From Burkholderiaceae bacterium (GTDB lineage: Bacteria; Pseudomonadota; Gammaproteobacteria; Burkholderiales; Burkholderiaceae_F): DNA of 64,000 nucleotides. A program made the position numbers and the translations under genes. Position 1 is the stretch's first letter; each line of letters starts with the position of its first letter. The stretch is from assembly GCA_035511515.1 (NCBI GenBank), contig DATKFG010000077.1, forward strand, positions 1,834 through 65,833, read 5' to 3'. Below are positions 1-64,000 of the stretch, piece after piece. The notes below the pieces were generated by a model. That model did no database searches, had not been told where the DNA came from, and saw only the letters and a program-made list of their open reading frames with translations.

Positions 1-3
1 GCC

Positions 4-807
4 ATGGAAGCGATGGAACGGGAAACAGGACGGGAATTCAAGACCGTTCGCAATGCGCTGGTCGGAGAATGGCAAACCGCCTATTCCGACGAAGCCCGCG
101 CCTGCATCGGAAAGACGACTGAGGCGATCCTGGCGCAACTTGCCTATCCCGGCCACGGCCCGCAAGCCGGCTCGGATCGGGTGTTCGAGGATTATCGCGG
201 CATCCTGGCGCGCACCCTGCCGGAACGCCTCGTCGCGGCCGCCGCCGACTTCCTGCTCAGAACCGAGGCCGGTGCGGCGCCTGCCCCGGCGCAGATCGCG
301 GCCTTCGTCACGGAGGCGGATCTGTCGGGCTGGCCGCTGTTGCAGCTGGCGGCGGTGGCCGAGGCGATCTACTACGTGCAGCGCACCTTCTCCGACACCT
401 CCGTGCCCCAGGCCAGAGCCGCGCTGAATGCCTTCGTCAACCTCAACCTGCTCTTTCTCGACGAGCACGCGGTCCAGGTCGCCGCCTGCCTGGGCCTGCA
501 GCGCCTGCAGGATGAACTGGGCGTTGAGCTGTTGTCCCGAATGGCGCCCCCGGACGCCCCGGAGCAGGAGCGGGCGCAAAGCGACATCGAGCTGATCGAG
601 GAAGGGATCTTCGGTTTGAACATCGTTCGCTACTCGGATCGCTTCTACGCGATCCCGCAGAGCGAAGGCGAGTTCTCAGCCGATCGCTTTGCCGCCGGTC
701 GATACAGCCGGACTGCGTCCGGCCGGTCCGTCGCGGAGATCAAGATGCGGCTGCTTCGGGTTCAGGCAGATCCCGAGGTTCGAGGCGACCCGGCTCGCGG
801 CTCGTAA
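4..807 (+). CDS. hypothetical protein (function unknown; may be 5'-truncated by the window edge)
   Basis: 267-aa ORF. The frame is open back to nt 1. GC3-rich codon usage like the neighbours and a balanced composition. No family recognised. The 3' end overlaps the convergent gene 762..1511 by 46 nt. Confidence 0.5.
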   Translation: MEAMERETGREFKTVRNALVGEWQTAYSDEARACIGKTTEAILAQLAYPGHGPQAGSDRVFEDYRGILARTLPERLVAAAADFLLRTEAGAAPAPAQIAAFVTEADLSGWPLLQLAAVAEAIYYVQRTFSDTSVPQARAALNAFVNLNLLFLDEHAVQVAACLGLQRLQDELGVELLSRMAPPDAPEQERAQSDIELIEEGIFGLNIVRYSDRFYAIPQSEGEFSADRFAAGRYSRTASGRSVAEIKMRLLRVQADPEVRGDPARGS

Positions 808-1511
808 GCCGCCAGATCCTCGGCGCTGTCGACTTCGCCCCACTGACCTCGATAGGGAACACCCGTCACCGGCACCCGCCCCGCCTCGATCACCATCTGC
901 AGCGTGGCGGTCATGTGCATGCGGTCGCGCTGCTCGGCCGTCAGGCCGCTTCGGATCCGTTTCACCTCGTCCCAGCCTTCGGCCGTGAAGCGCAGCAGCC
1001 CCATGTACTGCCCCTGGACGGCATCGATCGACTCCGGTCGATTGCCGATCTCGGCCAGGGTGCCGTCGGCGTTGATGCGAAAAGTCTCGGCGTCGGCGAG
1101 CGGATCGGCGAAGCGCCGCTCCCACAGCAGCCGCCAGTTTGGATCGTAGGTTACGGCGATGGGCGCAGTACTTCGCATCAGCGAGGTCACGGCGCCTGCG
1201 TCGAAGAAGATGTCTGAATAGCTGACGATGCAGGGCCCGCCGCGCAGCCAGGCTTCGGCGCAGCACAGGGACGCAACCATGTTGGTCGCCTCCCAGCGCG
1301 CATTGTGGAACTCCACCAGACCGCGCGTCACCAGCAGCTCCCGGCGGTAGCCCGTGACGACCGCCACATCGCGGATGGCCGCTGCGCGCAGCGCAGCCAG
1401 CTGCCAGTCGAGCAGCGGCTTGCCCCACAGTTCGACCAGGCATTTCGGGCGGTCCTCGGTCAGGCTTTTCATCCGGCGGCCGCGACCGGCCGCAAGAACG
1501 ATTGCTTTCAT
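762..1511 (-). CDS. nucleotidyltransferase (NTP-transferase fold); candidate CTP:phosphoglutamine cytidylyltransferase (Cj1416-like)
   Basis: 249 aa. N-terminal MKAIVLAAGRGRRM nucleotide-binding signature. Last gene of the minus-strand cassette 5801->762. Confidence 0.85.
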   Translation of the reverse strand: MKAIVLAAGRGRRMKSLTEDRPKCLVELWGKPLLDWQLAALRAAAIRDVAVVTGYRRELLVTRGLVEFHNARWEATNMVASLCCAEAWLRGGPCIVSYSDIFFDAGAVTSLMRSTAPIAVTYDPNWRLLWERRFADPLADAETFRINADGTLAEIGNRPESIDAVQGQYMGLLRFTAEGWDEVKRIRSGLTAEQRDRMHMTATLQMVIEAGRVPVTGVPYRGQWGEVDSAEDLAAYEPRAGSPRTSGSA

Positions 1512-1568
1512 GAAGAGGCGGCGCTAACCCGCCGCAGCCGGCACCAGAGCGCCGGGAGCGCGGTGGAT

Positions 1569-2174
1569 TCAGGTTGCATGCAGAAGCCCTCTGGCGCGCT
1601 CGATGTCGGCCCGCTCCAGCGTCGGCTCGCGCTCCGGGTGCCACATCCAACCCTCCCAGCGCAGCGACCGGTGCCGTATGGCCTCGATTTCGCCGTCCGC
1701 GCTGCGCGCCAGCACCTCGAATCCGTCCGGGCACGCCGCCAGCGCAAGGTCGTGGTAGCTGTTGACGTCGCGGGCGATCGCACCGGACACGGCATGGCGG
1801 GCCCGCACGTGGCCGGCTACCGATCGCAGTTCAGCGCCGGCGCGCACGCCAATCATCTGCATGCCACGGCAGATTCCCAGCACGGGCAGGTTTTGCCGTT
1901 CGGCGGCGTCGAGCAGGCCGCGCTCGGTCAGGTCGCGCGCCGGGCACTGGCCGATATCGTTGCCGCCGGAGAGCACGACCGCTGTCGGCCTGACCGCGGC
2001 GATCCAGCGCGCGAACGGGTCCGCGCCTGGCGCCGCCACCCAGCGATTCGGTACCGGAACCGGCAGACAGCCGGCCGCCAGCAGAAAGTCATGAAGCCGC
2101 TGGTCCAGCGCGTCCCGCCATTCACCCCGTTCCGGCCAGGCGTCGACGCGCTGGCTGACCGCGACCAGCTTCAC
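1569..2174 (-). CDS. class-I glutamine-amidotransferase-like / peptidase C26 hydrolase; candidate gamma-glutamyl-CDP-amidate hydrolase (Cj1417-like)
   Basis: The track ORF runs 1569..2429, but its first 85 aa are Arg/Gly-rich and overlap the upstream gene. GTG at 2174 (VKLVAVSQRV) forms a GTGA overlap with the upstream stop. Motifs LGICRGMQ (Cys nucleophile) and WHPE. Confidence 0.8.
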   Translation of the reverse strand: MKLVAVSQRVDAWPERGEWRDALDQRLHDFLLAAGCLPVPVPNRWVAAPGADPFARWIAAVRPTAVVLSGGNDIGQCPARDLTERGLLDAAERQNLPVLGICRGMQMIGVRAGAELRSVAGHVRARHAVSGAIARDVNSYHDLALAACPDGFEVLARSADGEIEAIRHRSLRWEGWMWHPEREPTLERADIERARGLLHAT

Positions 2175-4498
2175 GCGAGCACTTCGACGCGGCGGCCGGC
2201 GCAGTCCAAGTGCAGCCGCTGAGCCTCGGACCATCGACGATAGAGAACCTCGCCCGCTCCGATGACCGCCGGCAGACCGATTTCGCCGGCGCGGATTGCC
2301 ATGTGCGAGTTGGCGCCGCCCCACGCCGTAATGAGTCCGGCAATCGGGTGCGCGAACAGCCAGTCGAACCCCGGGTCGGCATTCGGGATGCAAACGATCG
2401 CCCCGGCCAGGTGCTCGCGGAAATCGCACCCGACCACGCGAGCCGCGACCTCACGCTGCGTGATGTAGTTGGGCGCCGTCTCCGGCCATTCAAAAGCCCA
2501 GACGTCGTCCGGGCGCGAGATCAACGGGGGCAGCGAAATCTTCAGGGTTTCGGCGTGGCGCGCCTTGCCCTGCTCGATGCTGCGACGCAGGACATCCTTC
2601 GAGTCCGCCCCGGCGACGTGCAGCTCCTTGAAGGCGGACACATCGCAGAACGCAATGTCCTCGCGTGCGATCCCCCAGCGCTCGCCCACTTCGGCCATCA
2701 GCACCAGGGCGTCGGACAGATTGCGGGTGAAATGGAATTTGGCCAATTCGCGCAACTCGATCCCGGCCTGCAGGAAATCGAACAGTCCGACCGGATCGGG
2801 CTGCAGGCCGTGCATTTCGAGCAGTTTGACCACTTCGCGCATCTGCGGCAGCGTCAGCGAAAACGGTTTGACGGGTACGGGTGCTTGCGGGCGCCGTTCC
2901 CAGTCGAAATACAGTTCCGGCGTCTCGTCGTAGCGCGGGGAAAGAATGTCGTAGGTGCCCGGGCGCAGGTGCCCGTAGCGGGCCAGAAACGCCCCCTTGT
3001 CGAGCGTCGCGCGGTCACGCGCCAGCTGGCCGCTCACGGTGGAAACCCCCCCGATGAAGGCGTCGAAGTCCGAATGCGAGAACACCCCGACCGCCACCAG
3101 CGACTTGAGCATCTGCACCGCCACGAATCCGGCGCGCGCCAGCCCGGCGAACGGCAAGGTGCCATAGCGCTTGGCGTCCTCCAGCAGCCAGTAGATCCGC
3201 TCCAGGGCGTCGGCGGACGATCCCAGCAGCTGCTCGCGCCGGCGGTTGAGCACTTCGAGTTTGGCCTGGTCAGCCCGCCACAGACCTTCCTTCGGATGCA
3301 CGATGCGATTGGTCAGGGTGCGCAGGCTGTTCGCGATCGTCTCGCGTTCCTGCCGCGTGAAACCGGCCTGGCCCAGCCGCTCAAGGCGTTCAGGCAGATC
3401 CAGCGTGTAGCACGAGAAGACGATCTCGAACTCGACCTTGTCGTGCAGGGTCGGCTCCGCCAGCAGCCGGTCGATGTAATGGTCCACGAGCCGTCCGGCA
3501 AGGCTTTCGTCCAGGTCGGCCGGAATGAAGGAATTGAACGACAGGCGAACGTCGACGTAGGGCAGGCCGAAGAAGTGCGGCATCAGTGGGAAGCTGCGCA
3601 GATTGCGATAGCCGTAGTTGTGGCGCTGATAGGCCCATATCGAGTCCGTAATCAGGTCGCGATACAACGACAGGGCGAGCGGGCGCGGCCGGATACCGAC
3701 GATCTCCGCCGGATTCCAGTCGGGCATCACGCCATACACCGTGCGCCGACCCATCAGGAAGGGATGGGGCTGCATGCCGCGCGCCACCTTGTCGTGGATG
3801 CGTCGCAGACGCTCCGCCTGGACGGCCGCCGGTTCAGGGTCCTGCGGCAGAAACAGCGCACGCGCCTGCAGGAGCCACAGCGTCTCGCCGTGCGCCTCGC
3901 GGGTGACCGCGAATTCGCAATCGACCGGAAGGTGGCCGAACAGCGAGAGCAGCTCCTCCAGCAGGGCGACAATCGGCGCGAAGAGCGGCTCGGGCGCGAC
4001 CGGCGCGTTGGCGGCTTGTTGCCAGACGCGGCCACCGGCCCCGCCGGTTACCGCGCTCGTGTCGCTGCCTTCGGTCCAGTTCACGACTCGGTAAGGCGCG
4101 CTCGTGCTCGGGTCGTGCGAAAAAGCGACGCCGGAACGGCATACCCCTTGCAGCATCGGCTGCACGAGGACTTCGTCGGAAGGATCGGCCTCGCCGTAGG
4201 AAGCGATGACCCTCTCGATCGCCGATTGCAGGTTCTCGCCGGTCACACCCGGCACCGACAGATACGCGCCCGCTTTCGACTGGCCGGCGCCGTCCTCGCG
4301 CAGGCAGCTGGAGCGGACGATCCAGGGCCCCTGTCCGACCTCGATCCAGACGCGCTTGTGGCAGCCTGGCCGGTCGAGCCGCCACTGCTCGACGGTGAAG
4401 TGAACCAGCGGCGCGATGCGGGCGCTCTGGATCCGGCCCGCAAGCGATTCGAGCGTGCGCGCCTTGGTCAGAAACGGCAGAGCCGCGCTGCGTTCCAT
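2171..4498 (-). CDS. PPDK/PEP-synthase-like three-domain phosphotransferase; candidate L-glutamine kinase (Cj1418-like)
   Basis: ATG at 4498 (MERSAALPFLTKART) lies inside the 913-aa track ORF. N-terminal PPDK_N-like region (SSCLREDGAGQSKAGAYLS). C-terminal PEP-utilizer swivel domain with phospho-His motif GGANSHMAIRAGEIGLPAV. 775 aa. Confidence 0.85.
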   Translation of the reverse strand: MERSAALPFLTKARTLESLAGRIQSARIAPLVHFTVEQWRLDRPGCHKRVWIEVGQGPWIVRSSCLREDGAGQSKAGAYLSVPGVTGENLQSAIERVIASYGEADPSDEVLVQPMLQGVCRSGVAFSHDPSTSAPYRVVNWTEGSDTSAVTGGAGGRVWQQAANAPVAPEPLFAPIVALLEELLSLFGHLPVDCEFAVTREAHGETLWLLQARALFLPQDPEPAAVQAERLRRIHDKVARGMQPHPFLMGRRTVYGVMPDWNPAEIVGIRPRPLALSLYRDLITDSIWAYQRHNYGYRNLRSFPLMPHFFGLPYVDVRLSFNSFIPADLDESLAGRLVDHYIDRLLAEPTLHDKVEFEIVFSCYTLDLPERLERLGQAGFTRQERETIANSLRTLTNRIVHPKEGLWRADQAKLEVLNRRREQLLGSSADALERIYWLLEDAKRYGTLPFAGLARAGFVAVQMLKSLVAVGVFSHSDFDAFIGGVSTVSGQLARDRATLDKGAFLARYGHLRPGTYDILSPRYDETPELYFDWERRPQAPVPVKPFSLTLPQMREVVKLLEMHGLQPDPVGLFDFLQAGIELRELAKFHFTRNLSDALVLMAEVGERWGIAREDIAFCDVSAFKELHVAGADSKDVLRRSIEQGKARHAETLKISLPPLISRPDDVWAFEWPETAPNYITQREVAARVVGCDFREHLAGAIVCIPNADPGFDWLFAHPIAGLITAWGGANSHMAIRAGEIGLPAVIGAGEVLYRRWSEAQRLHLDCAGRRVEVLA

Positions 4499-5247
4499 CA
4501 GCGCAGCTGAGCGACCCAGACGTTGGTGGAATAAGGAATCGATATCGTCGCCTTGTACAGGCCCAGCAGATACTCCTCGATCGCCGAGACCACCGCCGCG
4601 AAGGAGGCGCCCGCCTGCCGCTCCAGCGTCGCATGCGACCGCCAGGCTTGCACGCACTGTGCGATGGTCTGCTCGTGAACGACGCGCGAATCGATATGGA
4701 CGACCGGCCCGAACAGCCCACTGTCGTCGATCACGGACGTCTGGTCCTGCCGGCGTGTTCCGTACCCGTACGCCGGCATGCGCTGCCGGATGATGGACTC
4801 TATTTGCTCCTGGATCGGATCGTCCAAGTGCCGGTTGTTCCACATACAGGCGAACCAGCCGCGCGGTTTGAGGATGCGCGCCGTTTCCCTGAGCGCCGCC
4901 GGCCGATCGCACACGTTGAAGGAGCTTCCGAACGTGACCATCTTGTAAGCGCGCGGGGCCTGCCCCGTCTTCTCTCCGGTGCCCTCATGCCAGCGCACGT
5001 TCGCCAGAGCGGCGGTCCTTCCGATGCCGTTGGCACGCATGGCTTCGTTGGGCTCGACCGCGGTCACATCCAGCCCCCGCTGAGCCAGCATCCGTGTCAG
5101 GTGAGCCACTCCGGCTCCCACGTCGCAGACCTTGTCGCCCTTCATGGCCGCCGCGATCGAGAGCATCGCATCGATGGCTGCGTCCGAGTAGTCCGGACGC
5201 ATCAGGTAGGCGTCGGCGAGCGCGGTGTAGTCCCAGTCGGTTTTCAT
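4498..5247 (-). CDS. class I SAM-dependent methyltransferase
   Basis: Start at MKTDWDYTALADAYL (ATG 5247, ATGA overlap with the upstream stop). SAM motif I VCDVGAGVAHLT. 249 aa. Confidence 0.85.
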   Translation of the reverse strand: MKTDWDYTALADAYLMRPDYSDAAIDAMLSIAAAMKGDKVCDVGAGVAHLTRMLAQRGLDVTAVEPNEAMRANGIGRTAALANVRWHEGTGEKTGQAPRAYKMVTFGSSFNVCDRPAALRETARILKPRGWFACMWNNRHLDDPIQEQIESIIRQRMPAYGYGTRRQDQTSVIDDSGLFGPVVHIDSRVVHEQTIAQCVQAWRSHATLERQAGASFAAVVSAIEEYLLGLYKATISIPYSTNVWVAQLR

Positions 5248-5801
5248 GCGTCCTGCATCCCGAAGAGTTGATCCATCAGTTCGTCCGCCATGGCCGCAAC
5301 GTCGCGGCCCGGCGCAAACGCCAAGGTGCAGTCCGGTTCGTCCGGCTCGTCGATCGGAATATCCAGGCCCGCCACGTCCCGCAGCTCGCCCGCGTCGAAG
5401 CGGCGGTAGATCCCCTTGGCGTCGCGCCGGCGCAGTTCCTCGACAGGCACCTTCAGGTAGACCTCGAAGTAGCCGGGCAGGTGCGCCCGGTTCCAGGCAT
5501 GCACCTCCCGGAACAGGGAAATGGTGGCGATGACGACCGTGTGGTCCTGGGCCGCGATCGTCCGGCACAGGCGCGCATACTGCATCGCGAGCATCAGACG
5601 GCTGCCGCGATCGTGATTCCCGGCCGCCGCAACGTCGGCACCGACGACAGCCCGCAATTCGTCACCGTCGAGGAAGACCACCTGCTCCCCCCGGGCGCGA
5701 AGCCGTCCGACCACTGCGCGCGCCAGCGTGGTCTTGCCGGCACCCGACAGACCCGTGATCCAAATGACCCGTGAGCCGCGCTGCGCGCGCGAATCCGGCA
5801 T
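5244..5801 (-). CDS. adenylylsulfate-kinase-fold kinase; candidate cytidine diphosphoramidate kinase (Cj1415-like)
   Basis: ATG at 5801 (MPDSRAQRGSRVIWITGLSGAGKTTLA) is preceded by AGGAG. P-loop GLSGAGKTT and the overall APS-kinase pattern. Confidence 0.85.
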   Translation of the reverse strand: MPDSRAQRGSRVIWITGLSGAGKTTLARAVVGRLRARGEQVVFLDGDELRAVVGADVAAAGNHDRGSRLMLAMQYARLCRTIAAQDHTVVIATISLFREVHAWNRAHLPGYFEVYLKVPVEELRRRDAKGIYRRFDAGELRDVAGLDIPIDEPDEPDCTLAFAPGRDVAAMADELMDQLFGMQDA

Positions 5802-6014
5802 GAAGGCGCTCCTGTCCGCTCGTGACTGTCCGGTCCGGGCAAGGCTCGAGGCCGCCGGACCCATACCCGGCTGCCGATATCAGGGATCATCTGTCAACGA
5901 GCGGGCCCGGAGGATCTGAAAAGACCGCTCAAGCTTGGCCATTTCATGCCGATAGCGCGCATTGCGCGCGCCGTGCCCCGCCAACGATTCCAGTGGTCCC
6001 GGCGGCGCGCCGGT

Positions 6015-7484
6015 TCAGTGGCCGGTGGACGGCGCGCGCAATGCCCGTTGAAGACGCTCGGTGACGAGCGAGACCGCAGCGGCCCATCCTGCTCCCGGCG
6101 GCCGCCGCGCGAGCTGGGCCGTTTCATACCAGGGAGCGGCTGCCGATTGGGTCTGCCATTTCCAGTCGGGCGCTGCCGGCAGCAGCAACTGCAGCGGCGT
6201 GCCGATGGCTCCGGCCAGGTGCGCGCCGGCCGTGTCCACGCTGACCACCGCGTCGAGCAAACCGACCACGGCGGCGGTGTCCTCGAAGCTTTCGATCGGA
6301 CGTGGCAGCTCGCGCAGCCCCGGCAGCTCGCTGCGCGCCGCCTCCGCGGCCCGCCCCAGGTTCAGGTTGTAGACCTCCAATCCGCTTGCCTGAACGAGCG
6401 CAAGCAGGTCGGCGGCGGCGCATGAACGCCGGGTGAAGGGATTTTCCTCGGTCGAGTGAGCCACGGAGGTCGCGTGAACGATACCGATCCGGGGAGCCGA
6501 ACCGGGGCTGCAGGCCAGGGCCGAGGACCACTGCGCGCGCCTGAACGGGTCGCACGACAGATAGGCCGGGCGGGCTGCGGTCGCATCGGGCAGCTGCAGC
6601 ACCAGCGGAAGGCTCATCAGGGGCAGGTGCGCGTCGTGCTGCGGCCAATGGCGCGGGTCCTCGGAAACGCATTCGATCCTCAGGCTGCGGCCGATCAGTG
6701 CGGCCAGCGAGTCTGCGCAGGCCAGGGTCAGCCGCTCGCATTGAGCCGCGGCCTCGCGCAGGAATCGTGCAAAAAGGATCGTGTCGCCGAGCCCCTGCTC
6801 GGCCAGCACGAGCAGATGCCGGACCGGCCGGCCGTCCCAGCGCGGCGTGCTCGGGCAGCGCAGATGGACCACGCCAGCAGCAAAGCGCTGCTCGTAGTCC
6901 AGCCAGCCCTCGGCCAGGCGGCCCAGTCGAAGCAGGCACAGCGAGCGGTTGTAACGGTGCACCGGGTTGCCGGGCCGCAGGCGCAGCAGCTCGTCGAAGT
7001 GCGACAGCGCACGCTCGTGCTGGCATTGGAAGCCCGCCAGGCGGGCGGCCGCCAGGTGGGCCACCTCGGAGGCGGAGTTGGCCGCCAGCAGGTCTGCGCA
7101 AAGCGCCCCGGCTTCCTCCTGTCCGCCCTGGGCGACCAGGGCGTCGATCAGGCCCGACGTGGCCGCCTCGCTCGCCGGGATCCGCTGCAGAATCTGCCGG
7201 AAATTGGCCTCGGCCGCCGCCGGCTGCTGCAGCCTCAGGCACAAGCGTCCCATCAGGAGGCGCGACAGCAGATCGGTCGGGTCGAGGCGCAGCGCGCCGT
7301 CGATGGCCTCCAGTGCCTCGGACAGACGCCGTAGCTGGAACAGCGCGTAGCCGAGACCGCGCAGCGCGTCGACCGACCCGGGCGCCAGCTCGAGCGCTTG
7401 CGCATAGGCGAGCCGCGCCTCGTCGAAGCGGTACGCCTCGATCGCCCGCTGGCCGCGCGTCAGACAATCAGTCGCCTGGTACAT
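6015..7484 (-). CDS. TPR-repeat protein fused to a GT-B glycosyltransferase domain (GT9/heptosyltransferase-like); candidate flagellin glycosyltransferase
   Basis: 489 aa. N-terminal TPR repeats (AYAQALELAPGSVDALRGLGYAL...). C-terminal domain with the EQGLGDTILFARF motif. The start overlaps the preceding flagellar gene by 17 nt. Confidence 0.8.
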   Translation of the reverse strand: MYQATDCLTRGQRAIEAYRFDEARLAYAQALELAPGSVDALRGLGYALFQLRRLSEALEAIDGALRLDPTDLLSRLLMGRLCLRLQQPAAAEANFRQILQRIPASEAATSGLIDALVAQGGQEEAGALCADLLAANSASEVAHLAAARLAGFQCQHERALSHFDELLRLRPGNPVHRYNRSLCLLRLGRLAEGWLDYEQRFAAGVVHLRCPSTPRWDGRPVRHLLVLAEQGLGDTILFARFLREAAAQCERLTLACADSLAALIGRSLRIECVSEDPRHWPQHDAHLPLMSLPLVLQLPDATAARPAYLSCDPFRRAQWSSALACSPGSAPRIGIVHATSVAHSTEENPFTRRSCAAADLLALVQASGLEVYNLNLGRAAEAARSELPGLRELPRPIESFEDTAAVVGLLDAVVSVDTAGAHLAGAIGTPLQLLLPAAPDWKWQTQSAAAPWYETAQLARRPPGAGWAAAVSLVTERLQRALRAPSTGH

Positions 7485-7806
7485 GCGGGATATCCGGGTG
7501 CGGGCCGGCCGGCACGGCGCTGCGATCGGCTTCGAGCCGGTAGGCCCAGGCCAGCACCTCCGCGATCGCCACGTACAGGGCGGCGGGAATGTGCTGGTCC
7601 AATTCGAATTGCATCAGCGCGGCCACCAGCTCGTGCGATGCGTGGATCGGTACGCCGCTTTCGCGGGCGCTGCGCAGGATCTGCTCGGCCAGCGCGCCCT
7701 CGCCCTTGGCGACGATGCGCGGCGCCCGGTCGGTTTCCGCCTGGTAGCGCAGCGCAGCCGCCTGCGCGGGCGGCTTGGTCGGGCTGCGCCCGCCGTCGGC
7801 CATCAT
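7468..7806 (-). CDS. stand-alone FlhB/YscU C-terminal (post-cleavage) domain protein
   Basis: 112 aa from MMADGG inside the 436-aa track ORF. AAALRYQAETDRAPRIVAKGEGALAEQILRSARESGVPI...LYVAIAEVLAWAY aligns to the FlhB cytoplasmic domain after the NPTH site. No TM segments. ATGA overlap with the upstream gene. Confidence 0.8.
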   Translation of the reverse strand: MMADGGRSPTKPPAQAAALRYQAETDRAPRIVAKGEGALAEQILRSARESGVPIHASHELVAALMQFELDQHIPAALYVAIAEVLAWAYRLEADRSAVPAGPHPDIPHVPGD

Positions 7807-8561
7807 GGTCCTCGCGCCGGCTCCATGCCGACGTGGGCTGATACCAGGCCCTGGGCCGACAGCGCGCGCTGCAGCTCGGCCAGCCGCGGCCGCACCGCCC
7901 CCGGGTCGGCGCAACCGACCACGACCGCCACGGTGCTGCCGCACACGCGGATATCGGCGTCGAACCGGCCCAGGTGCGGCAGCTCCAGGTGCAGCCTCGC
8001 GCAGCGCACCGCCGGTTCCGGCGTGTCGCCACCGGATGCCGTGCGGGAGGCGTCCGGGCCCACTTCGAGGCAGGCCGTCGGGTTCAGCCAGGGCAGCGCG
8101 ATCGATTCGGCCGGTGCCCGATCGCGCGCCGAGGCCGAGGGCGACTGCCACAGCACGCCGGGCGCGGGCGGCGGCCGCGAGGGCGCCGAGCCCTCCGGCG
8201 TCGAGGCGGATCGTTCGTCGCCGGCCACGGGCGCGGGGCGGTTCGACACCGGCTCCGTTGGCCGCCGTCCGACCAGCGCCGCCAGCACCGCGTTGCGGGC
8301 CGCCTGCGTCAGCACATAGTGGCCCGATCCGGTGGCAATTTCGGCCACCTGGCGATCGGGCGACACGATCAGATCGACCGAGTGACCCGCTGTCGCGGCC
8401 CGCTGCAGGTCCGACAGCAACGCGCGCGACACCGGCATCCCGCGCAGCAGCTCCAGCAGGCGCGCCGGATCGACAGGCAGGCGAAGGCCGGCCTCGGGCG
8501 CCGCGGAATTCCACGCGTCGGTCCACGCCACCGCCCCCAACCCGAGCACTGCGGAGTCCAT
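7803..8561 (-). CDS. FliK C-terminal (Flg_hook/T3S4)-like domain protein
   Basis: 252 aa. Pro/Ser-rich middle region. The C-terminal LHLELPHLGRFDADIRVCGSTVAVVVGCADPGAVRPRLAELQRALSAQGL resembles the FliK switch domain. Sits between fliT and the FlhB-C-like gene. Confidence 0.6.
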   Translation of the reverse strand: MDSAVLGLGAVAWTDAWNSAAPEAGLRLPVDPARLLELLRGMPVSRALLSDLQRAATAGHSVDLIVSPDRQVAEIATGSGHYVLTQAARNAVLAALVGRRPTEPVSNRPAPVAGDERSASTPEGSAPSRPPPAPGVLWQSPSASARDRAPAESIALPWLNPTACLEVGPDASRTASGGDTPEPAVRCARLHLELPHLGRFDADIRVCGSTVAVVVGCADPGAVRPRLAELQRALSAQGLVSAHVGMEPARGP

Positions 8562-8582
8562 GGTCGGTCCCTGTGTCGTGCG

Positions 8583-8933
8583 TCAACCGGCCGGATCGGT
8601 GCCGGGCGGCACTCCGATCAGGCGTTCCAGCTCCAGCAGCCAGGGTTCGGAGCGCATCCGGATCTGTGCGTCGGCCCGCAGAATGTCGCGCAGCAGCTCG
8701 ATGCGGCGCTGCTGCTCGACCGCGTTCAAGGGCTCGATCGAGGCGGCCTGCTTCAGGCCCTCGATCCGGTCCCGGCACTTCGTTTCCAGGCGCGCGACCT
8801 CATCCCAGTCTTCGCGGTGCGCGGCGGTCAGCATGTCGCGGCTGAGCTGCGCGACCTCCTGGTAGCGTTCGATCAGGCGGTGCGATGCATCGCCGGCACC
8901 TGCGCGCCACGCATGGCTGTCGTCAGGCGCCAT
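8583..8933 (-). CDS. fliT: flagellar export chaperone FliT
   Basis: 116-aa helical protein immediately after fliS. FliT-like sequence (REDWDEVARLETKCRDRIEGL). Confidence 0.75.
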   Translation of the reverse strand: MAPDDSHAWRAGAGDASHRLIERYQEVAQLSRDMLTAAHREDWDEVARLETKCRDRIEGLKQAASIEPLNAVEQQRRIELLRDILRADAQIRMRSEPWLLELERLIGVPPGTDPAG

Positions 8934-9365
8934 TCAGGCGGCTCGCGCGCGAGAAGCGCTCGCGCCGATCTGGGCCCATGCGGCGCGCAGGTCGGACAAC
9001 AGCGTGCACGCTTCCTCCAGGGCCCGGCGGTCGTTGCGCAGATTCGCCTGCAACAGCCGCATCGTGATGTAGTCGTACAACGAAACCAGCTTCTCCGCCA
9101 GCTGGCCGCCGGCCTCGCGGTCGACGCTGGCCTTCAGCCCTTCCTCGACGATGCGCAGCGCCTTGCCGATCGCCTCGCACTTGGCGGCGACGCGGCGCGT
9201 TCCCATGTGCGCCACCGCGAGGCGGATCGCCTCGATCGCGCCGTCGTACAGCAGCAGCGTCATCCGGTGCGGATCGGCCGACCCGACGGCCGTCTGCACC
9301 GCAACATTCTGATAGGCCTTGGCCCCGAATCCAGACACCTGCGCCTCCCGGCTACCGAGCTCCAT
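8934..9365 (-). CDS. fliS: flagellin-specific chaperone FliS
   Basis: 143 aa. AKAYQNVAVQTAVGSADPHRMTLLLYDGAIEAI is a typical FliS N-terminus. Lies downstream of fliD. Confidence 0.9.
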   Translation of the reverse strand: MELGSREAQVSGFGAKAYQNVAVQTAVGSADPHRMTLLLYDGAIEAIRLAVAHMGTRRVAAKCEAIGKALRIVEEGLKASVDREAGGQLAEKLVSLYDYITMRLLQANLRNDRRALEEACTLLSDLRAAWAQIGASASRARAA

Positions 9366-9433
9366 TCCCTATTTCGGCGCCCCCGAGCACCCGGTTTAGC
9401 CCGGGCAGCAGCCGTTAAGCCGCGGAAAACCGG

Positions 9434-10981
9434 TCAAGCCGGCAGGCCCGCCAGCGCGTTGGCCAGCGCGACCTGGTTCTCCTGCGCGACGACCAGATCG
9501 CTGTTCAGTTTGCTGTACTGCGCGATCAGGCGCTGCTGGGTCTGGTCGAGCTGGGTCTGCATCTGCGCCATCTGGTCGTTCATCGAGGTAATGGTCGACT
9601 GCAGGCTGGTCTGCGTTCCCCCCAGCAGGCCGGTGGGCGAGAGCATCGTTTCGACCGACGAGGACAGCTGAACCGCGAACCCTTGCTGGCTTCCGGTGCC
9701 GGTCGCGTTTGAAAACAGCTGCGCCACCGCTGTCGGGTTGGCCGACAGCGCCGAACCGAGCTTGCTCGTGTTCAGGCTCAGCGTTCCGTTCGCCTGGAAA
9801 TCGATGCCCACGTCCGCCAGCCATGAAAGGCCCGTCACGCCGCTGACCTGGCTTCCCAGGATCGAGCGCAGTTGCGAACTGAGCGCGAACATCGAGGCAT
9901 CGCCGGTCAAGGTCGACGGCGTGTTGGTGCTGGAGTTGTACGAGGTCAGACTGTTTTCGACGTTGACCAGGCTGTTGTAGGCCTGGACGAAGTTGTTCAC
10001 GCTGGTGCTGACCGCGCTGTTGTCGCTGCCGACGGTGATCTGCGCCTGCAGCGTCGAGGCGGGCGCCGGCGCTTGTGTCAGGTTCAGCGTCAGGCCGCTG
10101 ATGGCGGTAGTGATCGAATTGGTCGAAGACGTCAACGGCAATCCGTTGATGCTGTACAGGGCATCGGCGGCCGGCTGGGTCTGGGTCAGGTTCTTGCCGG
10201 CACCAGCGGTCGCGGTCGGATCGAACGCCAGTTGCGACAACCCGGAGGTGTTCGTGTTGGTGCCGTCGGCGTCCGCCACCGTCAGCATGAACTGGTTGGC
10301 GGTGCCGGTGCTGCTCGACGTCAGCACCAGGCGGCTGCCGAAGTTGTCGGTCACGATCGAGGCATTGACGCCGGCCGCGGCGCTGTTGATCGCGGCCGCA
10401 ATTCCGCCCAGCGTGTTGTTGCCCGAGTTGATCGTGATATTGACCGGGCTCGACCCCGACTGGGCGGTGAACGTGTTGGTGCCGGAGGTATAAGTGCCCA
10501 GCTGGATCGTCAGCGTGCCGGTGCCCACCACCGTGGAGGCACTGGCGAGCGGCGCCGAGGCCGTGGCCTGCGCCTGGGCAATGGCCGACACGATCACCGA
10601 GTAGGAGCCCGCTGCCGGCGAACCGGTCACCGTCGCGCCGACCCCGGTGCCGGTCACGGTGGCCTGCGAGGCGGTGAACGCAGAGCTCGTCTTCAGCGCC
10701 GTCACCGCGGTGTCGAGACTGGACAGCGCGCTTTGAACCTGTCCGAAAGCGCTCAGCTTGGACTGGACACCCGATTCCTGCGACTTCAGCTGTGTCAGGG
10801 GCTGCGACTCGACCGTCATCAGCTCGCTCACCAGCGTGTTCACGTCGATCGGACCGGTGCTGATCGGGCTGCCGGTCAGCGACGTGCTCGGGCTGCTGGT
10901 TCCGTTGGACGAGTTCACCCCGTTCAGCGTGCTCGACAGCAGCGAGGCGAGCGAGTTGGAGGTCGTGCTCCCGATGGTCAT
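9434..10981 (-). CDS. fliD: flagellar filament cap protein FliD
   Basis: 515 aa. Ser/Thr-rich, with FliD-type N- and C-terminal helical regions (LTQLKSQESGVQSKLSAFGQVQSAL; QRLIAQYSKLNSDL). Confidence 0.9.
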   Translation of the reverse strand: MTIGSTTSNSLASLLSSTLNGVNSSNGTSSPSTSLTGSPISTGPIDVNTLVSELMTVESQPLTQLKSQESGVQSKLSAFGQVQSALSSLDTAVTALKTSSAFTASQATVTGTGVGATVTGSPAAGSYSVIVSAIAQAQATASAPLASASTVVGTGTLTIQLGTYTSGTNTFTAQSGSSPVNITINSGNNTLGGIAAAINSAAAGVNASIVTDNFGSRLVLTSSSTGTANQFMLTVADADGTNTNTSGLSQLAFDPTATAGAGKNLTQTQPAADALYSINGLPLTSSTNSITTAISGLTLNLTQAPAPASTLQAQITVGSDNSAVSTSVNNFVQAYNSLVNVENSLTSYNSSTNTPSTLTGDASMFALSSQLRSILGSQVSGVTGLSWLADVGIDFQANGTLSLNTSKLGSALSANPTAVAQLFSNATGTGSQQGFAVQLSSSVETMLSPTGLLGGTQTSLQSTITSMNDQMAQMQTQLDQTQQRLIAQYSKLNSDLVVAQENQVALANALAGLPA

Positions 10982-11005
10982 GGTCCGCCCTTGAAAGCGT
11001 CGTCT

Positions 11006-11356
11006 TCAGGCCTTGCCGCGCAGCAGGGTGCCGCGCGTCGATGCTCCCGACAACGCGCGCGCCGCGGCCAGCATCTCGTCGGACGGTACCTGCCGAATCA
11101 CCGTATTCGTTCGGGTGTCGACAATCTTGACCAACATCCGTCCCAGCTTATCGTCGAAAACAAACGTCAATTCTCGGTTACTCTGATCGAGCTGCTGGTT
11201 GGCCGCTGCGACCGCAGCCTTCAGCTCGGCAAGTGTCGGGGCAGCCACGCTCTGCTGGGGCTCGGAGTGCGCCGGCACCGCGGCCGCGGAGGATTTCGGG
11301 TTGGCACCCACGGCGACGCCCGGGGCGGCCTGCGCCGCCGGCATATCGACCGTCAT
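11006..11356 (-). CDS. flaG: flagellar protein FlaG
   Basis: C-terminal NRELTFVFDDKLGRMLVKIVDTRTNTVIRQVPSDEML is FlaG-like. Start set at ATG 11356 (MTVDM, AGGA about 7 nt upstream). The track start at 11476 lies upstream of the sigma28 promoter at 11439-11465. ATG 11386 is an alternative. Confidence 0.75.
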   Translation of the reverse strand: MTVDMPAAQAAPGVAVGANPKSSAAAVPAHSEPQQSVAAPTLAELKAAVAAANQQLDQSNRELTFVFDDKLGRMLVKIVDTRTNTVIRQVPSDEMLAAARALSGASTRGTLLRGKA

Positions 11357-11438
11357 TGAGTGTCCTACCGGACCGATGTTTTGCATGATGCAACGAAGAC
11401 TCTCGAAACCGGAACGCCTGCTCACCGCCCTCCTCTGA

Positions 11439-11465
11439 GATTCGGCAGCACCGGCGCCGACTTTA
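11439..11465 (-). promoter_or_regulatory. sigma28 (FliA)-type promoter for flaG-fliD-fliS-fliT...
   Basis: The minus strand reads TAAAGTCG-N11-GCCGAATC. Compare the enteric consensus TAAAGTTT-N11-GCCGATAA. Confidence 0.6.
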
Positions 11466-11503
11466 GTCCCGCTCACGGGATGGGGCTCCGATCCGGACGG
11501 GCC

Positions 11504-11533
11504 AAAGAAAAGCGCCCTCCTTCCGGAGGGCGC
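11504..11533 (-). terminator. intrinsic terminator downstream of fliC
   Basis: Hairpin GCGCCCTCC-(4 nt)-GGAGGGCGC at 11512-11533, followed on the minus strand by TTTTCTTT. A second GC hairpin lies at 11546-11564. Confidence 0.65.
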
Positions 11534-11574
11534 CTGTCGTGCGTCGGGCCGCGGTGCGCGGCCCGGGTGCCGGC

Positions 11575-12405
11575 TTACTTCAACAGGTTCAGGACCGATT
11601 GCGGCAGCGCATTGGCCTGGGCCAGCATGGCGGTGCCAGCCTGCTGCAGGATCTGCGCCCGCGTCAGGGACGACGTTTCCGTTGCGTAATCGGCATCGCG
11701 GATCCGGCTTTGGGCCGCCGACTGGTTGGTGATACCGGTCTGCAGATTCGAAACGACGCCCTGGAACTCGGCCTCCGTGGCACCGTACTTGGCGCGCTCG
11801 GTGTTGACCGCCGACAGCGCCGTGTCGATGGTGCTGATCATCGACGATGCGCTGCTATTCGTCAGGATGGTCGCCACCGTCGTCGTCACCGCGGTGATCG
11901 ACGCGTTGGTCGCCATGTTGGTGGTCGTCACCGAGATCGTCTCGCCGGCGTTGGCACCGACCTGGTAGACCCCGGTGCCTGCGTTGGAGCCCAAAATGTT
12001 CAGGCCATTGAAGGTCGTGGTGGTCAGTTCGCGGTTGATTTCAGACGCCAGCGACGTGAATTCCGTGTTCAGGTTCACCAGATCGCTCGAGCCATTGGTC
12101 TGGTTGGACGCCTGAACCGCCAGATCGCGCATCTGCTGCAGCATGCCGCCGACGGTCCCCAGCGTGCCGTCCGCGACCTGCGACAACGAGATCGCGTCGT
12201 TGGCATTGCGGACCGCAACCTGCATGCCGCTGACCTGCGAGCCCATCCGCGTCGAGATCGCCAGACCGGCCGGATCGTCCATCGCGCTGTTGATCCGCAG
12301 GCCCGACGACAGACGCTGAACCGCCGTCGCCAGCGAATTCTGCGTGTTGTTCAGGTTGGCCTGCGCCGTCATCGACAGAATGTTCGTATTGATGATTTGT
12401 GGCAT
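11575..12405 (-). CDS. fliC: flagellin
   Basis: 275 aa. MPQIINTNILSMTAQANLN...RLSSGLRINSAMDDPAGLAIS N-terminus and RIRDADYATETSSLTRAQILQQAGTAMLAQANALPQSVLNLLK C-terminus. Short Ser/Thr-rich central part. Confidence 0.95.
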   Translation of the reverse strand: MPQIINTNILSMTAQANLNNTQNSLATAVQRLSSGLRINSAMDDPAGLAISTRMGSQVSGMQVAVRNANDAISLSQVADGTLGTVGGMLQQMRDLAVQASNQTNGSSDLVNLNTEFTSLASEINRELTTTTFNGLNILGSNAGTGVYQVGANAGETISVTTTNMATNASITAVTTTVATILTNSSASSMISTIDTALSAVNTERAKYGATEAEFQGVVSNLQTGITNQSAAQSRIRDADYATETSSLTRAQILQQAGTAMLAQANALPQSVLNLLK

Positions 12406-12542
12406 TTGAAGCTCCTTTTCCTCTCTAACCGAACTGCAGCCCGATCAAGGGGCCGGGTTGACCCTTTACCCAAGCGGCTGCCGTTCACGTAATGGCGCCT
12501 GCCGGTATGTCCGCGCGCCGGATCGACGTCGCGTTACTTGCC

Positions 12543-12570
12543 TTATCGGTGTCCGTACGTAGGGACTTTA
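12543..12570 (-). promoter_or_regulatory. sigma28-type promoter P1 of fliC
   Basis: The minus strand reads TAAAGTCC-N12-ACCGATAA, about 140 nt upstream of the fliC ATG. Confidence 0.65.
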
Positions 12571-12757
12571 GGAAACCGCTGCATTTGGTGTGCCACGGGC
12601 ATCGGCTAGCACGTTCTGATAAGAGGGCCGCAGGCATGACAATTCGGCGCATCAGCCGAGCGGTTGAAAAAAAAGCGCGCCGGTGACCGTGGTCGACGCG
12701 GCGCGCAGGGCGGGGGAGAAAACTTTGGCGGTCGGTGACGACGTCGCCTCCACCGGG

Positions 12758-12784
12758 TTATCGGCGTGCCACCGTGCGGCTTTA
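12758..12784 (-). promoter_or_regulatory. sigma28-type promoter P2 (consensus -10), oriented toward fliC
   Basis: The minus strand reads TAAAGCCG-N11-GCCGATAA, about 350 nt upstream of the fliC ATG, inside the fliC/flhDC divergent region. Confidence 0.55.
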
Positions 12785-12985
12785 GGGCATTCGTGAGATA
12801 GCCGCCTGCCTGCAAGTCCTTGGAAAACCACGTGTAGGGCCAATTCCTACAGAAGTTCTGCCCTGTTTCCGACACCTGATTTGGCGATGCCCCGATTCAA
12901 CGCTGCCGGTGAGGTCGCCCAGAATGGGCCCACTTCGCAACGCAATCCGGACCTTCGCAAGTCCGACCCTCTGGAGGAAGAAAAA

Positions 12986-13330
12986 ATGAGCAACCCGCCC
13001 GCGATCAACGAACAGCTGCTGCAGGAAGTGCGCGAGGTCAACCTCGCCTACCTGGTGCTGGCCCAGCACATGATCCGCGCCGACAAGGCCCAGGCCCTGT
13101 ATCGGCTCGGCGTCTCGGAGGAAGTGGCCGCCATCATCGACCAGCTCACGCCGGCGCAATTGATGAAGATCGCCGCCAGCAACCAGCTGATCCTGCGCTT
13201 CCGCTTCGACGATGACGTGGTCTGGAATCTGCTGACCAGCCATTCGCGCGCCAAGCTGGCGCCGGGGGCAGCGGTCGCCGGCCTGCACGCCAATATCGTG
13301 ATGGCCGGCCAGTTTGCCGAGAGCAACTGA
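12986..13330 (+). CDS. flhD: flagellar master regulator subunit FlhD
   Basis: ATG 12986 (MSNPPAINEQLLQEVREVNLAYLVLAQHMI), preceded by GGAGG. FlhD-like throughout. The N-terminal 35 aa of the track ORF are rejected. Confidence 0.9.
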   Translation: MSNPPAINEQLLQEVREVNLAYLVLAQHMIRADKAQALYRLGVSEEVAAIIDQLTPAQLMKIAASNQLILRFRFDDDVVWNLLTSHSRAKLAPGAAVAGLHANIVMAGQFAESN

Positions 13331-13347
13331 GCCGACGGGGTGATCCA

Positions 13348-13896
13348 ATGAGAATCAAGAGCATCGTCAGCGAGAGCCGCCAGATCCAGCGCGCGATCGC
13401 GCTGATCAAGCTGGGCGCGCGCCTGCAGGTCCTGGAATCGGAAACCGACCTGTCGTACGAACGGCTGTTGCGCCTGTACAAGGAAGTGCAAGGCGAGTCG
13501 CCGGCACGCGGCATGCTGCCGTTTTCGACCGACTGGTTCATGACCTGGCAGCCGAACATCCACTCGTCGCTGTTCCTGAACATGTACGAGTACCTGAACA
13601 AGACCACCGAGCTGGAAGAGATCGACGCGATCATCAAGGCCTACGAGCTGTACATCGAACAGACGCGCGCCCAGTCGCTCGAGCCGCTGCTGTCGGTGAC
13701 CCGGGCCTGGCGCCTGGTGAAGTTCGTCGATGCCGGCATGGTCACGCTGACGCCGTGCTGCAAGTGCAGCGGCAAGTTCGTCACCCACACCTACGAGCTC
13801 ACCAAGAACTACGTCTGCGGCCTGTGCGAGCCGCCCGCCCGCGCGGGCAAGGGCCGCGGCAGCCAGCGCAGCGAAGAAGAGGTGCTGACCGCGTAA
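13348..13896 (+). CDS. flhC: flagellar master regulator subunit FlhC
   Basis: 182 aa. SIVSESRQIQRAIALIKLGARLQVLESET and the zinc-site cysteines CCKCSGKF...CGLC. Confidence 0.95.
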   Translation: MRIKSIVSESRQIQRAIALIKLGARLQVLESETDLSYERLLRLYKEVQGESPARGMLPFSTDWFMTWQPNIHSSLFLNMYEYLNKTTELEEIDAIIKAYELYIEQTRAQSLEPLLSVTRAWRLVKFVDAGMVTLTPCCKCSGKFVTHTYELTKNYVCGLCEPPARAGKGRGSQRSEEEVLTA

Positions 13897-13973
13897 AGGA
13901 TGCTGTCGGGCAGCCGGCCCCACCCGGATCGGCTGCCGCACCTGCAGATTGCTCCTTCCTCCTCCGACCCTTT

Positions 13974-13999
13974 ACCCGGCCTGGCCGGGTTCTTTTTTT
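13974..13999 (+). terminator. intrinsic terminator after flhDC
   Basis: ACCCGG-(loop)-CCGGGT hairpin followed by TCTTTTTTT. Confidence 0.6.
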
Positions 14000-14095
14000 C
14001 AGCCCGCGCTCCTATCCGTCGAATAGTGCTCGGTGCCGGGACGAGTTCGGCGCTTTCCGCCCGGCGGGTGTGCCTCGCCAAAGCCCCGCGCCGCT

Positions 14096-14122
14096 TAAGT
14101 CAATCGGCCGGATTGCCGAAAA
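14096..14122 (+). promoter_or_regulatory. candidate sigma28-type promoter for motAB-cheYZ
   Basis: TAAGTCAA-N11-GCCGAAAA, about 90 nt upstream of the motA ATG. Confidence 0.45.
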
Positions 14123-14208
14123 ATGCTTAGCGCATAAGAGACTGGGGACGGGCGGGGCGGCGGCAATGCGCGCGTCCCGCCTTGCCCTGATCGCCGGGGC
14201 CGGGTTCA

Positions 14209-15063
14209 ATGTTCATCATCGTCGGTTACATCCTGGTCGTAGGTGCCGTACTCGGCGGCTACGCCTTGGAAGGCGGGGCGTTTCGCGTCCTGCTGCAGCC
14301 GATCGAGTTCTTCATCATCGCCGGGGCGGCCATCGGCGCCTTCATAACCGGCAATTCGACCAAGGTGCTGGGCGCGACGGCCAGGTCGGTGCCGAAGCTG
14401 CTGCAGGGCTCCAAGTACACCAAGGCGCGCTACATGGCGCTGATGGCGCTCCTGTTCGACATCCTGACCAAGGTCCGCAAGGAAGGGATGATGGCGATCG
14501 AGTCCGATGTCGATGAACCGCGCAAGAGCCCGCTGTTCCAGAAACATCCGACCGTGGCTGCCGATCATCACCTGGTCGAGTTCATCACGGACTACCTGCG
14601 GATGATGGTTTCCGGAAACATGAACCCGCTGGAGATCGAAAACCTGATGGATCAGGAGATCGACACGCACCATCACGAGGCCATGGCCCCCTCGCACGCG
14701 CTGCAGAAGGCCGGTGACGGTCTGCCCGCCTTCGGCATCGTGGCGGCCGTGATGGGGGTCGTCAAGACGATGGCCTCGGTGGGCCAGCCGCCCGCGATCC
14801 TGGGCGAAATGATCGCGGCCGCGCTGGTCGGCACGTTCCTGGGCATCCTGATTTCGTACGGTTTCGTCAGCCCGCTGGCGCAGTTGCTGGAGCAGAAGGT
14901 GGACGAATCGACCAAGGAGCTGCATTGCGTGAAGGCCACGCTGCTGGCCAGCCTGCAGGGCTACGCACCAGCGGTCGCGGTGGAATTCGGCCGCAAGATC
15001 CTGTACTCGACCGAGCGGCCGACCTTCGTCGAGCTCGAAAAGCACGTGAAGCAGAAACGGTAG
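14209..15063 (+). CDS. motA: flagellar stator protein MotA
   Basis: 284 aa. MFIIVGYILVVGAVLGGYALEGG N-terminus, four TM segments, MotA/TolQ/ExbB channel region. Confidence 0.95.
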   Translation: MFIIVGYILVVGAVLGGYALEGGAFRVLLQPIEFFIIAGAAIGAFITGNSTKVLGATARSVPKLLQGSKYTKARYMALMALLFDILTKVRKEGMMAIESDVDEPRKSPLFQKHPTVAADHHLVEFITDYLRMMVSGNMNPLEIENLMDQEIDTHHHEAMAPSHALQKAGDGLPAFGIVAAVMGVVKTMASVGQPPAILGEMIAAALVGTFLGILISYGFVSPLAQLLEQKVDESTKELHCVKATLLASLQGYAPAVAVEFGRKILYSTERPTFVELEKHVKQKR

Positions 15064-15103
15064 TGCGATCGGGCGCCGCGCGGCGGCGCCGACAAAGGCG
15101 GAC

Positions 15104-16195
15104 ATGGCAACCAGCTCGGGCGAAAAGGCCAAATCGACCATCGTCATCAAGCGGATCAAGAAGACCGGCCGTGCCGCGCACGGGGCCGCCTGGAAGATCG
15201 CCTACGCCGACTTCGTGACCGCGATGATGGCGTTCTTCCTGCTGATGTGGCTGCTGGGATCGACCACCAAGGGCGATCTGAAGGGCATCGCCGAGTACTT
15301 CCAGACGCCGCTTCAGGTCGCCATGAGCGGCGGCAGCGGCTCGGGCGACGCCACTTCGATCATCAATGGCGGCGGCGAAGACCTGACCCGGGTGGTCGGC
15401 CAGCGCAAACGCGGTGAGCAGGAAAACCGCCGCAAGAGCGCCGAACACCAGCAGCAGGAGCGGCGCAAGATCGAGGAGCTCACGCGGATGGAGGAGCTCA
15501 AATCGCGGATGGAAGGGGCCATTTTGGCCAACGCGACCCTGTCCGAGTTCCGCAATCAGATCCGGGTGGCCATCACCCCGGACGGCCTGCGCATCCAGAT
15601 CGTCGACGATTTCAACCGTCCGATGTTCGACCTGGGCGGAGCCAAGGTCAAAAGCTACATGCGCGAGATCCTGCGCGAGATCGGCAAGGTCCTGAACCAG
15701 GTCGACAACAAGGTCGCCCTGACCGGCCACACCGATTCGGCCCCCTACGCGGGCGGCCAGCGTTCCTACTCGAACTGGGAGCTGTCGGCCGATCGCGCCA
15801 ACGCTTCGCGGCGTGAGCTGATCGCGGGCGGCATGGAACCGCAGAAAATCGCGCGCGTGGTCGGGTTGGCCGACTCGAACCTGCTGGACAAGGAGGACCC
15901 GCGCAACCCGCTGAACCGCAGGATCTCGATCATCGTGCTGAACAAGATCGCCGAGGAGCGGCTGCAGCGCGCCGGCGGCGAGATCGAGGCGGGCGCCCCC
16001 GATGAGCTGTCGCAGGCGCTGCCCGAGAACGCGGCCTCCTCCGCCAAGGCTCCGGAGGCCGGGGCCGGGGCCGCCCAGGCTCCGGAGGCCGGGGCCGCCG
16101 CCCCCGGCGCTACGCCCACCGACGCCTCCGCCAACGCTACGTCGGCCGAGGCCGCCGAAGCCGCGGCGCAAGCCGCGGCGAAGGCGGCCCGATGA
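15104..16195 (+). CDS. motB: flagellar stator protein MotB (OmpA-like domain plus Ala/Glu/Pro-rich tail)
   Basis: 363 aa. [24 protein letters not shown] carries the conserved Asp. OmpA-like [17 protein letters not shown]. Confidence 0.95.
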
Positions 16196-16331
16196 ATCGC
16201 TGCAGGCCCCGAATCGTAATGTTTGCGCGAGCTTTTCCGGGATTCGGAGCGCTGGCCGCGCCCGCACAATCAGGTCGCGTTCCGGGCGCCCGGCCGTGGC
16301 CGCGCTATCCCAGGCAATCGCAGGAGATGAA

Positions 16332-16715
16332 ATGAACGGCGATATCCGCTTCCTGATCGTCGATGACTTTTCGACCATGCGCCGGATCCTGCGCAACCTG
16401 CTGAAGGAAATCGGCTTCGGCAACGCCGAGGAGGCCGAGGACGGCGCGGTGGCCTTGTCCATGCTGAAAACCACCAAGTTCGATTTCGTCGTCTCCGATA
16501 TCAACATGCCCAACATGAACGGTTTCGAGCTGCTTAAGAATGTCCGCTCGGACGAGACGCTCAAATCGATTCCGTTCCTGATGGTGACGGCCGAGGCCAA
16601 GAAAGACGACATCGTGCAGGCCGCACAGGCCGGAGCCAGCGGCTATATCGTCAAGCCGTTCACCAAGGCGACGCTGGAAGAAAAAGTGCAGAAGATCCTG
16701 ACCAAACAGAACTGA
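16332..16715 (+). CDS. cheY: chemotaxis response regulator CheY
   Basis: 127 aa from [18 protein letters not shown]. Phospho-acceptor context [15 protein letters not shown]. Internal start within the 237-aa track ORF. Confidence 0.95.
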
Positions 16716-16725
16716 GGCGGCGACC

Positions 16726-17439
16726 ATGGGCCACATCGATGCAGCCGCGCAGGCTGCTCCAACACAACCGGACGCCGCCACGGCAGCGCCGCCCGCCTCC
16801 GCCACGCTGACCGGGCCGGAGTCCGAGGAAACGATTCACCAGCGCATCGGTCAGCTCACGCGCACGCTGCACGACGCGTTGCGCGAGCTCGGCTACGACC
16901 GCGAGCTGATGGACGCCCGCGACAACCTGCCCGACGCCCGCGACCGCCTGGCCTATATCGCGCGAGTCACGGGCGAAGCGGCCGAAAAGGTGCTCAACGC
17001 GGTGGACCGCGCGCGCAGCGTTCAGCAGGAGCTCACCGAGCAGGTCGGCGACTTGCGCCAGCGATGGCAGGCGGTGGCCGCCTTTGCCGCCGGCGGCAAA
17101 GCCTGCACGCCGGCCGGCAAGCAGCTGATCGACGAGACCTGCGATTTCTTCGGCAGCATCGGCGGCCAGACCGACCGCACCAACGCGATCCTGACCGACA
17201 TCATGATGGCGCAGGACTTCCACGACCTGACCGGACAGGTGATCCGGCGCGTGGTGGTGCTGGCCCAGGGGCTGGAAGAGCAATTGCTCAAACTGCTGAT
17301 CGAGACGACGCCGCCCGCCCAACGCCCGCGGCTCGAAGCCAAGCACCTCGAAGGACCGGTCGTCTCGCCGGTCGCTCGCAACGACGTCGTGGCCGACCAG
17401 CAGGGGGTCGACGACCTGCTGGCCAGTCTCGGATTTTAA
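16726..17439 (+). CDS. cheZ: CheY-P phosphatase CheZ
   Basis: 237 aa. MAQDFHDLTGQVIRR catalytic-Gln motif. C-terminal CheY-binding peptide GVDDLLASLGF. Confidence 0.9.
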   Translation: MGHIDAAAQAAPTQPDAATAAPPASATLTGPESEETIHQRIGQLTRTLHDALRELGYDRELMDARDNLPDARDRLAYIARVTGEAAEKVLNAVDRARSVQQELTEQVGDLRQRWQAVAAFAAGGKACTPAGKQLIDETCDFFGSIGGQTDRTNAILTDIMMAQDFHDLTGQVIRRVVVLAQGLEEQLLKLLIETTPPAQRPRLEAKHLEGPVVSPVARNDVVADQQGVDDLLASLGF

Positions 17440-17461
17440 GAAAGGAAAGGAACCGGCCCGC

Positions 17462-17800
17462 TCAAACGGGCATGTTCATGATCTGGTCGTAGGCCTGCAC
17501 CAGCCGGTTGCGAACCTGCACGGCTGCCGCAAACGAGATGCTGGCCTTGCTCATCGCGACCACCGTGTCTTCCAGTCCGACGTCTGGATTTTGCAGCGCA
17601 AACTGCCGCTGCAGCTCGTCGGACTGCGCTTGACTGTGGCTGACCGCCTTCAGCGCCGCGTCCAGGGACGAGGCGAAATCGAAGCCTTTGCCAGCAGCCT
17701 CCTTCGCCAGGGCTTCGGAGGTCAAGGCGGCCGCAGACGAAGCGGCCGGCGCGCCCGCGACGGCCGTGGCAATCTGAGCGTTGATCGATCCAAGATCCAT
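17462..17800 (-). CDS. fliE: flagellar hook-basal body protein FliE
   Basis: 112 aa. C-terminal VVAMSKASISFAAAVQVRNRLVQAYDQIMNMPV. Confidence 0.9.
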   Translation of the reverse strand: MDLGSINAQIATAVAGAPAASSAAALTSEALAKEAAGKGFDFASSLDAALKAVSHSQAQSDELQRQFALQNPDVGLEDTVVAMSKASISFAAAVQVRNRLVQAYDQIMNMPV

Positions 17801-18015
17801 GATGTCCCCCGCAGGCGGCCCTGGATCCGGACCGCAGCGTCAAAATTTAGCCGCGCACTGCACCGTGCACTGCGAAAAGATGGCGCCCATTCGGGGCCCA
17901 ATTCGTGTCCGCCGGCTCTTCGGCTCTGACCCCATCCGCGGGGATGACGGGTTTTTGGGGTTACTCGCTAGCCCTGATTTCCTCGGCTTATCCGCGTTTA
18001 CGGGATCTCAAGTCT

Positions 18016-18040
18016 CCCAATAATCGGAAATCGCTTTGCT
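18016..18040 (+). promoter_or_regulatory. conserved motif and candidate sigma54 (-24/-12) promoter upstream of fliF
   Basis: CCCAATAATCGGAAATCGCTTTGCT. GG (18026-27)-N10-GC (18038-39) with TTGCT at -12. 14 of 15 nt are shared with the fliL upstream motif at 24947-24961. Confidence 0.35.
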
Positions 18041-18084
18041 ACGGGTGACGCGCAAACGCGCGCCCGGACGCCTGCGCCGAACCG

Positions 18085-19743
18085 ATGGACTCCTCGATCG
18101 CAGCCACTCAAATCATGCCCACCGGTATCGGACTGACGGCCAGGTTCTCTCCACGCGCGCGCGCCCTGATGGTGCTCGCCGCCGCCGGACTGGTCGCGGT
18201 CGTCAGCGCCGCCTGGCTCTGGAGCTCCTCGCCGAGCTACAGCGTCCTTTTCACCAATCTTTCGGACCGGGACGGCGGGGCGGTGATCGCGCAGCTGTCC
18301 CAGATGAACGTGCCGTACCGCAACGCCGACGGCGGCACGATCCTGGTGCCGGCCGACAAGGTCCACGAAGCGCGATTGAAGCTCGCCTCGCAAGGCCTTC
18401 CGAAGGGCTCGGTGGTGGGGTTCGAGATCCTCGAATCGCAGAAGTTCGGGCTGACCCAGTTCCAGGAGCAGCTGAACTACCAGCGGGCGCTGGAGGGCGA
18501 GCTGGCTCGCTCGATCCAGTCGCTGGCGCCGGTTGCCAGCGCCCGAGTGCACCTGGCGCTGCCGAAGAATTCGGGCTTTCTGCGCGACCGGCAGGCGCCG
18601 ACCGCGTCGGTGCTGGTGCAGCTGCATCCGGGCAAGACGCTCGAGCGGGGCCAGGTGGCCGGCATCGTTCACCTGGTCGCATCCTCCATACCGGAATTGA
18701 CCCCAAAGAATGTCTCGGTGGTCGACCAGCATGGAACGCTGCTGGCCACCCAGAGCGAGGGGCAGGGCAGCCTGGACGGGGAGCAGCTGGACTACGTCTC
18801 GCAGATCGAAACGGCCACGATCAAGCGAATCGAGGACATCCTGGAGCCGATCGTGGGTCGCACCAATGTGCGTGCCCAGGTCACCGCCGATGTCGACTTC
18901 TCCAATGTCGAGCAGATGGACGAGTCATACCGGCCGAACCAGGGCAGCGAGAAGGCCGCGATCCGCTCACAGCAGAGCACCGAGAATTCGCAAAGCGCCG
19001 GCGCCGGCGCCCAGGGCGTGCCCGGAGCTTTGTCCAACCAGCCGCCGGTTCCTGCGACGGCACCGATCAATGGGCAGCCGGCCGCGGCCACCGCCCCGCC
19101 CGCGGCGCCGGGTGCCAGCGCCCACCGCGAGCAGGTCACCAACTTCGAAGTCGACAAAAATGTGCGCCACACGAAGACGGCAAGCGGCGAGATCCGCCGG
19201 CTGACGGCCGCCGTCGTCATCAACAACAAGCCGGCTGCGGCGCCCGCCCCCAGCCCGACAACGAGCGGCGCCACGGGCGCCGCGGCGCCCGTGGCGGCGC
19301 CCGCCGCAACGCCGTGGTCGCAGAAGGAGATGGACAACATCCAGGCGCTGGTGCGCGAGGCGATGGGCTTCAACGAAAAGCGCGGTGACTCCCTGAATGT
19401 GGTCAACGTGCCGTTCAGCCAGCTCGAAGTGCCCCCGCTCGAGCCGACCCCATGGCTGCAACAGCCCGAAGCGATTGCGCTCGGCAAGGAGATCGGCAAG
19501 GCGGTGCTGTTTCTGATGCTGACGTTGATCGTCGTGTTCGGCGTGGTGCGGCCGGCGCTCAAGGCGATCAGCTCCCAGACGGTGATCGCGCCCGAGGCGC
19601 CGGCGCCAGCGGTCGAGGCGCCCGCGCCGCCGAGACCGGCGATATCGTCCTCACAACTGGACGCGATGCGGCAGATCGCGCGCGCCGATCCCGCCACCGT
19701 CGCCAACGTCGTCAAGTCGTGGGTCGGCGAGCCCAAGAACTGA
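18085..19743 (+). CDS. fliF: flagellar M-ring protein FliF
   Basis: 552 aa. LFTNLSDRDGGAVIAQLSQMNVPYRNADGGTILVPADKVHEARLKLASQGLP. Confidence 0.95.
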   Translation: MDSSIAATQIMPTGIGLTARFSPRARALMVLAAAGLVAVVSAAWLWSSSPSYSVLFTNLSDRDGGAVIAQLSQMNVPYRNADGGTILVPADKVHEARLKLASQGLPKGSVVGFEILESQKFGLTQFQEQLNYQRALEGELARSIQSLAPVASARVHLALPKNSGFLRDRQAPTASVLVQLHPGKTLERGQVAGIVHLVASSIPELTPKNVSVVDQHGTLLATQSEGQGSLDGEQLDYVSQIETATIKRIEDILEPIVGRTNVRAQVTADVDFSNVEQMDESYRPNQGSEKAAIRSQQSTENSQSAGAGAQGVPGALSNQPPVPATAPINGQPAAATAPPAAPGASAHREQVTNFEVDKNVRHTKTASGEIRRLTAAVVINNKPAAAPAPSPTTSGATGAAAPVAAPAATPWSQKEMDNIQALVREAMGFNEKRGDSLNVVNVPFSQLEVPPLEPTPWLQQPEAIALGKEIGKAVLFLMLTLIVVFGVVRPALKAISSQTVIAPEAPAPAVEAPAPPRPAISSSQLDAMRQIARADPATVANVVKSWVGEPKN

Positions 19744-19752
19744 TCGAACGCC

Positions 19753-20751
19753 ATGGACGACGCCGGCCTGGAACACGCCGCCATCCTGCTGATGGCCGTG
19801 GGCGAAGAGGAAGCCGCCGAGGTCTTCAAGTACCTCTCGCCCAAGGAAGTGCACAAGATCGGCGAAACGATGTCGCGCCTGCGCACGGTTCCGCGCGACA
19901 AGATCGACGATGCGGTGGCCCGCTTCCACGCTACCAAGGAGACCTCCTATTCGCTGGTGCGCGACACGGACGCCTTCGTCAGCCAGGTGCTCAAGAGGGC
20001 GCTCGGCGAGGACAAGGCCGGCATGCTGCTGGACCGCATCCTTCAGGGGCGCGACGTTTCCGGCATCGAGAGCCTGAAGTGGATGGATTCGGGCACGATC
20101 GCCGAACTGCTGAAGAACGAGCATCCGCAGATCGTCGCTTCGATCCTGGTGCACCTGGAGCGGGACCATTCGTCCGAAGTGCTCAAGAGCATGACCGAGC
20201 GGATGCGCAACGACGTGCTGTTGCGGGTGGCGACGCTGGACGGCATTCAGCCGCAGGCGCTGCAGGAACTGAACGAGGTGCTGTCCAAGATCCTGGCCGG
20301 CAGCGAGAAGCTGAAGAAGGCCACGCTGGGCGGCACCAAGACCACGGCCGAGATGCTGAACTTCCTGGGCAACACGCTGGAGTCGGCCGCCATCGAGTCG
20401 ATCCGCGAGCACGACGCCGATCTGGCGCAGAAGATCCTGGATCAGATGTTCACGTTCGAGAACCTGAACGACATGGACGACCGTGCGATCCAGCTGCTGC
20501 TGCGCGAGATCCAGTCCGAGTCGCTGATCGTGGCGCTGAAGGGCGCCGACCAGGCATTGCGCGACAAGGTCTTCAAGAACATGTCGGGCCGCGCCGCCGA
20601 GACGCTCAAAGAGGATCTCGAGGCCAAGGGGCCGGTGCGCGTGTCCGAGGTCGAAGCGGAGCAGCGCGAGATTCTCAAAGTGGTGCGCCGCCTGGCCGAC
20701 GAAGGCCAGATCCAGGTCGGTGCCAAGGGCGGCGATGACGCTTTCATCTGA
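19753..20751 (+). CDS. fliG: flagellar motor switch protein FliG
   Basis: 332 aa. AAILLMAVGEEEAAEVFKYLSPKEV...MFTFENL. Confidence 0.95.
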   Translation: MDDAGLEHAAILLMAVGEEEAAEVFKYLSPKEVHKIGETMSRLRTVPRDKIDDAVARFHATKETSYSLVRDTDAFVSQVLKRALGEDKAGMLLDRILQGRDVSGIESLKWMDSGTIAELLKNEHPQIVASILVHLERDHSSEVLKSMTERMRNDVLLRVATLDGIQPQALQELNEVLSKILAGSEKLKKATLGGTKTTAEMLNFLGNTLESAAIESIREHDADLAQKILDQMFTFENLNDMDDRAIQLLLREIQSESLIVALKGADQALRDKVFKNMSGRAAETLKEDLEAKGPVRVSEVEAEQREILKVVRRLADEGQIQVGAKGGDDAFI

Positions 20752-20783
20752 GCGCGCGCCGGCGCGCATGGCGGAGGTTCGGT

Positions 20784-21455
20784 TTGGGTGCATCTGACCG
20801 CGTGTTCTCGCGCAAGATCCCGAAGGACCAGGTCGGCGGCGCCGCCAACTGGGAACTGCGCTCGCTCGGCGACAGCGCCCAGGTGTCGCGCAATCCGAAC
20901 AGCCTCTGGTCGGAACGCGAACGCCGCGCCTTCGAACGCGGCCGCGAACAAGGTGCACTGGAAGCCACCCGGGCGGCCCAGCAGGTCCGCGCGGGCCACC
21001 TGGAGCGCATCGGCCAGGTGATCGCCAGCCTGCAGGCCGGCCTGGACGAGCTGGCGACGCGCGGCGCCGACACGCTGCTCGACCTTGCGCTGGAGGTGGC
21101 GCGGCAGGTGCTGCGCCGCGAACTGTCGCTGCAGCGCGACGCCGCGCTGCCGGTGGTGCGCGAGGCGATCTCACTGATCGCCGACCACGCCGCGCATCCG
21201 CGCGTGCATCTGAACCCGCAGGATCTGGCGCTGGTCAGTGCCGAGCTGGAGGCGGACGCCGGTTATCGCGGTTGCCGTTTCATCGCCGATGTGGGCGTGC
21301 AGCCGGGCGGCTGCCGGATCGAGACGGCGCATGGCGAAATCGACGCCACGCTGGAGACGCGCTGGCGCCGCGTGGTCGGCACGCTCGGCGCCAGTGCGCC
21401 CGGCCCCGCCGATGCCGACGCGCCGGACCGCGGCGATGCTCGATCCGAGGGGTGA
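20784..21455 (+). CDS. fliH: flagellar assembly protein FliH
   Basis: 223 aa. TTG start 7 nt after GGAGG (GTG 20802 is an alternative). Sits between fliG and fliI. FliH-like C-terminal half. Confidence 0.8.
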
Positions 21456-21460
21456 GCCGG

Positions 21461-22885
21461 ATGCAGCCGGGGCGCTACCTGGATTTTCTCGGCGAGTGCC
21501 GCGCACTGGCGGCTTCGAGCGAGCCGTTCGAGATGCGCGGGCGCCTGACTCGCGCCGCCGGCCTGGTGATGGAAGCAGTCGGGCTGAGGCTGCCGGTCGG
21601 TGCACAGGTGCTGGTGATCCAGGGCGACGGATTGAAATTGGATGCCGAAGTGGTCGGGTTCTCCGGTGAGCGCCTGTTCCTGATGCCGACCAGCGAGCCG
21701 CAGGGCTTGCGACCCGGCGCGATGGTGGTCGCACAGGAGCCCAGGGCTGCGCGGCCCAGGCTGGACCGGGTCAATCACCCGTGGCGGCGAACCGAGGACC
21801 GCACCCGTCGCCTGCCGATCGGAGATGCGTTGCTGGGCCGCGTGCTGGACCCCAACGGCGAGCCGATCGATCGGCGCGGACCGCTGACCAGCCCGGCCGG
21901 GCGCGCGCTGGCCTTCCTGCCTCTGTCGCGCCGCCCGATCAACGCGATGGAGCGCGAGCCGATCCGCACGCCGCTGGACGTCGGCGTGCGCGCCATCAAC
22001 GCGCTGCTGACGGTCGGGCGGGGCCAGCGCATCGGCCTTCTGGCCGGATCGGGCGTCGGCAAGAGCGTGCTGATGGGCATGATGGCGCGCTACACGTCGG
22101 CCGATGTGACCGTGGTGGGGCTGGTCGGCGAACGCGGCCGCGAGGTGAAGGAATTCATCGAGGACATCCTCGGAGCGGACGGCCTGCGCCGCGCAATCGT
22201 GGTGGCGGCCCCGGCCGATACGCCCCCGCTGACGCGGCTGCAAGGCGCGGCCTACGCGACCGCGATCGCCGAACACTTCCGCGATCGCGGCCAGCACGTG
22301 CTGCTGCTGATGGACTCGCTGACCCGTTACGCGATGGCGGCGCGTGAAATTGCGCTGGCGATCGGCGAGCCGCCCGCCACCAAAGGCTATCCACCCTCCG
22401 TGTTCGCGCGTCTGCCCCAGCTGGTCGAACGCGCCGGCAACGCGGCCGCCGGCGGCGGCTCGATCACCGGCTTCTACACGGTCCTGACCGAGGGCGACGA
22501 CCCGCAGGACCCGATCGCCGACGCGGCCCGTGCGATCCTGGACGGTCACATCGTGCTGTCGCGCCGCCTGGCCGAAGCCGGGCATTACCCGGCCATTGAC
22601 GTGGAGGCGTCGATATCGCGCGTGATGCCCGCCGTGTGCGATGCCCATCAGATCGAGGCAGCGCGCCGCTTCAAGTCGATCTTCTCGCGCTACCAGCGCA
22701 ATCGGGACTTGATTTCGGTGGGCGCCTATGTCGCGGGGGCCGACCCGGCGCTGGACACCGCGATCGCCGCCTTTCCCCGCATGGAGGCCTTTCTGCAGCA
22801 ACCGATGGACCAGCCGTCCTCGCTGCAGGATGCCGCGCAATGGATCGATGCGCTGCTGGCGTCGATTCCGACGGCGTCGGAATGA
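21461..22885 (+). CDS. fliI: flagellum-specific ATPase FliI
   Basis: ATG 21461 ([11 protein letters not shown]) lies within the 537-aa track ORF. Walker [16 protein letters not shown]1-ATPase-like core. Confidence 0.95.
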
Positions 22886-22925
22886 AGGATCGGATCGTGA
22901 GCTCTGAAGCGGGACCGGCCGGACG

Positions 22926-23405
22926 ATGGATGCGACCCAGCTGACCCGGCTGCTGGAGCTGGCGCTGCTCGCGCGCGATTCGGCAGCCTCGCGCCTGGCC
23001 GGGCTCGAACAGCAGGTCCAGCAGGCGCGCGAGCACCTGCAGACGCTGGCCGGTTACTCGGACGACTACGCATTGCGGCTGCGGGCCCGTGCGGGCGATG
23101 AGCTCGACCCGGCGGCGCAGTCGAACCAGCGCGCGTTCCTGGTGCGGCTGCGGGTTGCATTGGAAACGCAGCAGCGCGAGGTCAGCGCCCGCGAGCAGGC
23201 GAGCGCCGCGGCGCGCGCCGAGCTGGCGGTCTGTCAGCGCAAGGTCAAGAGCCTGGAAACGCTGATCGAGCGGCATGCGCAGGAAGAGTCGCGGCGTGCG
23301 GCCCGGCGCGAGCAACGCCATACCGACGAGGCGGGCCAGCGCTCCTCGCCACAGACCGTCAGCCAGGCGGGGTCCCAAACGACACAGGATCTGCACCGGC
23401 TTTAG
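22926..23405 (+). CDS. fliJ: flagellar export protein FliJ
   Basis: 159-aa coiled-coil protein directly after fliI. Confidence 0.75.
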   Translation: MDATQLTRLLELALLARDSAASRLAGLEQQVQQAREHLQTLAGYSDDYALRLRARAGDELDPAAQSNQRAFLVRLRVALETQQREVSAREQASAAARAELAVCQRKVKSLETLIERHAQEESRRAARREQRHTDEAGQRSSPQTVSQAGSQTTQDLHRL

Positions 23406-23451
23406 AGGCCGGGATGAACGATCGCCCCGCAACCTTCGAGATCGAACGCCG

Positions 23452-24882
23452 ATGAACCCGATACGGATCGCCCCTTCGCCATCGACTTCCACGCCGCAGG
23501 CCGATGCGGCCGCGTCCGGCAGCTCCGAGGCCGGCTCAGAGTTCGGACCGATTCTGCTGGCCGCGTCCGGTCAAGCAGCGCCAGCGCCAGCCAGGAGCGC
23601 GCCGCAGGCGCAACAGGCGGTCGGATCGCGCGGCTCTGCGCCCCAGGGCGGCGGGGGCGACACCGACGCTTCCGAGCCGGCCGGGCCCGACCGCGCGCTG
23701 GCGGCACGCAGCCGCCACAGCGCCGAACCCGATTCCAGGAATGGCAGCGACCCCGCTGCCGCAGCCGCCGCCGCGTGCATGGCCGCGCACGGCGCCCAGG
23801 CCCGTTCCGAAGCGGTGCCGGCGGGCGGTCAGAGCGCCGCGATCGCGGCTGTGGACGATGCAACGCGCGCAACCGGCGCGGCCATCGACACGGCCAGCGC
23901 CAGCGCCACGCCCGGCATCGCAGCGGCCGCCATCGCAGCGGCGAGCGGCACCGCCGCCGCGTCGGGACCCGCGTCCGCCGTGGCGACCGCTGCGGCCGCC
24001 GACGATGCGGCGCGCCCCATCGCGGCTGCGCCCATCGGCGCACGCACACCGGCGCAAGCCGTTGCGCTGCGCGCTGCCGATGCGCAGGCGTCGCAACCGG
24101 CGGGCAGTGCGCCCGCCTTCGCCGTGCGGGCTTCGGCGGGCGGGCCCGTGGCGCTTCTAACGAGCGATGTGTCCACGCAGACCGAGGCGGCGGATGGTGC
24201 CGATCCGTCCGCCGGATTTTCCGCCGCCCTGCCCGGCTCCGTGCTGGCAGCGGGTCGGGACGGACTGCAGGCCATCGCGCAGGCGGCCGCCGCCGCGCTG
24301 GCCGCACCCGCTTCCAAGCCGATCGAGGGTGCGGCGGCGCGCGCCGGCATCGGCGTGGGCGCGATGGCAACCTCCGATGCGGCCGGCGCGCCGACCGCCT
24401 CGGCGCCCGGCGCGATCGCACCGGCACCGATTTACACGACCGACGGCCGCTCCAGCGTCGCAACACCGGTCGGCCATCCCGAATTCGGACAGGAACTGTC
24501 CCAGCGCGTGGTGTTGCTGGCCCGCGGTGGCGTTCAGACCGCCCAGATCTCGCTTCAGCCCCCCGACCTGGGTCCGGTGGGCGTATCGATCCAGGTACAT
24601 GGCCACGCGGCCACGCTGGCGTTCACGGCGGCGCACGAGGCCACGCGCAACGCACTGGAAGCCGCCCTGCCGCGCCTGCGTGAAGCGTTTGCCGCCTCCG
24701 GCCTGCAGCTGTCCGATGCAACCGTCGGGGGCCGCTCTCAATCCGACTGGGCGGCGTCGGCCCGTCCCCAGGGCGCGGCCCGGCAGGACGACGACGGTGC
24801 GGCAGCAGGCGCCGCCCCGGCCTCCGAACCGGCTCCGGCGGGCGTCGCCGCTGCGGTGCGGCTGGTCGACATCTACGCCTGA
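23452..24882 (+). CDS. fliK: flagellar hook-length control protein FliK
   Basis: ATG 23452 (MNPIRIAPSPS). Ala/Pro-rich ruler region. C-terminal Flg_hook domain (QISLQPPDLGPVGVSIQVHGHAATLAFTAAHEATRNALEAALPRLREAF). Confidence 0.85.
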   Translation: MNPIRIAPSPSTSTPQADAAASGSSEAGSEFGPILLAASGQAAPAPARSAPQAQQAVGSRGSAPQGGGGDTDASEPAGPDRALAARSRHSAEPDSRNGSDPAAAAAAACMAAHGAQARSEAVPAGGQSAAIAAVDDATRATGAAIDTASASATPGIAAAAIAAASGTAAASGPASAVATAAAADDAARPIAAAPIGARTPAQAVALRAADAQASQPAGSAPAFAVRASAGGPVALLTSDVSTQTEAADGADPSAGFSAALPGSVLAAGRDGLQAIAQAAAAALAAPASKPIEGAAARAGIGVGAMATSDAAGAPTASAPGAIAPAPIYTTDGRSSVATPVGHPEFGQELSQRVVLLARGGVQTAQISLQPPDLGPVGVSIQVHGHAATLAFTAAHEATRNALEAALPRLREAFAASGLQLSDATVGGRSQSDWAASARPQGAARQDDDGAAAGAAPASEPAPAGVAAAVRLVDIYA

Positions 24883-24903
24883 AATCCTCGCCGAACAGTT
24901 GCC

Positions 24904-24929
24904 CAAAGTCCGGCGTATTCGGCCGATCG
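24904..24929 (+). promoter_or_regulatory. weak candidate sigma28-type promoter upstream of fliL
   Basis: CAAAGTCC-N10-GCCGATCG. The spacer is 1 nt short of the consensus. Confidence 0.3.
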
Positions 24930-24943
24930 GCCCAGCGATGGGT

Positions 24944-24969
24944 CCCGAATAATCGGCAATCAAAGTGCT
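24944..24969 (+). promoter_or_regulatory. conserved motif and candidate sigma54 (-24/-12) promoter upstream of fliL
   Basis: CCCGAATAATCGGCAATCAAAGTGCT. GG (24955-56)-N10-GC (24967-68). Shares AATAATCGG[A/C]AATC with the fliF upstream region. Confidence 0.35.
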
Positions 24970-25027
24970 GCGCTGATCACATAAATGCGCGAGGCGCGGT
25001 CGTTCGGCGCCCATTGGCGGAAACGAG

Positions 25028-25546
25028 ATGGCAGAAAGCAAGCAGGGGGCAGCCCCGGCGCCTGCGGCAGCGCAGGCTCCGGTCAGCAAGCGCCCGTCCA
25101 AGAAACTGGTGATCATCGTCGCCGCGACGCTGATGACGCTCGCCGGCGGCGCGGGCGCGTTCTTCTACCTGAAGCGGGCACCGGGGCCAGTGAACCAGGC
25201 CGACCGGAAAGAGGAGGCGCGCAAGCTTCCGAACTTCGTCGACCTGGAGCAGTTCACCGTCAACCTGGCCGAGAAGGACCAGGACCAGGACCGCTACATG
25301 CAGATCCGGTTCAGCCTGGAGGTCGCCTCGCACGAGGCCGAAGCGACGATCAAGGACATGATGCCGGCGCTGCGCAGTGAAATCCTGCTGGTGCTGGGCG
25401 CGCGCCAGTCGACCGACCTGGCCACCCGGGCCGGCAAGGAAGCCCTTGCCAAGGACATCGTCGATGCCTCCAACAAGTCGCTCGAACACACGGGCGCCGA
25501 CCATTCGGTCACGGCCGTACGCATCACGCAGTTGATCGTCCAGTGA
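25028..25546 (+). CDS. fliL: flagellar basal body-associated protein FliL
   Basis: 172 aa. Single N-terminal TM segment, then FVDLEQFTVNLAEKDQDQDRYMQIRFSLEV. Confidence 0.85.
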   Translation: MAESKQGAAPAPAAAQAPVSKRPSKKLVIIVAATLMTLAGGAGAFFYLKRAPGPVNQADRKEEARKLPNFVDLEQFTVNLAEKDQDQDRYMQIRFSLEVASHEAEATIKDMMPALRSEILLVLGARQSTDLATRAGKEALAKDIVDASNKSLEHTGADHSVTAVRITQLIVQ

Positions 25547-25561
25547 GCCGGCGAACCCGCC

Positions 25562-26563
25562 ATGAGTGAACAGTTCCTCTCGCAAGACGAAGTCGACGCG
25601 CTGCTCGAGGGCGTCACCGGCGAGTCGCAGAAACTCGAGCAGCCGGAGCAGACCGGCGGCGTCCGCAATTACGACCTGGGCAACCAGGAGCGCATCGTTC
25701 GGGGCCGGATGCCCACGATGGAGATCATCAACGAGCGGTTCGCGCGCAACTTCCGACTCGGCCTTTTCAACTTCATGCGGCGCAGCCCGGAAATCTCGGT
25801 CGGGCCGGTGCGTGTCATCAAGTATTCGGCATTCGTGCGCGACATCGCGGTGCCGACCAACATCAACATCCTGTCGCTCGCCCCGCTGCGCGGCTCCGGA
25901 CTGCTGATCTTCGATCCGAACCTGGTGTTCACCGTGATCGACACGCTGTTCGGCGGCAGCGGCAAGCTGCGCTTCCGGATCGAGGGGCGCGATTTTTCCC
26001 CCACCGAGCAGCGCATCATCCAGCGCCTGGTCCAGGTGGCCACCGCCGAGTACGCCAAGGCCTGGGGGAGTCTGTTCAAGTTCGATTTCAACCACCAGCG
26101 GTCCGAGATGCACACGCAGTTCGCCAACATCGCGTCGCCCTCGGAGATCGTGGTTGCCACCACCTTCAACGTCGAAATCGGCGACAGCGGCGGAGAAGTG
26201 CATTTCTGCTTCCCGTACGCCTCGCTCGAACCGATCCGGGACGTGCTGTACTCGTCGCTGCAGGCCGACGGCCAGGAGCCCGACCGGCGCTGGATCCGCC
26301 AGCTGACGCAGCAGGTGCAGAGCGCCGAAGTCGAATTGTGCGGCGAGCTCGCCAACACACCCATCCGGCTGGGCGACCTGGTCCGGCTGCAGGCCGGCGA
26401 CTTCGTCCCGCTGCCTTTGCGCGACATCATTCCGGTCAAGGTCGACGGCGTGCCCGTGATGGAGTGCAGCTTCGGAACCGTCAATGGCCACATCGCGGTC
26501 CGGATCGAGCGCCTGCTGAAGTACTCGCACTTCAGCGAATCCATGGCCGTCGAGGAGACCTGA
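25562..26563 (+). CDS. fliM: flagellar motor switch protein FliM
   Basis: 333 aa. N-terminal CheY-P-binding LSQDEVDALL. FliM core. Confidence 0.95.
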   Translation: MSEQFLSQDEVDALLEGVTGESQKLEQPEQTGGVRNYDLGNQERIVRGRMPTMEIINERFARNFRLGLFNFMRRSPEISVGPVRVIKYSAFVRDIAVPTNINILSLAPLRGSGLLIFDPNLVFTVIDTLFGGSGKLRFRIEGRDFSPTEQRIIQRLVQVATAEYAKAWGSLFKFDFNHQRSEMHTQFANIASPSEIVVATTFNVEIGDSGGEVHFCFPYASLEPIRDVLYSSLQADGQEPDRRWIRQLTQQVQSAEVELCGELANTPIRLGDLVRLQAGDFVPLPLRDIIPVKVDGVPVMECSFGTVNGHIAVRIERLLKYSHFSESMAVEET

Positions 26564-26565
26564 GG

Positions 26566-26988
26566 ATGGAACCGAGCGACAAGACATCCTCCGTGCCACC
26601 CGGCTCGGAAGACGACTGGAGCGCCGCGATGGCCGAGCAGGCCTCGGTCCGGGGTGCGGTGGAACCGGCTGCGCAGCCAGCCAACATCTTTCCGCGGCTG
26701 GCGCCCGGCAATACGTCCGAATCGCCGCAGGACCTGGACCTGATCCTGGACATCCCGGTGAACCTGACCGTCGAGCTGGGCCGCACCAAGATACCGATCA
26801 AGCACATCCTGCAGCTGGCCCAGGGTTCGGTGATCGAGCTGGACGCGCTGGCGGGCGAACCGATGGACGTGCTCGTCAACGGGTGCCTGATCGCCCAGGG
26901 CGAGGTGGTCGTGGTGAACGAGAAATTCGGCATCCGCCTGACCGACATCGTCACGCCGAGCGAGCGCATGCGGCGCCTCCACCGCTAG
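26566..26988 (+). CDS. fliN: flagellar motor switch protein FliN
   Basis: 140 aa from MEPSDKTSS. SpoA domain LDLILDIPVNLTVELGRTKIPIKHILQLAQGSVIELD. Confidence 0.9.
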   Translation: MEPSDKTSSVPPGSEDDWSAAMAEQASVRGAVEPAAQPANIFPRLAPGNTSESPQDLDLILDIPVNLTVELGRTKIPIKHILQLAQGSVIELDALAGEPMDVLVNGCLIAQGEVVVVNEKFGIRLTDIVTPSERMRRLHR

Positions 26989-26991
26989 GGC

Positions 26992-27339
26992 TTGGAAGGG
27001 CGCATCGTGTCCGCAACGTCGCTGACGCCGCTGCTGCTCGCACTGCTGCTGGTGCTCGCGCTGATTCCGGCTGCAGCGTGGCTGCTGCGCCGTGCCGGCC
27101 TGGCGCAGCCGAGCTCGGCGGCCGGCTTGCGCATCGTTGCCCAGCTTCCGCTGGGGCCGCGTGACCGCGTGGTGATCATCGAGGTGGCCGATCGGCGCTG
27201 GGTGCTCGGAGTCGGCGCGGCCGGGATCACGCGCCTGGGAACGCTGCCGGCCGGCAGCGACGCTGCTGCGGACCCGACCGGGGCCCCTGCCGAACGCAGC
27301 TTCGCGGACATCTTCCGCCGCCTGGCAGGGCCGCGATGA
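26992..27339 (+). CDS. fliO: flagellar biosynthesis protein FliO
   Basis: 115 aa. TTG start (GTG 27007 is an alternative). Single TM segment, then [24 protein letters not shown] overlap with fliP. Confidence 0.75.
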
Positions 27340-28112
27340 AGGCGTCGGCGATCCGGCCGATCCTGACCGCCGCGGCGGTGCTGCTGGCCGTGCTGGCGCT
27401 GGCCGAGCCGGCATGCGCCCAGCAAAGCCCGCTGCAGATCACGACCTCGCCGATGGCCGGCGGAGGCACCCAGTACTCGGTGCCGGTGCAGACGCTGCTG
27501 TTCCTGACGGTCTTGAGCTTTCTGCCGGCGATGCTGCTGATGATGACCTCGTTCACGCGCATCGTGATCGTGCTGTCGCTGCTGCGGATGGCGCTGGGCA
27601 CCCAGGCCGCTCCCCCCAACCAGGTGCTGATCGGCCTGGCGCTGTTCCTGACGCTGTTCGTGATGGGGCCCACCTTCGACCGCATCCACGATCAGGCCTA
27701 TGTCCCGTACAGCGAGCAGAAGATCTCGCTCGAGCAGGCTGTCAACGCCGGATCGGCGCCGCTGCGCGACTTCATGCTGAAGCACACGCGCGAGACCGAC
27801 CTGGCGCTGTTTGCGCGCGCTGCGCGCGTCGAGACGCCCCAGAGCGGCGCCGCGCAGGCGAGCGAACTGCCGATGCGCGTGGTGATTCCCGCCTTCGTGA
27901 CCAGCGAGCTGAAGACCGCGTTCCAGATCGGCTTCATGGTGTTCATTCCGTTCCTGATCATCGACATGGTGGTGGCCAGCGTGCTGATGTCGATGGGGAT
28001 GATGATGCTGTCGCCGGTGCTGGTGTCGCTGCCGTTCAAACTGATGCTGTTCGTGCTGGCCGACGGCTGGAACCTGCTGATCGGATCGCTGGTGGCCAGC
28101 TATTCAACCTGA
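27336..28112 (+). CDS. fliP: flagellar export apparatus protein FliP
   Basis: 258 aa. Signal peptide, then [29 protein letters not shown]. Confidence 0.95.
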
Positions 28113-28127
28113 GCAAAGGCAAGCACC

Positions 28128-28397
28128 GTGACCCCGCAAACCGTTGTGACGATCGGCCAGCAGGCGCTGACCGTGATGCTGCTGCTGGCCGCCCCTTTGC
28201 TGCTCACCTCGCTGGTGGTGGGCTTGATCGTCTCCGTGCTGCAGGCGGCCACACAGATCAACGAGATGACGCTGTCGTTCATTCCGAAGCTGATCGGCAC
28301 ATTGGTCGCGCTGATCGTGGCCGGGCCGTGGATGGTCACGTATTTCGTCGACTATGTACGGCGCCTGTTCGAGTCGATACCCGGCACCATTGGTTGA
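28128..28397 (+). CDS. fliQ: flagellar export apparatus protein FliQ
   Basis: 89 aa, GTG start. LQAATQINEMTLSFIPKL. Confidence 0.95.
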   Translation: MTPQTVVTIGQQALTVMLLLAAPLLLTSLVVGLIVSVLQAATQINEMTLSFIPKLIGTLVALIVAGPWMVTYFVDYVRRLFESIPGTIG

Positions 28398-28446
28398 CAC
28401 CCTCACCCCCGGCCCCTCTCCCACTGGCGTGGGAGAGGGGAGCGAA
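28398..28446. repeat. GC-rich palindromic REP-like element (copy A) in the fliQ-fliR spacer
   Basis: CACCCTCACCCCCGGCCCCTCTCCCAC-TGGC-GTGGGAGAGGGGAGCGAA. Perfect 12-bp stem at 28413-28424 / 28429-28440. Same family as the copies at 40.1k, 42.6k, 45.3k and 63.0k. Confidence 0.8.
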
Positions 28447-28463
28447 CCCGGCAGGCCGGTGCC

Positions 28464-29234
28464 TTGATCGCATTAACCACCGCGCAGCTCAGTCAGTGGT
28501 ACGGGTCGGTGTTCTGGCCGCTGACCCGGGTGCTGGCCCTGCTGGCAACCGCCCCGGTGCTGTCGCACCAGGCGATCCCGATTCGCGTCCGGGTCGGCAT
28601 CGCACTGGCCATCACGCTGGCGATCGCGCCGGTGGTGGGCGCGCCGCCGCTGGCCGGTGTGCTCGAAGCTCGCGGATTGGTGTCCCTGGCGCACAACATC
28701 CTGGTCGGGCTGGCACTGGGGTTCGCGGTGCGGCTCGTGTTCGTCGGCATCGAACTGGCCGGCCAGATGATCGGCCTGCAGATCGGGCTGTCGTTCGCCG
28801 GTTACTTCAGTCCCGACTCCGGTCAATCCGAGAACGTCGTGTCCAGCTTCATGGCGATGCTGACGCTGCTGATGTTCCTGGCCGTTGACGGCCACCTGAT
28901 CCTGCTGTCGGCGCTGGTGGAAAGCTTTCGCGTCTTTCCGGTCGAGGCCGCCGGTGGATCCCCGATCGATCCGCTAATGCTGGTTCGCGCGGCCGCGGAC
29001 GTGTTCGCGATCGCACTGACGATCTGCCTGCCGATCCTGGCGGTGATGCTGCTGGTCAACGTGGTGCTGGGCGTCATGGCCCGCATCGCACCGCAACTGA
29101 ACCTGTTCGCGGTCGGTTTCCCGTTGACGGTGCTGGCCGGCCTGGCGGCGCTCGCGCTGTTCCTGCCGACGCTGGAGGCGCCGATACGGGCCGTGCTCCT
29201 GAAGGGCCTGGCGGCATTGCCCGGGTCCGGCTGA
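28464..29234 (+). CDS. fliR: flagellar export apparatus protein FliR
   Basis: 256 aa polytopic membrane protein with a TTG start. Last gene of fliLMNOPQR. Confidence 0.9.
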   Translation: MIALTTAQLSQWYGSVFWPLTRVLALLATAPVLSHQAIPIRVRVGIALAITLAIAPVVGAPPLAGVLEARGLVSLAHNILVGLALGFAVRLVFVGIELAGQMIGLQIGLSFAGYFSPDSGQSENVVSSFMAMLTLLMFLAVDGHLILLSALVESFRVFPVEAAGGSPIDPLMLVRAAADVFAIALTICLPILAVMLLVNVVLGVMARIAPQLNLFAVGFPLTVLAGLAALALFLPTLEAPIRAVLLKGLAALPGSG

Positions 29235-29302
29235 CGCCCCGGCTACAATGGCCTGGCAGCGGGTGCAGCGGGCTCAAGCCTAAGCGTCGCGCCGGCCTCC
29301 TT

Positions 29303-30997
29303 ATGGATCCTACCGAGCGAACCGGCGCCCGCCTCCTGGTCGATCAATTGCTGATCCAGGGGGTCAACCAGGTTTTCTGCGTTCCGGGCGAAAGCTACCT
29401 GGCGGTGCTGGACGCGTTGCACGATGTCGCCTCCGCGGTGCGGCTGACCGTCAACCGCCACGAGTCGGGGTCTGTCTTCATGGCCGACGCCTACGCGAGG
29501 CTGACCGGCCAGCCCGGCGTCGCGTTCGTCACGCGCGGTCCGGGCGCCAGCAATGCCGCCATCGGCATCCACAACGCGCGCCAGGACTCCACGCCGCTGG
29601 TGCTTTTCATCGGACAGGTCGACACCGAGCACCTGGGCCGGGAGGCGTTTCAGGAGATCGACTATCGCCCGATGTTCGGCGAGGTCGCCAAGGCCGTCGA
29701 GCAGGTCGAGCGGGCCGACCGCATTCCTGAAGTGGTGGCGCGCGCGTTCCAGTGCGCCAGCAGCGGGCGCCCGGGGCCGGTCGTGGTCGCATTGCCCGAG
29801 GATGTGCTGGGGCACAGCGTCCGCGTCGCCGATGCGCTGTGCCACCAGCCGGTTCAGGCCGCCGCCACGGACACCCAGATCGCGACGCTGCGCGGCCTGC
29901 TCCGGCAGGCGCAGCGTCCGCTGCTGATGCTGGGTGGGCCCGGCTGGACCGTGGCGGCCCGGGACAACCTGCGCCGCTTCGTCGAAGCCAACGACCTGCC
30001 CGTGGTGTGCGGCTTCCGATTCCAGGACCGCTTCGACAACGAGCATGCGAACTACATCGGCGACGCCGGAATCGGGATCAATCCGAGACTGGCCCACCGC
30101 ATCCGGTCGGCCGACCTGGTGATTGCGATCGGCCTGCGCCTGGGCGAAATGACCACCGGCGGCTACACGCTGCTGCGGGCGCCGGTCCCCGAACAGGCGC
30201 TGGTGCACGTGCACCCCGGCCTGGAAGAGCTGGGCCGGGTGTACCAGGCGCAGCTGATGATCAGTTCGGGCATGCCGCAGTTCGCTGCGCGGCTGGCGGC
30301 CATGACGCCGATCGAATCGTCCGGCTGGGGCGAGCAGACCCGGGCCGGCCGCGCCGAGTACGAGCAGTGGCAGCAGCGGCCGGCGCTGTATCAGCAGCAC
30401 GAGCCGGCGCTGGACCTGTGGCAGGTGATGCGCCAGCTGCGCCAGGCGATGCCGCGCGATGCGATCGTCGCCAACGGGGCGGGCAACTTCTCGATCTGGC
30501 TGCACCGGTTCTTCCGATACGGGGCGCCGGCCACCCAGATCGCGCCGACTTCCGGCTGCATGGGCTATGGCGTGCCGGCGGCGATCGGCGCCAAGATCGC
30601 CGCGCCCGAGCGCACCGTCGTGTGCGTCACGGGCGACGGCGACCTGATGATGAGCGTGCAGGAGCTGGCCACCGCCGCCCAGTATCACGCCGGTGTGATC
30701 TTCCTGGTGCTGAACAACGCGATGTACGGCACGATCCGCCTGCACCAGGAGCGCCGCTTCCCCGGCCGCGTCAGCGGCACCTCTCTGGTCAATCCGGACT
30801 TCACCCAGCTGGCCCGATCGTTCGGGGCGATGGGCGTGCGCGTGACCGACACCGCGGCGTTCGCGCCAGCCCTGAACGAGGCGGTGGTCTACTGCCGCGA
30901 GCGCCGCCTGCCGGCGCTGATCGAGCTGGCGTGCGATCCGGATCTGCTGACGCCGGAGGCGACGGTCGCGTCGCTGCGTGAAGCCGGCAGCCGGTAA
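29303..30997 (+). CDS. thiamine-pyrophosphate-dependent enzyme (acetolactate-synthase-like family)
   Basis: 564 aa. N-terminal GARLLVDQLLIQGVNQVFCVPGESYL. C-terminal TPP motif GDGDLMMSVQELATA...NN. Confidence 0.85.
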   Translation: MDPTERTGARLLVDQLLIQGVNQVFCVPGESYLAVLDALHDVASAVRLTVNRHESGSVFMADAYARLTGQPGVAFVTRGPGASNAAIGIHNARQDSTPLVLFIGQVDTEHLGREAFQEIDYRPMFGEVAKAVEQVERADRIPEVVARAFQCASSGRPGPVVVALPEDVLGHSVRVADALCHQPVQAAATDTQIATLRGLLRQAQRPLLMLGGPGWTVAARDNLRRFVEANDLPVVCGFRFQDRFDNEHANYIGDAGIGINPRLAHRIRSADLVIAIGLRLGEMTTGGYTLLRAPVPEQALVHVHPGLEELGRVYQAQLMISSGMPQFAARLAAMTPIESSGWGEQTRAGRAEYEQWQQRPALYQQHEPALDLWQVMRQLRQAMPRDAIVANGAGNFSIWLHRFFRYGAPATQIAPTSGCMGYGVPAAIGAKIAAPERTVVCVTGDGDLMMSVQELATAAQYHAGVIFLVLNNAMYGTIRLHQERRFPGRVSGTSLVNPDFTQLARSFGAMGVRVTDTAAFAPALNEAVVYCRERRLPALIELACDPDLLTPEATVASLREAGSR

Positions 30998-31007
30998 CCG
31001 GCCCCGG

Positions 31008-31940
31008 TCACGGATCGGGGCCCGCCACCAGGTCACGCACGACGGCTTCGGCATCCAGCGCATCTTCGAAACCGAGCGTCAAGGCGGTCTGAATCGCGAC
31101 CCGGCCTGGCCCCTGAGCCAGCGCTTCGGACAGCACCGGATCGGGTTCGACCTTCAGGGAAGTGGTTGCGCGTCCGGTCAGCCGGACCAGCGCCTGCAGC
31201 AGCGCATCCACGTTCAGCGCGCGCGCCGGCGCATTGACCACGCCGGCCAGCGCCCACGCTGACGCCGGCAGCTCGTGCGCATGCAATAGGGCCCGCGCGG
31301 CCGCCGGCGCCGACGTCAGCCACATCGGCGCCTCGCACGGGATCGGGCAGGTCGCCGGGCGGCCTTCATACAACGCCCGCATCAGCTCGCCCAGGAAGGC
31401 GGCGCAGCCGGGGGCGGCCGCAATCAGCGCAAGCCTCAGGCTGCGGCCGTCGACCTGGCCGCGCCGCGCGGCTTCCTCCAGCAGCAGCTCACCGATCAGC
31501 GCGGTGAGCCCTTCCCGGCTCGCCGGCAGCGCCGAATGCAACCCGGCGCGCGCGCCATCGGCCGCGAACCTGCTGGCCAGCACGACTTTCGGCCGCGAGG
31601 ACTGCAGCTGGCAGACGGCAAACAGGTCGCGCAGGCTGTCGGCCAGGCCGAACGAGGGTGTGGGCTGGTCCGCGCCGGCGCTGCTGTCCCACACGTGGAA
31701 CACCGAGTCGGTCACCGTGCCCATCACCGCCTGCAACAGGCGCGGGCCGCCCAGGTCGGCACGCACATATTCGACGCGCGCCTCCACGAACAGGCGGGGA
31801 GGCTGAGCCCGATCGACCGAGATCACGCGGCGAACCGGCGCCGGCCCCGCGTCGCCGCGCGTCAACACGCCGCGCGCGGCAATCGCCTTCAGCAGCGCCT
31901 GCCCGAGCACGCCGGCTCCACCGATCACGACGATCTGCAT
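31008..31940 (-). CDS. NAD(P)-binding Rossmann-fold protein, atypical extended SDR/epimerase family
   Basis: 310 aa. MQIVVIGGAGVLGQAL glycine-rich loop. No Y-x3-K catalytic pair is visible. Confidence 0.7.
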   Translation of the reverse strand: MQIVVIGGAGVLGQALLKAIAARGVLTRGDAGPAPVRRVISVDRAQPPRLFVEARVEYVRADLGGPRLLQAVMGTVTDSVFHVWDSSAGADQPTPSFGLADSLRDLFAVCQLQSSRPKVVLASRFAADGARAGLHSALPASREGLTALIGELLLEEAARRGQVDGRSLRLALIAAAPGCAAFLGELMRALYEGRPATCPIPCEAPMWLTSAPAAARALLHAHELPASAWALAGVVNAPARALNVDALLQALVRLTGRATTSLKVEPDPVLSEALAQGPGRVAIQTALTLGFEDALDAEAVVRDLVAGPDP

Positions 31941-31944
31941 GCGG

Positions 31945-32934
31945 TCACGTAGAAAGATTCTGTGGCAGAGGCGAGGCTGCCAGCAGCGGCGCCGCCGCCA
32001 GACCGAGCAGAACTGCGCTCACCCCGTAGAGAGCGCCCGCCGTGACCGCCGTTTGCGGATCGACCCCGACCAGCGGAAACGCGAGCAAAGCCATCAGCTC
32101 CCGGGCGCCGAAGCCGCCGTAGGACAGCGGCACCACGCCCGCGATGAACACCGGAGCCGCGATCGCCTGCACCGCCAGGTAGCCGGCTGCGCCTCCGGCC
32201 GCAATCTGACACAGCCACAGTGCGAGCGCGCTCAGCACCTGCACCAGCAGGGAGATCCACAGCGAGCGCGCCAGCGGCCGCCCGCGCGCCACGGTCAGCT
32301 CGTGCAGCTCGGCCAGTCGCGCCAGCAGGCGCGATGAGCCGCCCCGCGCGCGGGCGCTCGCCATCGGCACCCGCAGCGGCACGAAGGGCAGCGCCACCGC
32401 GGCCGACAGCGCGCCCAGGTAGGCCCACGCGATCGACCGCACGTCCAGCCGGGCGGCGCTACCCGGAAGGTGCAGCGCATCCAGGTGACCGCTGAAGACC
32501 AGGCCGAGCCCGGTGCACAGCGACAGCAGGCACAGGATCCACAGGCCGCTGGCGCGGTCGAGCAGCACCGACAGCGCCGACTCGCCCAGCGGATTGCCGA
32601 GGCGCTGCAGGCGCACGCTGCGCAAGGTATCGCCGCCCAGAGTCGCTCCCGGCAGCACCACGTTGATCGCCATCGCCTGCGCGTAGGCAAGCCGCAGGTC
32701 GCGCGCCGGCGCCTTCAGACCCAGGATGCCGGCGATCGAGATCCAGCGTGCTGCCGAAATCCACTGCGCAGCGGCCACCGCGAGCACGGCGAGCGCGAAC
32801 CAGACCGGGTCGACGCGGCGCACCTGCTCCAGCAGCGCACGCAAGCCGACCAGCCAGGCCGCCAGCGCGAGCAGCGCCAGCGCCACCAGCAGGCGCAAGG
32901 ACAGCATCGCGAGCCGCCGGCCCGGCCAGCTCAC
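31945..32934 (-). CDS. UPF0104 / LPG-synthase-TM (flippase-like) family membrane protein
   Basis: 329 aa polytopic membrane protein with a GTG start in a GTGA overlap with the GT2 stop. RLAYAQAMAINVVLPGATLGGDTLRSVRL. Confidence 0.75.
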   Translation of the reverse strand: MSWPGRRLAMLSLRLLVALALLALAAWLVGLRALLEQVRRVDPVWFALAVLAVAAAQWISAARWISIAGILGLKAPARDLRLAYAQAMAINVVLPGATLGGDTLRSVRLQRLGNPLGESALSVLLDRASGLWILCLLSLCTGLGLVFSGHLDALHLPGSAARLDVRSIAWAYLGALSAAVALPFVPLRVPMASARARGGSSRLLARLAELHELTVARGRPLARSLWISLLVQVLSALALWLCQIAAGGAAGYLAVQAIAAPVFIAGVVPLSYGGFGARELMALLAFPLVGVDPQTAVTAGALYGVSAVLLGLAAAPLLAASPLPQNLST

Positions 32935-34019
32935 CCGGGGTCCCTCAGAGCATCCTTCTTTACGTTCACAGGGGCCGTGCCCGTGTCCAGGCCCCTGAGC
33001 ACGTACTGCCGCCTTCCTTCAGGCTCGTGATACACGCGGGTGAGCAGCTCGCCCAGCACGCCGGTCGCGAGCAGCTGCACGCCGATCAGCGTCAGCAGCG
33101 CGCCCAGAAGCAGCAGCGGGCGGCCGCCGATCGGGTGGCCGAGCACGAGCTTGTCCACCGCCAGGTACAGCAGCAGAACCGAACCGATCGCGATCAACAC
33201 GCTGCCGACCGCGCCGAAGGCGTGCAGCGGCCGGTGCAGGAAGCGCATCATGAACTTGACCCACAGCAGGTCGAGCAGCACGCGAAATACGCGGTCGATG
33301 CCGTACTTCGAGCTGCCGCGCGTGCGGGGATGGTGGCGCACCGGCACCTCGACCAGGCGCGCGCCGGCTTCCACGGCCAGCGCCGGGATGAATCGATGCA
33401 TCTCGCCGTACAGCCTCACGTTCGCCAGAATCGGTCGCCGATACACCTTCAGCGCGCAGCCATAGTCGTGCAGGCGCACCCCGGTCACCGCCGAGATCAG
33501 CCGGTTCGCAATCCACGAGGGCAGCTTGCGAGACCAGGTCGCGTCCTGCCGCTGCTTGCGCCATCCGGATACGGCGTCGATCGAGCGGTCGGCCTCCAGC
33601 AGGTCGAGCAGGCGGGGAATCTCGGCCGGCTCGTTCTGCAGGTCGCCGTCCAGCGTCACCACCAGCTCGCCGCTGGCGTGGTCGAAGCCGGCCTGCAGCG
33701 CGGTCGACTGGCCGTAGTTGCGGATCAGCGCCAGCGGCTTGAGCCAGTCGCGGCCACGCGCGAGCTCGGCCAGCAGCGGCTGCGAGCCGTCGGTCGAGCC
33801 ATCGTCGACCAGTACCAGCTCGAAAGGACGCCCGGTCGGAGCCATCGCCGCGTCGATCCGGGCGACCAGTTCGCTCAAGTTGTCGCGTTCGTTGAAAACG
33901 GGCACGACGATCGACACCGACGCTGCGGGAGCCGCCCGTCCGGGGCCGCGCCGCTGCTCGTCGGCGCGGCCGCCGGCCGGCGCGCGGCCGTCGTGATCGA
34001 TGCTGGCGATGGATGCCAT
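32931..34019 (-). CDS. GT2 polyprenyl-phosphate glycosyltransferase (ArnC/GtrB/DPM1-like)
   Basis: ATG 34019 (MASIASIDHD). VSIVVPVFNERDNL...LVDDGSTDGS...VTLDGDLQNEP. Two C-terminal TM helices. Confidence 0.9.
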   Translation of the reverse strand: MASIASIDHDGRAPAGGRADEQRRGPGRAAPAASVSIVVPVFNERDNLSELVARIDAAMAPTGRPFELVLVDDGSTDGSQPLLAELARGRDWLKPLALIRNYGQSTALQAGFDHASGELVVTLDGDLQNEPAEIPRLLDLLEADRSIDAVSGWRKQRQDATWSRKLPSWIANRLISAVTGVRLHDYGCALKVYRRPILANVRLYGEMHRFIPALAVEAGARLVEVPVRHHPRTRGSSKYGIDRVFRVLLDLLWVKFMMRFLHRPLHAFGAVGSVLIAIGSVLLLYLAVDKLVLGHPIGGRPLLLLGALLTLIGVQLLATGVLGELLTRVYHEPEGRRQYVLRGLDTGTAPVNVKKDALRDPG

Positions 34020-34177
34020 CTGGTCGCGCTTCAGCGAGAGTTTGACGTCAGAGCACAAGTCATCCGGCGGTAATGATAGGCGCGGCCCGGCACGATCGTT
34101 AAGCACTGTCTGCGTACAATCACCGGGCCTCATCTTCCTCCCGTCGCGGCGCAGCGCAGCCGTTCAAAGGCCGTCGA

Positions 34178-35512
34178 ATGAAGATCACCGTGATCGGAAC
34201 CGGCTATGTAGGACTCGTCACCGGAGTCTGCTTCGCCGATGTCGGCAACGACGTGCTGTGCATCGACATCGACGAGTCCAAGATCCAGCGCCTGCTGCGT
34301 GGCGAGATGCCGATCCACGAACCCGGGCTGGACGATGTTGCAGCCCGCAATGTGCGCGCGGGACGCCTTAATTTTTCGTCGGACTACGGGCGCGCGATCG
34401 CCCATTCGGACGTCTTCTTCATCGCGGTCGGAACCCCCACCGACGAGGACGGCTCGGCCGATGTGCGCCATGTCGAGGCCGCAGCCCGCGAGCTCGGCAG
34501 CCGCCTGCATCGCCAGGCGCTGCTGGTGGTCAAGTCCACGGTGCCGGTCGGCACGGCCGAGCGCGTGCGCCGGGCGGTCGAGGAGGAACTGGCCGCGCGC
34601 GCTGTCAAGGTGCCGATTTCGGTCGCATCGAATCCCGAATTTCTGAAGGAAGGCGCCGCGATGCAGGACTTCATGCATCCGGATCGTATCGTCATCGGGG
34701 CCGAGGAGCGGTACGCGATCGATCTGCTGACCGAGCTGTACGCGCCGTTCAATCGCAACCGCGAACGGCTGGTCGTGCTGGACACGCGTTCCTCGGAGCT
34801 GGCCAAGTACGCGGCCAATGCGATGCTCGCGACCCGGATTTCGTTCATGAACGAGCTGGCGCGCCTTTCCGAGAAGCTGGGCGCCGATATCGAGCGCGTG
34901 CGCCACGCGATCGGAGCCGATCCGCGCATCGGACCGAGCTTCCTGTACGCGGGCGCCGGTTATGGCGGCTCGTGCTTTCCGAAGGACGTGCGCGCGCTGC
35001 TGGCGATGGCGCGCGAAAACCTGCTGCCCGCGCGCGTGCTGTCGGCGGTACACGACGTGAACGAGGAGCAGAAGCACCTGGTCGCCAGCCGGCTGCGCGA
35101 AGCGCTCGGCAGCGATCTGCACGGCAAGGTGGTCGCCGTCTGGGGCCTGGCGTTCAAGCCGAACACCGACGATGTGCGCGAGGCACCCAGCCTGGTGCTG
35201 ATCCGCGACGTGATCGATTCCGGGGCGCGCGTGCGCGCCTACGACCCGCAGGCCCGGCACACCGCGGCCAGGTTTCTGAGCGAGCTGAAGCGGCGCATCG
35301 AATTCTGCGATTCGGCCCACCAGGCCTGCGAAGGCGCCGATGCGCTGGTGGTGGTCACCGAGTGGCTGGAATTCCGCAGCCCCGACTTCGCGTGGCTGGC
35401 TCGCACGCTGCGCGCGGGCGTGCTGATCGACGGCCGCAACCTGTACGAGCCGCGTCTGGCCCGGGCCGCCGGACTGCGGTACTACGGGATCGGCCGGGGG
35501 CCGGCCCGCTGA
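34178..35512 (+). CDS. ugd: UDP-glucose 6-dehydrogenase
   Basis: 444 aa. MKITVIGTGYVGLVTGVCFADVGNDVLCIDID. GGSCFPKD catalytic Cys motif. Confidence 0.95.
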   Translation: MKITVIGTGYVGLVTGVCFADVGNDVLCIDIDESKIQRLLRGEMPIHEPGLDDVAARNVRAGRLNFSSDYGRAIAHSDVFFIAVGTPTDEDGSADVRHVEAAARELGSRLHRQALLVVKSTVPVGTAERVRRAVEEELAARAVKVPISVASNPEFLKEGAAMQDFMHPDRIVIGAEERYAIDLLTELYAPFNRNRERLVVLDTRSSELAKYAANAMLATRISFMNELARLSEKLGADIERVRHAIGADPRIGPSFLYAGAGYGGSCFPKDVRALLAMARENLLPARVLSAVHDVNEEQKHLVASRLREALGSDLHGKVVAVWGLAFKPNTDDVREAPSLVLIRDVIDSGARVRAYDPQARHTAARFLSELKRRIEFCDSAHQACEGADALVVVTEWLEFRSPDFAWLARTLRAGVLIDGRNLYEPRLARAAGLRYYGIGRGPAR

Positions 35513-35537
35513 ACGGCGCAAGGCCTCGTCCGATCCC

Positions 35538-36509
35538 ATGATATTGGTCACCGGCAGCGCCGGCTTCATCGGACAAGCCGTGTGCGCCGCGCTGCTGGCG
35601 CGCGGCGAGCACGTGGTGGGTCTGGACAATTTCAACGACTACTACGAGCCGAGGCTGAAACGCGACCGCGTCGCACGCCTTGCTTCGGAGGCGCACTTTG
35701 CGCAGGTCGAGGCCGAGCTGGCGGACCGCGCCGCGCTGGACGCGCTGTTCGCGCGCTTGCGGCCGCGTCGCATCGTTCACCTGGCGGCACAGGCGGGCGT
35801 GCGCCATTCGTTCGATCATCCGGAGGCCTATGTCCGCAGCAACCTGGTCGGCTTCGTCAACCTGCTGGAAGCGGCCCGCCACGACGGTTCAATCGAGCAT
35901 CTCGTCTATGCGTCCTCTTCGAGCGTATATGGCGGCAATCTGAAACAGCCGTTCTCGGTGGACGATGCCGTCGATCAGCCGATCAGCCTGTACGCGGCGA
36001 CCAAGCGGGCCAACGAGCTGATGGCGCGCGTGTACGCGCTGCAGTTCGGACTGAGGCTGACCGGTTTGCGCTATTTCACCGTGTACGGTCCGTGGGGCAG
36101 GCCGGACATGGCTCCGGTAAAGTTTGCGCGCGCGCTGCTGGCTGACCGTCCGATCGAGGTGTACGGCCATGGCGACATGCGGCGCGACTTCACCTATATC
36201 GACGACGCCGTGGCCGGCACGCTGGCCGCGCTGGACGACACCCGGCACTTCGGCGCAGTGCCGCACCGCCTGTACAACCTGGGCAACAGCCACCCCGAGC
36301 CGCTGATGCGTTTCATCCAGGAGCTGGCGCGGGCGGCCGGGCGCAGCCCGGTTCTGCAGATGCGGCCGATGCAACCGGGCGACGTGCGCTCCACTTCGGC
36401 CGACATCGAGGCCACCACGCGCGACCTGAACTGGCGCCCGACGACCCCGATCGAGGCCGGGCTGCCGCCGATGCTCGAGTGGTGTCGCAGCTACTACGGC
36501 GGCGGATAG
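35538..36509 (+). CDS. NAD-dependent epimerase, UDP-glucuronate 4-epimerase-like
   Basis: 323 aa. VTGSAGFIGQA, DNFNDYY, YAATKRANE, FTVYGPWGRPDMA. Confidence 0.85.
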   Translation: MILVTGSAGFIGQAVCAALLARGEHVVGLDNFNDYYEPRLKRDRVARLASEAHFAQVEAELADRAALDALFARLRPRRIVHLAAQAGVRHSFDHPEAYVRSNLVGFVNLLEAARHDGSIEHLVYASSSSVYGGNLKQPFSVDDAVDQPISLYAATKRANELMARVYALQFGLRLTGLRYFTVYGPWGRPDMAPVKFARALLADRPIEVYGHGDMRRDFTYIDDAVAGTLAALDDTRHFGAVPHRLYNLGNSHPEPLMRFIQELARAAGRSPVLQMRPMQPGDVRSTSADIEATTRDLNWRPTTPIEAGLPPMLEWCRSYYGGG

Positions 36510-36574
36510 TCAGGATTGCGCGCTGGGCGCGCTCCCGGGTCGAAGTCTGCAGCCCGGCACAGCGCGTGAATCCG

Positions 36575-37195
36575 TCAAGTGCCATGCCCCGCGTCCGGCG
36601 TCTGCTCCGCCGGCCAGGGGTGCTCGGACTTGCCGTTGAAGATGGAGTCCTTCTCGGCGGGCGCAAGGGTCCAGTCGCCCCGTGCGATCTCGGCCTGGAG
36701 CTGGCCGGGCGCCCAGCCCGAATGGCCGACGAAGATGCGCAGACCGTCCATGGGTTTATCCCGGCTGAGCAGCTCGCGCAGCAATTCCAGGCTCCCGCTG
36801 ACGTAGACGCCCTCAAAGGCCTGGATCGCATGTTCGCGCGGCGTATCGGTGCGAAAAAGAAACCACACGGTCTCGATTTCGACCGGGCCGCCGAAGTACA
36901 CCTTGTCGTGCAGTTGCGCGAGGCGTTCCAGATCGGGGAAAAGATGCGAGACGGCAACCTTCGTGGGCCTGTTGATGATGACGCCGGCGGGGGCAGGACC
37001 GATGTTGTTCATCACCAGCACCACCGAGTCCTTGAAATGGGGATCGGGCAGCTCGGCGCGAGCAACGAGGAGGATTGCGGTTAAAGGCTTCGCGTCGTCG
37101 GCGGAGGTCGGCCACGACGTCCCGAACAGGAGCAGGAACGCGCACAGGGCTCGGGTCGCGTCCCGCAGGAGATGAAGGCACAAACCGCTTCTCAC
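36575..37195 (-). CDS. YqgE/AlgH (UPF0301) family protein with a predicted N-terminal signal peptide
   Basis: 206 aa. PDPHFKDSVVLVMNNIGPAPAGVIINRP...FVGHSGWAPGQLQAEIARGDW. Hydrophobic N-terminus LCAFLLLFGTSWPTSADD. Confidence 0.8.
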   Translation of the reverse strand: MRSGLCLHLLRDATRALCAFLLLFGTSWPTSADDAKPLTAILLVARAELPDPHFKDSVVLVMNNIGPAPAGVIINRPTKVAVSHLFPDLERLAQLHDKVYFGGPVEIETVWFLFRTDTPREHAIQAFEGVYVSGSLELLRELLSRDKPMDGLRIFVGHSGWAPGQLQAEIARGDWTLAPAEKDSIFNGKSEHPWPAEQTPDAGHGT

Positions 37196-37257
37196 TGGCC
37201 GACACCCGCCTCCGTGTCAGTTAGCGCAGTGTATCCGACCGCTTGCGGGCGAGCTCC

Positions 37258-37542
37258 TCAGGACGGGTCGTCGACCAGGGCGCGCCCCGCTTTCGTAGCC
37301 AGGAACCACGCCGACAGAGACAGGTCGGACGGTGCGATGGGCCGGTAAGAGTTCGACTTTTGATCCAGTTCGAATGCCTGCACCAGGCCGCTCGCCACCA
37401 GCCGCGCCAGCGCAGCGCAAACCGACTCGTTTGAAACCGAGCTTCCGAATTCGAGGGCGATGCCCCCGGCGAGGGTCTTGGGCGTCTCGAAATCGTCCAA
37501 GAGCCATCCCAGCACTTCGGCTTCCAGCGGATCGAGGTTCAT
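37258..37542 (-). CDS. small hypothetical protein
   Basis: 94 aa from MNLDPLEAEVLGWLLDDFE (ATG 37542), 4 nt below the pyrC stop. Only the C-terminal part of the 217-aa track ORF looks protein-like. Confidence 0.45.
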   Translation of the reverse strand: MNLDPLEAEVLGWLLDDFETPKTLAGGIALEFGSSVSNESVCAALARLVASGLVQAFELDQKSNSYRPIAPSDLSLSAWFLATKAGRALVDDPS

Positions 37543-37546
37543 GCGA

Positions 37547-38596
37547 TCAGATCGCGAGCTTCCACTGAAACGTCTCGCCCGCCCCGAGCGGAACCACCCG
37601 CTCGGCCCCAAATGCCAGATCGGCAGGCGCCTGCCAGGGCTCGCGCCGCAGGGTGATTGTCTCGCGATTGCGCGGCAGGCGGTAGAAATCGGCGCCGTGA
37701 AAGCTCGCGAACGCCTCGAGGCGGTCCAGGGCGCCGGCCTGCTCGAAACAGTCGGCGTACATCGGCAGCGCCACGGGCGCCGTGAAGCAGCCCGCGCATC
37801 CGCACGCCGATTCCTTGTCACGCACCGCGTGCGGCGCGCTGTCGGTTCCCAGGAAGAACTTCGCACTGCCGCCGGTGGCTGCCCGCAGCAACGCCTGCCG
37901 ATGCATCTCACGCTTCAGTACCGGCAGGCAGTACAGGTGGGGCCGGATCCCGTTGCGGCCGTCCGGACCGACAAACAGCGCGTTGCGGCTGTAGCGCAGG
38001 TGGTGGGCGGTGATCGTCGCTGCGATCCGATCGCCGCCCTCCTGCACACACTGCACCGCCTCGCACGTGGTGATGTGCTCGAACACGATGCGCAGCGACG
38101 GAAAGCGGCGGCGCAGCGGCAGCAGCACCGAATCGATGAACGCGCGCTCGCGGTCGAACACGTCGGCCGCCGGGTCGGTCGACTCGCCGTGCACGAGCAG
38201 CGGAAGGTCCAGCGCCTGCATGGCCTCCAGCGCCGGCGCACATCGAACCGGATCGGTCACCCCGCTTTCCGAATGCGTGGTCGCGCCGGACGGATACAGC
38301 TTGACCGCGTGCACCAGACCCGAAGCGTGCGCGCGCCGGACCTCGGCGGCGGGCGTCGCGTCCGTCAGATACAGCGTCATCAGCGGCTCGAAGCGGTGCC
38401 CGGTCGGCAGCGCCGCCAGGATGCGCTCACGGTACGCAAGCGCCTGCTCGGTGCGCGTCACCGGCGGGCGCAAATTGGGCATCACGATGGCGCGGGCGAA
38501 CACTCCCGAGGTGTGCATCAGCGCGTCCTTCAGCACCGGGCCGTCTCGCAGGTGCAGGTGCCAGTCGTCGGGACGCGTGATGGCCAGCGTCTGCAT
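37547..38596 (-). CDS. pyrC: dihydroorotase (homodimeric type)
   Basis: 349 aa from MQTLAITRPDDWHLHLRDG. KLYPSGATTHS, FLGTDSAPH. Confidence 0.95.
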   Translation of the reverse strand: MQTLAITRPDDWHLHLRDGPVLKDALMHTSGVFARAIVMPNLRPPVTRTEQALAYRERILAALPTGHRFEPLMTLYLTDATPAAEVRRAHASGLVHAVKLYPSGATTHSESGVTDPVRCAPALEAMQALDLPLLVHGESTDPAADVFDRERAFIDSVLLPLRRRFPSLRIVFEHITTCEAVQCVQEGGDRIAATITAHHLRYSRNALFVGPDGRNGIRPHLYCLPVLKREMHRQALLRAATGGSAKFFLGTDSAPHAVRDKESACGCAGCFTAPVALPMYADCFEQAGALDRLEAFASFHGADFYRLPRNRETITLRREPWQAPADLAFGAERVVPLGAGETFQWKLAI

Positions 38597-38604
38597 CGGC
38601 GCCG

Positions 38605-40050
38605 TCACGCCTTGGGCGTGCGCCGGATCTTGGTCGGGCGCGTCAGGACCTCCGGCTGAAGGATCTCGCGCAGCTGTGCGGCCGAGATCAGGCCCCGTTC
38701 GAGCACGAGCTCGGCCACAGGGCGCCCGAACTTGATCGCATCCTTGGCCACCTCGGATGCCGCCTCGTACCCGATATACGGATTGAGCGCGGTGGCCAGG
38801 CCGGCCGACAGGTTCACTCTCTTTTCCAGCAGTTCGACGTTGGCGCGGATGCCGTCCACGCAGTTGTGGGCCAGCGTGCCACAGGCGGCCTGCAGGTGCG
38901 TGATCGACTTGAACAACGAGTAGGCCATGATCGGCTCGAAAGCGTTCAGCTGCAGCTGCCCGGCCTCGGAGGCCATCGTCACCGTGATGTCGTTGCCGAT
39001 CACCTCGAACGCGACCTGATTCACGACCTCGGGAATGATCGGGTTGACCTTGCCCGGCATGATCGAAGAGCCGGCGGCGCGGGGCGGCAGCATGATCTCG
39101 CTCAACCCGGCCTGGGGGCCGGAGGAGAGCAGCCGCAGGTCGTTGCAGGTCTTGGACAGCTTGCACGCGATCCGCTTGAGCACGCCGGACAGCTGAACGA
39201 AGGCGCCCGTGTCCTGCGTGGCCTCGATGAAATTGGCGGCCGGCTTGATCGGCACGCCCGAAAACTGCGCCAGGTAGCGGCAGGCGAGCGGAGCGTAGTC
39301 CGGATCGGTGTTGATGCCGGTGCCGATCGCCGTGGCGCCCAGGTTCACCTCGGTGATCAGCGCCATCGCCTCGCGCAAGCGCTCCTCGTCCTCACCGAGC
39401 ATGATCGCGTACGTCGTGAATTCCTGCCCCAGCGTCATCGGCACCGCGTCCTGCAGCTGGGTGCGGCCGATCTTCAGGATCTCGCGGAACTCGAACGCCT
39501 TCTTCTCGAAGGAGCCGCGCAGATCGGCCATCGCAGCGAGCAGCCGCCCGATCGCGAAGCACAGGCCCACCTTGACCGCGGTCGGATACGTATCGTTGGT
39601 GCTCTGCGAGGCGTTGACATCGTCGATCGGATGCAGCACCTTGTACTCGCCGCGCCCATGGCCCATCAGCTCCAGCCCGCGGTTGGCGATCACCTCGTTG
39701 AAGTTCATGTTGGTCGAGGTGCCCGCCCCGCCCTGGATCACGTCGACCACGAACTGGTCATGCAACTGGCCGGACTCGATCTCCTCGCAGGCCCGCACGA
39801 TCGCGTCCGCCTTGACGGGCTCGATCAGTTTCAGATCGCGGTTCGCGCTGGCCGCCGCCCGCTTGACGATCGCGAACGCACGGATCAGATCGGTCACCAC
39901 GCCGATCGGCACCGACGAGATCGGGAAATTCTCCAGCGCCCGCATCGTATGGATGCCGTAGTACGCCTGCGCCGGAACGGCCATCTCCCCGAGGGAGTCG
40001 CGTTCCACGCGGACCTCGCCTGCTTGCTGGCCGATTTTCGTGCGCGTCAT
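38605..40050 (-). CDS. aspA: aspartate ammonia-lyase
   Basis: 481 aa. GGAGTSTNMNFNEVIAN, SQSTNDTYPTA, GSSIMPGKVNP. The N-terminal region is aspartase-like rather than fumarase-like. Confidence 0.9.
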   Translation of the reverse strand: MTRTKIGQQAGEVRVERDSLGEMAVPAQAYYGIHTMRALENFPISSVPIGVVTDLIRAFAIVKRAAASANRDLKLIEPVKADAIVRACEEIESGQLHDQFVVDVIQGGAGTSTNMNFNEVIANRGLELMGHGRGEYKVLHPIDDVNASQSTNDTYPTAVKVGLCFAIGRLLAAMADLRGSFEKKAFEFREILKIGRTQLQDAVPMTLGQEFTTYAIMLGEDEERLREAMALITEVNLGATAIGTGINTDPDYAPLACRYLAQFSGVPIKPAANFIEATQDTGAFVQLSGVLKRIACKLSKTCNDLRLLSSGPQAGLSEIMLPPRAAGSSIMPGKVNPIIPEVVNQVAFEVIGNDITVTMASEAGQLQLNAFEPIMAYSLFKSITHLQAACGTLAHNCVDGIRANVELLEKRVNLSAGLATALNPYIGYEAASEVAKDAIKFGRPVAELVLERGLISAAQLREILQPEVLTRPTKIRRTPKA

Positions 40051-40080
40051 CGTGTCTCTCCTGTCACCGTCATCTCCGCC

Positions 40081-40206
40081 CCTGTCCCGCTGGCGCGGGG
40101 GCTGGACCTTCTGTCTCCACCCTCACCCTCTCCCGCTGGCGCGGGGCTGGACCTTCTGTCTCCACCCTCACCCCCGCCCCTCTCCCGCTGGCGCGGGAGA
40201 GGGGAG
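40081..40206. repeat. REP-like element array (copy B): two degenerate units plus one intact palindrome in tandem
   Basis: TCCCGCTGGCGCGGGG(G)CTGGACCTTCTGTCTCCACCCTCACCC is repeated with periods of 46 and 52 nt. It ends in CCCCTCTCCCGC-TGGC-GCGGGAGAGGGG. Confidence 0.8.
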
Positions 40207-40214
40207 ATTCGTGC

Positions 40215-40239
40215 GGGGAATGGCCCATGGCCATTCCCC
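40215..40239 (-). terminator. GC-rich hairpin 17 nt downstream of the ABC transporter stop (possible terminator, no U-tract)
   Basis: GGGGAATGGCC-CAT-GGCCATTCCCC, an 11-bp perfect stem. Confidence 0.3.
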
Positions 40240-40255
40240 GAAGGATCGGATGGGA

Positions 40256-42142
40256 TCAGATGGTTGCCGGGTCCCGTTCGTCTTCGCGCTGTTGCAACGC
40301 CCACATCCGCGCGTACAGGCCCTGGCGCGCCAGCAACTGGTCGTGGGTGCCGCGCTCGACGATCCGGCCCCGGTCCATCACGACGATCTGGGCCGCATCG
40401 ACGATGGTCGACAGGCGGTGCGCGACTACGAGCGTGGTGCGATTGGCCGCGACCTCTGCCAGCTCGGACTGGATCACGCGTTCGGTGCGCGAATCCAGCG
40501 CGGAGGTGGCCTCGTCCAGCACCAGGATCGGCGGGTTCTTCAACAGCGTGCGCGCGATCGCGACCCGCTGCTTTTCGCCGCCCGACAGCTTCAGGCCCCG
40601 CTCGCCCACCAGGGTCCGGTAGCCGTCCGGCAGCGACTCGATGAACTCGTGGATGTGCGCCATGCGCGCGGCGGCGACGATTTCGGCGCGGCCGGCGCCG
40701 GGCCGGCCATACCCGATGTTGTATTCGATCGTGTCGTTGAACAGCACCGTGTCCTGCGGAACGATCCCGATCGCCGCCCGCAGCGACTTCTGCGTGACAT
40801 CGCTCACGTCCTGTCCGTCGATCAGCACGCGCCCGGACTGCACCTCGTAAAAGCGGAACAGCAGCCGGCCCAGCGTGGACTTGCCCGAGCCGGTCGCTCC
40901 GACCACCGCGCACGTGGTGCCGGCAGCGATCGTCAGGTCGACATCGAACAACACCTGGCGGCGGGCGTCGTAGCTGAAGTTCACGTGCTCGAACCGAACT
41001 CCCGGGCTGGCCCCGTCCGGCGGCAGTGCCAGCGGGGCCGCATCCGGCCGGTCGGCAACCTCGCGCTGCTCCTGCAGCAGCCGGAACATGCGCTCGACAT
41101 CGGCCAGCGCCTGGCGCAGCTCGCGGTAGATCACGCCCAGGAAGTTCAGCGGCACGTACATCTGCAGCATGAACGCATTGACCAGCACCAGGTCGCCGAT
41201 GGACATCCGTCCGGCCGCGACGCCGGCGGCCGCGCGCCACAGCATCAGGGTCAGTCCGGCCGCGATGATCACCTGCTGACCGCTGTTCAGCACGTTCAGC
41301 GACTGCTGAGCCAGGATGCCGACGCGCTCCTGCTGCGCCAGCGTCGCGTCGTAGCGTTGCGCTTCGTAGTCCTCGTTGTTGAAGTATTTGACCGTCTCGA
41401 AATTCAGCAGCGAATCGACCGCGCGCGACGAGGCCTTGGCATCCAGCTCGTTGACCTGGCGCCGGAACTTGGTGCGCCAGTTGGTCACCACCAGCGTGTA
41501 CGTGATGTACAGCCCGAGGCTGACCGCGACGATCAGCGCGAACGATGGTTCGTAGTGCGACAGCAGATAGCCGAACACCAGGCCGATCTCGACCAGGGTC
41601 GGCACGATCGAGTACAGCGTGAAGCTGACCAGCGAGGAAATGCCGCGGATGCCGTGGTCGATCTCGCGCGTGACCGCGCCAGTGCGCCGCTCCAGGTGAT
41701 ACCGCAGCGACAGCGAATGCAGGTGCCTGAACGTTTTCAGCGCGAGCGCGCGCACGGCCGACTGCGTCACTCGCGCGAAGAAGAACTCGCGCAGCTCGGT
41801 GAACACCGATGTGGCCAGCCGCAGCGCTCCGTAGGCAACGATCAGTGCGATCGGGATCGCCGCCGGCGCCGCATCGCGCGGCACCGACAGGCTGTCGACG
41901 ATGTGCTTCAGCAGTACCGGCACGCCCACCACGGCCACCTTGGCCCCGATCAGGCACAGCACCGCGAAGACCGCGCGAGTCCGGTAGGCCCACAGGTAGG
42001 GCAGCAGCATCCGCACCGTGTGCCACTGGCTGCGCCCGGGCTCGGGCGGAACGTGCGGCGTGCGGCCGGGCGGCGGCCTCACGCCTCTCACCTGCTGCTC
42101 CTCATGGTCGAATGCCTTCCAAATTGCCTGCGCCTGCGGCAT
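40256..42142 (-). CDS. ABC transporter, fused permease/ATPase (ABCB, Atm1/HMT1-like exporter)
   Basis: TMD with LLPYLWAYR. NBD Walker A GATGSGKSTL, signature LSGGEKQRVAIAR, Walker B ILVLDEATSALD. Start set at MPQAQ (42142); Met at 42010 is an alternative. Confidence 0.9.
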   Translation of the reverse strand: MPQAQAIWKAFDHEEQQVRGVRPPPGRTPHVPPEPGRSQWHTVRMLLPYLWAYRTRAVFAVLCLIGAKVAVVGVPVLLKHIVDSLSVPRDAAPAAIPIALIVAYGALRLATSVFTELREFFFARVTQSAVRALALKTFRHLHSLSLRYHLERRTGAVTREIDHGIRGISSLVSFTLYSIVPTLVEIGLVFGYLLSHYEPSFALIVAVSLGLYITYTLVVTNWRTKFRRQVNELDAKASSRAVDSLLNFETVKYFNNEDYEAQRYDATLAQQERVGILAQQSLNVLNSGQQVIIAAGLTLMLWRAAAGVAAGRMSIGDLVLVNAFMLQMYVPLNFLGVIYRELRQALADVERMFRLLQEQREVADRPDAAPLALPPDGASPGVRFEHVNFSYDARRQVLFDVDLTIAAGTTCAVVGATGSGKSTLGRLLFRFYEVQSGRVLIDGQDVSDVTQKSLRAAIGIVPQDTVLFNDTIEYNIGYGRPGAGRAEIVAAARMAHIHEFIESLPDGYRTLVGERGLKLSGGEKQRVAIARTLLKNPPILVLDEATSALDSRTERVIQSELAEVAANRTTLVVAHRLSTIVDAAQIVVMDRGRIVERGTHDQLLARQGLYARMWALQQREDERDPATI

Positions 42143-42187
42143 TATCGCGCGGGTTCCTTCGAGCGCGCGACCCTGACGCTGATCGAG

Positions 42188-42586
42188 ATGACCGACCGCG
42201 TTTCCCTGCCGGACGAGGAGCCGATCCTTCGCGTGGTTCCGATGCCCGCCGATGCGAATATGCACGGCGACGTGTTTGGCGGCTGGATCATGTCCCAGGT
42301 CGACATCGCCGGCGGGATCCTGGCCGCCCGGCGCGCCAACGGGCGGGTGGCCACGGTCGCGGTCACCAGCTTCGTGTTCAAGCAGCCCGTGTTCGTCGGC
42401 GACCTGCTGTCATTCTACGGAACCATCGTGCGCACCGGGCGCACCTCGATCACGGTCGACGTCAGCGTGTACACGGAACGCAGCCGGCTGAAGGTCGAGA
42501 CCGCCAAGGTGACGGAGGCCACGCTGGTCTACGTTGCCACCGACGAGCAGCGCCAGCCACGCATGCTGCCGCCGCTGGAAGACTGA
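42188..42586 (+). CDS. acyl-CoA thioesterase (hotdog fold, YciA-like)
   Basis: 132 aa from MTDRVSLPDEEPILRVVPMPADANMHGDVFGGWIMSQVD. This is only the C-terminal part of the 848-aa track ORF. Confidence 0.85.
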   Translation: MTDRVSLPDEEPILRVVPMPADANMHGDVFGGWIMSQVDIAGGILAARRANGRVATVAVTSFVFKQPVFVGDLLSFYGTIVRTGRTSITVDVSVYTERSRLKVETAKVTEATLVYVATDEQRQPRMLPPLED

Positions 42587-42589
42587 CTT

Positions 42590-42719
42590 CACCCTCACCC
42601 CCTCCCCTCTCCCGCTTCGCGGGCGAGGGGCGATACAGCGTGCCGCTGGGAGCACCACGAACCTGCTGCGATCGGTCGCCCCTCGCCCGCGCAGCGGGAG
42701 AGGGGAGGGGGTGAGGGCG
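42590..42719. repeat. REP/MITE-like element (copy C), full length: two ~45-bp inverted arms around a ~36-bp core
   Basis: Left arm CACCCTCACCCCCTCCCCTCTCCCGCTTCGCGGGCGAGGGGCGAT (42590-42634). Right arm ATCGGTCGCCCCTCGCCCGCGCAGCGGGAGAGGGGAGGGGGTGAGGGC (42671-42718) is its near reverse complement. Lies between two convergent genes. Confidence 0.85.
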
Positions 42720-42721
42720 GT

Positions 42722-43510
42722 TCAATCGAACGGATACGGCCCGTCGTAGTGGCCGGTGTACGCGGTATGGGTCACCAACGTCTGCCCGGTCCACAGGTGC
42801 AGCTGGAAAGCGGACGGTTCCATCACGAAACGGGCGGGGCTTGCCGTCTTCAGATCGAGCAACACCTGGTGCGCCGTACTCGGGCAGACGCTCGCCAACG
42901 TTCCGGCGAAGAGGGCCTGGATCGGCCGGTGCAGGTGACCGCAGATGATGCGCTGCACCCGGGGAAAGCGCCGCACGATCCGCTCGAGCGCCGATGGCTC
43001 GCGCAGTGCCATCTCGTCCATGTGGCCGATTCCGGTTGAAAACGGCGGGTGGTGCAGCGCGATCACGGTGGGCGCATCCGACTGGGCCAGCCGCTGCTCC
43101 AGCCATCGCAGGCGCTGCGCGCACAGCGTGCCTTCCGGCTGACCGGCGATCACGCTGTCGAGCGCCAGCACCCGGACCGGGTAGCCGGCGATCGCGTACT
43201 GCAGGAAGCCATCGCCCGGCAGGTAATCGTGATCCGGGAAAGCGGCGCGCAGCGCGGCGCGCTCGTCATGATTGCCGGCCATCAGGTAGATCGGCGTCGG
43301 CAGCCCGCTCAGGATCTCGCGCAAGAGCCCGTAGGAGGCTGCGTCGGGCTCGTCGACCAGGTCGCCGGTGGCGATGACCAGGTCCGGCAACGGGTCCAGG
43401 CGCGCGATGCGCTGCACACAACGCTCCAGGCAGGCCGCCGTGTCGACCACGCCGTAGGCCAGTGCGCGCTCGGCCTTCACGTGCAGATCGCTGATCTGGC
43501 AAAGCAGCAT
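42722..43510 (-). CDS. metallophosphoesterase, CpdA/GpdQ-like phosphodiesterase
   Basis: 262 aa. ISDLHV, ATGDLVD, GNHD, ALHHPP, CGHLH motifs. Confidence 0.85.
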   Translation of the reverse strand: MLLCQISDLHVKAERALAYGVVDTAACLERCVQRIARLDPLPDLVIATGDLVDEPDAASYGLLREILSGLPTPIYLMAGNHDERAALRAAFPDHDYLPGDGFLQYAIAGYPVRVLALDSVIAGQPEGTLCAQRLRWLEQRLAQSDAPTVIALHHPPFSTGIGHMDEMALREPSALERIVRRFPRVQRIICGHLHRPIQALFAGTLASVCPSTAHQVLLDLKTASPARFVMEPSAFQLHLWTGQTLVTHTAYTGHYDGPYPFD

Positions 43511-43630
43511 GACGTATCACTCCGGATGCCAGCACCATGTGCTTGCCGGCTGTCGCGCTGCGGTCCATAGTAGCGCTGCCGATGGCGCGCGTCGGCGCGG
43601 CATCCAGAAGAACAAGAGGAGGAGGTTCAC

Positions 43631-45253
43631 ATGTTCACGCAAATTCTCGATCCCACCGGGAATATGTTCGTCACCTGGCTGGTCGCGCTGATTCCCGTGG
43701 CAGCGCTGCTGTTCATGCTGGCCGGACTGCGCTGGTCGGCGTGGGTGGCAACCCTGGTCGGTTCCCTGATCACGCTGGCCCTGGGACTGTCGGTCTGGAA
43801 GATGCCGCTCGATCAGGGCATTCTCGCCTATGCCTACGGCTCGGCGACCGGCGTATGGAACGTCGACTGGATCACGTTCTGGGGCGTGATGCTGTTCAAC
43901 ACGCTGGTCGTCACCGGCACGTTCGACAAGCTCAGGCGTTGGCTGATCGCGCAAGGCACGCAGGACATCCGGATTCAAACGATCCTGTTCGCCTGGGCGT
44001 TCGGCGCGCTGCTGGAGGGCCTCGTGGGGTTCGGCTATCCGTGGGCGTTCGTCGCACCGATACTGATCGCACTGGGAATCCCGGATCTTGACGCCATCCG
44101 CGTCGCGGCCATCGCCAACAACGCGCCGGTGTCGTACGGCGCACTCGGCGCTCCCATCATCGCGCTTGCCGCGGTCACGGGATACAACCTGCTCGATCTG
44201 TCGGGCTCCATCAGCAAGATCGTCGCCATTCTTGCGCTGTTGCCGCCGTGGATCCTGCTGTATCTGGTCTCGGGCCGGCAAGGGATGTGGGGGGCCTGGC
44301 CCCTGGCGGTCGTCGGGTCACTGGGCTACATCGCGGGCCAGTTGCCGGTGGGTGTGTTTCTCGGCCCCTACCTGCCGGATGTCGCCGGTTCGATCGTCTG
44401 TTTCATTTGCGTCCTGTTGCTGCTGAAGGTGTGGCGGCCGGCACAGGTCCTCGCCTACGGCGGCAAGCCGGTCACCGCCGCCGCGGTGGGAGGGACGGAA
44501 CACGGGCTGTCCGGCGGCGATATGGTGCAAGCCTGGCTGCCGATCGGGGTTCTGGTGGCCGTGGTCGTTGCATGGACCGGCCCATGGTCCAAGCTGCCGG
44601 CCATCGTGCTGATGCAGTTGCAGGTGACGGCAGCCTCCTCGATCAGCGAGGGCGCAAAGATCTCGGCAGCCTTCAAATGGACACCGTTCGTTGGCGGCTC
44701 GGCGATCCTGGCCTCGTGGATCATCGTCGCGCTGCTGCTGCGCATCAGTCGCAAACAGCTGGTCGACATCTTCACCAAGACCTGGTCGCAGATGTGGGGC
44801 GCGATGCTGGTCGGCGTGTTTATCTTCGGCCTGGCCTACGTCTACAACTTCTCGGGGATGGCCGCGTCCCTGGCAAAGGCGTTCTCCACGTTGGGCACCG
44901 CCTTCATCGTCGTTGCGCCGATCCTGGGCTTCATCGGCGTGGCGCTCTCTGGCAGCAATACCTCGACCAACGCGATGTTCGGCAAGTTCCAGGCGCTGGT
45001 GGGCCAGATCCTCGGCTTTCCGCCGCTGCTGCTGCCCACGGTGAACTCGGTCGGAGCCGAAATCGGCAAGCCGATCGCGCCGCAGACCGCCAGCGTGGGT
45101 GTCTCGACCACCCGCTTCGTGCGCAACGAAGGCCAGGTGATCCGCCACAATTTCGGCTGGTGCCTCGCGCTTCTGGGCTACCTGATCATCATCAGCGTCG
45201 CCTGCTACCTGTTCTTCCCCGGGATCGCGATGCCGTCGGTCGCGGCCAAGTAG
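43631..45253 (+). CDS. lctP: L-lactate permease family transporter
   Basis: 540 aa. FAWAFGALLEGLVGFGYPWAFVAPILIALG. Strong GAGGAGGAGG RBS. Confidence 0.9.
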   Translation: MFTQILDPTGNMFVTWLVALIPVAALLFMLAGLRWSAWVATLVGSLITLALGLSVWKMPLDQGILAYAYGSATGVWNVDWITFWGVMLFNTLVVTGTFDKLRRWLIAQGTQDIRIQTILFAWAFGALLEGLVGFGYPWAFVAPILIALGIPDLDAIRVAAIANNAPVSYGALGAPIIALAAVTGYNLLDLSGSISKIVAILALLPPWILLYLVSGRQGMWGAWPLAVVGSLGYIAGQLPVGVFLGPYLPDVAGSIVCFICVLLLLKVWRPAQVLAYGGKPVTAAAVGGTEHGLSGGDMVQAWLPIGVLVAVVVAWTGPWSKLPAIVLMQLQVTAASSISEGAKISAAFKWTPFVGGSAILASWIIVALLLRISRKQLVDIFTKTWSQMWGAMLVGVFIFGLAYVYNFSGMAASLAKAFSTLGTAFIVVAPILGFIGVALSGSNTSTNAMFGKFQALVGQILGFPPLLLPTVNSVGAEIGKPIAPQTASVGVSTTRFVRNEGQVIRHNFGWCLALLGYLIIISVACYLFFPGIAMPSVAAK

Positions 45254-45263
45254 ACCGCGGCGG

Positions 45264-45338
45264 CCCTCACCGCCTCCCCTCTCCCGCTGACGCGGGCGAG
45301 GGGCGATTTGCCGTGCCCGTGGAGGGGAGGGGGTGAGG
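45264..45338. repeat. REP-like element (copy D, truncated right arm)
   Basis: CCCTCACCGCCTCCCCTCTCCCGCTGACGCGGGCGAGGGGCGAT...GGAGGGGAGGGGGTGAGG. Lies between convergent lctP and the amidase gene. Confidence 0.8.
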
Positions 45339-45355
45339 ACCGGCGCGATCAGTGG

Positions 45356-46642
45356 CTAGCGCCCCCAGCACCGCTCCAGCCACGCGGCGGCCGCCAGCAG
45401 CCGCGCATCCTGACCGGGCCGGGCGATCACGCTGACCCCGATCGGCAGGCCGTGCGCGCCGCGGCCGAACGGCAAGCCGATCACCGGACAGCCGAGCAGC
45501 TGCCAGGGCCGATTGAACAGCGGATCGCCAGTGGTGGCCAGCGACGCGGGCGCCTCGCCCACTGCGCTCGGGGCGATGATGACGTCGGCGGCGCCGAACA
45601 GCGAGTCCAGTGAAGCGGCGCAGGAACGCGCGCTGAGCAGCGCGTCGGCATATTGATCCTGCGTAAAGCGCCGCCCCTGCTCGATCGCCTCGATCAGCTG
45701 CGCCGACAGCAGGGACCTGCGATACGCGTACTCGGGTGCCAGCGCGCGCGCGGTTTCGGCCAGCTGGATCGTCAGGTGAGCATCGAACAGCCGGTCAAAT
45801 GACGGCGGCCACGTCAGCGGCCGGCCACGCGCGCCGGCCTGGCATGCCTGCTCGGCGGCCTGCTCGACGGCCTGTCGCATCGCCGGTTCGAGCCGCTCGC
45901 CGCGCGAAGTCAGCGTCCAGGCGATATCCGGCGCCGGTCCGGTCCGCCCCGGTACCGCCGGCGCCGCCCACTCGGGCTGCAGCGTCAGTACCGATGCGAG
46001 CAACGCAGCGTCGTCGACCGACGACGAAAACAAGCCGACCTCATCGAGCGTGTCCGAAGTGACCTTTACGCCCGAACGCGGCACCTGCCGCACGGACGGC
46101 TTGTACCCGACCACGCCGCAAAACGACGCCGGCCGGATCACCGAGCCGGCCGTCTGGGTTCCCAGCGCCAGCGGTGCCATGCCGGCCGCCACTGCGGCGG
46201 CTGACCCGCTGGACGATCCGCCCGGCGTGTGCCCGGGCGCGTGCGGATTGCGGGTCGGACCCGGCGTGAAGGTCGCAAGCTCCGCTGTGACGGTCTTGCC
46301 GAGCACGACCGCGCCGGCCCGGCGCAGCAGGGCCACGCAGGCCGCGTCCAGCGCCGGCCGGTGCCCGCGGTAGATCGACGAGCCGTAGCAGGTCTCGTAC
46401 TGCGCCGTATCGATGATGTCCTTGACCGCAATCGGTACGCCGGCCAGTGGCCCCTTGGCCGGCGCGCGGTCCACGGCCCGCGCCGACTGGATCGCCACCG
46501 CCGCATCGAACGCCGCAAATGCCTGAAGGGCGCCGTCACCTGCCGCGACGGCCTCCACGTAGCGGCGCACCACCTGCTCGGCCGAGGCCTGCCCCGAGGC
46601 GACCTGCCGGGCCAGCTCCCGCGCGCTGCTAGGCGGCACCAA
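45356..46642 (-). CDS. amidase (amidase-signature family)
   Basis: 428 aa. GGSSSGSAAAVAAGMAPLALGTQTAGSVIRPASFCG. Confidence 0.9.
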   Translation of the reverse strand: MVPPSSARELARQVASGQASAEQVVRRYVEAVAAGDGALQAFAAFDAAVAIQSARAVDRAPAKGPLAGVPIAVKDIIDTAQYETCYGSSIYRGHRPALDAACVALLRRAGAVVLGKTVTAELATFTPGPTRNPHAPGHTPGGSSSGSAAAVAAGMAPLALGTQTAGSVIRPASFCGVVGYKPSVRQVPRSGVKVTSDTLDEVGLFSSSVDDAALLASVLTLQPEWAAPAVPGRTGPAPDIAWTLTSRGERLEPAMRQAVEQAAEQACQAGARGRPLTWPPSFDRLFDAHLTIQLAETARALAPEYAYRRSLLSAQLIEAIEQGRRFTQDQYADALLSARSCAASLDSLFGAADVIIAPSAVGEAPASLATTGDPLFNRPWQLLGCPVIGLPFGRGAHGLPIGVSVIARPGQDARLLAAAAWLERCWGR

Positions 46643-47702
46643 AGGCCTGCTCCAACTCGATCACGGTGCCGGTGAGCTGCCCGTCGTAGCCCGGCAGCGC
46701 ATCGATCACCGCTCGCAGTTCCTCGCCGCGCAACAGCGCCACCACGTTGCGCAACAACGCCTTGTTGACGGCAGCCGCCTCGCAGCCGAAAAAGTACCGC
46801 TCGCGCAGCAGAGCAATGAAATCCAGACCGAAACGGCGCGCCGCCGCCTCCAGGCCGAACCCGACGTCGGCCATCCCGCTGGCGATGTAGGCCGCCACGG
46901 CCGCGTGCGTGAATTCGGTGTTTTCGTAACCGACGATCCGACCCGGGTCGATGCCGTGGCGCTGCAGCAGCAAGTCGATCAGTACCCGCGTGCCGGAGCC
47001 GACCTGCCGATTCACGAAGCGCAGGTCCGGACGGGCCAGGTCATCGAGCGTGCTGATCTTCTTCGGGTTGCCGCTGGCCACGAACAGCCCCTGCGTGCGA
47101 TGCGCCAGGTGGATCAGCACGTGGCGGCGCGGGTCGAGCCAGACCAGGTACGGCGCCACCGACGTTTTCTGAAATGGCCCCTCGGCCACGTGGAAGCCGG
47201 CCAGGTCGCATTCGCCGCGCGCCAGCGCGGCCACCGCTTCGGTACTGGTACGGTACTTCAGCTCGACCGGCACATGCTGCCGCCCCAGCGCCTCCACCAG
47301 CGCGGCCACCGCAAAGCCGTGCGAGGCGTTCACCCGCAGGCTGGCGCGCGCCGGCGCCAGCAGCGATTCGAGCTCGCCCTCCAGCTCCGACGACAGGCTT
47401 TCGAGCGTCGGCGAAAGCCGCGCCGCCACGCGCCGGTCGGCCCACAGCAGCTTTTCGGCCAGGGTCGACAGTCGCGTGCCCTGACCCCGCGTCTTGATCA
47501 CCAGCGGAGCGCCGAATTCGGTCTCGAACCGGCGCAGCATCCCCCACGCCCTTCTGTACGACATCTCCGTGGTGCGCGCCGCATCGGCGATGCTGCCGGA
47601 ATTCTGGATGGCCGTCAGCAGCGGCAGCAGCTCCGGCAGCGGATGGGGCTCACCACCGGCCGGCGCGACCACCCATTCCGGATGAATCGAAATGCGCCAC
47701 AT
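46629..47702 (-). CDS. transcriptional regulator: ModE-N-type winged helix fused to a PBP-like (putative oxyanion-binding) domain
   Basis: 357 aa. LLTAIQNSGSIADAARTTEMSYRRAWGMLRRFE (ModE N-domain pattern). The C-terminal part is homologous to the C-terminus of 54857..56821 (NRQVGSGTRVLIDLLL vs NRNAGSGTRILVDQLL). Confidence 0.75.
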   Translation of the reverse strand: MWRISIHPEWVVAPAGGEPHPLPELLPLLTAIQNSGSIADAARTTEMSYRRAWGMLRRFETEFGAPLVIKTRGQGTRLSTLAEKLLWADRRVAARLSPTLESLSSELEGELESLLAPARASLRVNASHGFAVAALVEALGRQHVPVELKYRTSTEAVAALARGECDLAGFHVAEGPFQKTSVAPYLVWLDPRRHVLIHLAHRTQGLFVASGNPKKISTLDDLARPDLRFVNRQVGSGTRVLIDLLLQRHGIDPGRIVGYENTEFTHAAVAAYIASGMADVGFGLEAAARRFGLDFIALLRERYFFGCEAAAVNKALLRNVVALLRGEELRAVIDALPGYDGQLTGTVIELEQAFGAA

Positions 47703-47831
47703 ATGAAGGGATTTGCTTATTGGTGCGGCGGGAACAGAGGGCTACCGTTGTTGTCGTTTCCGGTGTGAATTCCCCCGCTGCCGCTTCCAAATAGGTATGA
47801 CGTTGCATATTGTGCACCGAAATTCGCACGC

Positions 47832-48782
47832 ATGGGCCGTGCCGGTGCTGCACAACGTGCACAATCAGCTCGGGTTCATCCCGACACGAAGTTCCACTTC
47901 CCCCAATCGGGCGCCGACGTGATCACCACCGACAGTTCCAAGTGTCCGTTGCCGGGCTCGTCCGAACAGGCGCCGTCGCACGCGGCTGCCGTGCCCGTGA
48001 CAGAGACCCATTACCGGGACGGCCGCTTCGAGGAGCGGCCGGCGGCGCTGGCCGGCGAGGTTCCGATCGCGCTCGAATACAACGGCGTGTCGCACGCGGT
48101 GATGCTCGCCACGCCGGAGGACCTCGAGGACTTCGCGCTCGGCTTCTCGATCGCGGAGGGCATCGTCGAGGATCCGGGCGAGATCTACGGCGTCGAAGTG
48201 CAACCGTCCTCGCGCGGCATCACGGTGGCGATCGAGCTCGCCTCCGGGGCGTTCGCGCGGCTGAAGGACCGCCGCCGCACGCTGGTGGGCCGCACCGGAT
48301 GCGGGATCTGCGGGGCCGAGAACCTGGATCACGTGTTGCGGCCGCTGCCGGCGCTCGCGGGACAGGGCCCGCGTATCCGCCCGCAGGCGCTATCGGCCGC
48401 GCTGGCGGCGCTGGTGAGCGCCCAGCGGCTGCAGAAGCAGACCGGCGCGGTACACGGTGCCGCATGGAGCGACCTGCCCGGGACGGCCGAGCTCGTGCGG
48501 GAGGATGTGGGCCGGCATAACGCGCTCGACAAGCTGATCGGCGCGGTCGTGCGCGGGAAGGTCCACCAGCGGCCGGGTTTTGTCGTGGTCACCAGCCGGG
48601 CCAGCATCGAGATGGTCCAGAAGGCGACCTGCATCGCCACCACCCTGGCCGCGGTGTCGGCGCCGACCCGACTGGCGGCGCAAGTCGCTCACGACTGCGG
48701 CCTGACGCTGGTGGGATTCGCCCGCGGCAGCGAGTTCTCCGTGTATTCGCACCCGTGGCGGCTGACGCCGGCGGCGGAGTGA
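47832..48782 (+). CDS. fdhD: formate dehydrogenase accessory sulfurtransferase FdhD (copy 1)
   Basis: GRTGCGICGAE and EDVGRHNALDKLIG motifs. Start uncertain: ATG 47832 or in-frame GTG 47919, which gives a more typical length. Confidence 0.9.
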   Translation: MGRAGAAQRAQSARVHPDTKFHFPQSGADVITTDSSKCPLPGSSEQAPSHAAAVPVTETHYRDGRFEERPAALAGEVPIALEYNGVSHAVMLATPEDLEDFALGFSIAEGIVEDPGEIYGVEVQPSSRGITVAIELASGAFARLKDRRRTLVGRTGCGICGAENLDHVLRPLPALAGQGPRIRPQALSAALAALVSAQRLQKQTGAVHGAAWSDLPGTAELVREDVGRHNALDKLIGAVVRGKVHQRPGFVVVTSRASIEMVQKATCIATTLAAVSAPTRLAAQVAHDCGLTLVGFARGSEFSVYSHPWRLTPAAE

Positions 48783-48893
48783 TGATCGGTCACGCGTTCG
48801 GATCGTTCGACACGGAGGCCGCCTAGCGATATAGTGAAAAGGTAATATCGCCCGGGTTGTGCGGGGAAAGCCGGGCGCGATGCTCTGGAGCGA

Positions 48894-49298
48894 CTAGCGC
48901 TCGTGGATGCGACGCTTGAAATGACTGACCTCCGGGCGAATGGCCTCTGCCGCCAGCGCCTGCATCCGGCGGTAGCACTCCAGCACCTCGAGTCCCAGTG
49001 ACGTCAACGAGGCGCCGCCGCCGGCCTTGCCACCTTTGACCGCCTCCACCAGCGCGCCCTGGAAGCATCCGTTCATCGAATCCACCAGCAGCCACGCATG
49101 CTTGTAGCTGATGCCCATTTCACGACGGGCTGCCGAGATCGAGCCCGTGCGCCGGATGGCGTCGAGCAGTTGTGCCTTGCCCGGCCCGATCGCGATCTGG
49201 TCGCCCAGATGAACGCGCAAGCCAACCTCAATGCTCAGCGGATGGTCGACGATCGTCGGGTCGGACATGATCGGCGGGTCGGTGGCCGAATTGTCCAC
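48894..49298 (-). CDS. ModE N-terminal-domain-only winged-helix regulator
   Basis: 134 aa. GPGKAQLLDAIRRTGSISAARREMGISYKHAWLLVDSMN...KGGKAGGGASLT matches the ModE N-domain pattern. GTG 49298 or ATG 49268 start. Divergent from aorA. Confidence 0.7.
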   Translation of the reverse strand: MDNSATDPPIMSDPTIVDHPLSIEVGLRVHLGDQIAIGPGKAQLLDAIRRTGSISAARREMGISYKHAWLLVDSMNGCFQGALVEAVKGGKAGGGASLTSLGLEVLECYRRMQALAAEAIRPEVSHFKRRIHER

Positions 49299-49356
49299 GA
49301 AAAGGGTGAGCCGTCGGCGGATGCGGCCAGGCCGCGCGAACTACCTGGAGAGAAAG

Positions 49357-49830
49357 ATGCATAAGTCGCTGTATATCAATCCGGACAAATGCACCGGTTG
49401 CCTGCAGTGCGAGATGGCCTGCAGTTACGAGAACTACGGCGTCTTCAACCCCGCCAAGTCCCGCATCAAGGTCTTCGATTTCCATCACTCCGGTCGCAAG
49501 GTGCCGTACACCTGCACCCAGTGCGACGAAGCGTGGTGCCTGCACGCGTGCCCGGTCGACGCGATCCAGGTCGACGCGGCCACCGGAGCCAAGATCGTGC
49601 TGGAGAGCGTCTGCGTCGGCTGCAAGGTGTGCACGATCGCCTGTCCGTTCGGCACCGTCAATTACGTGCAGGACACCGGCAAAGTGCAGAAATGCGACCT
49701 GTGCGGAGGTCATCCGGCCTGCGTCGAGGCCTGCCCGACCGCCGCCATCACCTACGTCGATGCCGACTGGACCGGACTGGAACGGATGAAGCAGTGGGCC
49801 GACAAGGTCGGCAATCAACCGCACGCGTAA
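49357..49830 (+). CDS. aorA: 4Fe-4S ferredoxin-type electron-transfer subunit of aldehyde oxidoreductase (AorA-like)
   Basis: 157 aa from MHKSLYINPDKCTGCLQCEMAC (ATG 49357 after GGAGAG). Four Cys clusters. Confidence 0.85.
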   Translation: MHKSLYINPDKCTGCLQCEMACSYENYGVFNPAKSRIKVFDFHHSGRKVPYTCTQCDEAWCLHACPVDAIQVDAATGAKIVLESVCVGCKVCTIACPFGTVNYVQDTGKVQKCDLCGGHPACVEACPTAAITYVDADWTGLERMKQWADKVGNQPHA

Positions 49831-49842
49831 GGAGGCCGGATC

Positions 49843-51690
49843 ATGTCGTGGGCCGGGAAGATTCTGCGAGTGAACCTGACGGCGGGCAGCTGCACGCCGG
49901 AAGCGCTGAACCGGCAATGGGCGCGCGATTATCTCGGCCAGAGGGGGCTGGCCACCAAGTATTTCGTGGAGGAAGTCGACGCCAGGGTCGATCCACTGTC
50001 GCCCGCCAACAAGATCATCTGGGCGACCGGTCCGCTGACCGGGACGATGGCCTCCACCGGCGGCCGCTACTCGGTGATCACCAAGGGCGCCCTGACGGGC
50101 GCGATCGCCTGCTCGAACTCCGGCGGCTACTGGGGCGCCGAGCTGAAGATGGCCGGCTGGGACATGATCATCTTCGAGGGCAAATCGCCCAAGCCGGTGT
50201 ACCTGTGCATCGAGGACGACAAGGCGCAACTGCTCGACGCCGGTTACGTGTGGGGCAAGTCGGTCTGGGACACCGAACCGGCCATCAAGGCGAAGCACCA
50301 GGACCCGCAGATGCGCGTCAGCTGCATCGGGCGCGCGGGCGAGACAGGGTGCCTGTTCGCCGGCGTGATGAACGACCTGCACCGGGCGGCCGGCCGTTCC
50401 GGGGTCGGAGCCGTGATGGGGAGCAAGAATCTGAAAGCGATCGCCGTGCGTGGAACGCGCGGCGTCGGCAACATCTCCGATCCGAAGGCGTTCATGGCCG
50501 CAACAACCGCGGCCAAGAAGGTGCTGGCCGACAACCCGGTGACCGGCCAGGGGCTGCCGAAGTACGGCACCCAGGTGCTGATGAACGTGATCAACGAGAT
50601 CGGCGCCATGCCCACCCGCAATCACCGCGACGTGCAGTTCGAGGGCGCCAGGGACATCTCGGGCGAGGCGATGCACGAGCCGCGCAAGACCGATGGCAAG
50701 CCCAACCTGGTCACCAACCAGGCGTGTTTCGGCTGCACGATCGCCTGCGGCCGCATCTCCAAGATCGACGAGACCCACTACACGGTCAAGACCCGCCCCG
50801 AGTACTGGGGCGCCTCGGGGGGGCTGGAGTACGAGGCCGCGTGGGCGCTGGGCTGCGCCAACGGGGTCAACGACCTGGAAGCGCTGACGTACGCGAACTT
50901 CATCTGCAACGAGGATGGCATGGACCCCATCTCGTTCGGCGCCACCGTCGGCGCCGTGATGGAGATGTACGAGATGGGCGTGCTGACCAAGGAGCAGATC
51001 GGAATCGAAGCGCCGTTCGGCTCGGCCCAGGCGTTGACGTATCTGGCCGAGGTCACCGCGCGCGGCGAGGGATTCGGCAAGGAGGTCGGCCTGGGCTCGG
51101 CGCGACTGACCGCCAGGTACGGGCACCCGGAGCTGTCGATGACGGTGAAGGGGCAGGAATTTCCCGCGTACGACTCGCGCGGAATCCAGGGGATGGGGCT
51201 GACCTACGCGACGTCCAATCGCGGCGCCTGCCATCTGCGCAGCTACACGGTGGCCTCCGAGGTGCTCGGCATTCCGTTCAAGACCGATCCGCTCGTGACC
51301 GACGGCAAGGCGGAGCTGGTCAAGGCGTTCCAGGATGCGACCGCGGTGTTCGATTCGGCCGGCATCTGCGTCTTCACCAGTTTCGCGTGGACGCTGGCCG
51401 ATGTGCAGCCGCAGCTGGCGGCGGCCTGCACCGACGAGTTCACGCTCGAGGAGCTGAACCGGATCGGCGAGCGCATCTGGAACCTGGAGCGCGAGTTCAA
51501 TCTGCGCGCCGGCTTCACCGCGAAGGACGACACGTTGCCCAAACGCCTGCTGACGGAACCGGCCAAGACGGGTCCGGCCAAGGGTCTGGTCAACGGCCTG
51601 CCCAGGATGCTGCCCGAGTACTACAAGATCCGAGGCTGGGACAGCGACGGACGCCCGACCGCGCAGACCCGGGCGCGCCTGGGGCTGTGA
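49843..51690 (+). CDS. aorB: tungsten-cofactor aldehyde:ferredoxin oxidoreductase family catalytic subunit (AorB-like)
   Basis: 615 aa. AOR N-domain (GKILRVNLTAGS...GGRGLATKY-like). FeS ligands CFGCTIAC and NRGACHL. Pterin-binding motifs NEDGMDPIS and DSAGICVF. Confidence 0.95.
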   Translation: MSWAGKILRVNLTAGSCTPEALNRQWARDYLGQRGLATKYFVEEVDARVDPLSPANKIIWATGPLTGTMASTGGRYSVITKGALTGAIACSNSGGYWGAELKMAGWDMIIFEGKSPKPVYLCIEDDKAQLLDAGYVWGKSVWDTEPAIKAKHQDPQMRVSCIGRAGETGCLFAGVMNDLHRAAGRSGVGAVMGSKNLKAIAVRGTRGVGNISDPKAFMAATTAAKKVLADNPVTGQGLPKYGTQVLMNVINEIGAMPTRNHRDVQFEGARDISGEAMHEPRKTDGKPNLVTNQACFGCTIACGRISKIDETHYTVKTRPEYWGASGGLEYEAAWALGCANGVNDLEALTYANFICNEDGMDPISFGATVGAVMEMYEMGVLTKEQIGIEAPFGSAQALTYLAEVTARGEGFGKEVGLGSARLTARYGHPELSMTVKGQEFPAYDSRGIQGMGLTYATSNRGACHLRSYTVASEVLGIPFKTDPLVTDGKAELVKAFQDATAVFDSAGICVFTSFAWTLADVQPQLAAACTDEFTLEELNRIGERIWNLEREFNLRAGFTAKDDTLPKRLLTEPAKTGPAKGLVNGLPRMLPEYYKIRGWDSDGRPTAQTRARLGL

Positions 51691-51709
51691 GCGGGCGACC
51701 GCAGGACGC

Positions 51710-52978
51710 ATGAAGCACGTCATACTCGGCAACGGGCCGGCCGGCGTGATTGGCGCCGAGTCGATCCGCAAGTACGCCGACCACGACGAAATCACGCTGG
51801 TCGGCGACGAGCCGGAACCGCCCTATTCGAGGATGGCGATTCCGTACCTGCTGAGCGGCCGGATCGACGAAGCGGGAACCTACCTGCGCAAGGCGGAGGG
51901 CCACTACCGCGACAAGGGCATCACGCTGCGCCGCGGTCGGGCGAAAGCGGTCGATACCGCGGCGCGCAGGCTCGTTTTCGAAGACGGCGCGGTCCTGCCC
52001 TTCGACCGCCTGATGATCGCGACCGGGTCCCGGCCAGCCAGGCTTCCGATCGCGGGCGCCGACCTGCCCGGGGTCAATCCCTGCTGGACGCTCGCCGACG
52101 CCCGCCAGATCATGCAGCGGGCCGCACCGTCGGCCCGCGTCCTGCAGATCGGCGCTGGCTTCATCGGGTGCATCATCCTGCAGGCGCTGGTCGATCGCGG
52201 GGTCTCGCTGACGGTGGTCGAAATGGGCGACCGGATGGTGCCGCGCATGATGGGACAGGTCGCGGGCACGATGATCCGGCGCTGGGTCGAGTCCAAGGGC
52301 ATCCGGGTTTTCACGTCGACAAGCGTGGATGCCATCGAACCCGGGCCGTCCGGCGCACTGACGGTGTGCCTGAGCAACGGGCAAAGGATCACGGCCGATC
52401 TGGTGATCTCGGCGACCGGCGTCAAGCCGAACATCGGGTTTCTCGCGGGATCGGGCATCGCGTGCGGCCAGGGCGTGCTGGCCGATGCGCAAATGCAGAC
52501 CAACGTCGAGGGCATCTATGCGGCCGGCGACTGCGCCGAGGCGTTCGATCCGATGCTGGGTCGGCACGTGGTCAGCGCGATCCAGCCCAACGCCGCCGAC
52601 CAGGCGCTGTGCGCGGCCATGAACATGATCGGGCGGCGCGCGATGCTGCCCTGCGTCACGCAGATCAACGTGCTGGACACGCTGGGGTTGATCTCCGCGT
52701 CGTTCGGGAGCTGGGAGGGAGTCGCCGGCGGTGACCATGTCGAGCGCCGGGACGAGCGCAACTGCCGCCTGATCCGCCTCGAGTTCGGCGGCGACGTGCT
52801 GGTCGGAGCCAACACGATCGGCCTGACCGAGGGGGTCGGCGTCTTGCGGGGACTTATCCAGTCGCGCGTTCCTCTGGGTCGCTGGAAAGAGCGGCTGATG
52901 GCCGATCCGCTGCTGTTGAGCGAGGCGTATCTGTCCTGCGCACAGGCGCAGTCGTCATGGGGTCTGAAGGCGGCCTGA
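51710..52978 (+). CDS. aorC: FAD/NAD(P)-binding pyridine-nucleotide-disulfide oxidoreductase-family subunit (AorC-like)
   Basis: 422 aa. MKHVILGNGPAGV and a second dinucleotide fold VLQIGAGFIG. Confidence 0.85.
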   Translation: MKHVILGNGPAGVIGAESIRKYADHDEITLVGDEPEPPYSRMAIPYLLSGRIDEAGTYLRKAEGHYRDKGITLRRGRAKAVDTAARRLVFEDGAVLPFDRLMIATGSRPARLPIAGADLPGVNPCWTLADARQIMQRAAPSARVLQIGAGFIGCIILQALVDRGVSLTVVEMGDRMVPRMMGQVAGTMIRRWVESKGIRVFTSTSVDAIEPGPSGALTVCLSNGQRITADLVISATGVKPNIGFLAGSGIACGQGVLADAQMQTNVEGIYAAGDCAEAFDPMLGRHVVSAIQPNAADQALCAAMNMIGRRAMLPCVTQINVLDTLGLISASFGSWEGVAGGDHVERRDERNCRLIRLEFGGDVLVGANTIGLTEGVGVLRGLIQSRVPLGRWKERLMADPLLLSEAYLSCAQAQSSWGLKAA

Positions 52979-53010
52979 GCGCTGGTGGTCTGTTGTAAGC
53001 TCGGTGTGCC

Positions 53011-53277
53011 ATGCAGATCACGTTCAAGCTGCACGCGACGCTGACCGACTATCTGCCGCGCGACGCGGAAGGGCGCAAGCCGCACTACAACCAGCTCCAG
53101 GTCGATGTTCCCGATGGCTGCGACGTGCAGTCGGTGATCGACCGGTTCCAGCTGCCACCGCGGCAGGTGCACCTCGTGCTGGTCAACGGCGTGTACGTAG
53201 CGCCGGCGACGCGTTCGATGCGGCGGTTGAGCGACGGCGACGCGCTCGCCATATGGCCGCCGATCGCCGGCGGTTAG
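53011..53277 (+). CDS. MoaD/ThiS-family small sulfur-carrier protein
   Basis: 88 aa ending in ...WPPIAGG (C-terminal Gly-Gly). Confidence 0.8.
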   Translation: MQITFKLHATLTDYLPRDAEGRKPHYNQLQVDVPDGCDVQSVIDRFQLPPRQVHLVLVNGVYVAPATRSMRRLSDGDALAIWPPIAGG

Positions 53278-53306
53278 CCGCCTGTGGAACCGCGGGATCG
53301 CCGCGC

Positions 53307-53600
53307 GTGTCCGACGAAGCGGTCCTGTGCCGCGAGATGGGCTGCACACGCGACGAATTCCTCGCATGGCTGCCCGCGGCCGTGCGGGGCGCCGCCTTCG
53401 ACCTCGACGGCGATCTGATCCGGATCGGTTACGCTGGCGGCGAGGTCCTGATTCAAATGGGCCAGGCCGCCGAACGCAGGCTGGGATTGCTGTCGCTTCC
53501 GGTGCTGCCGGTTTCGATCCGCCTGGTCGGAATCGACGCGCCGCGCCGGGACGAATTCCTGCAGCACTTCGACCTGTTCATGCGCCGCGGCGGCGGCTGA
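53307..53600 (+). CDS. small hypothetical protein in the aor operon
   Basis: The C-terminal ~97 aa of track ORF 53004..53600 (VSDEAVLCREMGCTRDEFLAWLP...) look protein-like. GTG 53307 or ATG 53334 start. The upstream part of that ORF overlaps the MoaD-like gene out of frame. Confidence 0.4.
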   Translation: MSDEAVLCREMGCTRDEFLAWLPAAVRGAAFDLDGDLIRIGYAGGEVLIQMGQAAERRLGLLSLPVLPVSIRLVGIDAPRRDEFLQHFDLFMRRGGG

Positions 53601-53612
53601 AGGAAGCGCGAC

Positions 53613-54845
53613 ATGCCAGTCACAGTGGACGTACGGATGCAGGGCTTCCGGCAACGCAGCGAGGTGCCGGCGGTTCTGGAATGGATCGACCGCAACGCGT
53701 CACGGATGGATGCGGAAGTCGTGCCGTTGGAAGCCGCCACCGGCCGGGTGCTCGCCGAAGACGTGATCGCCCCGATCGATGTCCCGGGCTTCGATCGGGC
53801 GGCGATGGACGGTTACGCGCTTCGGGGCGAGGACACGGCAGGAGCAAGCGAATACAACCCGCTGTCGTTCCCGCTCGCCGGCCAGGTCCTGCCGGGCGAA
53901 CGCTTCCGCGGCGGGGCCGCGGCCCGCGAGGCCGTCAGGATCATGACCGGCGCCCCGGTGCCGGAGGGTCTGGACGCGGTCGTGCCGGCCGAGTTCGCCG
54001 CCGAAACGGCCGGGCAGATCGAGATCACGCGGCCGGTCGCACCGGGCCAGCACGTCGCCCATCGGGGCGAGGATGTGGCCGCGGGAACGGCGGTGCTCAC
54101 CGCCACTCGGAAATTGCGTGCGCAGGACGTGGCACTGGCGGCATCGCTGGGGCTTTCCCACGTTCCGGTGGTGCGGCAGCCGCGCGTACGCATCGTCGTC
54201 ACCGGAAACGAAGTGGTGGCGCCGGGAACGTCGAAGAGCCTGTATCAGATCTACGACGCCAACTCCTACATGCTTCGCGCGCTCATCCAGCGCGACGGGG
54301 GAATGCTGGAGGCGGCCTATCGCCTCAGGGACGACCCCGAAGTCATCCGGGGGGCGCTCAGAGCGCCGGGAGCGGACGTGATCCTGATTTCCGGAGGCTC
54401 GAGCGTCGGAGCCGAGGATCATGCGCCGCGCCTGGTTGCCGAACTGGGAGAACTCGCCATTCACGGGGTCGCGATGCGGCCGTCCAGTCCGGCGGGAGCA
54501 GGGCGAATCGGATCGGCGTTGGTGTTCCTGCTTCCGGGCAATCCCGTATCGTGCCTGTGCGCCTACGATTTTTTCGCGGGCCGCGCGATCCGCCTTTGCA
54601 GCGGGCTGCCCGCAGGCTGGCCGCATCGCACCAGGGCATGCACCGTTGCCCGCAAGATCGTCTCGGCGATCGGGCGGGTCGATTATTGCCGCGTGCGCCT
54701 GCTCGGCGGTGAAGCCGAGCCGATCGCGCTCAGCGGGGCATCGAACCTGTCGTCGACGACGCGCGCGGACGGATTCGTGATCGTCCCGGCCGAGAGCGAA
54801 GGCTACGGGCCGGGCGCCGCGGTCACGGTGTACCTTTACGATTGA
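53613..54845 (+). CDS. moeA: molybdopterin molybdo/tungsto-transferase MoeA (copy 1)
   Basis: 410 aa. DVPGFDRAAMDGYALRGED, RIMTGAPVPEG, ILISGGSSVGAEDH. Confidence 0.9.
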   Translation: MPVTVDVRMQGFRQRSEVPAVLEWIDRNASRMDAEVVPLEAATGRVLAEDVIAPIDVPGFDRAAMDGYALRGEDTAGASEYNPLSFPLAGQVLPGERFRGGAAAREAVRIMTGAPVPEGLDAVVPAEFAAETAGQIEITRPVAPGQHVAHRGEDVAAGTAVLTATRKLRAQDVALAASLGLSHVPVVRQPRVRIVVTGNEVVAPGTSKSLYQIYDANSYMLRALIQRDGGMLEAAYRLRDDPEVIRGALRAPGADVILISGGSSVGAEDHAPRLVAELGELAIHGVAMRPSSPAGAGRIGSALVFLLPGNPVSCLCAYDFFAGRAIRLCSGLPAGWPHRTRACTVARKIVSAIGRVDYCRVRLLGGEAEPIALSGASNLSSTTRADGFVIVPAESEGYGPGAAVTVYLYD

Positions 54846-54856
54846 CCGGCTCATCG

Positions 54857-56821
54857 ATGTCCATCTCCACGTCACGCCCTCCAACCGGACCGCGCCCTGA
54901 CGCGGGCCAAACGCAGTTTCTCGACGTCATCACGCGGGACGAGGCGACCGCTCGATTCCGTCAGCACCTGACCCTGGCGCCGCTCGGCGCCGAGACCGTC
55001 CCGTTGCGCTCCGCACTGCATCGCGTGCTGGCGGCCGACGTCATCGCGGGCGTCGACGTTCCGGGCTTCGATCGCTCCAACGTGGACGGCTTCGCCGTCA
55101 TCGCAGCCGATACCTTCGGCGCCATGGATGAACGTCCCGTCACCGCAGTGCTCAACGACGAGATCCTGGCCCCGGGCGTAGTGGCCGCCACGCCGGTGGT
55201 GCACCGCCACGCGACGCCGATCGCTACCGGCGGCATGCTTCCGCGCGGCGCCGACGCGGTGCTGATGGTCGAGTATTCGGAGGCCATCAGTGCGGGTCAG
55301 GGCGCGACCCTGGAGATCCGGCGTCCGGTCACCCCGGGGGAGAACGTGAGCTATACCGCCACCGATATCGCTCGCGGCGAAACGGTGCTGCGTGCGGGCA
55401 CCCGCCTCACGTCGCGCGAAATCGGAGTGCTGGCGGCTGTGGGCGTTGCCGAGGTCGGCGTCTATCGCCGTCCCCGCGTGGCGATCTTTTCAACGGGCAA
55501 CGAGATCGTGGCACCGGGATCACCACTGCGGCCCGGCGCGGTGTACGACTCCAATGCAGCGATCGTCGGGGCCGCGGTGGAGGAACTCGGCGGCACCCCG
55601 GTTCATCTGGGCGTCGTGGCGGACGACGAGGCGGCGCTGGCGAGCGCGCTGGCGCGGGCACTGGAGTCCGACGCCGTCGTTTTTTCCGGAGGCACGTCCA
55701 AGGGCGCGGGTGACCTCTCGTACCGGGTGGTCAGCCGGCTTCGCGATCCGGGCATCGTCGCGCATGGGGTTGCGCTCAAGCCGGGCAAGCCGATCTGCCT
55801 TGCCGTGACCGCCGGCAAGCCGGTCGTGATCCTGCCGGGATTTCCGACGTCGGCGATCTTCACGTTCCACGAGTTCGTGGCACCCGTGTTGCGCGCGTAC
55901 GCGGGCCTGCCGGTCGAACGCCGCAATGCGGTCGAAGCGACGTTGCCGATGCGCGTGAACTCGGAACGAGGGCGCACCGAATACCTGCTGGTCGGCCTGG
56001 TGCAGGCCGGCGAGCGCCTGGCCGCCTACCCGATGGGCAAGGGATCGGGTTCGGTGACCACCTTCAGTGCCGCCGACGGCTTCATCACGATCGACCAGCA
56101 CACCGAGATCCTGGACGCGGGAAGCACGGTGCGCGTGCAGCTGCTGGGCGGGCATGTCGAGCCCGCCGACCTCGTGATCATCGGGAGCCATTGCGTCGGC
56201 CTCGACCTGCTGATCGGCAAGTTGACAGCCCGCGGGATCCGCACCAAGGCGCTTTACGTGGGGAGCATGGGCGGTCTGGCGGCCTGCAAGCGGGGCGAAT
56301 GCGATATTGCCGGCATTCATCTGCTCGACCCGGCGTCGGGCGAGTACAACCGGCCATTGCTGACCGCCGGCCTGTCGCTGGTGCCCGGCTACGGTCGCAT
56401 GCAGGGTCTCGTGCACCGACGTGGCGATGCGCGTTTCGAGGGGCGAAGTCTCCAAGAGGCGGTCGCGGCCGCGTGCAACGACGCCGGATGTGTGATGGTC
56501 AATCGCAACGCGGGCAGCGGAACCCGGATATTGGTCGACCAGCTCCTGGGCACGCGAAGACCACCCGGCTACGGTGTCCAGACAAGATCGCACAATGCGG
56601 TTGCCGCGGCGGTCGCTCAAGGTCGTGCCGACTGGGGCCTGGCCATCGACACGGTCGCGGCCCAATACGGACTCGGATTCATCCGCATGCAGGAGGAACG
56701 CTACGACTTCGTTGTTCCGACCGCACGGGTCGGCCGTCCCCCTGTGCAGGCGTTCTGCGCGCTGCTAGGCGATCCCGGGATCCGCAGCGAGCTTCGCGCC
56801 CTGGGATTCCGGATCGACTGA
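54857..56821 (+). CDS. moeA: MoeA (copy 2) fused to a C-terminal PBP-like domain
   Basis: ATG 54857 (a TTG at 54842 overlaps the moeA1 stop). DVPGFDRSNVDGFAV, VVFSGGTSKGAGD. About 220 C-terminal aa are homologous to the sensor domain of regulator 46629..47702. Confidence 0.85.
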   Translation: MSISTSRPPTGPRPDAGQTQFLDVITRDEATARFRQHLTLAPLGAETVPLRSALHRVLAADVIAGVDVPGFDRSNVDGFAVIAADTFGAMDERPVTAVLNDEILAPGVVAATPVVHRHATPIATGGMLPRGADAVLMVEYSEAISAGQGATLEIRRPVTPGENVSYTATDIARGETVLRAGTRLTSREIGVLAAVGVAEVGVYRRPRVAIFSTGNEIVAPGSPLRPGAVYDSNAAIVGAAVEELGGTPVHLGVVADDEAALASALARALESDAVVFSGGTSKGAGDLSYRVVSRLRDPGIVAHGVALKPGKPICLAVTAGKPVVILPGFPTSAIFTFHEFVAPVLRAYAGLPVERRNAVEATLPMRVNSERGRTEYLLVGLVQAGERLAAYPMGKGSGSVTTFSAADGFITIDQHTEILDAGSTVRVQLLGGHVEPADLVIIGSHCVGLDLLIGKLTARGIRTKALYVGSMGGLAACKRGECDIAGIHLLDPASGEYNRPLLTAGLSLVPGYGRMQGLVHRRGDARFEGRSLQEAVAAACNDAGCVMVNRNAGSGTRILVDQLLGTRRPPGYGVQTRSHNAVAAAVAQGRADWGLAIDTVAAQYGLGFIRMQEERYDFVVPTARVGRPPVQAFCALLGDPGIRSELRALGFRID

Positions 56822-56874
56822 CAGGGGTCGCGACACCGGTGGATGCACGCGCGCCGCCGCCGGCGCGCGAACGC

Positions 56875-59682
56875 TCAGGCGGCGTGCTCCGACAGGGCGT
56901 GCTGGTCCGTCGATCCGGCACGGCCGACCACCTCGCCGCCGGCGACGACTCTGACCGCGCAGAACTTGAACTCGGGAATCTTGCCGACCGGATCGAGCGC
57001 GGGATTCGTCAGCATATTGGCCGCCGCCTCGTAGTAGCAGAACGGGATGAACAGCGCGCCCGGCGGCGTGCCGTCGTCCGCCCGCGCGTACAGCGAGATG
57101 CTGCCCCGCCTCGACGCCACCGTGACGACGCCGCCCGGCCTGGCCCCGATCGCCCGCAGGTCGGCCGGGTTCATCGACGCCACCGGGTCGGGCTCGATCG
57201 CATCGAGCACGCTGGCGCGCCGCGTCATCGCACCCGTGTGCCAGTGCTCCAGCTGGCGCCCGGTGATCAGGATCATCGGGTACTCGTCGTCGGGCAACTC
57301 GTCGGCAGGGATCAGGCTGGCCGGGACGAACTTGCCGCGCCCGCTGGGGGTGGGGAAATCCTCGGTGAACACGACCGGCTCACCGGGGTCGCCTTCCTTC
57401 TCGCACGGGTAGGTGACCGAGCTTTCTTCCTGCAGCCGTTCCCACGTGATGCCGGCGATCGAATCCATCCCGGCCCGCATCTCGTCGAACACGTCCGAGA
57501 CGTCACCGTAGTTCCAGTCCAGCCCCAGGCGGCGCGCCATCTGCTCGATGATCCACAGGTCGGGCCGGGCGTCGCCGGGCGCCTGCAGCGCCTGGCGGCC
57601 GAGCTGCACCATCCGGTCCGTGTTGGTGAACGTGCCGGTCTTCTCCGGAAACGCGGTCGCGGGCAGCACCACGTCGGCCAGGTAGCAGGTCTCCGTCAGG
57701 AAGATGTCCTGCACCACCAGGTGCTCCAGCTGCGCCATCGCCTCGCGCGCATGCTGCACGTCGGGGTCGGACATCGCCGGGTTCTCACCCATGATGTACA
57801 TGCCGCGGATCGTGCCGGCATGCGCGGCGTGGATGATTTCGACGACCGTCAGGCCCGGCTTGGGATCGAGCTTCGTCTTCCACAGCTTCTCGAACCTCGC
57901 CCTGGCCTTGTCGTTGGCCACCGACTGGTAGTCCGGGAACACCATGGGAATCAGGCCGGCGTCGGAGGCTCCCTGCACGTTGTTCTGTCCGCGCAAAGGA
58001 TGCAGGCCGCTGCCGGGGCGGCCAATCTGGCCGGTCACCATCGCCAGAGCGATCAGGCAGCGCGCGTTATCGGTGCCGTGCACGTGCTGGGAGATCCCCA
58101 TCCCCCACAGGATCATCGAGCCCTTCGACGTCGCGTACAGGCGCGCGACCTCCTTGAGCGTTTCGGCCGCAATGCCGCACACCGGCGCCATCGCCTCGGG
58201 GCTGAAGCTCTCGACATTCTTCTTCAGCTCCTCGTAGCCGAGGGTCCGGTCCTTGATGAAGGACTGATCGACCAGCCCTTCGTGGATGATGGTGTGCATC
58301 ATCGCGTTCAGCATCGCAACGTCGCTGTCCGGATTGTTCTGCAGGAAATAGGTCGCGTGGCGCGCGAGGTCGGAGCCGCGCGGGTCCGCCACGATCAGCT
58401 TGGCGCCGTTCTTCGCGGCATTCTTGATCCAGGTCGCCGCGACCGGGTGATTGCCGGTCGGATTGGCACCGATCACGAACACCACCTCCGCCTTGGTCAC
58501 GTCCATCACCGGGTTGGACACGGCGCCGGAGCCGATTCCCTCCAGCAGGGCGGCGACGCTGGAAGCGTGGCACAGGCGCGTGCAGTGGTCGACGTTGTTG
58601 GTGCCGAAACCGGTGCGCACCAGCTTCTGGAACAGGTAAGCCTCCTCGTTGGAGCCCTTGGCCGACCCGAAACCGGCGAGCGCCTGCGGACCGTGCGAAT
58701 CGCGAATCCCACGCAGCTTGCCGGCGGCCAGATCGAGCGCCTCTTCCCAGCTCGCCTCCCGAAAAACCGACAGCGGATTGTCCGGATCGACGACGAAATC
58801 GGCCGACTTCGCCATTCCGGGCTTGCGGATCAGGGGTTTGGTCAGGCGCTGCTTGTGGTGGACGTAATCGAAGCCGTAGCGCCCCTTCACGCACAGGCGC
58901 CCCTTGTTGGCCGGCCCGTCGCGGCCCTGGACGTGCAGGATGCGGTTGTCCTTGATGTGGTAGGTCAGCTGGCAGCCGACACCGCAATAGGGGCACAGCG
59001 AGTCGACCGTCTTGTCCGCAGCCACCATGCCCACGCCGTGCGCGGGCATCAAGGCGCCGGTGGGGCACGCCTGCACGCATTCGCCGCAGGCCACGCAGGT
59101 GGACTCGCCCATCGGGTCGTCCAGATCGAACACGATCTTCGAATGGTGACCGCGAAACGCATAGCCGATCACGTCGTTGACCTGCTCCTCCCTGCACGCT
59201 CGAACGCAGCGCGTGCACTGGATGCAGGCATCGAGGTTCACGGCCATCGCCGGGTGGGACAGATCGGGCCCGGGCGACAGGCGGGGCTCGAAGCGCGCCT
59301 GCGTGACGCCGAGCCTGCCGGCCCAGTAGTCGAGTTCGGAGTCGGGCCGGTAGCTCTGTTGCGGCATGTCCGACTTCAGCAGCTCCAGGATCATTTTCTG
59401 CGAATGGATCGCGCGCGCGCTGTCGCTGGAGACCTCCATGCCCGGTTTCGGAGTGCGGCAGCACGACGGCGCCAGCACCCGCTCGCCCTTGATCTCTACC
59501 ATGCAGGCGCGGCAGTTGCCGTCGGGCCGCATGCCCTCCATGTAGCACAGGTGCGGAATCTCGATGCCCACCTGCTTGGCCGCCTGCAGGATCGTCTGGT
59601 CGACCGGCGCGCTCACCTTGCGCCCGTTCAGCGTGAACTCGACCAGGATCGGCGAGGCTTCCTCTTTCAGCAACGCGCTCAT
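56875..59682 (-). CDS. fdsA: NAD-linked formate dehydrogenase alpha subunit (Mo/W-bis-MGD, NuoG-like FeS N-terminus)
   Basis: 935 aa. N-terminal 2Fe-2S/4Fe-4S Cys clusters. The active-site region VDHCTRLCHASSV carries Cys, and there is no in-frame TGA. Confidence 0.95.
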   Translation of the reverse strand: MSALLKEEASPILVEFTLNGRKVSAPVDQTILQAAKQVGIEIPHLCYMEGMRPDGNCRACMVEIKGERVLAPSCCRTPKPGMEVSSDSARAIHSQKMILELLKSDMPQQSYRPDSELDYWAGRLGVTQARFEPRLSPGPDLSHPAMAVNLDACIQCTRCVRACREEQVNDVIGYAFRGHHSKIVFDLDDPMGESTCVACGECVQACPTGALMPAHGVGMVAADKTVDSLCPYCGVGCQLTYHIKDNRILHVQGRDGPANKGRLCVKGRYGFDYVHHKQRLTKPLIRKPGMAKSADFVVDPDNPLSVFREASWEEALDLAAGKLRGIRDSHGPQALAGFGSAKGSNEEAYLFQKLVRTGFGTNNVDHCTRLCHASSVAALLEGIGSGAVSNPVMDVTKAEVVFVIGANPTGNHPVAATWIKNAAKNGAKLIVADPRGSDLARHATYFLQNNPDSDVAMLNAMMHTIIHEGLVDQSFIKDRTLGYEELKKNVESFSPEAMAPVCGIAAETLKEVARLYATSKGSMILWGMGISQHVHGTDNARCLIALAMVTGQIGRPGSGLHPLRGQNNVQGASDAGLIPMVFPDYQSVANDKARARFEKLWKTKLDPKPGLTVVEIIHAAHAGTIRGMYIMGENPAMSDPDVQHAREAMAQLEHLVVQDIFLTETCYLADVVLPATAFPEKTGTFTNTDRMVQLGRQALQAPGDARPDLWIIEQMARRLGLDWNYGDVSDVFDEMRAGMDSIAGITWERLQEESSVTYPCEKEGDPGEPVVFTEDFPTPSGRGKFVPASLIPADELPDDEYPMILITGRQLEHWHTGAMTRRASVLDAIEPDPVASMNPADLRAIGARPGGVVTVASRRGSISLYARADDGTPPGALFIPFCYYEAAANMLTNPALDPVGKIPEFKFCAVRVVAGGEVVGRAGSTDQHALSEHAA

Positions 59683-59716
59683 GACAGCTAACCCTTATGA
59701 CGAGGCATTCGGCAGT

Positions 59717-61426
59717 TCAGGCGATCTCGTGCGGGAAATACTTGATCACACAGCGGATCGGGTTGGGTGCCGCCTGGCCGAGCCCGCAGATCGAAGCATC
59801 GGCCATCGCCTGCGACAGTTCCTCCAGCAAACCCTGATCCCAGCGCGGCGCGGACATCAGGCGGACCGCCTTCTCGGTGCCGACCCGGCAGGGCGTGCAC
59901 TGCCCGCACGATTCATCGGCGAAGAAGCGCATCACGTTCGAGGCGGCACCGCGCGCCGAATCGTGCTGCGAGAGCACGATGATGGCGGCCGATCCGATGA
60001 AACAGCCGTAATCGTTCAGCGTGTCGAAGTCCAGCGGAATATCGCCCATCGAGGCCGGCAGGATCCCGCCCGAGGCGCCGCCCGGCAGGTAAGCGTAGAG
60101 CTGATGGCCCGGCAGCATGCCGCCACAGTATTCGTCGATCAGTTCGCGCACGGTGATGCCGGCCGGCGCCAGGTGGACGCCGGGCTTTTGCACCCGGCCC
60201 GATACCGAAAACGAGCGCAACCCCTTGCGGCCGTGCCGACCGTGAGCCGCGAACCAGTCGGCGCCCTTCTCCAGGATGTCGCGCACCCAGTAAACGGTTT
60301 CCAGATTGTGCTCGAGCGTCGGGTAGCCGAACAGGCCGACCTGGGCCACGTAGGGCGGGCGAAGCCGGGGCATGCCGCGCTTGCCCTCGATCGACTCGAT
60401 CATCGCCGACTCTTCGCCGCAGATGTAGGCCCCGGCACCGCGGCGCAGATGCATCGCGGGCAGCGGGCATGGCGGATCGGCCCGCAGCGCGGCCAGCTCG
60501 CGCGTCAGCATCTCCCGGCACCCCGCGTATTCGTCGCGCAGATAGATGTAGATCTCACCCACGCCGGTCGCCCAGGCGGCAATCAGCATCCCTTCGAGAA
60601 ACCGGTGCGGATCGCGTTCCAGGTAGAAGCGATCCTTGAACGTGCCCGGCTCGCCTTCGTCGATATTGAGCGCCATCAGGCGGGGAGCTCTTTCGGCGCG
60701 GACGATGCGCCACTTGCGCCCGGCCGGAAACCCCGCCCCGCCCAGCCCGCGCAGCCCCGAGTTTTCCATCGTGCGCAGCACCGATTCGACGTCACGGGCG
60801 CCGTCCAGACACTCGCGCAGGATCCGATAGCCGCCGGCGGCGCGGTATTCGGGCAGCGAAACGTACTGGGGGATCCGCGCAGACGTCTTGCCGCGGCTCA
60901 CAGCCGCCATGACTTCGGAAGCGGAGGCGCGCTGCACCGGATTGCGGCCGACCACCGCAACCGGCGCGGCCTCGCAGCGTCCCACGCATGGCACCCTGAC
61001 GACGCGCACATCCTGCCCCGCGCTGCCCGCGAGCCGGGCCAGCAGTTCGCTTGCGCCCGCCATCTCGCAGGCGAGCGAGTCGCACACGCGCACGGTCAGC
61101 GCCGGCGGCGCGCGCTCGGTCTCCTTCACGACGTCGAAATGGTGATAAAAGGTCGCGACTTCGTACACCTCGGTCATCGCGAGCTTCATCTCCGCGGCCA
61201 GCGCCGCGATGTGGGCGGACGAGAGACAGCCGTACCGGTCCTGGATCCGGTGCAGATACTCGATCAGCAGATCGGCGCGGCGAGGGTCCTCACCCAGCAG
61301 CGCCCGCACCTCGAACAGAGCCTCCGGGTCGACGCCGCGGCCCTTCGGCTTGGAGCGCACCTTGCGGCCGGCGCGAGCGACGTCGGCAATCGGTATCACT
61401 TTGGCGTGCACGGCTTTCTCGTTCAT
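59717..61426 (-). CDS. fdsB: formate dehydrogenase diaphorase subunit, NuoE-like/NuoF-like fusion (FdsG-FdsB in one polypeptide)
   Basis: 569 aa from MNEKAVHAKV (ATG 61426). NuoE-type CDSLAC...CVGRC. NuoF-type GLGGAGFPAGRKW, GEPGTFKDR, ESCGQCTPCR. Confidence 0.9.
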   Translation of the reverse strand: MNEKAVHAKVIPIADVARAGRKVRSKPKGRGVDPEALFEVRALLGEDPRRADLLIEYLHRIQDRYGCLSSAHIAALAAEMKLAMTEVYEVATFYHHFDVVKETERAPPALTVRVCDSLACEMAGASELLARLAGSAGQDVRVVRVPCVGRCEAAPVAVVGRNPVQRASASEVMAAVSRGKTSARIPQYVSLPEYRAAGGYRILRECLDGARDVESVLRTMENSGLRGLGGAGFPAGRKWRIVRAERAPRLMALNIDEGEPGTFKDRFYLERDPHRFLEGMLIAAWATGVGEIYIYLRDEYAGCREMLTRELAALRADPPCPLPAMHLRRGAGAYICGEESAMIESIEGKRGMPRLRPPYVAQVGLFGYPTLEHNLETVYWVRDILEKGADWFAAHGRHGRKGLRSFSVSGRVQKPGVHLAPAGITVRELIDEYCGGMLPGHQLYAYLPGGASGGILPASMGDIPLDFDTLNDYGCFIGSAAIIVLSQHDSARGAASNVMRFFADESCGQCTPCRVGTEKAVRLMSAPRWDQGLLEELSQAMADASICGLGQAAPNPIRCVIKYFPHEIA

Positions 61427-62010
61427 CAGGGCTCGAAGTGCGCCAGTTCCTCGCGCGTGTTGATGTTGCTGAAAGCCTCGGCCTGGTCGTCGAAATCCAC
61501 CTCGGCCGTCGCCACCGTTGCGTGCCACGCCTCGACCTTGCGTCCGCCCCCCTGCAGGAAGGCGGTCAGCCGCGGCAGCACACTTCGTCGGCACAGGCAG
61601 AACACCGGGTGCGCCCGTCCCAGCGCGCGCACGGTGGCCAGATCCGCCTGGCGCTGCAACAGTGCTTCCTTCAGGCGAGCGATCAGGTCGGCCGGCAGGA
61701 AGGGAGAATCGCATGGCACGGTTGCGACGAACGGCTGCGCGGTCGCGCACATCGCGGCGTGCAGCCCGGCCAGCGGCCCGGCGAACCCCGCAATGCGGTC
61801 ACCGATCACCGGGCAGCCGAACGCGCCATAGTCTTCGGTATGCCGGTTCGCATTGATCAGCACCTCGTCGACTTGCGGGGCGAAGCGCTCCAGTACCCAT
61901 TGCACCATCGGCCTGCCGCGCAACGGCTGCAGCCCCTTGTCGACACCGCCCATCCGCCGGCCCAGGCCACCGGCCAGGATCACGCCCGCAACTGGCAGAT
62001 CCGCGCTCAT
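61426..62010 (-). CDS. mobA: molybdenum cofactor guanylyltransferase MobA
   Basis: 194 aa from MSADLPVAGVILAGGLGRRMGGVDKGL. ATGA overlap with the fdhD stop. Confidence 0.9.
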   Translation of the reverse strand: MSADLPVAGVILAGGLGRRMGGVDKGLQPLRGRPMVQWVLERFAPQVDEVLINANRHTEDYGAFGCPVIGDRIAGFAGPLAGLHAAMCATAQPFVATVPCDSPFLPADLIARLKEALLQRQADLATVRALGRAHPVFCLCRRSVLPRLTAFLQGGGRKVEAWHATVATAEVDFDDQAEAFSNINTREELAHFEP

Positions 62011-62834
62011 TGCGACAAGCGCTCCGCGCCCGTGTAGATCAGGTAGTGGCGTCCTTGCGCGCGTCCGATCGCGGTGATACCGGTGTGCCGGGCGATTTCC
62101 AGACCCATCTGCGTGATGCCGTTGCGCGAGATCAGGAAGGCAATGCCCATCTGGGCCGTCTTGATCACCATCTCCGAGGTCAGCCGCCCCGTGGTAAACA
62201 GGATCTTGTCGCCGCCGTCGAGGCCTTCGAGCCACATCCGGCCCGCGATCGCATCGATTGCGTTGTGGCGACCGACGTCCTCGATGTACATCAGCACTTC
62301 CAGCCCTGCGGCCCCGTTGCGGATCAGCGCGCACCCGTGCACCGCGCCCGCCTGCTTGTGAATCGTCTGCAACTGGCGCACTTCCTGGGTCAGCGCAAAC
62401 AGCCGTTCCTGGTCCAGGCGGGCATCGGAAGCCAGGCGGATGCGTTCGACATCGCGCATCAGATCGCCGAACATCGTTCCCTGTCCACAGCCGGTCGTCA
62501 CCGTGCGCGGTTGCAGGCGTCCGGCGGCGCCGCCCGGGCCCTGGCGGGTCGTCACCGCCGCCGCGTTCATGTTCCAGTCGACCTGGACCGAGGCGATCTC
62601 ATCGAGGCTGCCGACCAGCCGCTGATTGCGCAGATAGCCGATCGTAAGCGCTTCGGGGCAGGCGCCGAGCGTCATCAGCGTGACGATTTCGAGCTTGTCC
62701 ACGTACAGCGTCAGCGGATGCTCGCCCGCGATGGAAACGGGCACCGTTTCCCCCTTTTCGTTGACCGCATGGGTCTCGAAAGTCAACGGTCGGCTAGCCC
62801 GCGTTAGCAGCGGAAAGGAAGGGGGAGCACCCAT
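62007..62834 (-). CDS. fdhD: formate dehydrogenase accessory sulfurtransferase FdhD (copy 2)
   Basis: 275 aa. TTGCGQG and EDVGRHNAIDAIAG motifs. First gene of the fdhD-mobA-fdsB-fdsA operon. Confidence 0.9.
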   Translation of the reverse strand: MGAPPSFPLLTRASRPLTFETHAVNEKGETVPVSIAGEHPLTLYVDKLEIVTLMTLGACPEALTIGYLRNQRLVGSLDEIASVQVDWNMNAAAVTTRQGPGGAAGRLQPRTVTTGCGQGTMFGDLMRDVERIRLASDARLDQERLFALTQEVRQLQTIHKQAGAVHGCALIRNGAAGLEVLMYIEDVGRHNAIDAIAGRMWLEGLDGGDKILFTTGRLTSEMVIKTAQMGIAFLISRNGITQMGLEIARHTGITAIGRAQGRHYLIYTGAERLSQ

Positions 62835-62912
62835 GGGGAAGACGTGGTACCTGACATATCAGATGATAAGGGCGTTTCGCGTCTCCGCAATATGTTGGGC
62901 CGGACATAACTA

Positions 62913-63049
62913 GGCCCTCACCCCCTCTAGGCCCTCACCCCCTCCCCTCTCCCATTGCATAGGCGAGGGGCGATCGGGCGCCGCAAGTGTTTAGACGCTC
63001 GCGAGAAGGACGTGGGATCGCCCCTCGCCCGCGCAGTAGAGGGGGTGAG
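62913..63049. repeat. REP/MITE-like element (copy E) with a duplicated terminus
   Basis: TAGGCCCTCACCCCCTC occurs twice in tandem (62911-62944). Then CCCTCTCCCATTGCATAGGCGAGGGGCGAT ... GATCGCCCCTCGCCCGCGCAGTAGAGGGGGTGAGC. Confidence 0.8.
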
Positions 63050-63147
63050 CGCGCCGGCTCGCTCCGCGCGCAATATGAATATGAGCAAATGTTCGTTCCG
63101 GACGGCGCGCGCGGTTGCTAGCGTTTCGGGTCGATCGGACCTTATTG

Positions 63148-64000
63148 ATGGCCGAAGCAACCAACGCCCTGGCGCGCACGGCGGCGCAAGCTGGCCCGAC
63201 CGGAAGCGCCGGCCCGGCCACAAGCCGCGAGGACATCCTGGCGCTGTGGATCGGCCTGCTGGTGTTCGTGCTCGCCATGGCCAGCGCTGCCGGCATCGAC
63301 CTGATCGGCTGGGCCGTCACTACGGCCGTGTGGGTCGATCCGGCCAAGGCGCTCGCTCCCGTGTCCAAGAGCTATGCCTTCCTGGGCGGAGCCGGGGCGC
63401 TGGTCGCGACCTACCTGGCGCTGCTGCTGGCACTCACGCTCGGGGCCGTGTCGCTCGGAATCGAGCCGCGCCGCTTCGCGATCCGCTTCACGGTCGTTCT
63501 TGCAATCGCGTACCTGAGCTGGTTCGCGGGCAGCTATGCCCATTTCGCCGTTACGACGCCGGGCGACCTGCAAAAGTTCGGGATCGGCTGGTCGTTGAAG
63601 CTCACCAACGAAGGCGGCTACATCATTGCGCTGCTGGCCGGCCTGGTGATTGCAAACGCCTTGCCCCGCTTCGCCGGGTGGCTGCACGAGGCCATCCGGC
63701 CCGAGCTGTACATCAAGATTGCGATCGTGATCCTGGGCGGGTTCATCGCCGTCACCGCCGCCGAGAAATTCAGCCTGGCCTCTTCCCTGCTGCTGCGCGG
63801 GATCGCCGCCATCGTCGAGGCCTACCTGATCTACTGGGCTGTCGTGTACTACGTCGCGCGCAAGTGGTTTGGCTTCAGCCGCGAGTGGGCCGCTCCGCTC
63901 GCCTCGGGCATCTCGATCTGCGGCGTCTCGGCCGCGATCGCCACCGGCAGCGCGATTCGCGCGCGCCCTGCCGTTCCCATCCTGGTGTCGTCGCTGGTCG
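63148..64000 (+). CDS. YeiH/UPF0324-family integral membrane protein (3'-truncated by the window end)
   Basis: Not in the ORF track because no stop is reached. My own translation from ATG 63148 is open to nt 64000: MAEATNALARTAAQ...ILALWIGLLVFVLAMA...IKIAIVILGGFIAVTAAE...ASGISICGVSAAIATGSAI. Confidence 0.75.
   Translation, partial: MAEATNALARTAAQAGPTGSAGPATSREDILALWIGLLVFVLAMASAAGIDLIGWAVTTAVWVDPAKALAPVSKSYAFLGGAGALVATYLALLLALTLGAVSLGIEPRRFAIRFTVVLAIAYLSWFAGSYAHFAVTTPGDLQKFGIGWSLKLTNEGGYIIALLAGLVIANALPRFAGWLHEAIRPELYIKIAIVILGGFIAVTAAEKFSLASSLLLRGIAAIVEAYLIYWAVVYYVARKWFGFSREWAAPLASGISICGVSAAIATGSAIRARPAVPILVSSLV

What the first reader, a model, noticed from the sequence alone, without database searches (positions are those of the whole stretch)
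762..5801. Complete Campylobacter-type phosphoramidate (MeOPN) donor pathway at the tail of a flagellar filament gene array
What the sequence shows: five co-directional minus-strand genes with coupled start/stop codons (ATGA at 5244-5247, TGATG at 4496-4500, GTGA at 2171-2174).
- An APS-kinase-fold protein (P-loop GLSGAGKTT).
- A class-I SAM methyltransferase.
- A 775-aa PPDK/PEP-synthase-like enzyme with swivel phospho-His motif GGANSHMAIRAGE.
- A C26/class-I-GATase-like hydrolase (GICRGMQ, WHPE).
- An NTP-transferase (LAAGRGRRM).

Established knowledge: this four-enzyme combination plus a methyltransferase was defined biochemically in C. jejuni. The steps are Cj1418 (L-glutamine kinase), Cj1416 (CTP:phosphoglutamine cytidylyltransferase), Cj1417 (gamma-glutamyl-CDP-amidate hydrolase) and Cj1415 (CDP-amidate 3'-kinase), with Cj1419/Cj1420 methyltransferases. 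Together they build the PAPS-like donor for O-methyl phosphoramidate on capsule sugars.

Context here: no capsule genes are in view. The cassette lies 213 nt downstream of, and on the same strand as, the array that runs from fliC and flaG-fliDST to the TPR-glycosyltransferase.

Inference: a phosphoramidate, possibly O-methylated, decorates the flagellin glycan or another surface glycan in a GC-rich non-epsilon proteobacterium. I am not aware that this has been described. No Cj1421/1422-like MeOPN transferase is recognisable. The unknown convergent ORF 4..807 and the TPR-GT 6015..7484 are the candidates.
Basis: partly seen in the sequence, partly recalled or inferred. Interest (0 to 1): 0.85.

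Follow-up and report, generated by a model that had tools for sequence, protein, structure and literature searches.

The report
Phosphoramidate-donor gene cassette beside flagellin genes
A soil Burkholderiaceae bacterium carries, at the end of its flagellar filament operon, the five-gene pathway that Campylobacter uses to make a rare phosphorus-nitrogen sugar decoration; the same cassette occurs in many other bacteria, often beside a sulfotransferase-like protein, so this chemistry is probably not confined to Campylobacter.

Summary
Five co-directional minus-strand genes (APS-kinase-like, SAM methyltransferase, 775-aa PEP-utilising-type kinase, class-I amidotransferase-like hydrolase, nucleotidyltransferase) lie at the stated coordinates, with the stated start/stop overlaps and motifs.

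The 775-aa protein is a full-length member of NCBIfam NF004508 (967 bits, cutoff 501), not a PEP synthase. The kinase falls in subfamily NF004041. The hydrolase's best NCBIfam match is the gamma-glutamyl-CDP-amidate hydrolase model, below its cutoff.

The cassette keeps one gene order in 62 of 70 adequately flanked loci from many phyla. Natural fusions join the big kinase to each of the other three donor enzymes.

Sulfotransferase-like or TagF-like proteins, and sometimes a CysQ-like 3'-phosphatase, flank the cassette elsewhere. Flagellin genes lie within 10 kb in 7 of 81 loci.

Best reading: a PAPS-like (methyl)phosphoramidate donor pathway, probably decorating the flagellin O-glycan laid down by the adjacent OGT/SPINDLY-like TPR glycosyltransferase. 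Acceptor, transferase and product are inferred. No Campylobacter sequence could be compared directly.

The parts
1..807 (+). 3' part (last 267-268 codons) of a 784-aa gene for a protein with two tandem sulfotransferase-fold domains and a helical C-terminal domain (called ST784 here). It is convergent with the cassette and overlaps it tail-to-tail by 46 bp. It is the candidate phosphoramidate transferase.
   Evidence: The full gene is seen on metagenome contig L001. Pfam Sulfotransfer_1 E=3e-24, two stretches. Internal duplication. The family profile hits cytosolic PAPS sulfotransferases in the PDB at about 1e-19. The AF2 model (pLDDT 77.8) matches PAP/PAPS-bound SULTs at probability 1.00. Homologues or other sulfotransferase-like proteins flank the cassette in more than 19 other loci.
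762..1511 (-). Nucleotidyltransferase, 249 aa: predicted CTP:phosphoglutamine cytidylyltransferase (Cj1416 role).
   Evidence: Pfam NTP_transf_3 5.6e-18. G9-x-G11-x-R13 and K23 are 100% conserved among 71 cassette homologues. Present in 72 of 80 related loci, median identity 65%. NT-GlnK fusions occur in at least 17 family representatives. Substrate specificity is inferred.
1569..2174 (-). Class-I glutamine-amidotransferase / peptidase C26-like hydrolase, 201 aa: predicted gamma-glutamyl-CDP-amidate hydrolase (Cj1417 role).
   Evidence: The best NCBIfam hit of 18,950 models is NF045546, gamma-glutamyl-CDP-amidate hydrolase (E=3e-25, 89 bits, below the 250-bit cutoff). Cys102, His179 and Glu181 are 100% conserved in 37 homologues. 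GTGA overlap with the upstream gene.
2171..4498 (-). 775-aa PEP-utilising-type kinase (GlnK) with an ATP-grasp-like N-terminus, a large middle domain and a C-terminal swivel phospho-His domain: predicted L-glutamine kinase (Cj1418 role).
   Evidence: NCBIfam NF004508 (PRK05849) 966.8 bits against a 501-bit cutoff, aligned end to end; PEP synthase and rifampicin phosphotransferase models score 35 bits or less. His732 and 69 other positions are at least 97% conserved in 114 diverse representatives. 1,545 clusters (50% identity) at E<1e-30.
4498..5247 (-). Class-I SAM-dependent methyltransferase, 249 aa, translationally coupled on both sides: predicted O-methylation of the phosphoramidate, on the donor or after transfer.
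   Evidence: Pfam Methyltransf_11/25. ATGA and TGATG overlaps. The slot is filled in 73 of 80 loci by one of two MT types, about 75% or about 30% identical; both are Methyltransf_11. Orthology to Cj1419/Cj1420 not tested.
5244..5801 (-). APS-kinase-fold P-loop kinase (APSK), 185 aa: predicted cytidine diphosphoramidate 3'-kinase (Cj1415 role).
   Evidence: NCBIfam NF004041 (PRK05541 subfamily) 202 bits against a 127-bit cutoff. The canonical APS-kinase model TIGR00455 scores 102 bits, below its 138.7-bit cutoff. The P-loop and D45-G46-D47 are 100% conserved. APSK-GlnK fusions exist (P0125, P0138, P0180, P0188).
5802..6014 (-). 213-nt intergenic gap between the flagellar operon's last gene and the cassette.
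   Evidence: No sigma-70-like or sigma-28-like promoter and no terminator-like site was found. The transcriptional link to the flagellar operon is unresolved.
6015..7484 (-). TPR + GT-B glycosyltransferase (TPR-GT), 489 aa: probable flagellin O-glycosyltransferase that makes the acceptor glycan.
   Evidence: TPR Pfam hits and a faint Glyco_transf_9 hit. A homologue is named 'TPR-containing glycosyltransferase family protein' and many carry PF01075. The AF2 model (pLDDT 92.7) matches SPINDLY, OGT and Xanthomonas OGT at probability 1.00. Its start overlaps the stop of the FlhB-C-like gene.
7468..12405 (-). Flagellar filament array upstream on the same strand: fliC (11575-12405), flaG (11006-11356), fliD (9434-10981), fliS (8934-9365), fliT (8583-8933), FliK-like (7803-8561), FlhB-C-terminal-like (7468-7803).
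   Evidence: Pfam assignments on identical metagenome contigs. Two sigma-28-type promoters lie upstream of fliC, with -10 boxes at 12765 and 12550.

Best explanation
The five genes are predicted to build a PAPS-like activated phosphoramidate by the route established for C. jejuni Cj1418, Cj1416, Cj1417 and Cj1415.

Proposed steps:
1. [quoted passage not shown]
2. The nucleotidyltransferase joins the product to CMP from CTP, giving CDP-L-glutamine.
3. The Cys-His-Glu hydrolase removes glutamate, leaving cytidine diphosphoramidate.
4. The APS-kinase-like enzyme phosphorylates the 3'-OH.
5. The embedded methyltransferase supplies the O-methyl group.

In this Burkholderiaceae bacterium the donor is then most likely used in the cytoplasm to decorate the O-glycan that the adjacent TPR glycosyltransferase puts on flagellin. 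The transfer would be catalysed by the convergent two-domain sulfotransferase-fold protein, which binds the 3'-phosphonucleotide as sulfotransferases bind PAPS and releases cytidine 3',5'-bisphosphate.

Shown here: gene presence, family membership, conserved catalytic residues, conserved gene order, gene fusions, partner genes and folds. Inferred: every substrate, the transferase, the acceptor and the product.
For: Family assignment:
- GlnK matches NF004508 at 967 bits (cutoff 501), full length. APSK matches NF004041 at 202 bits (cutoff 127), while the canonical apsK model is below its cutoff. The hydrolase's top model is NF045546, gamma-glutamyl-CDP-amidate hydrolase.
- Catalytic residues are invariant: His732; Cys102/His179/Glu181, the NT G-x-G-x-R plus Lys23, and the kinase P-loop and DGD.

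Functional coupling:
- APSK-MT-GlnK-GAT-NT keep the same order and strand in 62 of 70 loci with enough flank, from Beta-, Gamma- and Alphaproteobacteria, Nitrospira, Opitutia, cyanobacteria and others.
- GlnK is naturally fused to APSK-like, GAT-like or NT-like domains.
- Start/stop overlaps are present.

PAPS-like logic:
- A CysQ-type 3'(2'),5'-bisphosphate nucleotidase (TIGR01331, 226.8 bits) sits inside the cassette in 9 loci.
- Sulfotransferase-like proteins sit directly beside the cassette in the window and in more than 19 other loci. These include TPR-sulfotransferase fusions directly upstream of APSK in L047 and L050, and two separate proteins in Azospirillum that match ST784 domains 1 and 2.
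- ST784 keeps the 3'-phosphate-binding motifs RDPRDaavS and RKGisGeW and has the SULT fold.

Flagellar link:
- The cassette sits between the flagellar operon's TPR-GT and ST784.
- The TPR-GT model resembles SPINDLY and OGT.
- Flagellin genes lie within 10 kb in 7 of 81 loci, in at least four different architectures. Binomial P is about 4e-8 to 1e-3 for background rates of 0.4-2%.
- Some ST784 homologues carry TPR repeats.

Precedent: flagellin glycans in C. difficile and P. aeruginosa carry phospho-linked groups delivered from CDP donors (bioRxiv 10.64898/2026.02.12.704994).
Against: - No Campylobacter sequence was available, so identity to and reciprocal best hits with Cj1415-Cj1420 were not measured. 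That NF004508 and NF004041 are the Cj1418 and Cj1415 families rests on my memory of CDD assignments.
- The hydrolase is below the equivalog cutoff (89 vs 250 bits). NT and MT are assigned only to broad families.
- In 74 of 81 loci no flagellin gene is nearby. In about 20 Pseudomonas genomes the cassette plus one TagF-like gene sits among unrelated housekeeping genes. The acceptor therefore clearly differs between lineages and may not be flagellin here.
- The 213-nt gap has no recognisable promoter, and the cassette's G+C is lower than that of the flagellar genes (0.65-0.67 vs 0.71-0.75). This fits an inserted island whose position could be incidental.
- ST784 domain 1 resembles true PAPS sulfotransferases, so it could simply sulfate something. 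APSK, CysQ and a sulfotransferase together also fit a sulfation module.
- The fold of the known MeOPN transferases Cj1421/Cj1422 is unknown to me.
Confidence: 0.55

Rival explanations
1. The same donor pathway operates, but the acceptor is another glycoconjugate (LPS core or O-antigen, EPS, capsule) or a non-flagellar protein. The position next to the flagellar operon reflects where a mobile island landed.
For: - Most related loci have no flagellar genes. Many sit in sugar-nucleotide or polysaccharide clusters with epimerases, DegT aminotransferases, AsnB and GTs.
- The Vibrio plasmid copy lies in a PEP-CTERM EPS cluster.
- The cassette's G+C is lower than that of its flagellar neighbours.
- GlnK is 78-81% identical across classes, which suggests horizontal transfer.
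- The 213-nt gap has no promoter signal.
- Xanthomonas campestris LOS carries a phosphoramide (PMC8042644), so LPS acceptors exist in nature.
Against: - The cassette is sandwiched between a flagellar-operon-coupled protein O-GT and ST784.
- Linkage to fliC recurs in independent architectures well above chance.
- TPR-sulfotransferase fusions point to a protein substrate, and one lies between fliC and the cassette in L050.
- No LPS or capsule genes lie within about 25 kb in the window.
Confidence: 0.25
2. The locus contains a sulfation module. The APS-kinase-like enzyme makes PAPS from APS, ST784 sulfates the flagellin glycan or another acceptor, and CysQ-like enzymes elsewhere recycle PAP. The glutamine-kinase-like, hydrolase, NT and MT genes then do something separate.
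For: - ST784 domain 1 aligns with PAPS sulfotransferases and keeps the 3'-phosphate motifs.
- The kinase has the APS_kinase fold.
- cysD, cysN and a SLC13 permease lie next to the Vibrio plasmid copy.
- A true Campylobacter sulfation cluster has this logic (PMC8743553).
Against: - No ATP sulfurylase is in the window or recurs in the 80 loci. True sulfation clusters carry cysDN (PMC8743553).
- The kinase scores below cutoff on the canonical apsK model and above cutoff on the separate NF004041 subfamily.
- It is fixed in gene order with GlnK in 62 of 70 loci and is fused to GlnK in four representatives.
- ST784's 5'-phosphosulfate-loop lysine is replaced (LQNSGSS against PKSGTTW). This comparison with the SULT motif rests on my knowledge of sulfotransferases.
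Confidence: 0.1
3. The cassette makes a soluble phosphoramidate metabolite (a nucleotide-type natural product or signalling molecule), not a surface decoration.
For: In Pseudomonas the island holds only the five genes plus one extra gene, with no glycan genes nearby. P-N natural products are known (PMC6429109).
Against: - No exporter, resistance or peptide-precursor gene recurs with the cassette.
- The recurring partners are transferase-type proteins (sulfotransferase-like, TagF-like), glycosyltransferases and sugar-nucleotide enzymes.
Confidence: 0.05
4. The 775-aa protein is an ordinary PEP synthase, PPDK or rifampicin-phosphotransferase-type enzyme, and the gene neighbourhood is coincidental.
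For: Pfam sees only the PPDK_N and PEP-utilizers domains. Annotation pipelines call homologues 'PEP-utilizing enzyme' or 'phosphoenolpyruvate synthase'.
Against: PEP synthase, PPDK and Rph models score 16-35 bits and only on the roughly 70-residue swivel domain, against 967 bits full-length for NF004508. No PDB relative was found at E<=0.001. The four partners are strictly co-conserved and fused.
Confidence: 0.02

Closest known systems
C. jejuni O-methyl phosphoramidate (MeOPN) donor pathway: Cj1418 L-glutamine kinase, Cj1416 cytidylyltransferase, Cj1417 gamma-glutamyl-CDP-amidate hydrolase, Cj1415 CDP-amidate 3'-kinase, with Cj1419/Cj1420 methyltransferases nearby (PMC11800397, PMC6429109)
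   Same: - The same four enzyme folds plus a class-I MT in one co-directional cluster.
- The hydrolase's best family model is the one built for Cj1417.
- The swivel His, the Cys-His-Glu triad, the P-loop and the G-x-G-x-R motif are all present.
- The core order MT-kinase-hydrolase-NT matches the Cj1419-1418-1417-1416 order (from my memory of the gene numbering).
   Different: - The host is a GC-rich soil betaproteobacterium.
- There is no capsule (kps) locus.
- The APS-kinase-like gene lies at the front rather than the end.
- There is one MT, not two.
- The hydrolase is below the equivalog cutoff.
- No Cj1421/1422-type transferase is recognisable; a sulfotransferase-fold protein is the partner.
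- The context is flagellar.
PAPS / sulfotransferase / CysQ system (sulfate activation and transfer)
   Same: The donor carries a 3'-phosphate added by an APS-kinase-fold enzyme. The partner proteins have the sulfotransferase fold with 3'-phosphate-binding motifs. A CysQ-type 3'-phosphatase is embedded in some cassettes. The whole logic is parallel.
   Different: There is no ATP sulfurylase. The nucleotide is predicted to be cytidine and the transferred group a phosphoramidate. The lysine of the 5'-phosphosulfate loop is absent in ST784 domain 1.
Flagellin post-glycosylation modification in C. difficile (Type A; FgtA + FtaABCD) and P. aeruginosa b-type (PA1088-PA1091) (bioRxiv 10.64898/2026.02.12.704994; PMC10714395)
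   Same: A flagellin O-GT sits next to a small operon with a cytidylyltransferase and a methyltransferase that makes a CDP-activated, methylated donor. A phospho-linked group is then added to the flagellin sugar. TagF-like transferases accompany the cassette in many other genomes (families F5 and F30).
   Different: The donor there is CDP-(N-methyl)threonine and the bond is a phosphodiester. There is no glutamine kinase, hydrolase or 3'-kinase. In this window the candidate transferase is sulfotransferase-like, not TagF-like.
TPR-containing protein O-glycosyltransferases: flagellin GTs FlmG (Caulobacter, PMC7591256) and FlmQ (B. cenocepacia, PMC4462625); OGT and SPINDLY
   Same: The 489-aa protein at 6015-7484 has an N-terminal TPR superhelix and a C-terminal GT-B domain. 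It lies at the end of the fliC-fliD-fliS-fliT operon.
   Different: It is shorter than OGT or SPINDLY. Its catalytic domain is closest to GT9-type profiles. Its sugar and sites are unknown. Sequence relation to FlmG/FlmQ was not tested.
Phosphoramide on Xanthomonas campestris lipooligosaccharide core (PMC8042644)
   Same: It is a P-N group on a surface glycoconjugate of a non-epsilon proteobacterium.
   Different: The acceptor is the LPS core mannose. The biosynthetic genes were not identified in the literature I could read, and no link to this cassette was tested here.

Membership tests
Campylobacter-type MeOPN donor pathway | L-glutamine kinase of the Cj1418 family: three-domain PEP-utilising-type enzyme with a C-terminal swivel phospho-His | tested here: met
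   NF004508 equivalog, 966.8 bits against 501, positions 6-788 of 789. His732 in GGANSHM is invariant in 114 representatives. That Cj1418 itself belongs to NF004508/PRK05849 rests on my memory, not on a result here.
Campylobacter-type MeOPN donor pathway | gamma-glutamyl-CDP-amidate hydrolase (Cj1417): class-I GATase fold with a Cys-His-Glu triad | tested here: inconclusive
   NF045546 is the top hit (E=3e-25) but scores 89 bits against a 250-bit cutoff. The triad Cys102/His179/Glu181 is 100% conserved.
Campylobacter-type MeOPN donor pathway | CTP:phosphoglutamine cytidylyltransferase (Cj1416) | tested here: inconclusive
   Only generic NTP_transf_3, GlmU and MurU-type hits, and no dedicated model matched. 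The role is inferred from fixed position in the cassette and NT-GlnK fusions.
Campylobacter-type MeOPN donor pathway | Cytidine diphosphoramidate 3'-kinase (Cj1415): APS-kinase fold, distinct from assimilatory CysC | tested here: met
   NF004041 (PRK05541 subfamily) 202 bits against 127; TIGR00455 apsK 102 bits, below 138.7. APSK-GlnK fusions exist. The link of Cj1415 to PRK05541 is from memory.
Campylobacter-type MeOPN donor pathway | SAM methyltransferase(s) in the cluster (Cj1419/Cj1420) | tested here: inconclusive
   A class-I MT is present and translationally coupled. No Cj1419/1420 sequence or structure was available. Their function is unassigned even in C. jejuni (PMC11800397).
Campylobacter-type MeOPN donor pathway | Dedicated MeOPN transferase of the Cj1421/Cj1422 type | not testable with these tools
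   No Cj1421/1422 sequence was obtainable. The ST784 search returned 37 relatives, none from Campylobacter.
Campylobacter-type MeOPN donor pathway | Direct sequence orthology (reciprocal best hits) to Cj1415-Cj1420 | not testable with these tools
   No PDB entries. The primary papers are not held. Cluster look-up of AT-rich representatives gave no organism names.
Campylobacter-type MeOPN donor pathway | Product: O-methyl phosphoramidate on a glycan | not testable with these tools
   Needs 31P-NMR or mass spectrometry.
PAPS-dependent sulfotransferase (SULT-type) - for ST784 | Sulfotransferase fold with 3'-phosphate-binding motifs (RxxRDxxxS and RKGxxGxW) | tested here: met
   Pfam PF00685 3e-24. 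PDB profile hits at 1e-19 with both motifs aligned. Foldseek probability 1.00 to PAP/PAPS complexes.
PAPS-dependent sulfotransferase (SULT-type) - for ST784 | 5'-phosphosulfate-binding loop with the catalytic Lys (PKxGTTW) | tested here: not met
   Domain 1 reads LQNSGSS, nearly invariant in the family (G53, S55, A56), with no Lys at the equivalent position. The canonical motif is quoted from my knowledge of SULTs.
Bona fide PEP synthase / PPDK / rifampicin phosphotransferase | Full-length match to the curated models | tested here: not met
   Best 35 bits against cutoffs of 456-1700, restricted to residues about 695-775. No PDB hit at E<=0.001.
TPR-type protein O-glycosyltransferase (OGT/SPINDLY/FlmG-like) - for 6015-7484 | N-terminal TPR superhelix plus C-terminal GT-B catalytic domain | tested here: met
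   AF2 pLDDT 92.7 with 12 TPR-type helices followed by Rossmann-like beta/alpha units. Foldseek top hits are SPINDLY, OGT and XcOGT, probability 1.00. Activity on flagellin was not tested.

The most novel reading that the evidence does not exclude
Sulfotransferase-fold proteins, here the two-domain ST784 and elsewhere TPR-fused versions lying between fliC and the cassette, are a previously unrecognised class of phosphoramidate transferases. They would use 3'-phospho-cytidine diphosphoramidate as sulfotransferases use PAPS, and would put a (methyl)phosphoramidate on flagellin, either on its O-glycan or directly on Ser/Thr/Tyr. On this reading, P-N decoration of flagella and other surface structures is widespread among environmental bacteria rather than a Campylobacter peculiarity.
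Probability: 0.35. Interest if true: 0.85.

Novelty: new variant of a known kind. Interest (0 to 1): 0.7.

Why it matters
- MeOPN is treated in the reviews I could read as unique to Campylobacter capsules and its glutamine kinase as "C. jejuni-specific" (PMC6429109, PMC9561416). There it governs phage recognition and immune modulation.
- A conserved five-gene cassette in many phyla, including culturable Pseudomonas, Azospirillum, Janthinobacterium, Ensifer, Azonexus, Zoogloea and Marinobacter, would make P-N glycan chemistry a general bacterial trait.
- It would give tractable organisms in which to find the still-uncharacterised transfer and methylation steps.
- It would add a new type of flagellin modification that could affect phage adsorption and plant or animal immune recognition.
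- It suggests an unexpected evolutionary reuse of the sulfotransferase fold and the CysQ recycling step for a cytidine-based donor.

Tried and rejected
Direct comparison with Cj1415-Cj1422 (failed):
- The PDB holds none of these proteins.
- The four Raushel primary papers are not in the library.
- A guess at Campylobacter-like representatives by amino-acid composition, followed by cluster look-up, gave no organism names.

Other searches that led nowhere:
- Rfam scan of the whole window: nothing.
- Promoter and terminator scan of 1-7600: nothing useful. No sigma-28 motif in the 213-nt gap.
- Exact-protein look-ups for two other window genes failed, probably because of start-codon choice.
- A search for 'PRK05849' in the literature found nothing.

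Readings rejected:
- PEP synthase or rifampicin phosphotransferase identity for the 775-aa protein.
- The TPR-GT as phosphoramidate transferase: its fold is that of OGT and SPINDLY.
- The idea that the Campylobacter MeOPN transferases are the CDP-glycerol glycerophosphotransferase discussed in PMC8949473: that paper treats it as a different gene.

Left open:
- The three no-Pfam genes beyond the window start (321, 340 and 392 aa on L001) showed no profile similarity to the TagF-like or sulfotransferase-like partners. They remain unassigned, apart from a weak DUF707 hit for the 340-aa protein.

Full report
**1. The observation**

ORF listing and translation confirm five minus-strand genes:
- NT (nucleotidyltransferase) 762-1511, 249 aa
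- GAT (GATase-like hydrolase) 1569-2174, 201 aa, GTG start
- GlnK (the PPDK-like kinase) 2171-4498, 775 aa
- MT (methyltransferase) 4498-5247, 249 aa
- APSK (APS-kinase-like) 5244-5801, 185 aa

The three junctions read ATGA, TGATG and GTGA on the minus strand. The gap to the upstream TPR-glycosyltransferase is 213 nt. Pfam gives NTP_transf_3, Peptidase_C26/GATase, PEP-utilizers + PPDK_N, Methyltransf_11/25 and APS_kinase respectively.

Exact copies of the 775-aa protein occur on eight soil-metagenome contigs with the same gene order. Exact matches of other window proteins identify the source as an uncultured "Burkholderiaceae bacterium" MAG.

**2. What the enzymes are**

- *GlnK.* Against NCBIfam it matches NF004508 (PRK05849) end to end at 966.8 bits (cutoff 501). 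Every PEP-synthase, PPDK and rifampicin-phosphotransferase model scores 35 bits or less, and only on the C-terminal swivel domain. It has no PDB relative at E<=0.001.
- *APSK.* It passes the NF004041 (PRK05541) subfamily model (202 bits against 127) but not the canonical APS-kinase model TIGR00455 (102 bits against 138.7).
- *GAT.* Its best model among 18,950 is NF045546, "gamma-glutamyl-CDP-amidate hydrolase". It scores 89 bits against a cutoff of 250, so it is a relative rather than an equivalog.
- *NT and MT.* These can be placed only in broad families.
- *Catalytic residues.* His732 in GGANSHM, plus 69 other positions, is conserved in at least 97% of 114 diverse family representatives. The Cys102-His179-Glu181 triad, the NT G-x-G-x-R/Lys23, the kinase P-loop and DGD, and the MT SAM motif are 98-100% conserved among cassette homologues.

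**3. The five genes form a unit**

The GlnK family is very large. More than 7,200 proteins score E<=1e-10 in the 90%-clustered database, and the top 120 are all 78-81% identical. There are 1,545 clusters at 50% identity with E<1e-30.

A scan of one genome per species returned 80 loci. They come from Pseudomonas (fluorescens/putida/chlororaphis groups), Dechloromonas, Azonexus, Zoogloea, Janthinobacterium, Ensifer, Magnetospirillum, Marinobacter, Nitrospira, Opitutia, Cyanobium/Prochlorococcus, Leptospirales and others.

tblastn with the window's proteins gave these counts:
- 70 loci have enough flank to judge.
- 67 of them carry all five genes.
- 62 have them in the order and strand APSK-MT-GlnK-GAT-NT.

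The MT slot is filled by one of two class-I MT types.

Among GlnK relatives of 940 aa or more, the N-terminal extension is APSK-like in four, GAT-like in one and NT-like in at least seventeen. These fusions argue that all four enzymes act in one pathway.

**4. Partners of the cassette**

*The ORF at the window start.* The window's ORF 4..807 is the C-terminal third of a 784-aa protein (ST784), seen whole on contig L001.
- It has two tandem sulfotransferase-like domains.
- A profile of its 27 relatives hits cytosolic PAPS sulfotransferases at about 1e-19. The 3'-phosphate-binding motifs are kept (RDPRDaavS, RKGisGeW). The lysine of the 5'-phosphosulfate loop is absent.
- Its AF2 model (pLDDT 77.8) matches PAP/PAPS-bound SULTs at probability 1.00.

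*Sulfotransferase-like neighbours elsewhere.*
- ST784-type proteins lie directly beside the cassette in L007, L010, L034, L049, L052, L062, L074 and L077.
- A second sulfotransferase-like family (F17) does so in eight more loci.
- TPR-sulfotransferase fusions lie directly upstream of APSK in L047 and L050. In L050 the fusion sits between fliC and the cassette.
- On Azospirillum lipoferum plasmid AZO_p6, two separate sulfotransferase-domain proteins match ST784 domains 2 and 1.

*TagF-like neighbours.*
- In 22 loci, mostly Pseudomonas, the slot upstream of APSK instead holds a 396-aa protein (F5). By profile-profile comparison it is related to TagF-type CDP-glycerol glycerophosphotransferases (probability 88%, E=2.8e-6).
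- Recognisable TagF-like genes accompany the cassette in L013, L033, L060, L080 and a Vibrio plasmid.

*CysQ-like phosphatase.* In nine loci a CysQ-type 3'(2'),5'-bisphosphate nucleotidase (TIGR01331, 226.8 bits, cutoff 228.8) is inserted within or at the end of the cassette, in most of these loci between GAT and NT.

*How I read this.* A 3'-phosphorylating kinase, sulfotransferase-fold partners and a 3'-phosphatase together mirror the PAPS cycle. This fits the published proposal that 3'-phospho-CDP-amidate is the phosphoramidate donor (PMC11800397).

**5. The flagellar link**

- Upstream on the same strand lie fliC, flaG, fliD, fliS, fliT, a FliK-like gene, an FlhB-C-terminal-like gene and the TPR-GT. 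The TPR-GT start overlaps the preceding stop.
- Two sigma-28-type promoters precede fliC. The window from about 6 to 29 kb is flagellar.
- The TPR-GT model (pLDDT 92.7) matches SPINDLY, OGT and Xanthomonas OGT. It is therefore a protein O-glycosyltransferase by architecture, like the flagellin enzymes FlmG and FlmQ (PMC7591256, PMC4462625). It is an unlikely phosphoramidate transferase.
- Flagellin genes lie within 10 kb of the cassette in 7 of 81 loci: the window type, L026, L033, L035, L050, L076 and L080. L060 shares the L033 architecture on a truncated contig. These represent at least four different arrangements. For a background rate of 0.4-2% the binomial tail is 4e-8 to 1e-3. Relatedness of some loci makes this optimistic.
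- A precedent exists for phospho-linked decoration of flagellin sugars from CDP donors by a neighbouring small operon: C. difficile Type A and P. aeruginosa b-type (bioRxiv 10.64898/2026.02.12.704994).

**6. Limits**

- I could not obtain any Cj1415-Cj1422 sequence, so percent identities and reciprocal hits are missing. The link of NF004508 and NF004041 to Cj1418 and Cj1415 is from memory.
- The acceptor is inferred from context only. Most carriers have the cassette away from flagellar genes, so acceptors differ between lineages.
- The cassette's lower G+C and the promoter-less 213-nt gap leave open that it is an inserted island.
- ST784 could be a real sulfotransferase. Against that:
  - No ATP sulfurylase recurs with the cassette. 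It does in a true Campylobacter sulfation cluster (PMC8743553) and, as an exception, next to the Vibrio plasmid copy.
  - The kinase is locked to GlnK by gene order and by fusion.

**7. Novelty**

- The reviews I could read state that MeOPN sugars are known only from Campylobacter and call the glutamine kinase C. jejuni-specific (PMC6429109, PMC9561416).
- The only outside prediction I found is a structure-based note for archaeal Borg elements (10.1101/2024.11.05.622173).
- Searches for phosphoramidate on flagellin, or for the pathway in Pseudomonas, Burkholderia and others, found nothing.
- A phosphoramide is known on Xanthomonas LOS (PMC8042644).
- I rate this a new variant of a known kind. 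The donor chemistry is known. The host range, the probable flagellar context and the candidate transferase fold are new.

**8. Verdict**

| Question | Result |
|---|---|
| Observation | confirmed |
| Donor-pathway assignment | about 0.8 |
| Flagellin glycan as acceptor in this organism | about 0.5 |
| ST784 as transferase | about 0.45 |
| Overall confidence in the combined statement | 0.55 |
| Interest | 0.7 |

Noticed in passing
window 12540-12790 (minus strand), upstream of fliC: Two sigma-28-type promoter matches: TAAA-N15-GCCGATAA (-10 box starting at 12765, perfect) and TAAA-N16-ACCGATAA (starting at 12550). There is also a T-run (TTTTTTTT) between them.
   Followed up: partly
window 31008-36509: A small glycolipid or polysaccharide-type cluster about 25 kb from the cassette. 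On the minus strand: an unknown 310-aa protein, a LPG_synthase_TM-family membrane protein (329 aa) and a GT2 glycosyltransferase (400 aa). On the plus strand: UDP-glucose dehydrogenase (444 aa) and an NAD-dependent epimerase/dehydratase (323 aa). It could supply or modify a surface glycan.
   Followed up: partly
window 762-1511, codon 12: The window's NT has Arg at position 12 (GRGRRM), where about 99% of 70 cassette homologues have a different residue; the near-identical metagenome contig L001 reads GRGSRM. It is one of a few strain-level substitutions in the nucleotide-binding loop.
   Followed up: no
L001 16051-19239 (beyond the window start): Three co-directional genes follow the ST784 gene: 321, 340 and 392 aa. 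They have no Pfam or NCBIfam assignment apart from a weak DUF707 hit for the 340-aa protein. They may extend the flagellin-modification island.
   Followed up: partly
L087 (Azospirillum lipoferum 4B plasmid AZO_p6, NC_016588) 5659-18263: In this cassette variant the APS-kinase-like domain is the C-terminus of an 846-aa protein whose 640-aa N-terminal region is unassigned. It is followed by an Lcl_C/DUF1566 protein, two separate sulfotransferase-domain proteins and a histidine-phosphatase-family protein.
   Followed up: partly
L088 (Vibrio alfacsensis plasmid pVa1, NZ_CP032095) 3644-14007: cysD, cysN and a SLC13 permease lie divergently next to a 1002-aa GlnK relative with an unassigned 225-aa N-terminal extension, a GAT, an NT that is missing from the plasmid gene table, and a TagF-like gene. 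All sit inside a PEP-CTERM/XrtA exopolysaccharide cluster. This is the only locus seen where sulfate activation and the cassette are neighbours.
   Followed up: partly
L033, L035, L060, L080 (about 13.8-18.3 kb in each locus): A protein of about 1,480 aa combines a weakly sulfotransferase-like N-terminus (significant only in L035) with GT2 and GT1 domains. It lies between the cassette and fliC in Rhodocyclales-type loci (L060's contig ends before any fliC), together with a DegT aminotransferase and a TagF-like gene in L033, L060 and L080.
   Followed up: partly
Pseudomonas loci L016-L032, L039, L067: In the fluorescens-group genomes the six-gene island (TagF-like F5 plus the cassette) sits at one chromosomal site, between a comM/yifB-like gene and a methyl-accepting chemotaxis protein gene. 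No glycan genes are nearby, which looks like a discrete insertion.
   Followed up: no
window 1-8500 composition: The cassette (about 2.0-5.5 kb) has G+C of 0.65-0.67 and GC3 of 0.78-0.83. The adjacent flagellar genes have 0.71-0.75 and 0.84-0.89. This fits horizontal acquisition of the cassette.
   Followed up: no
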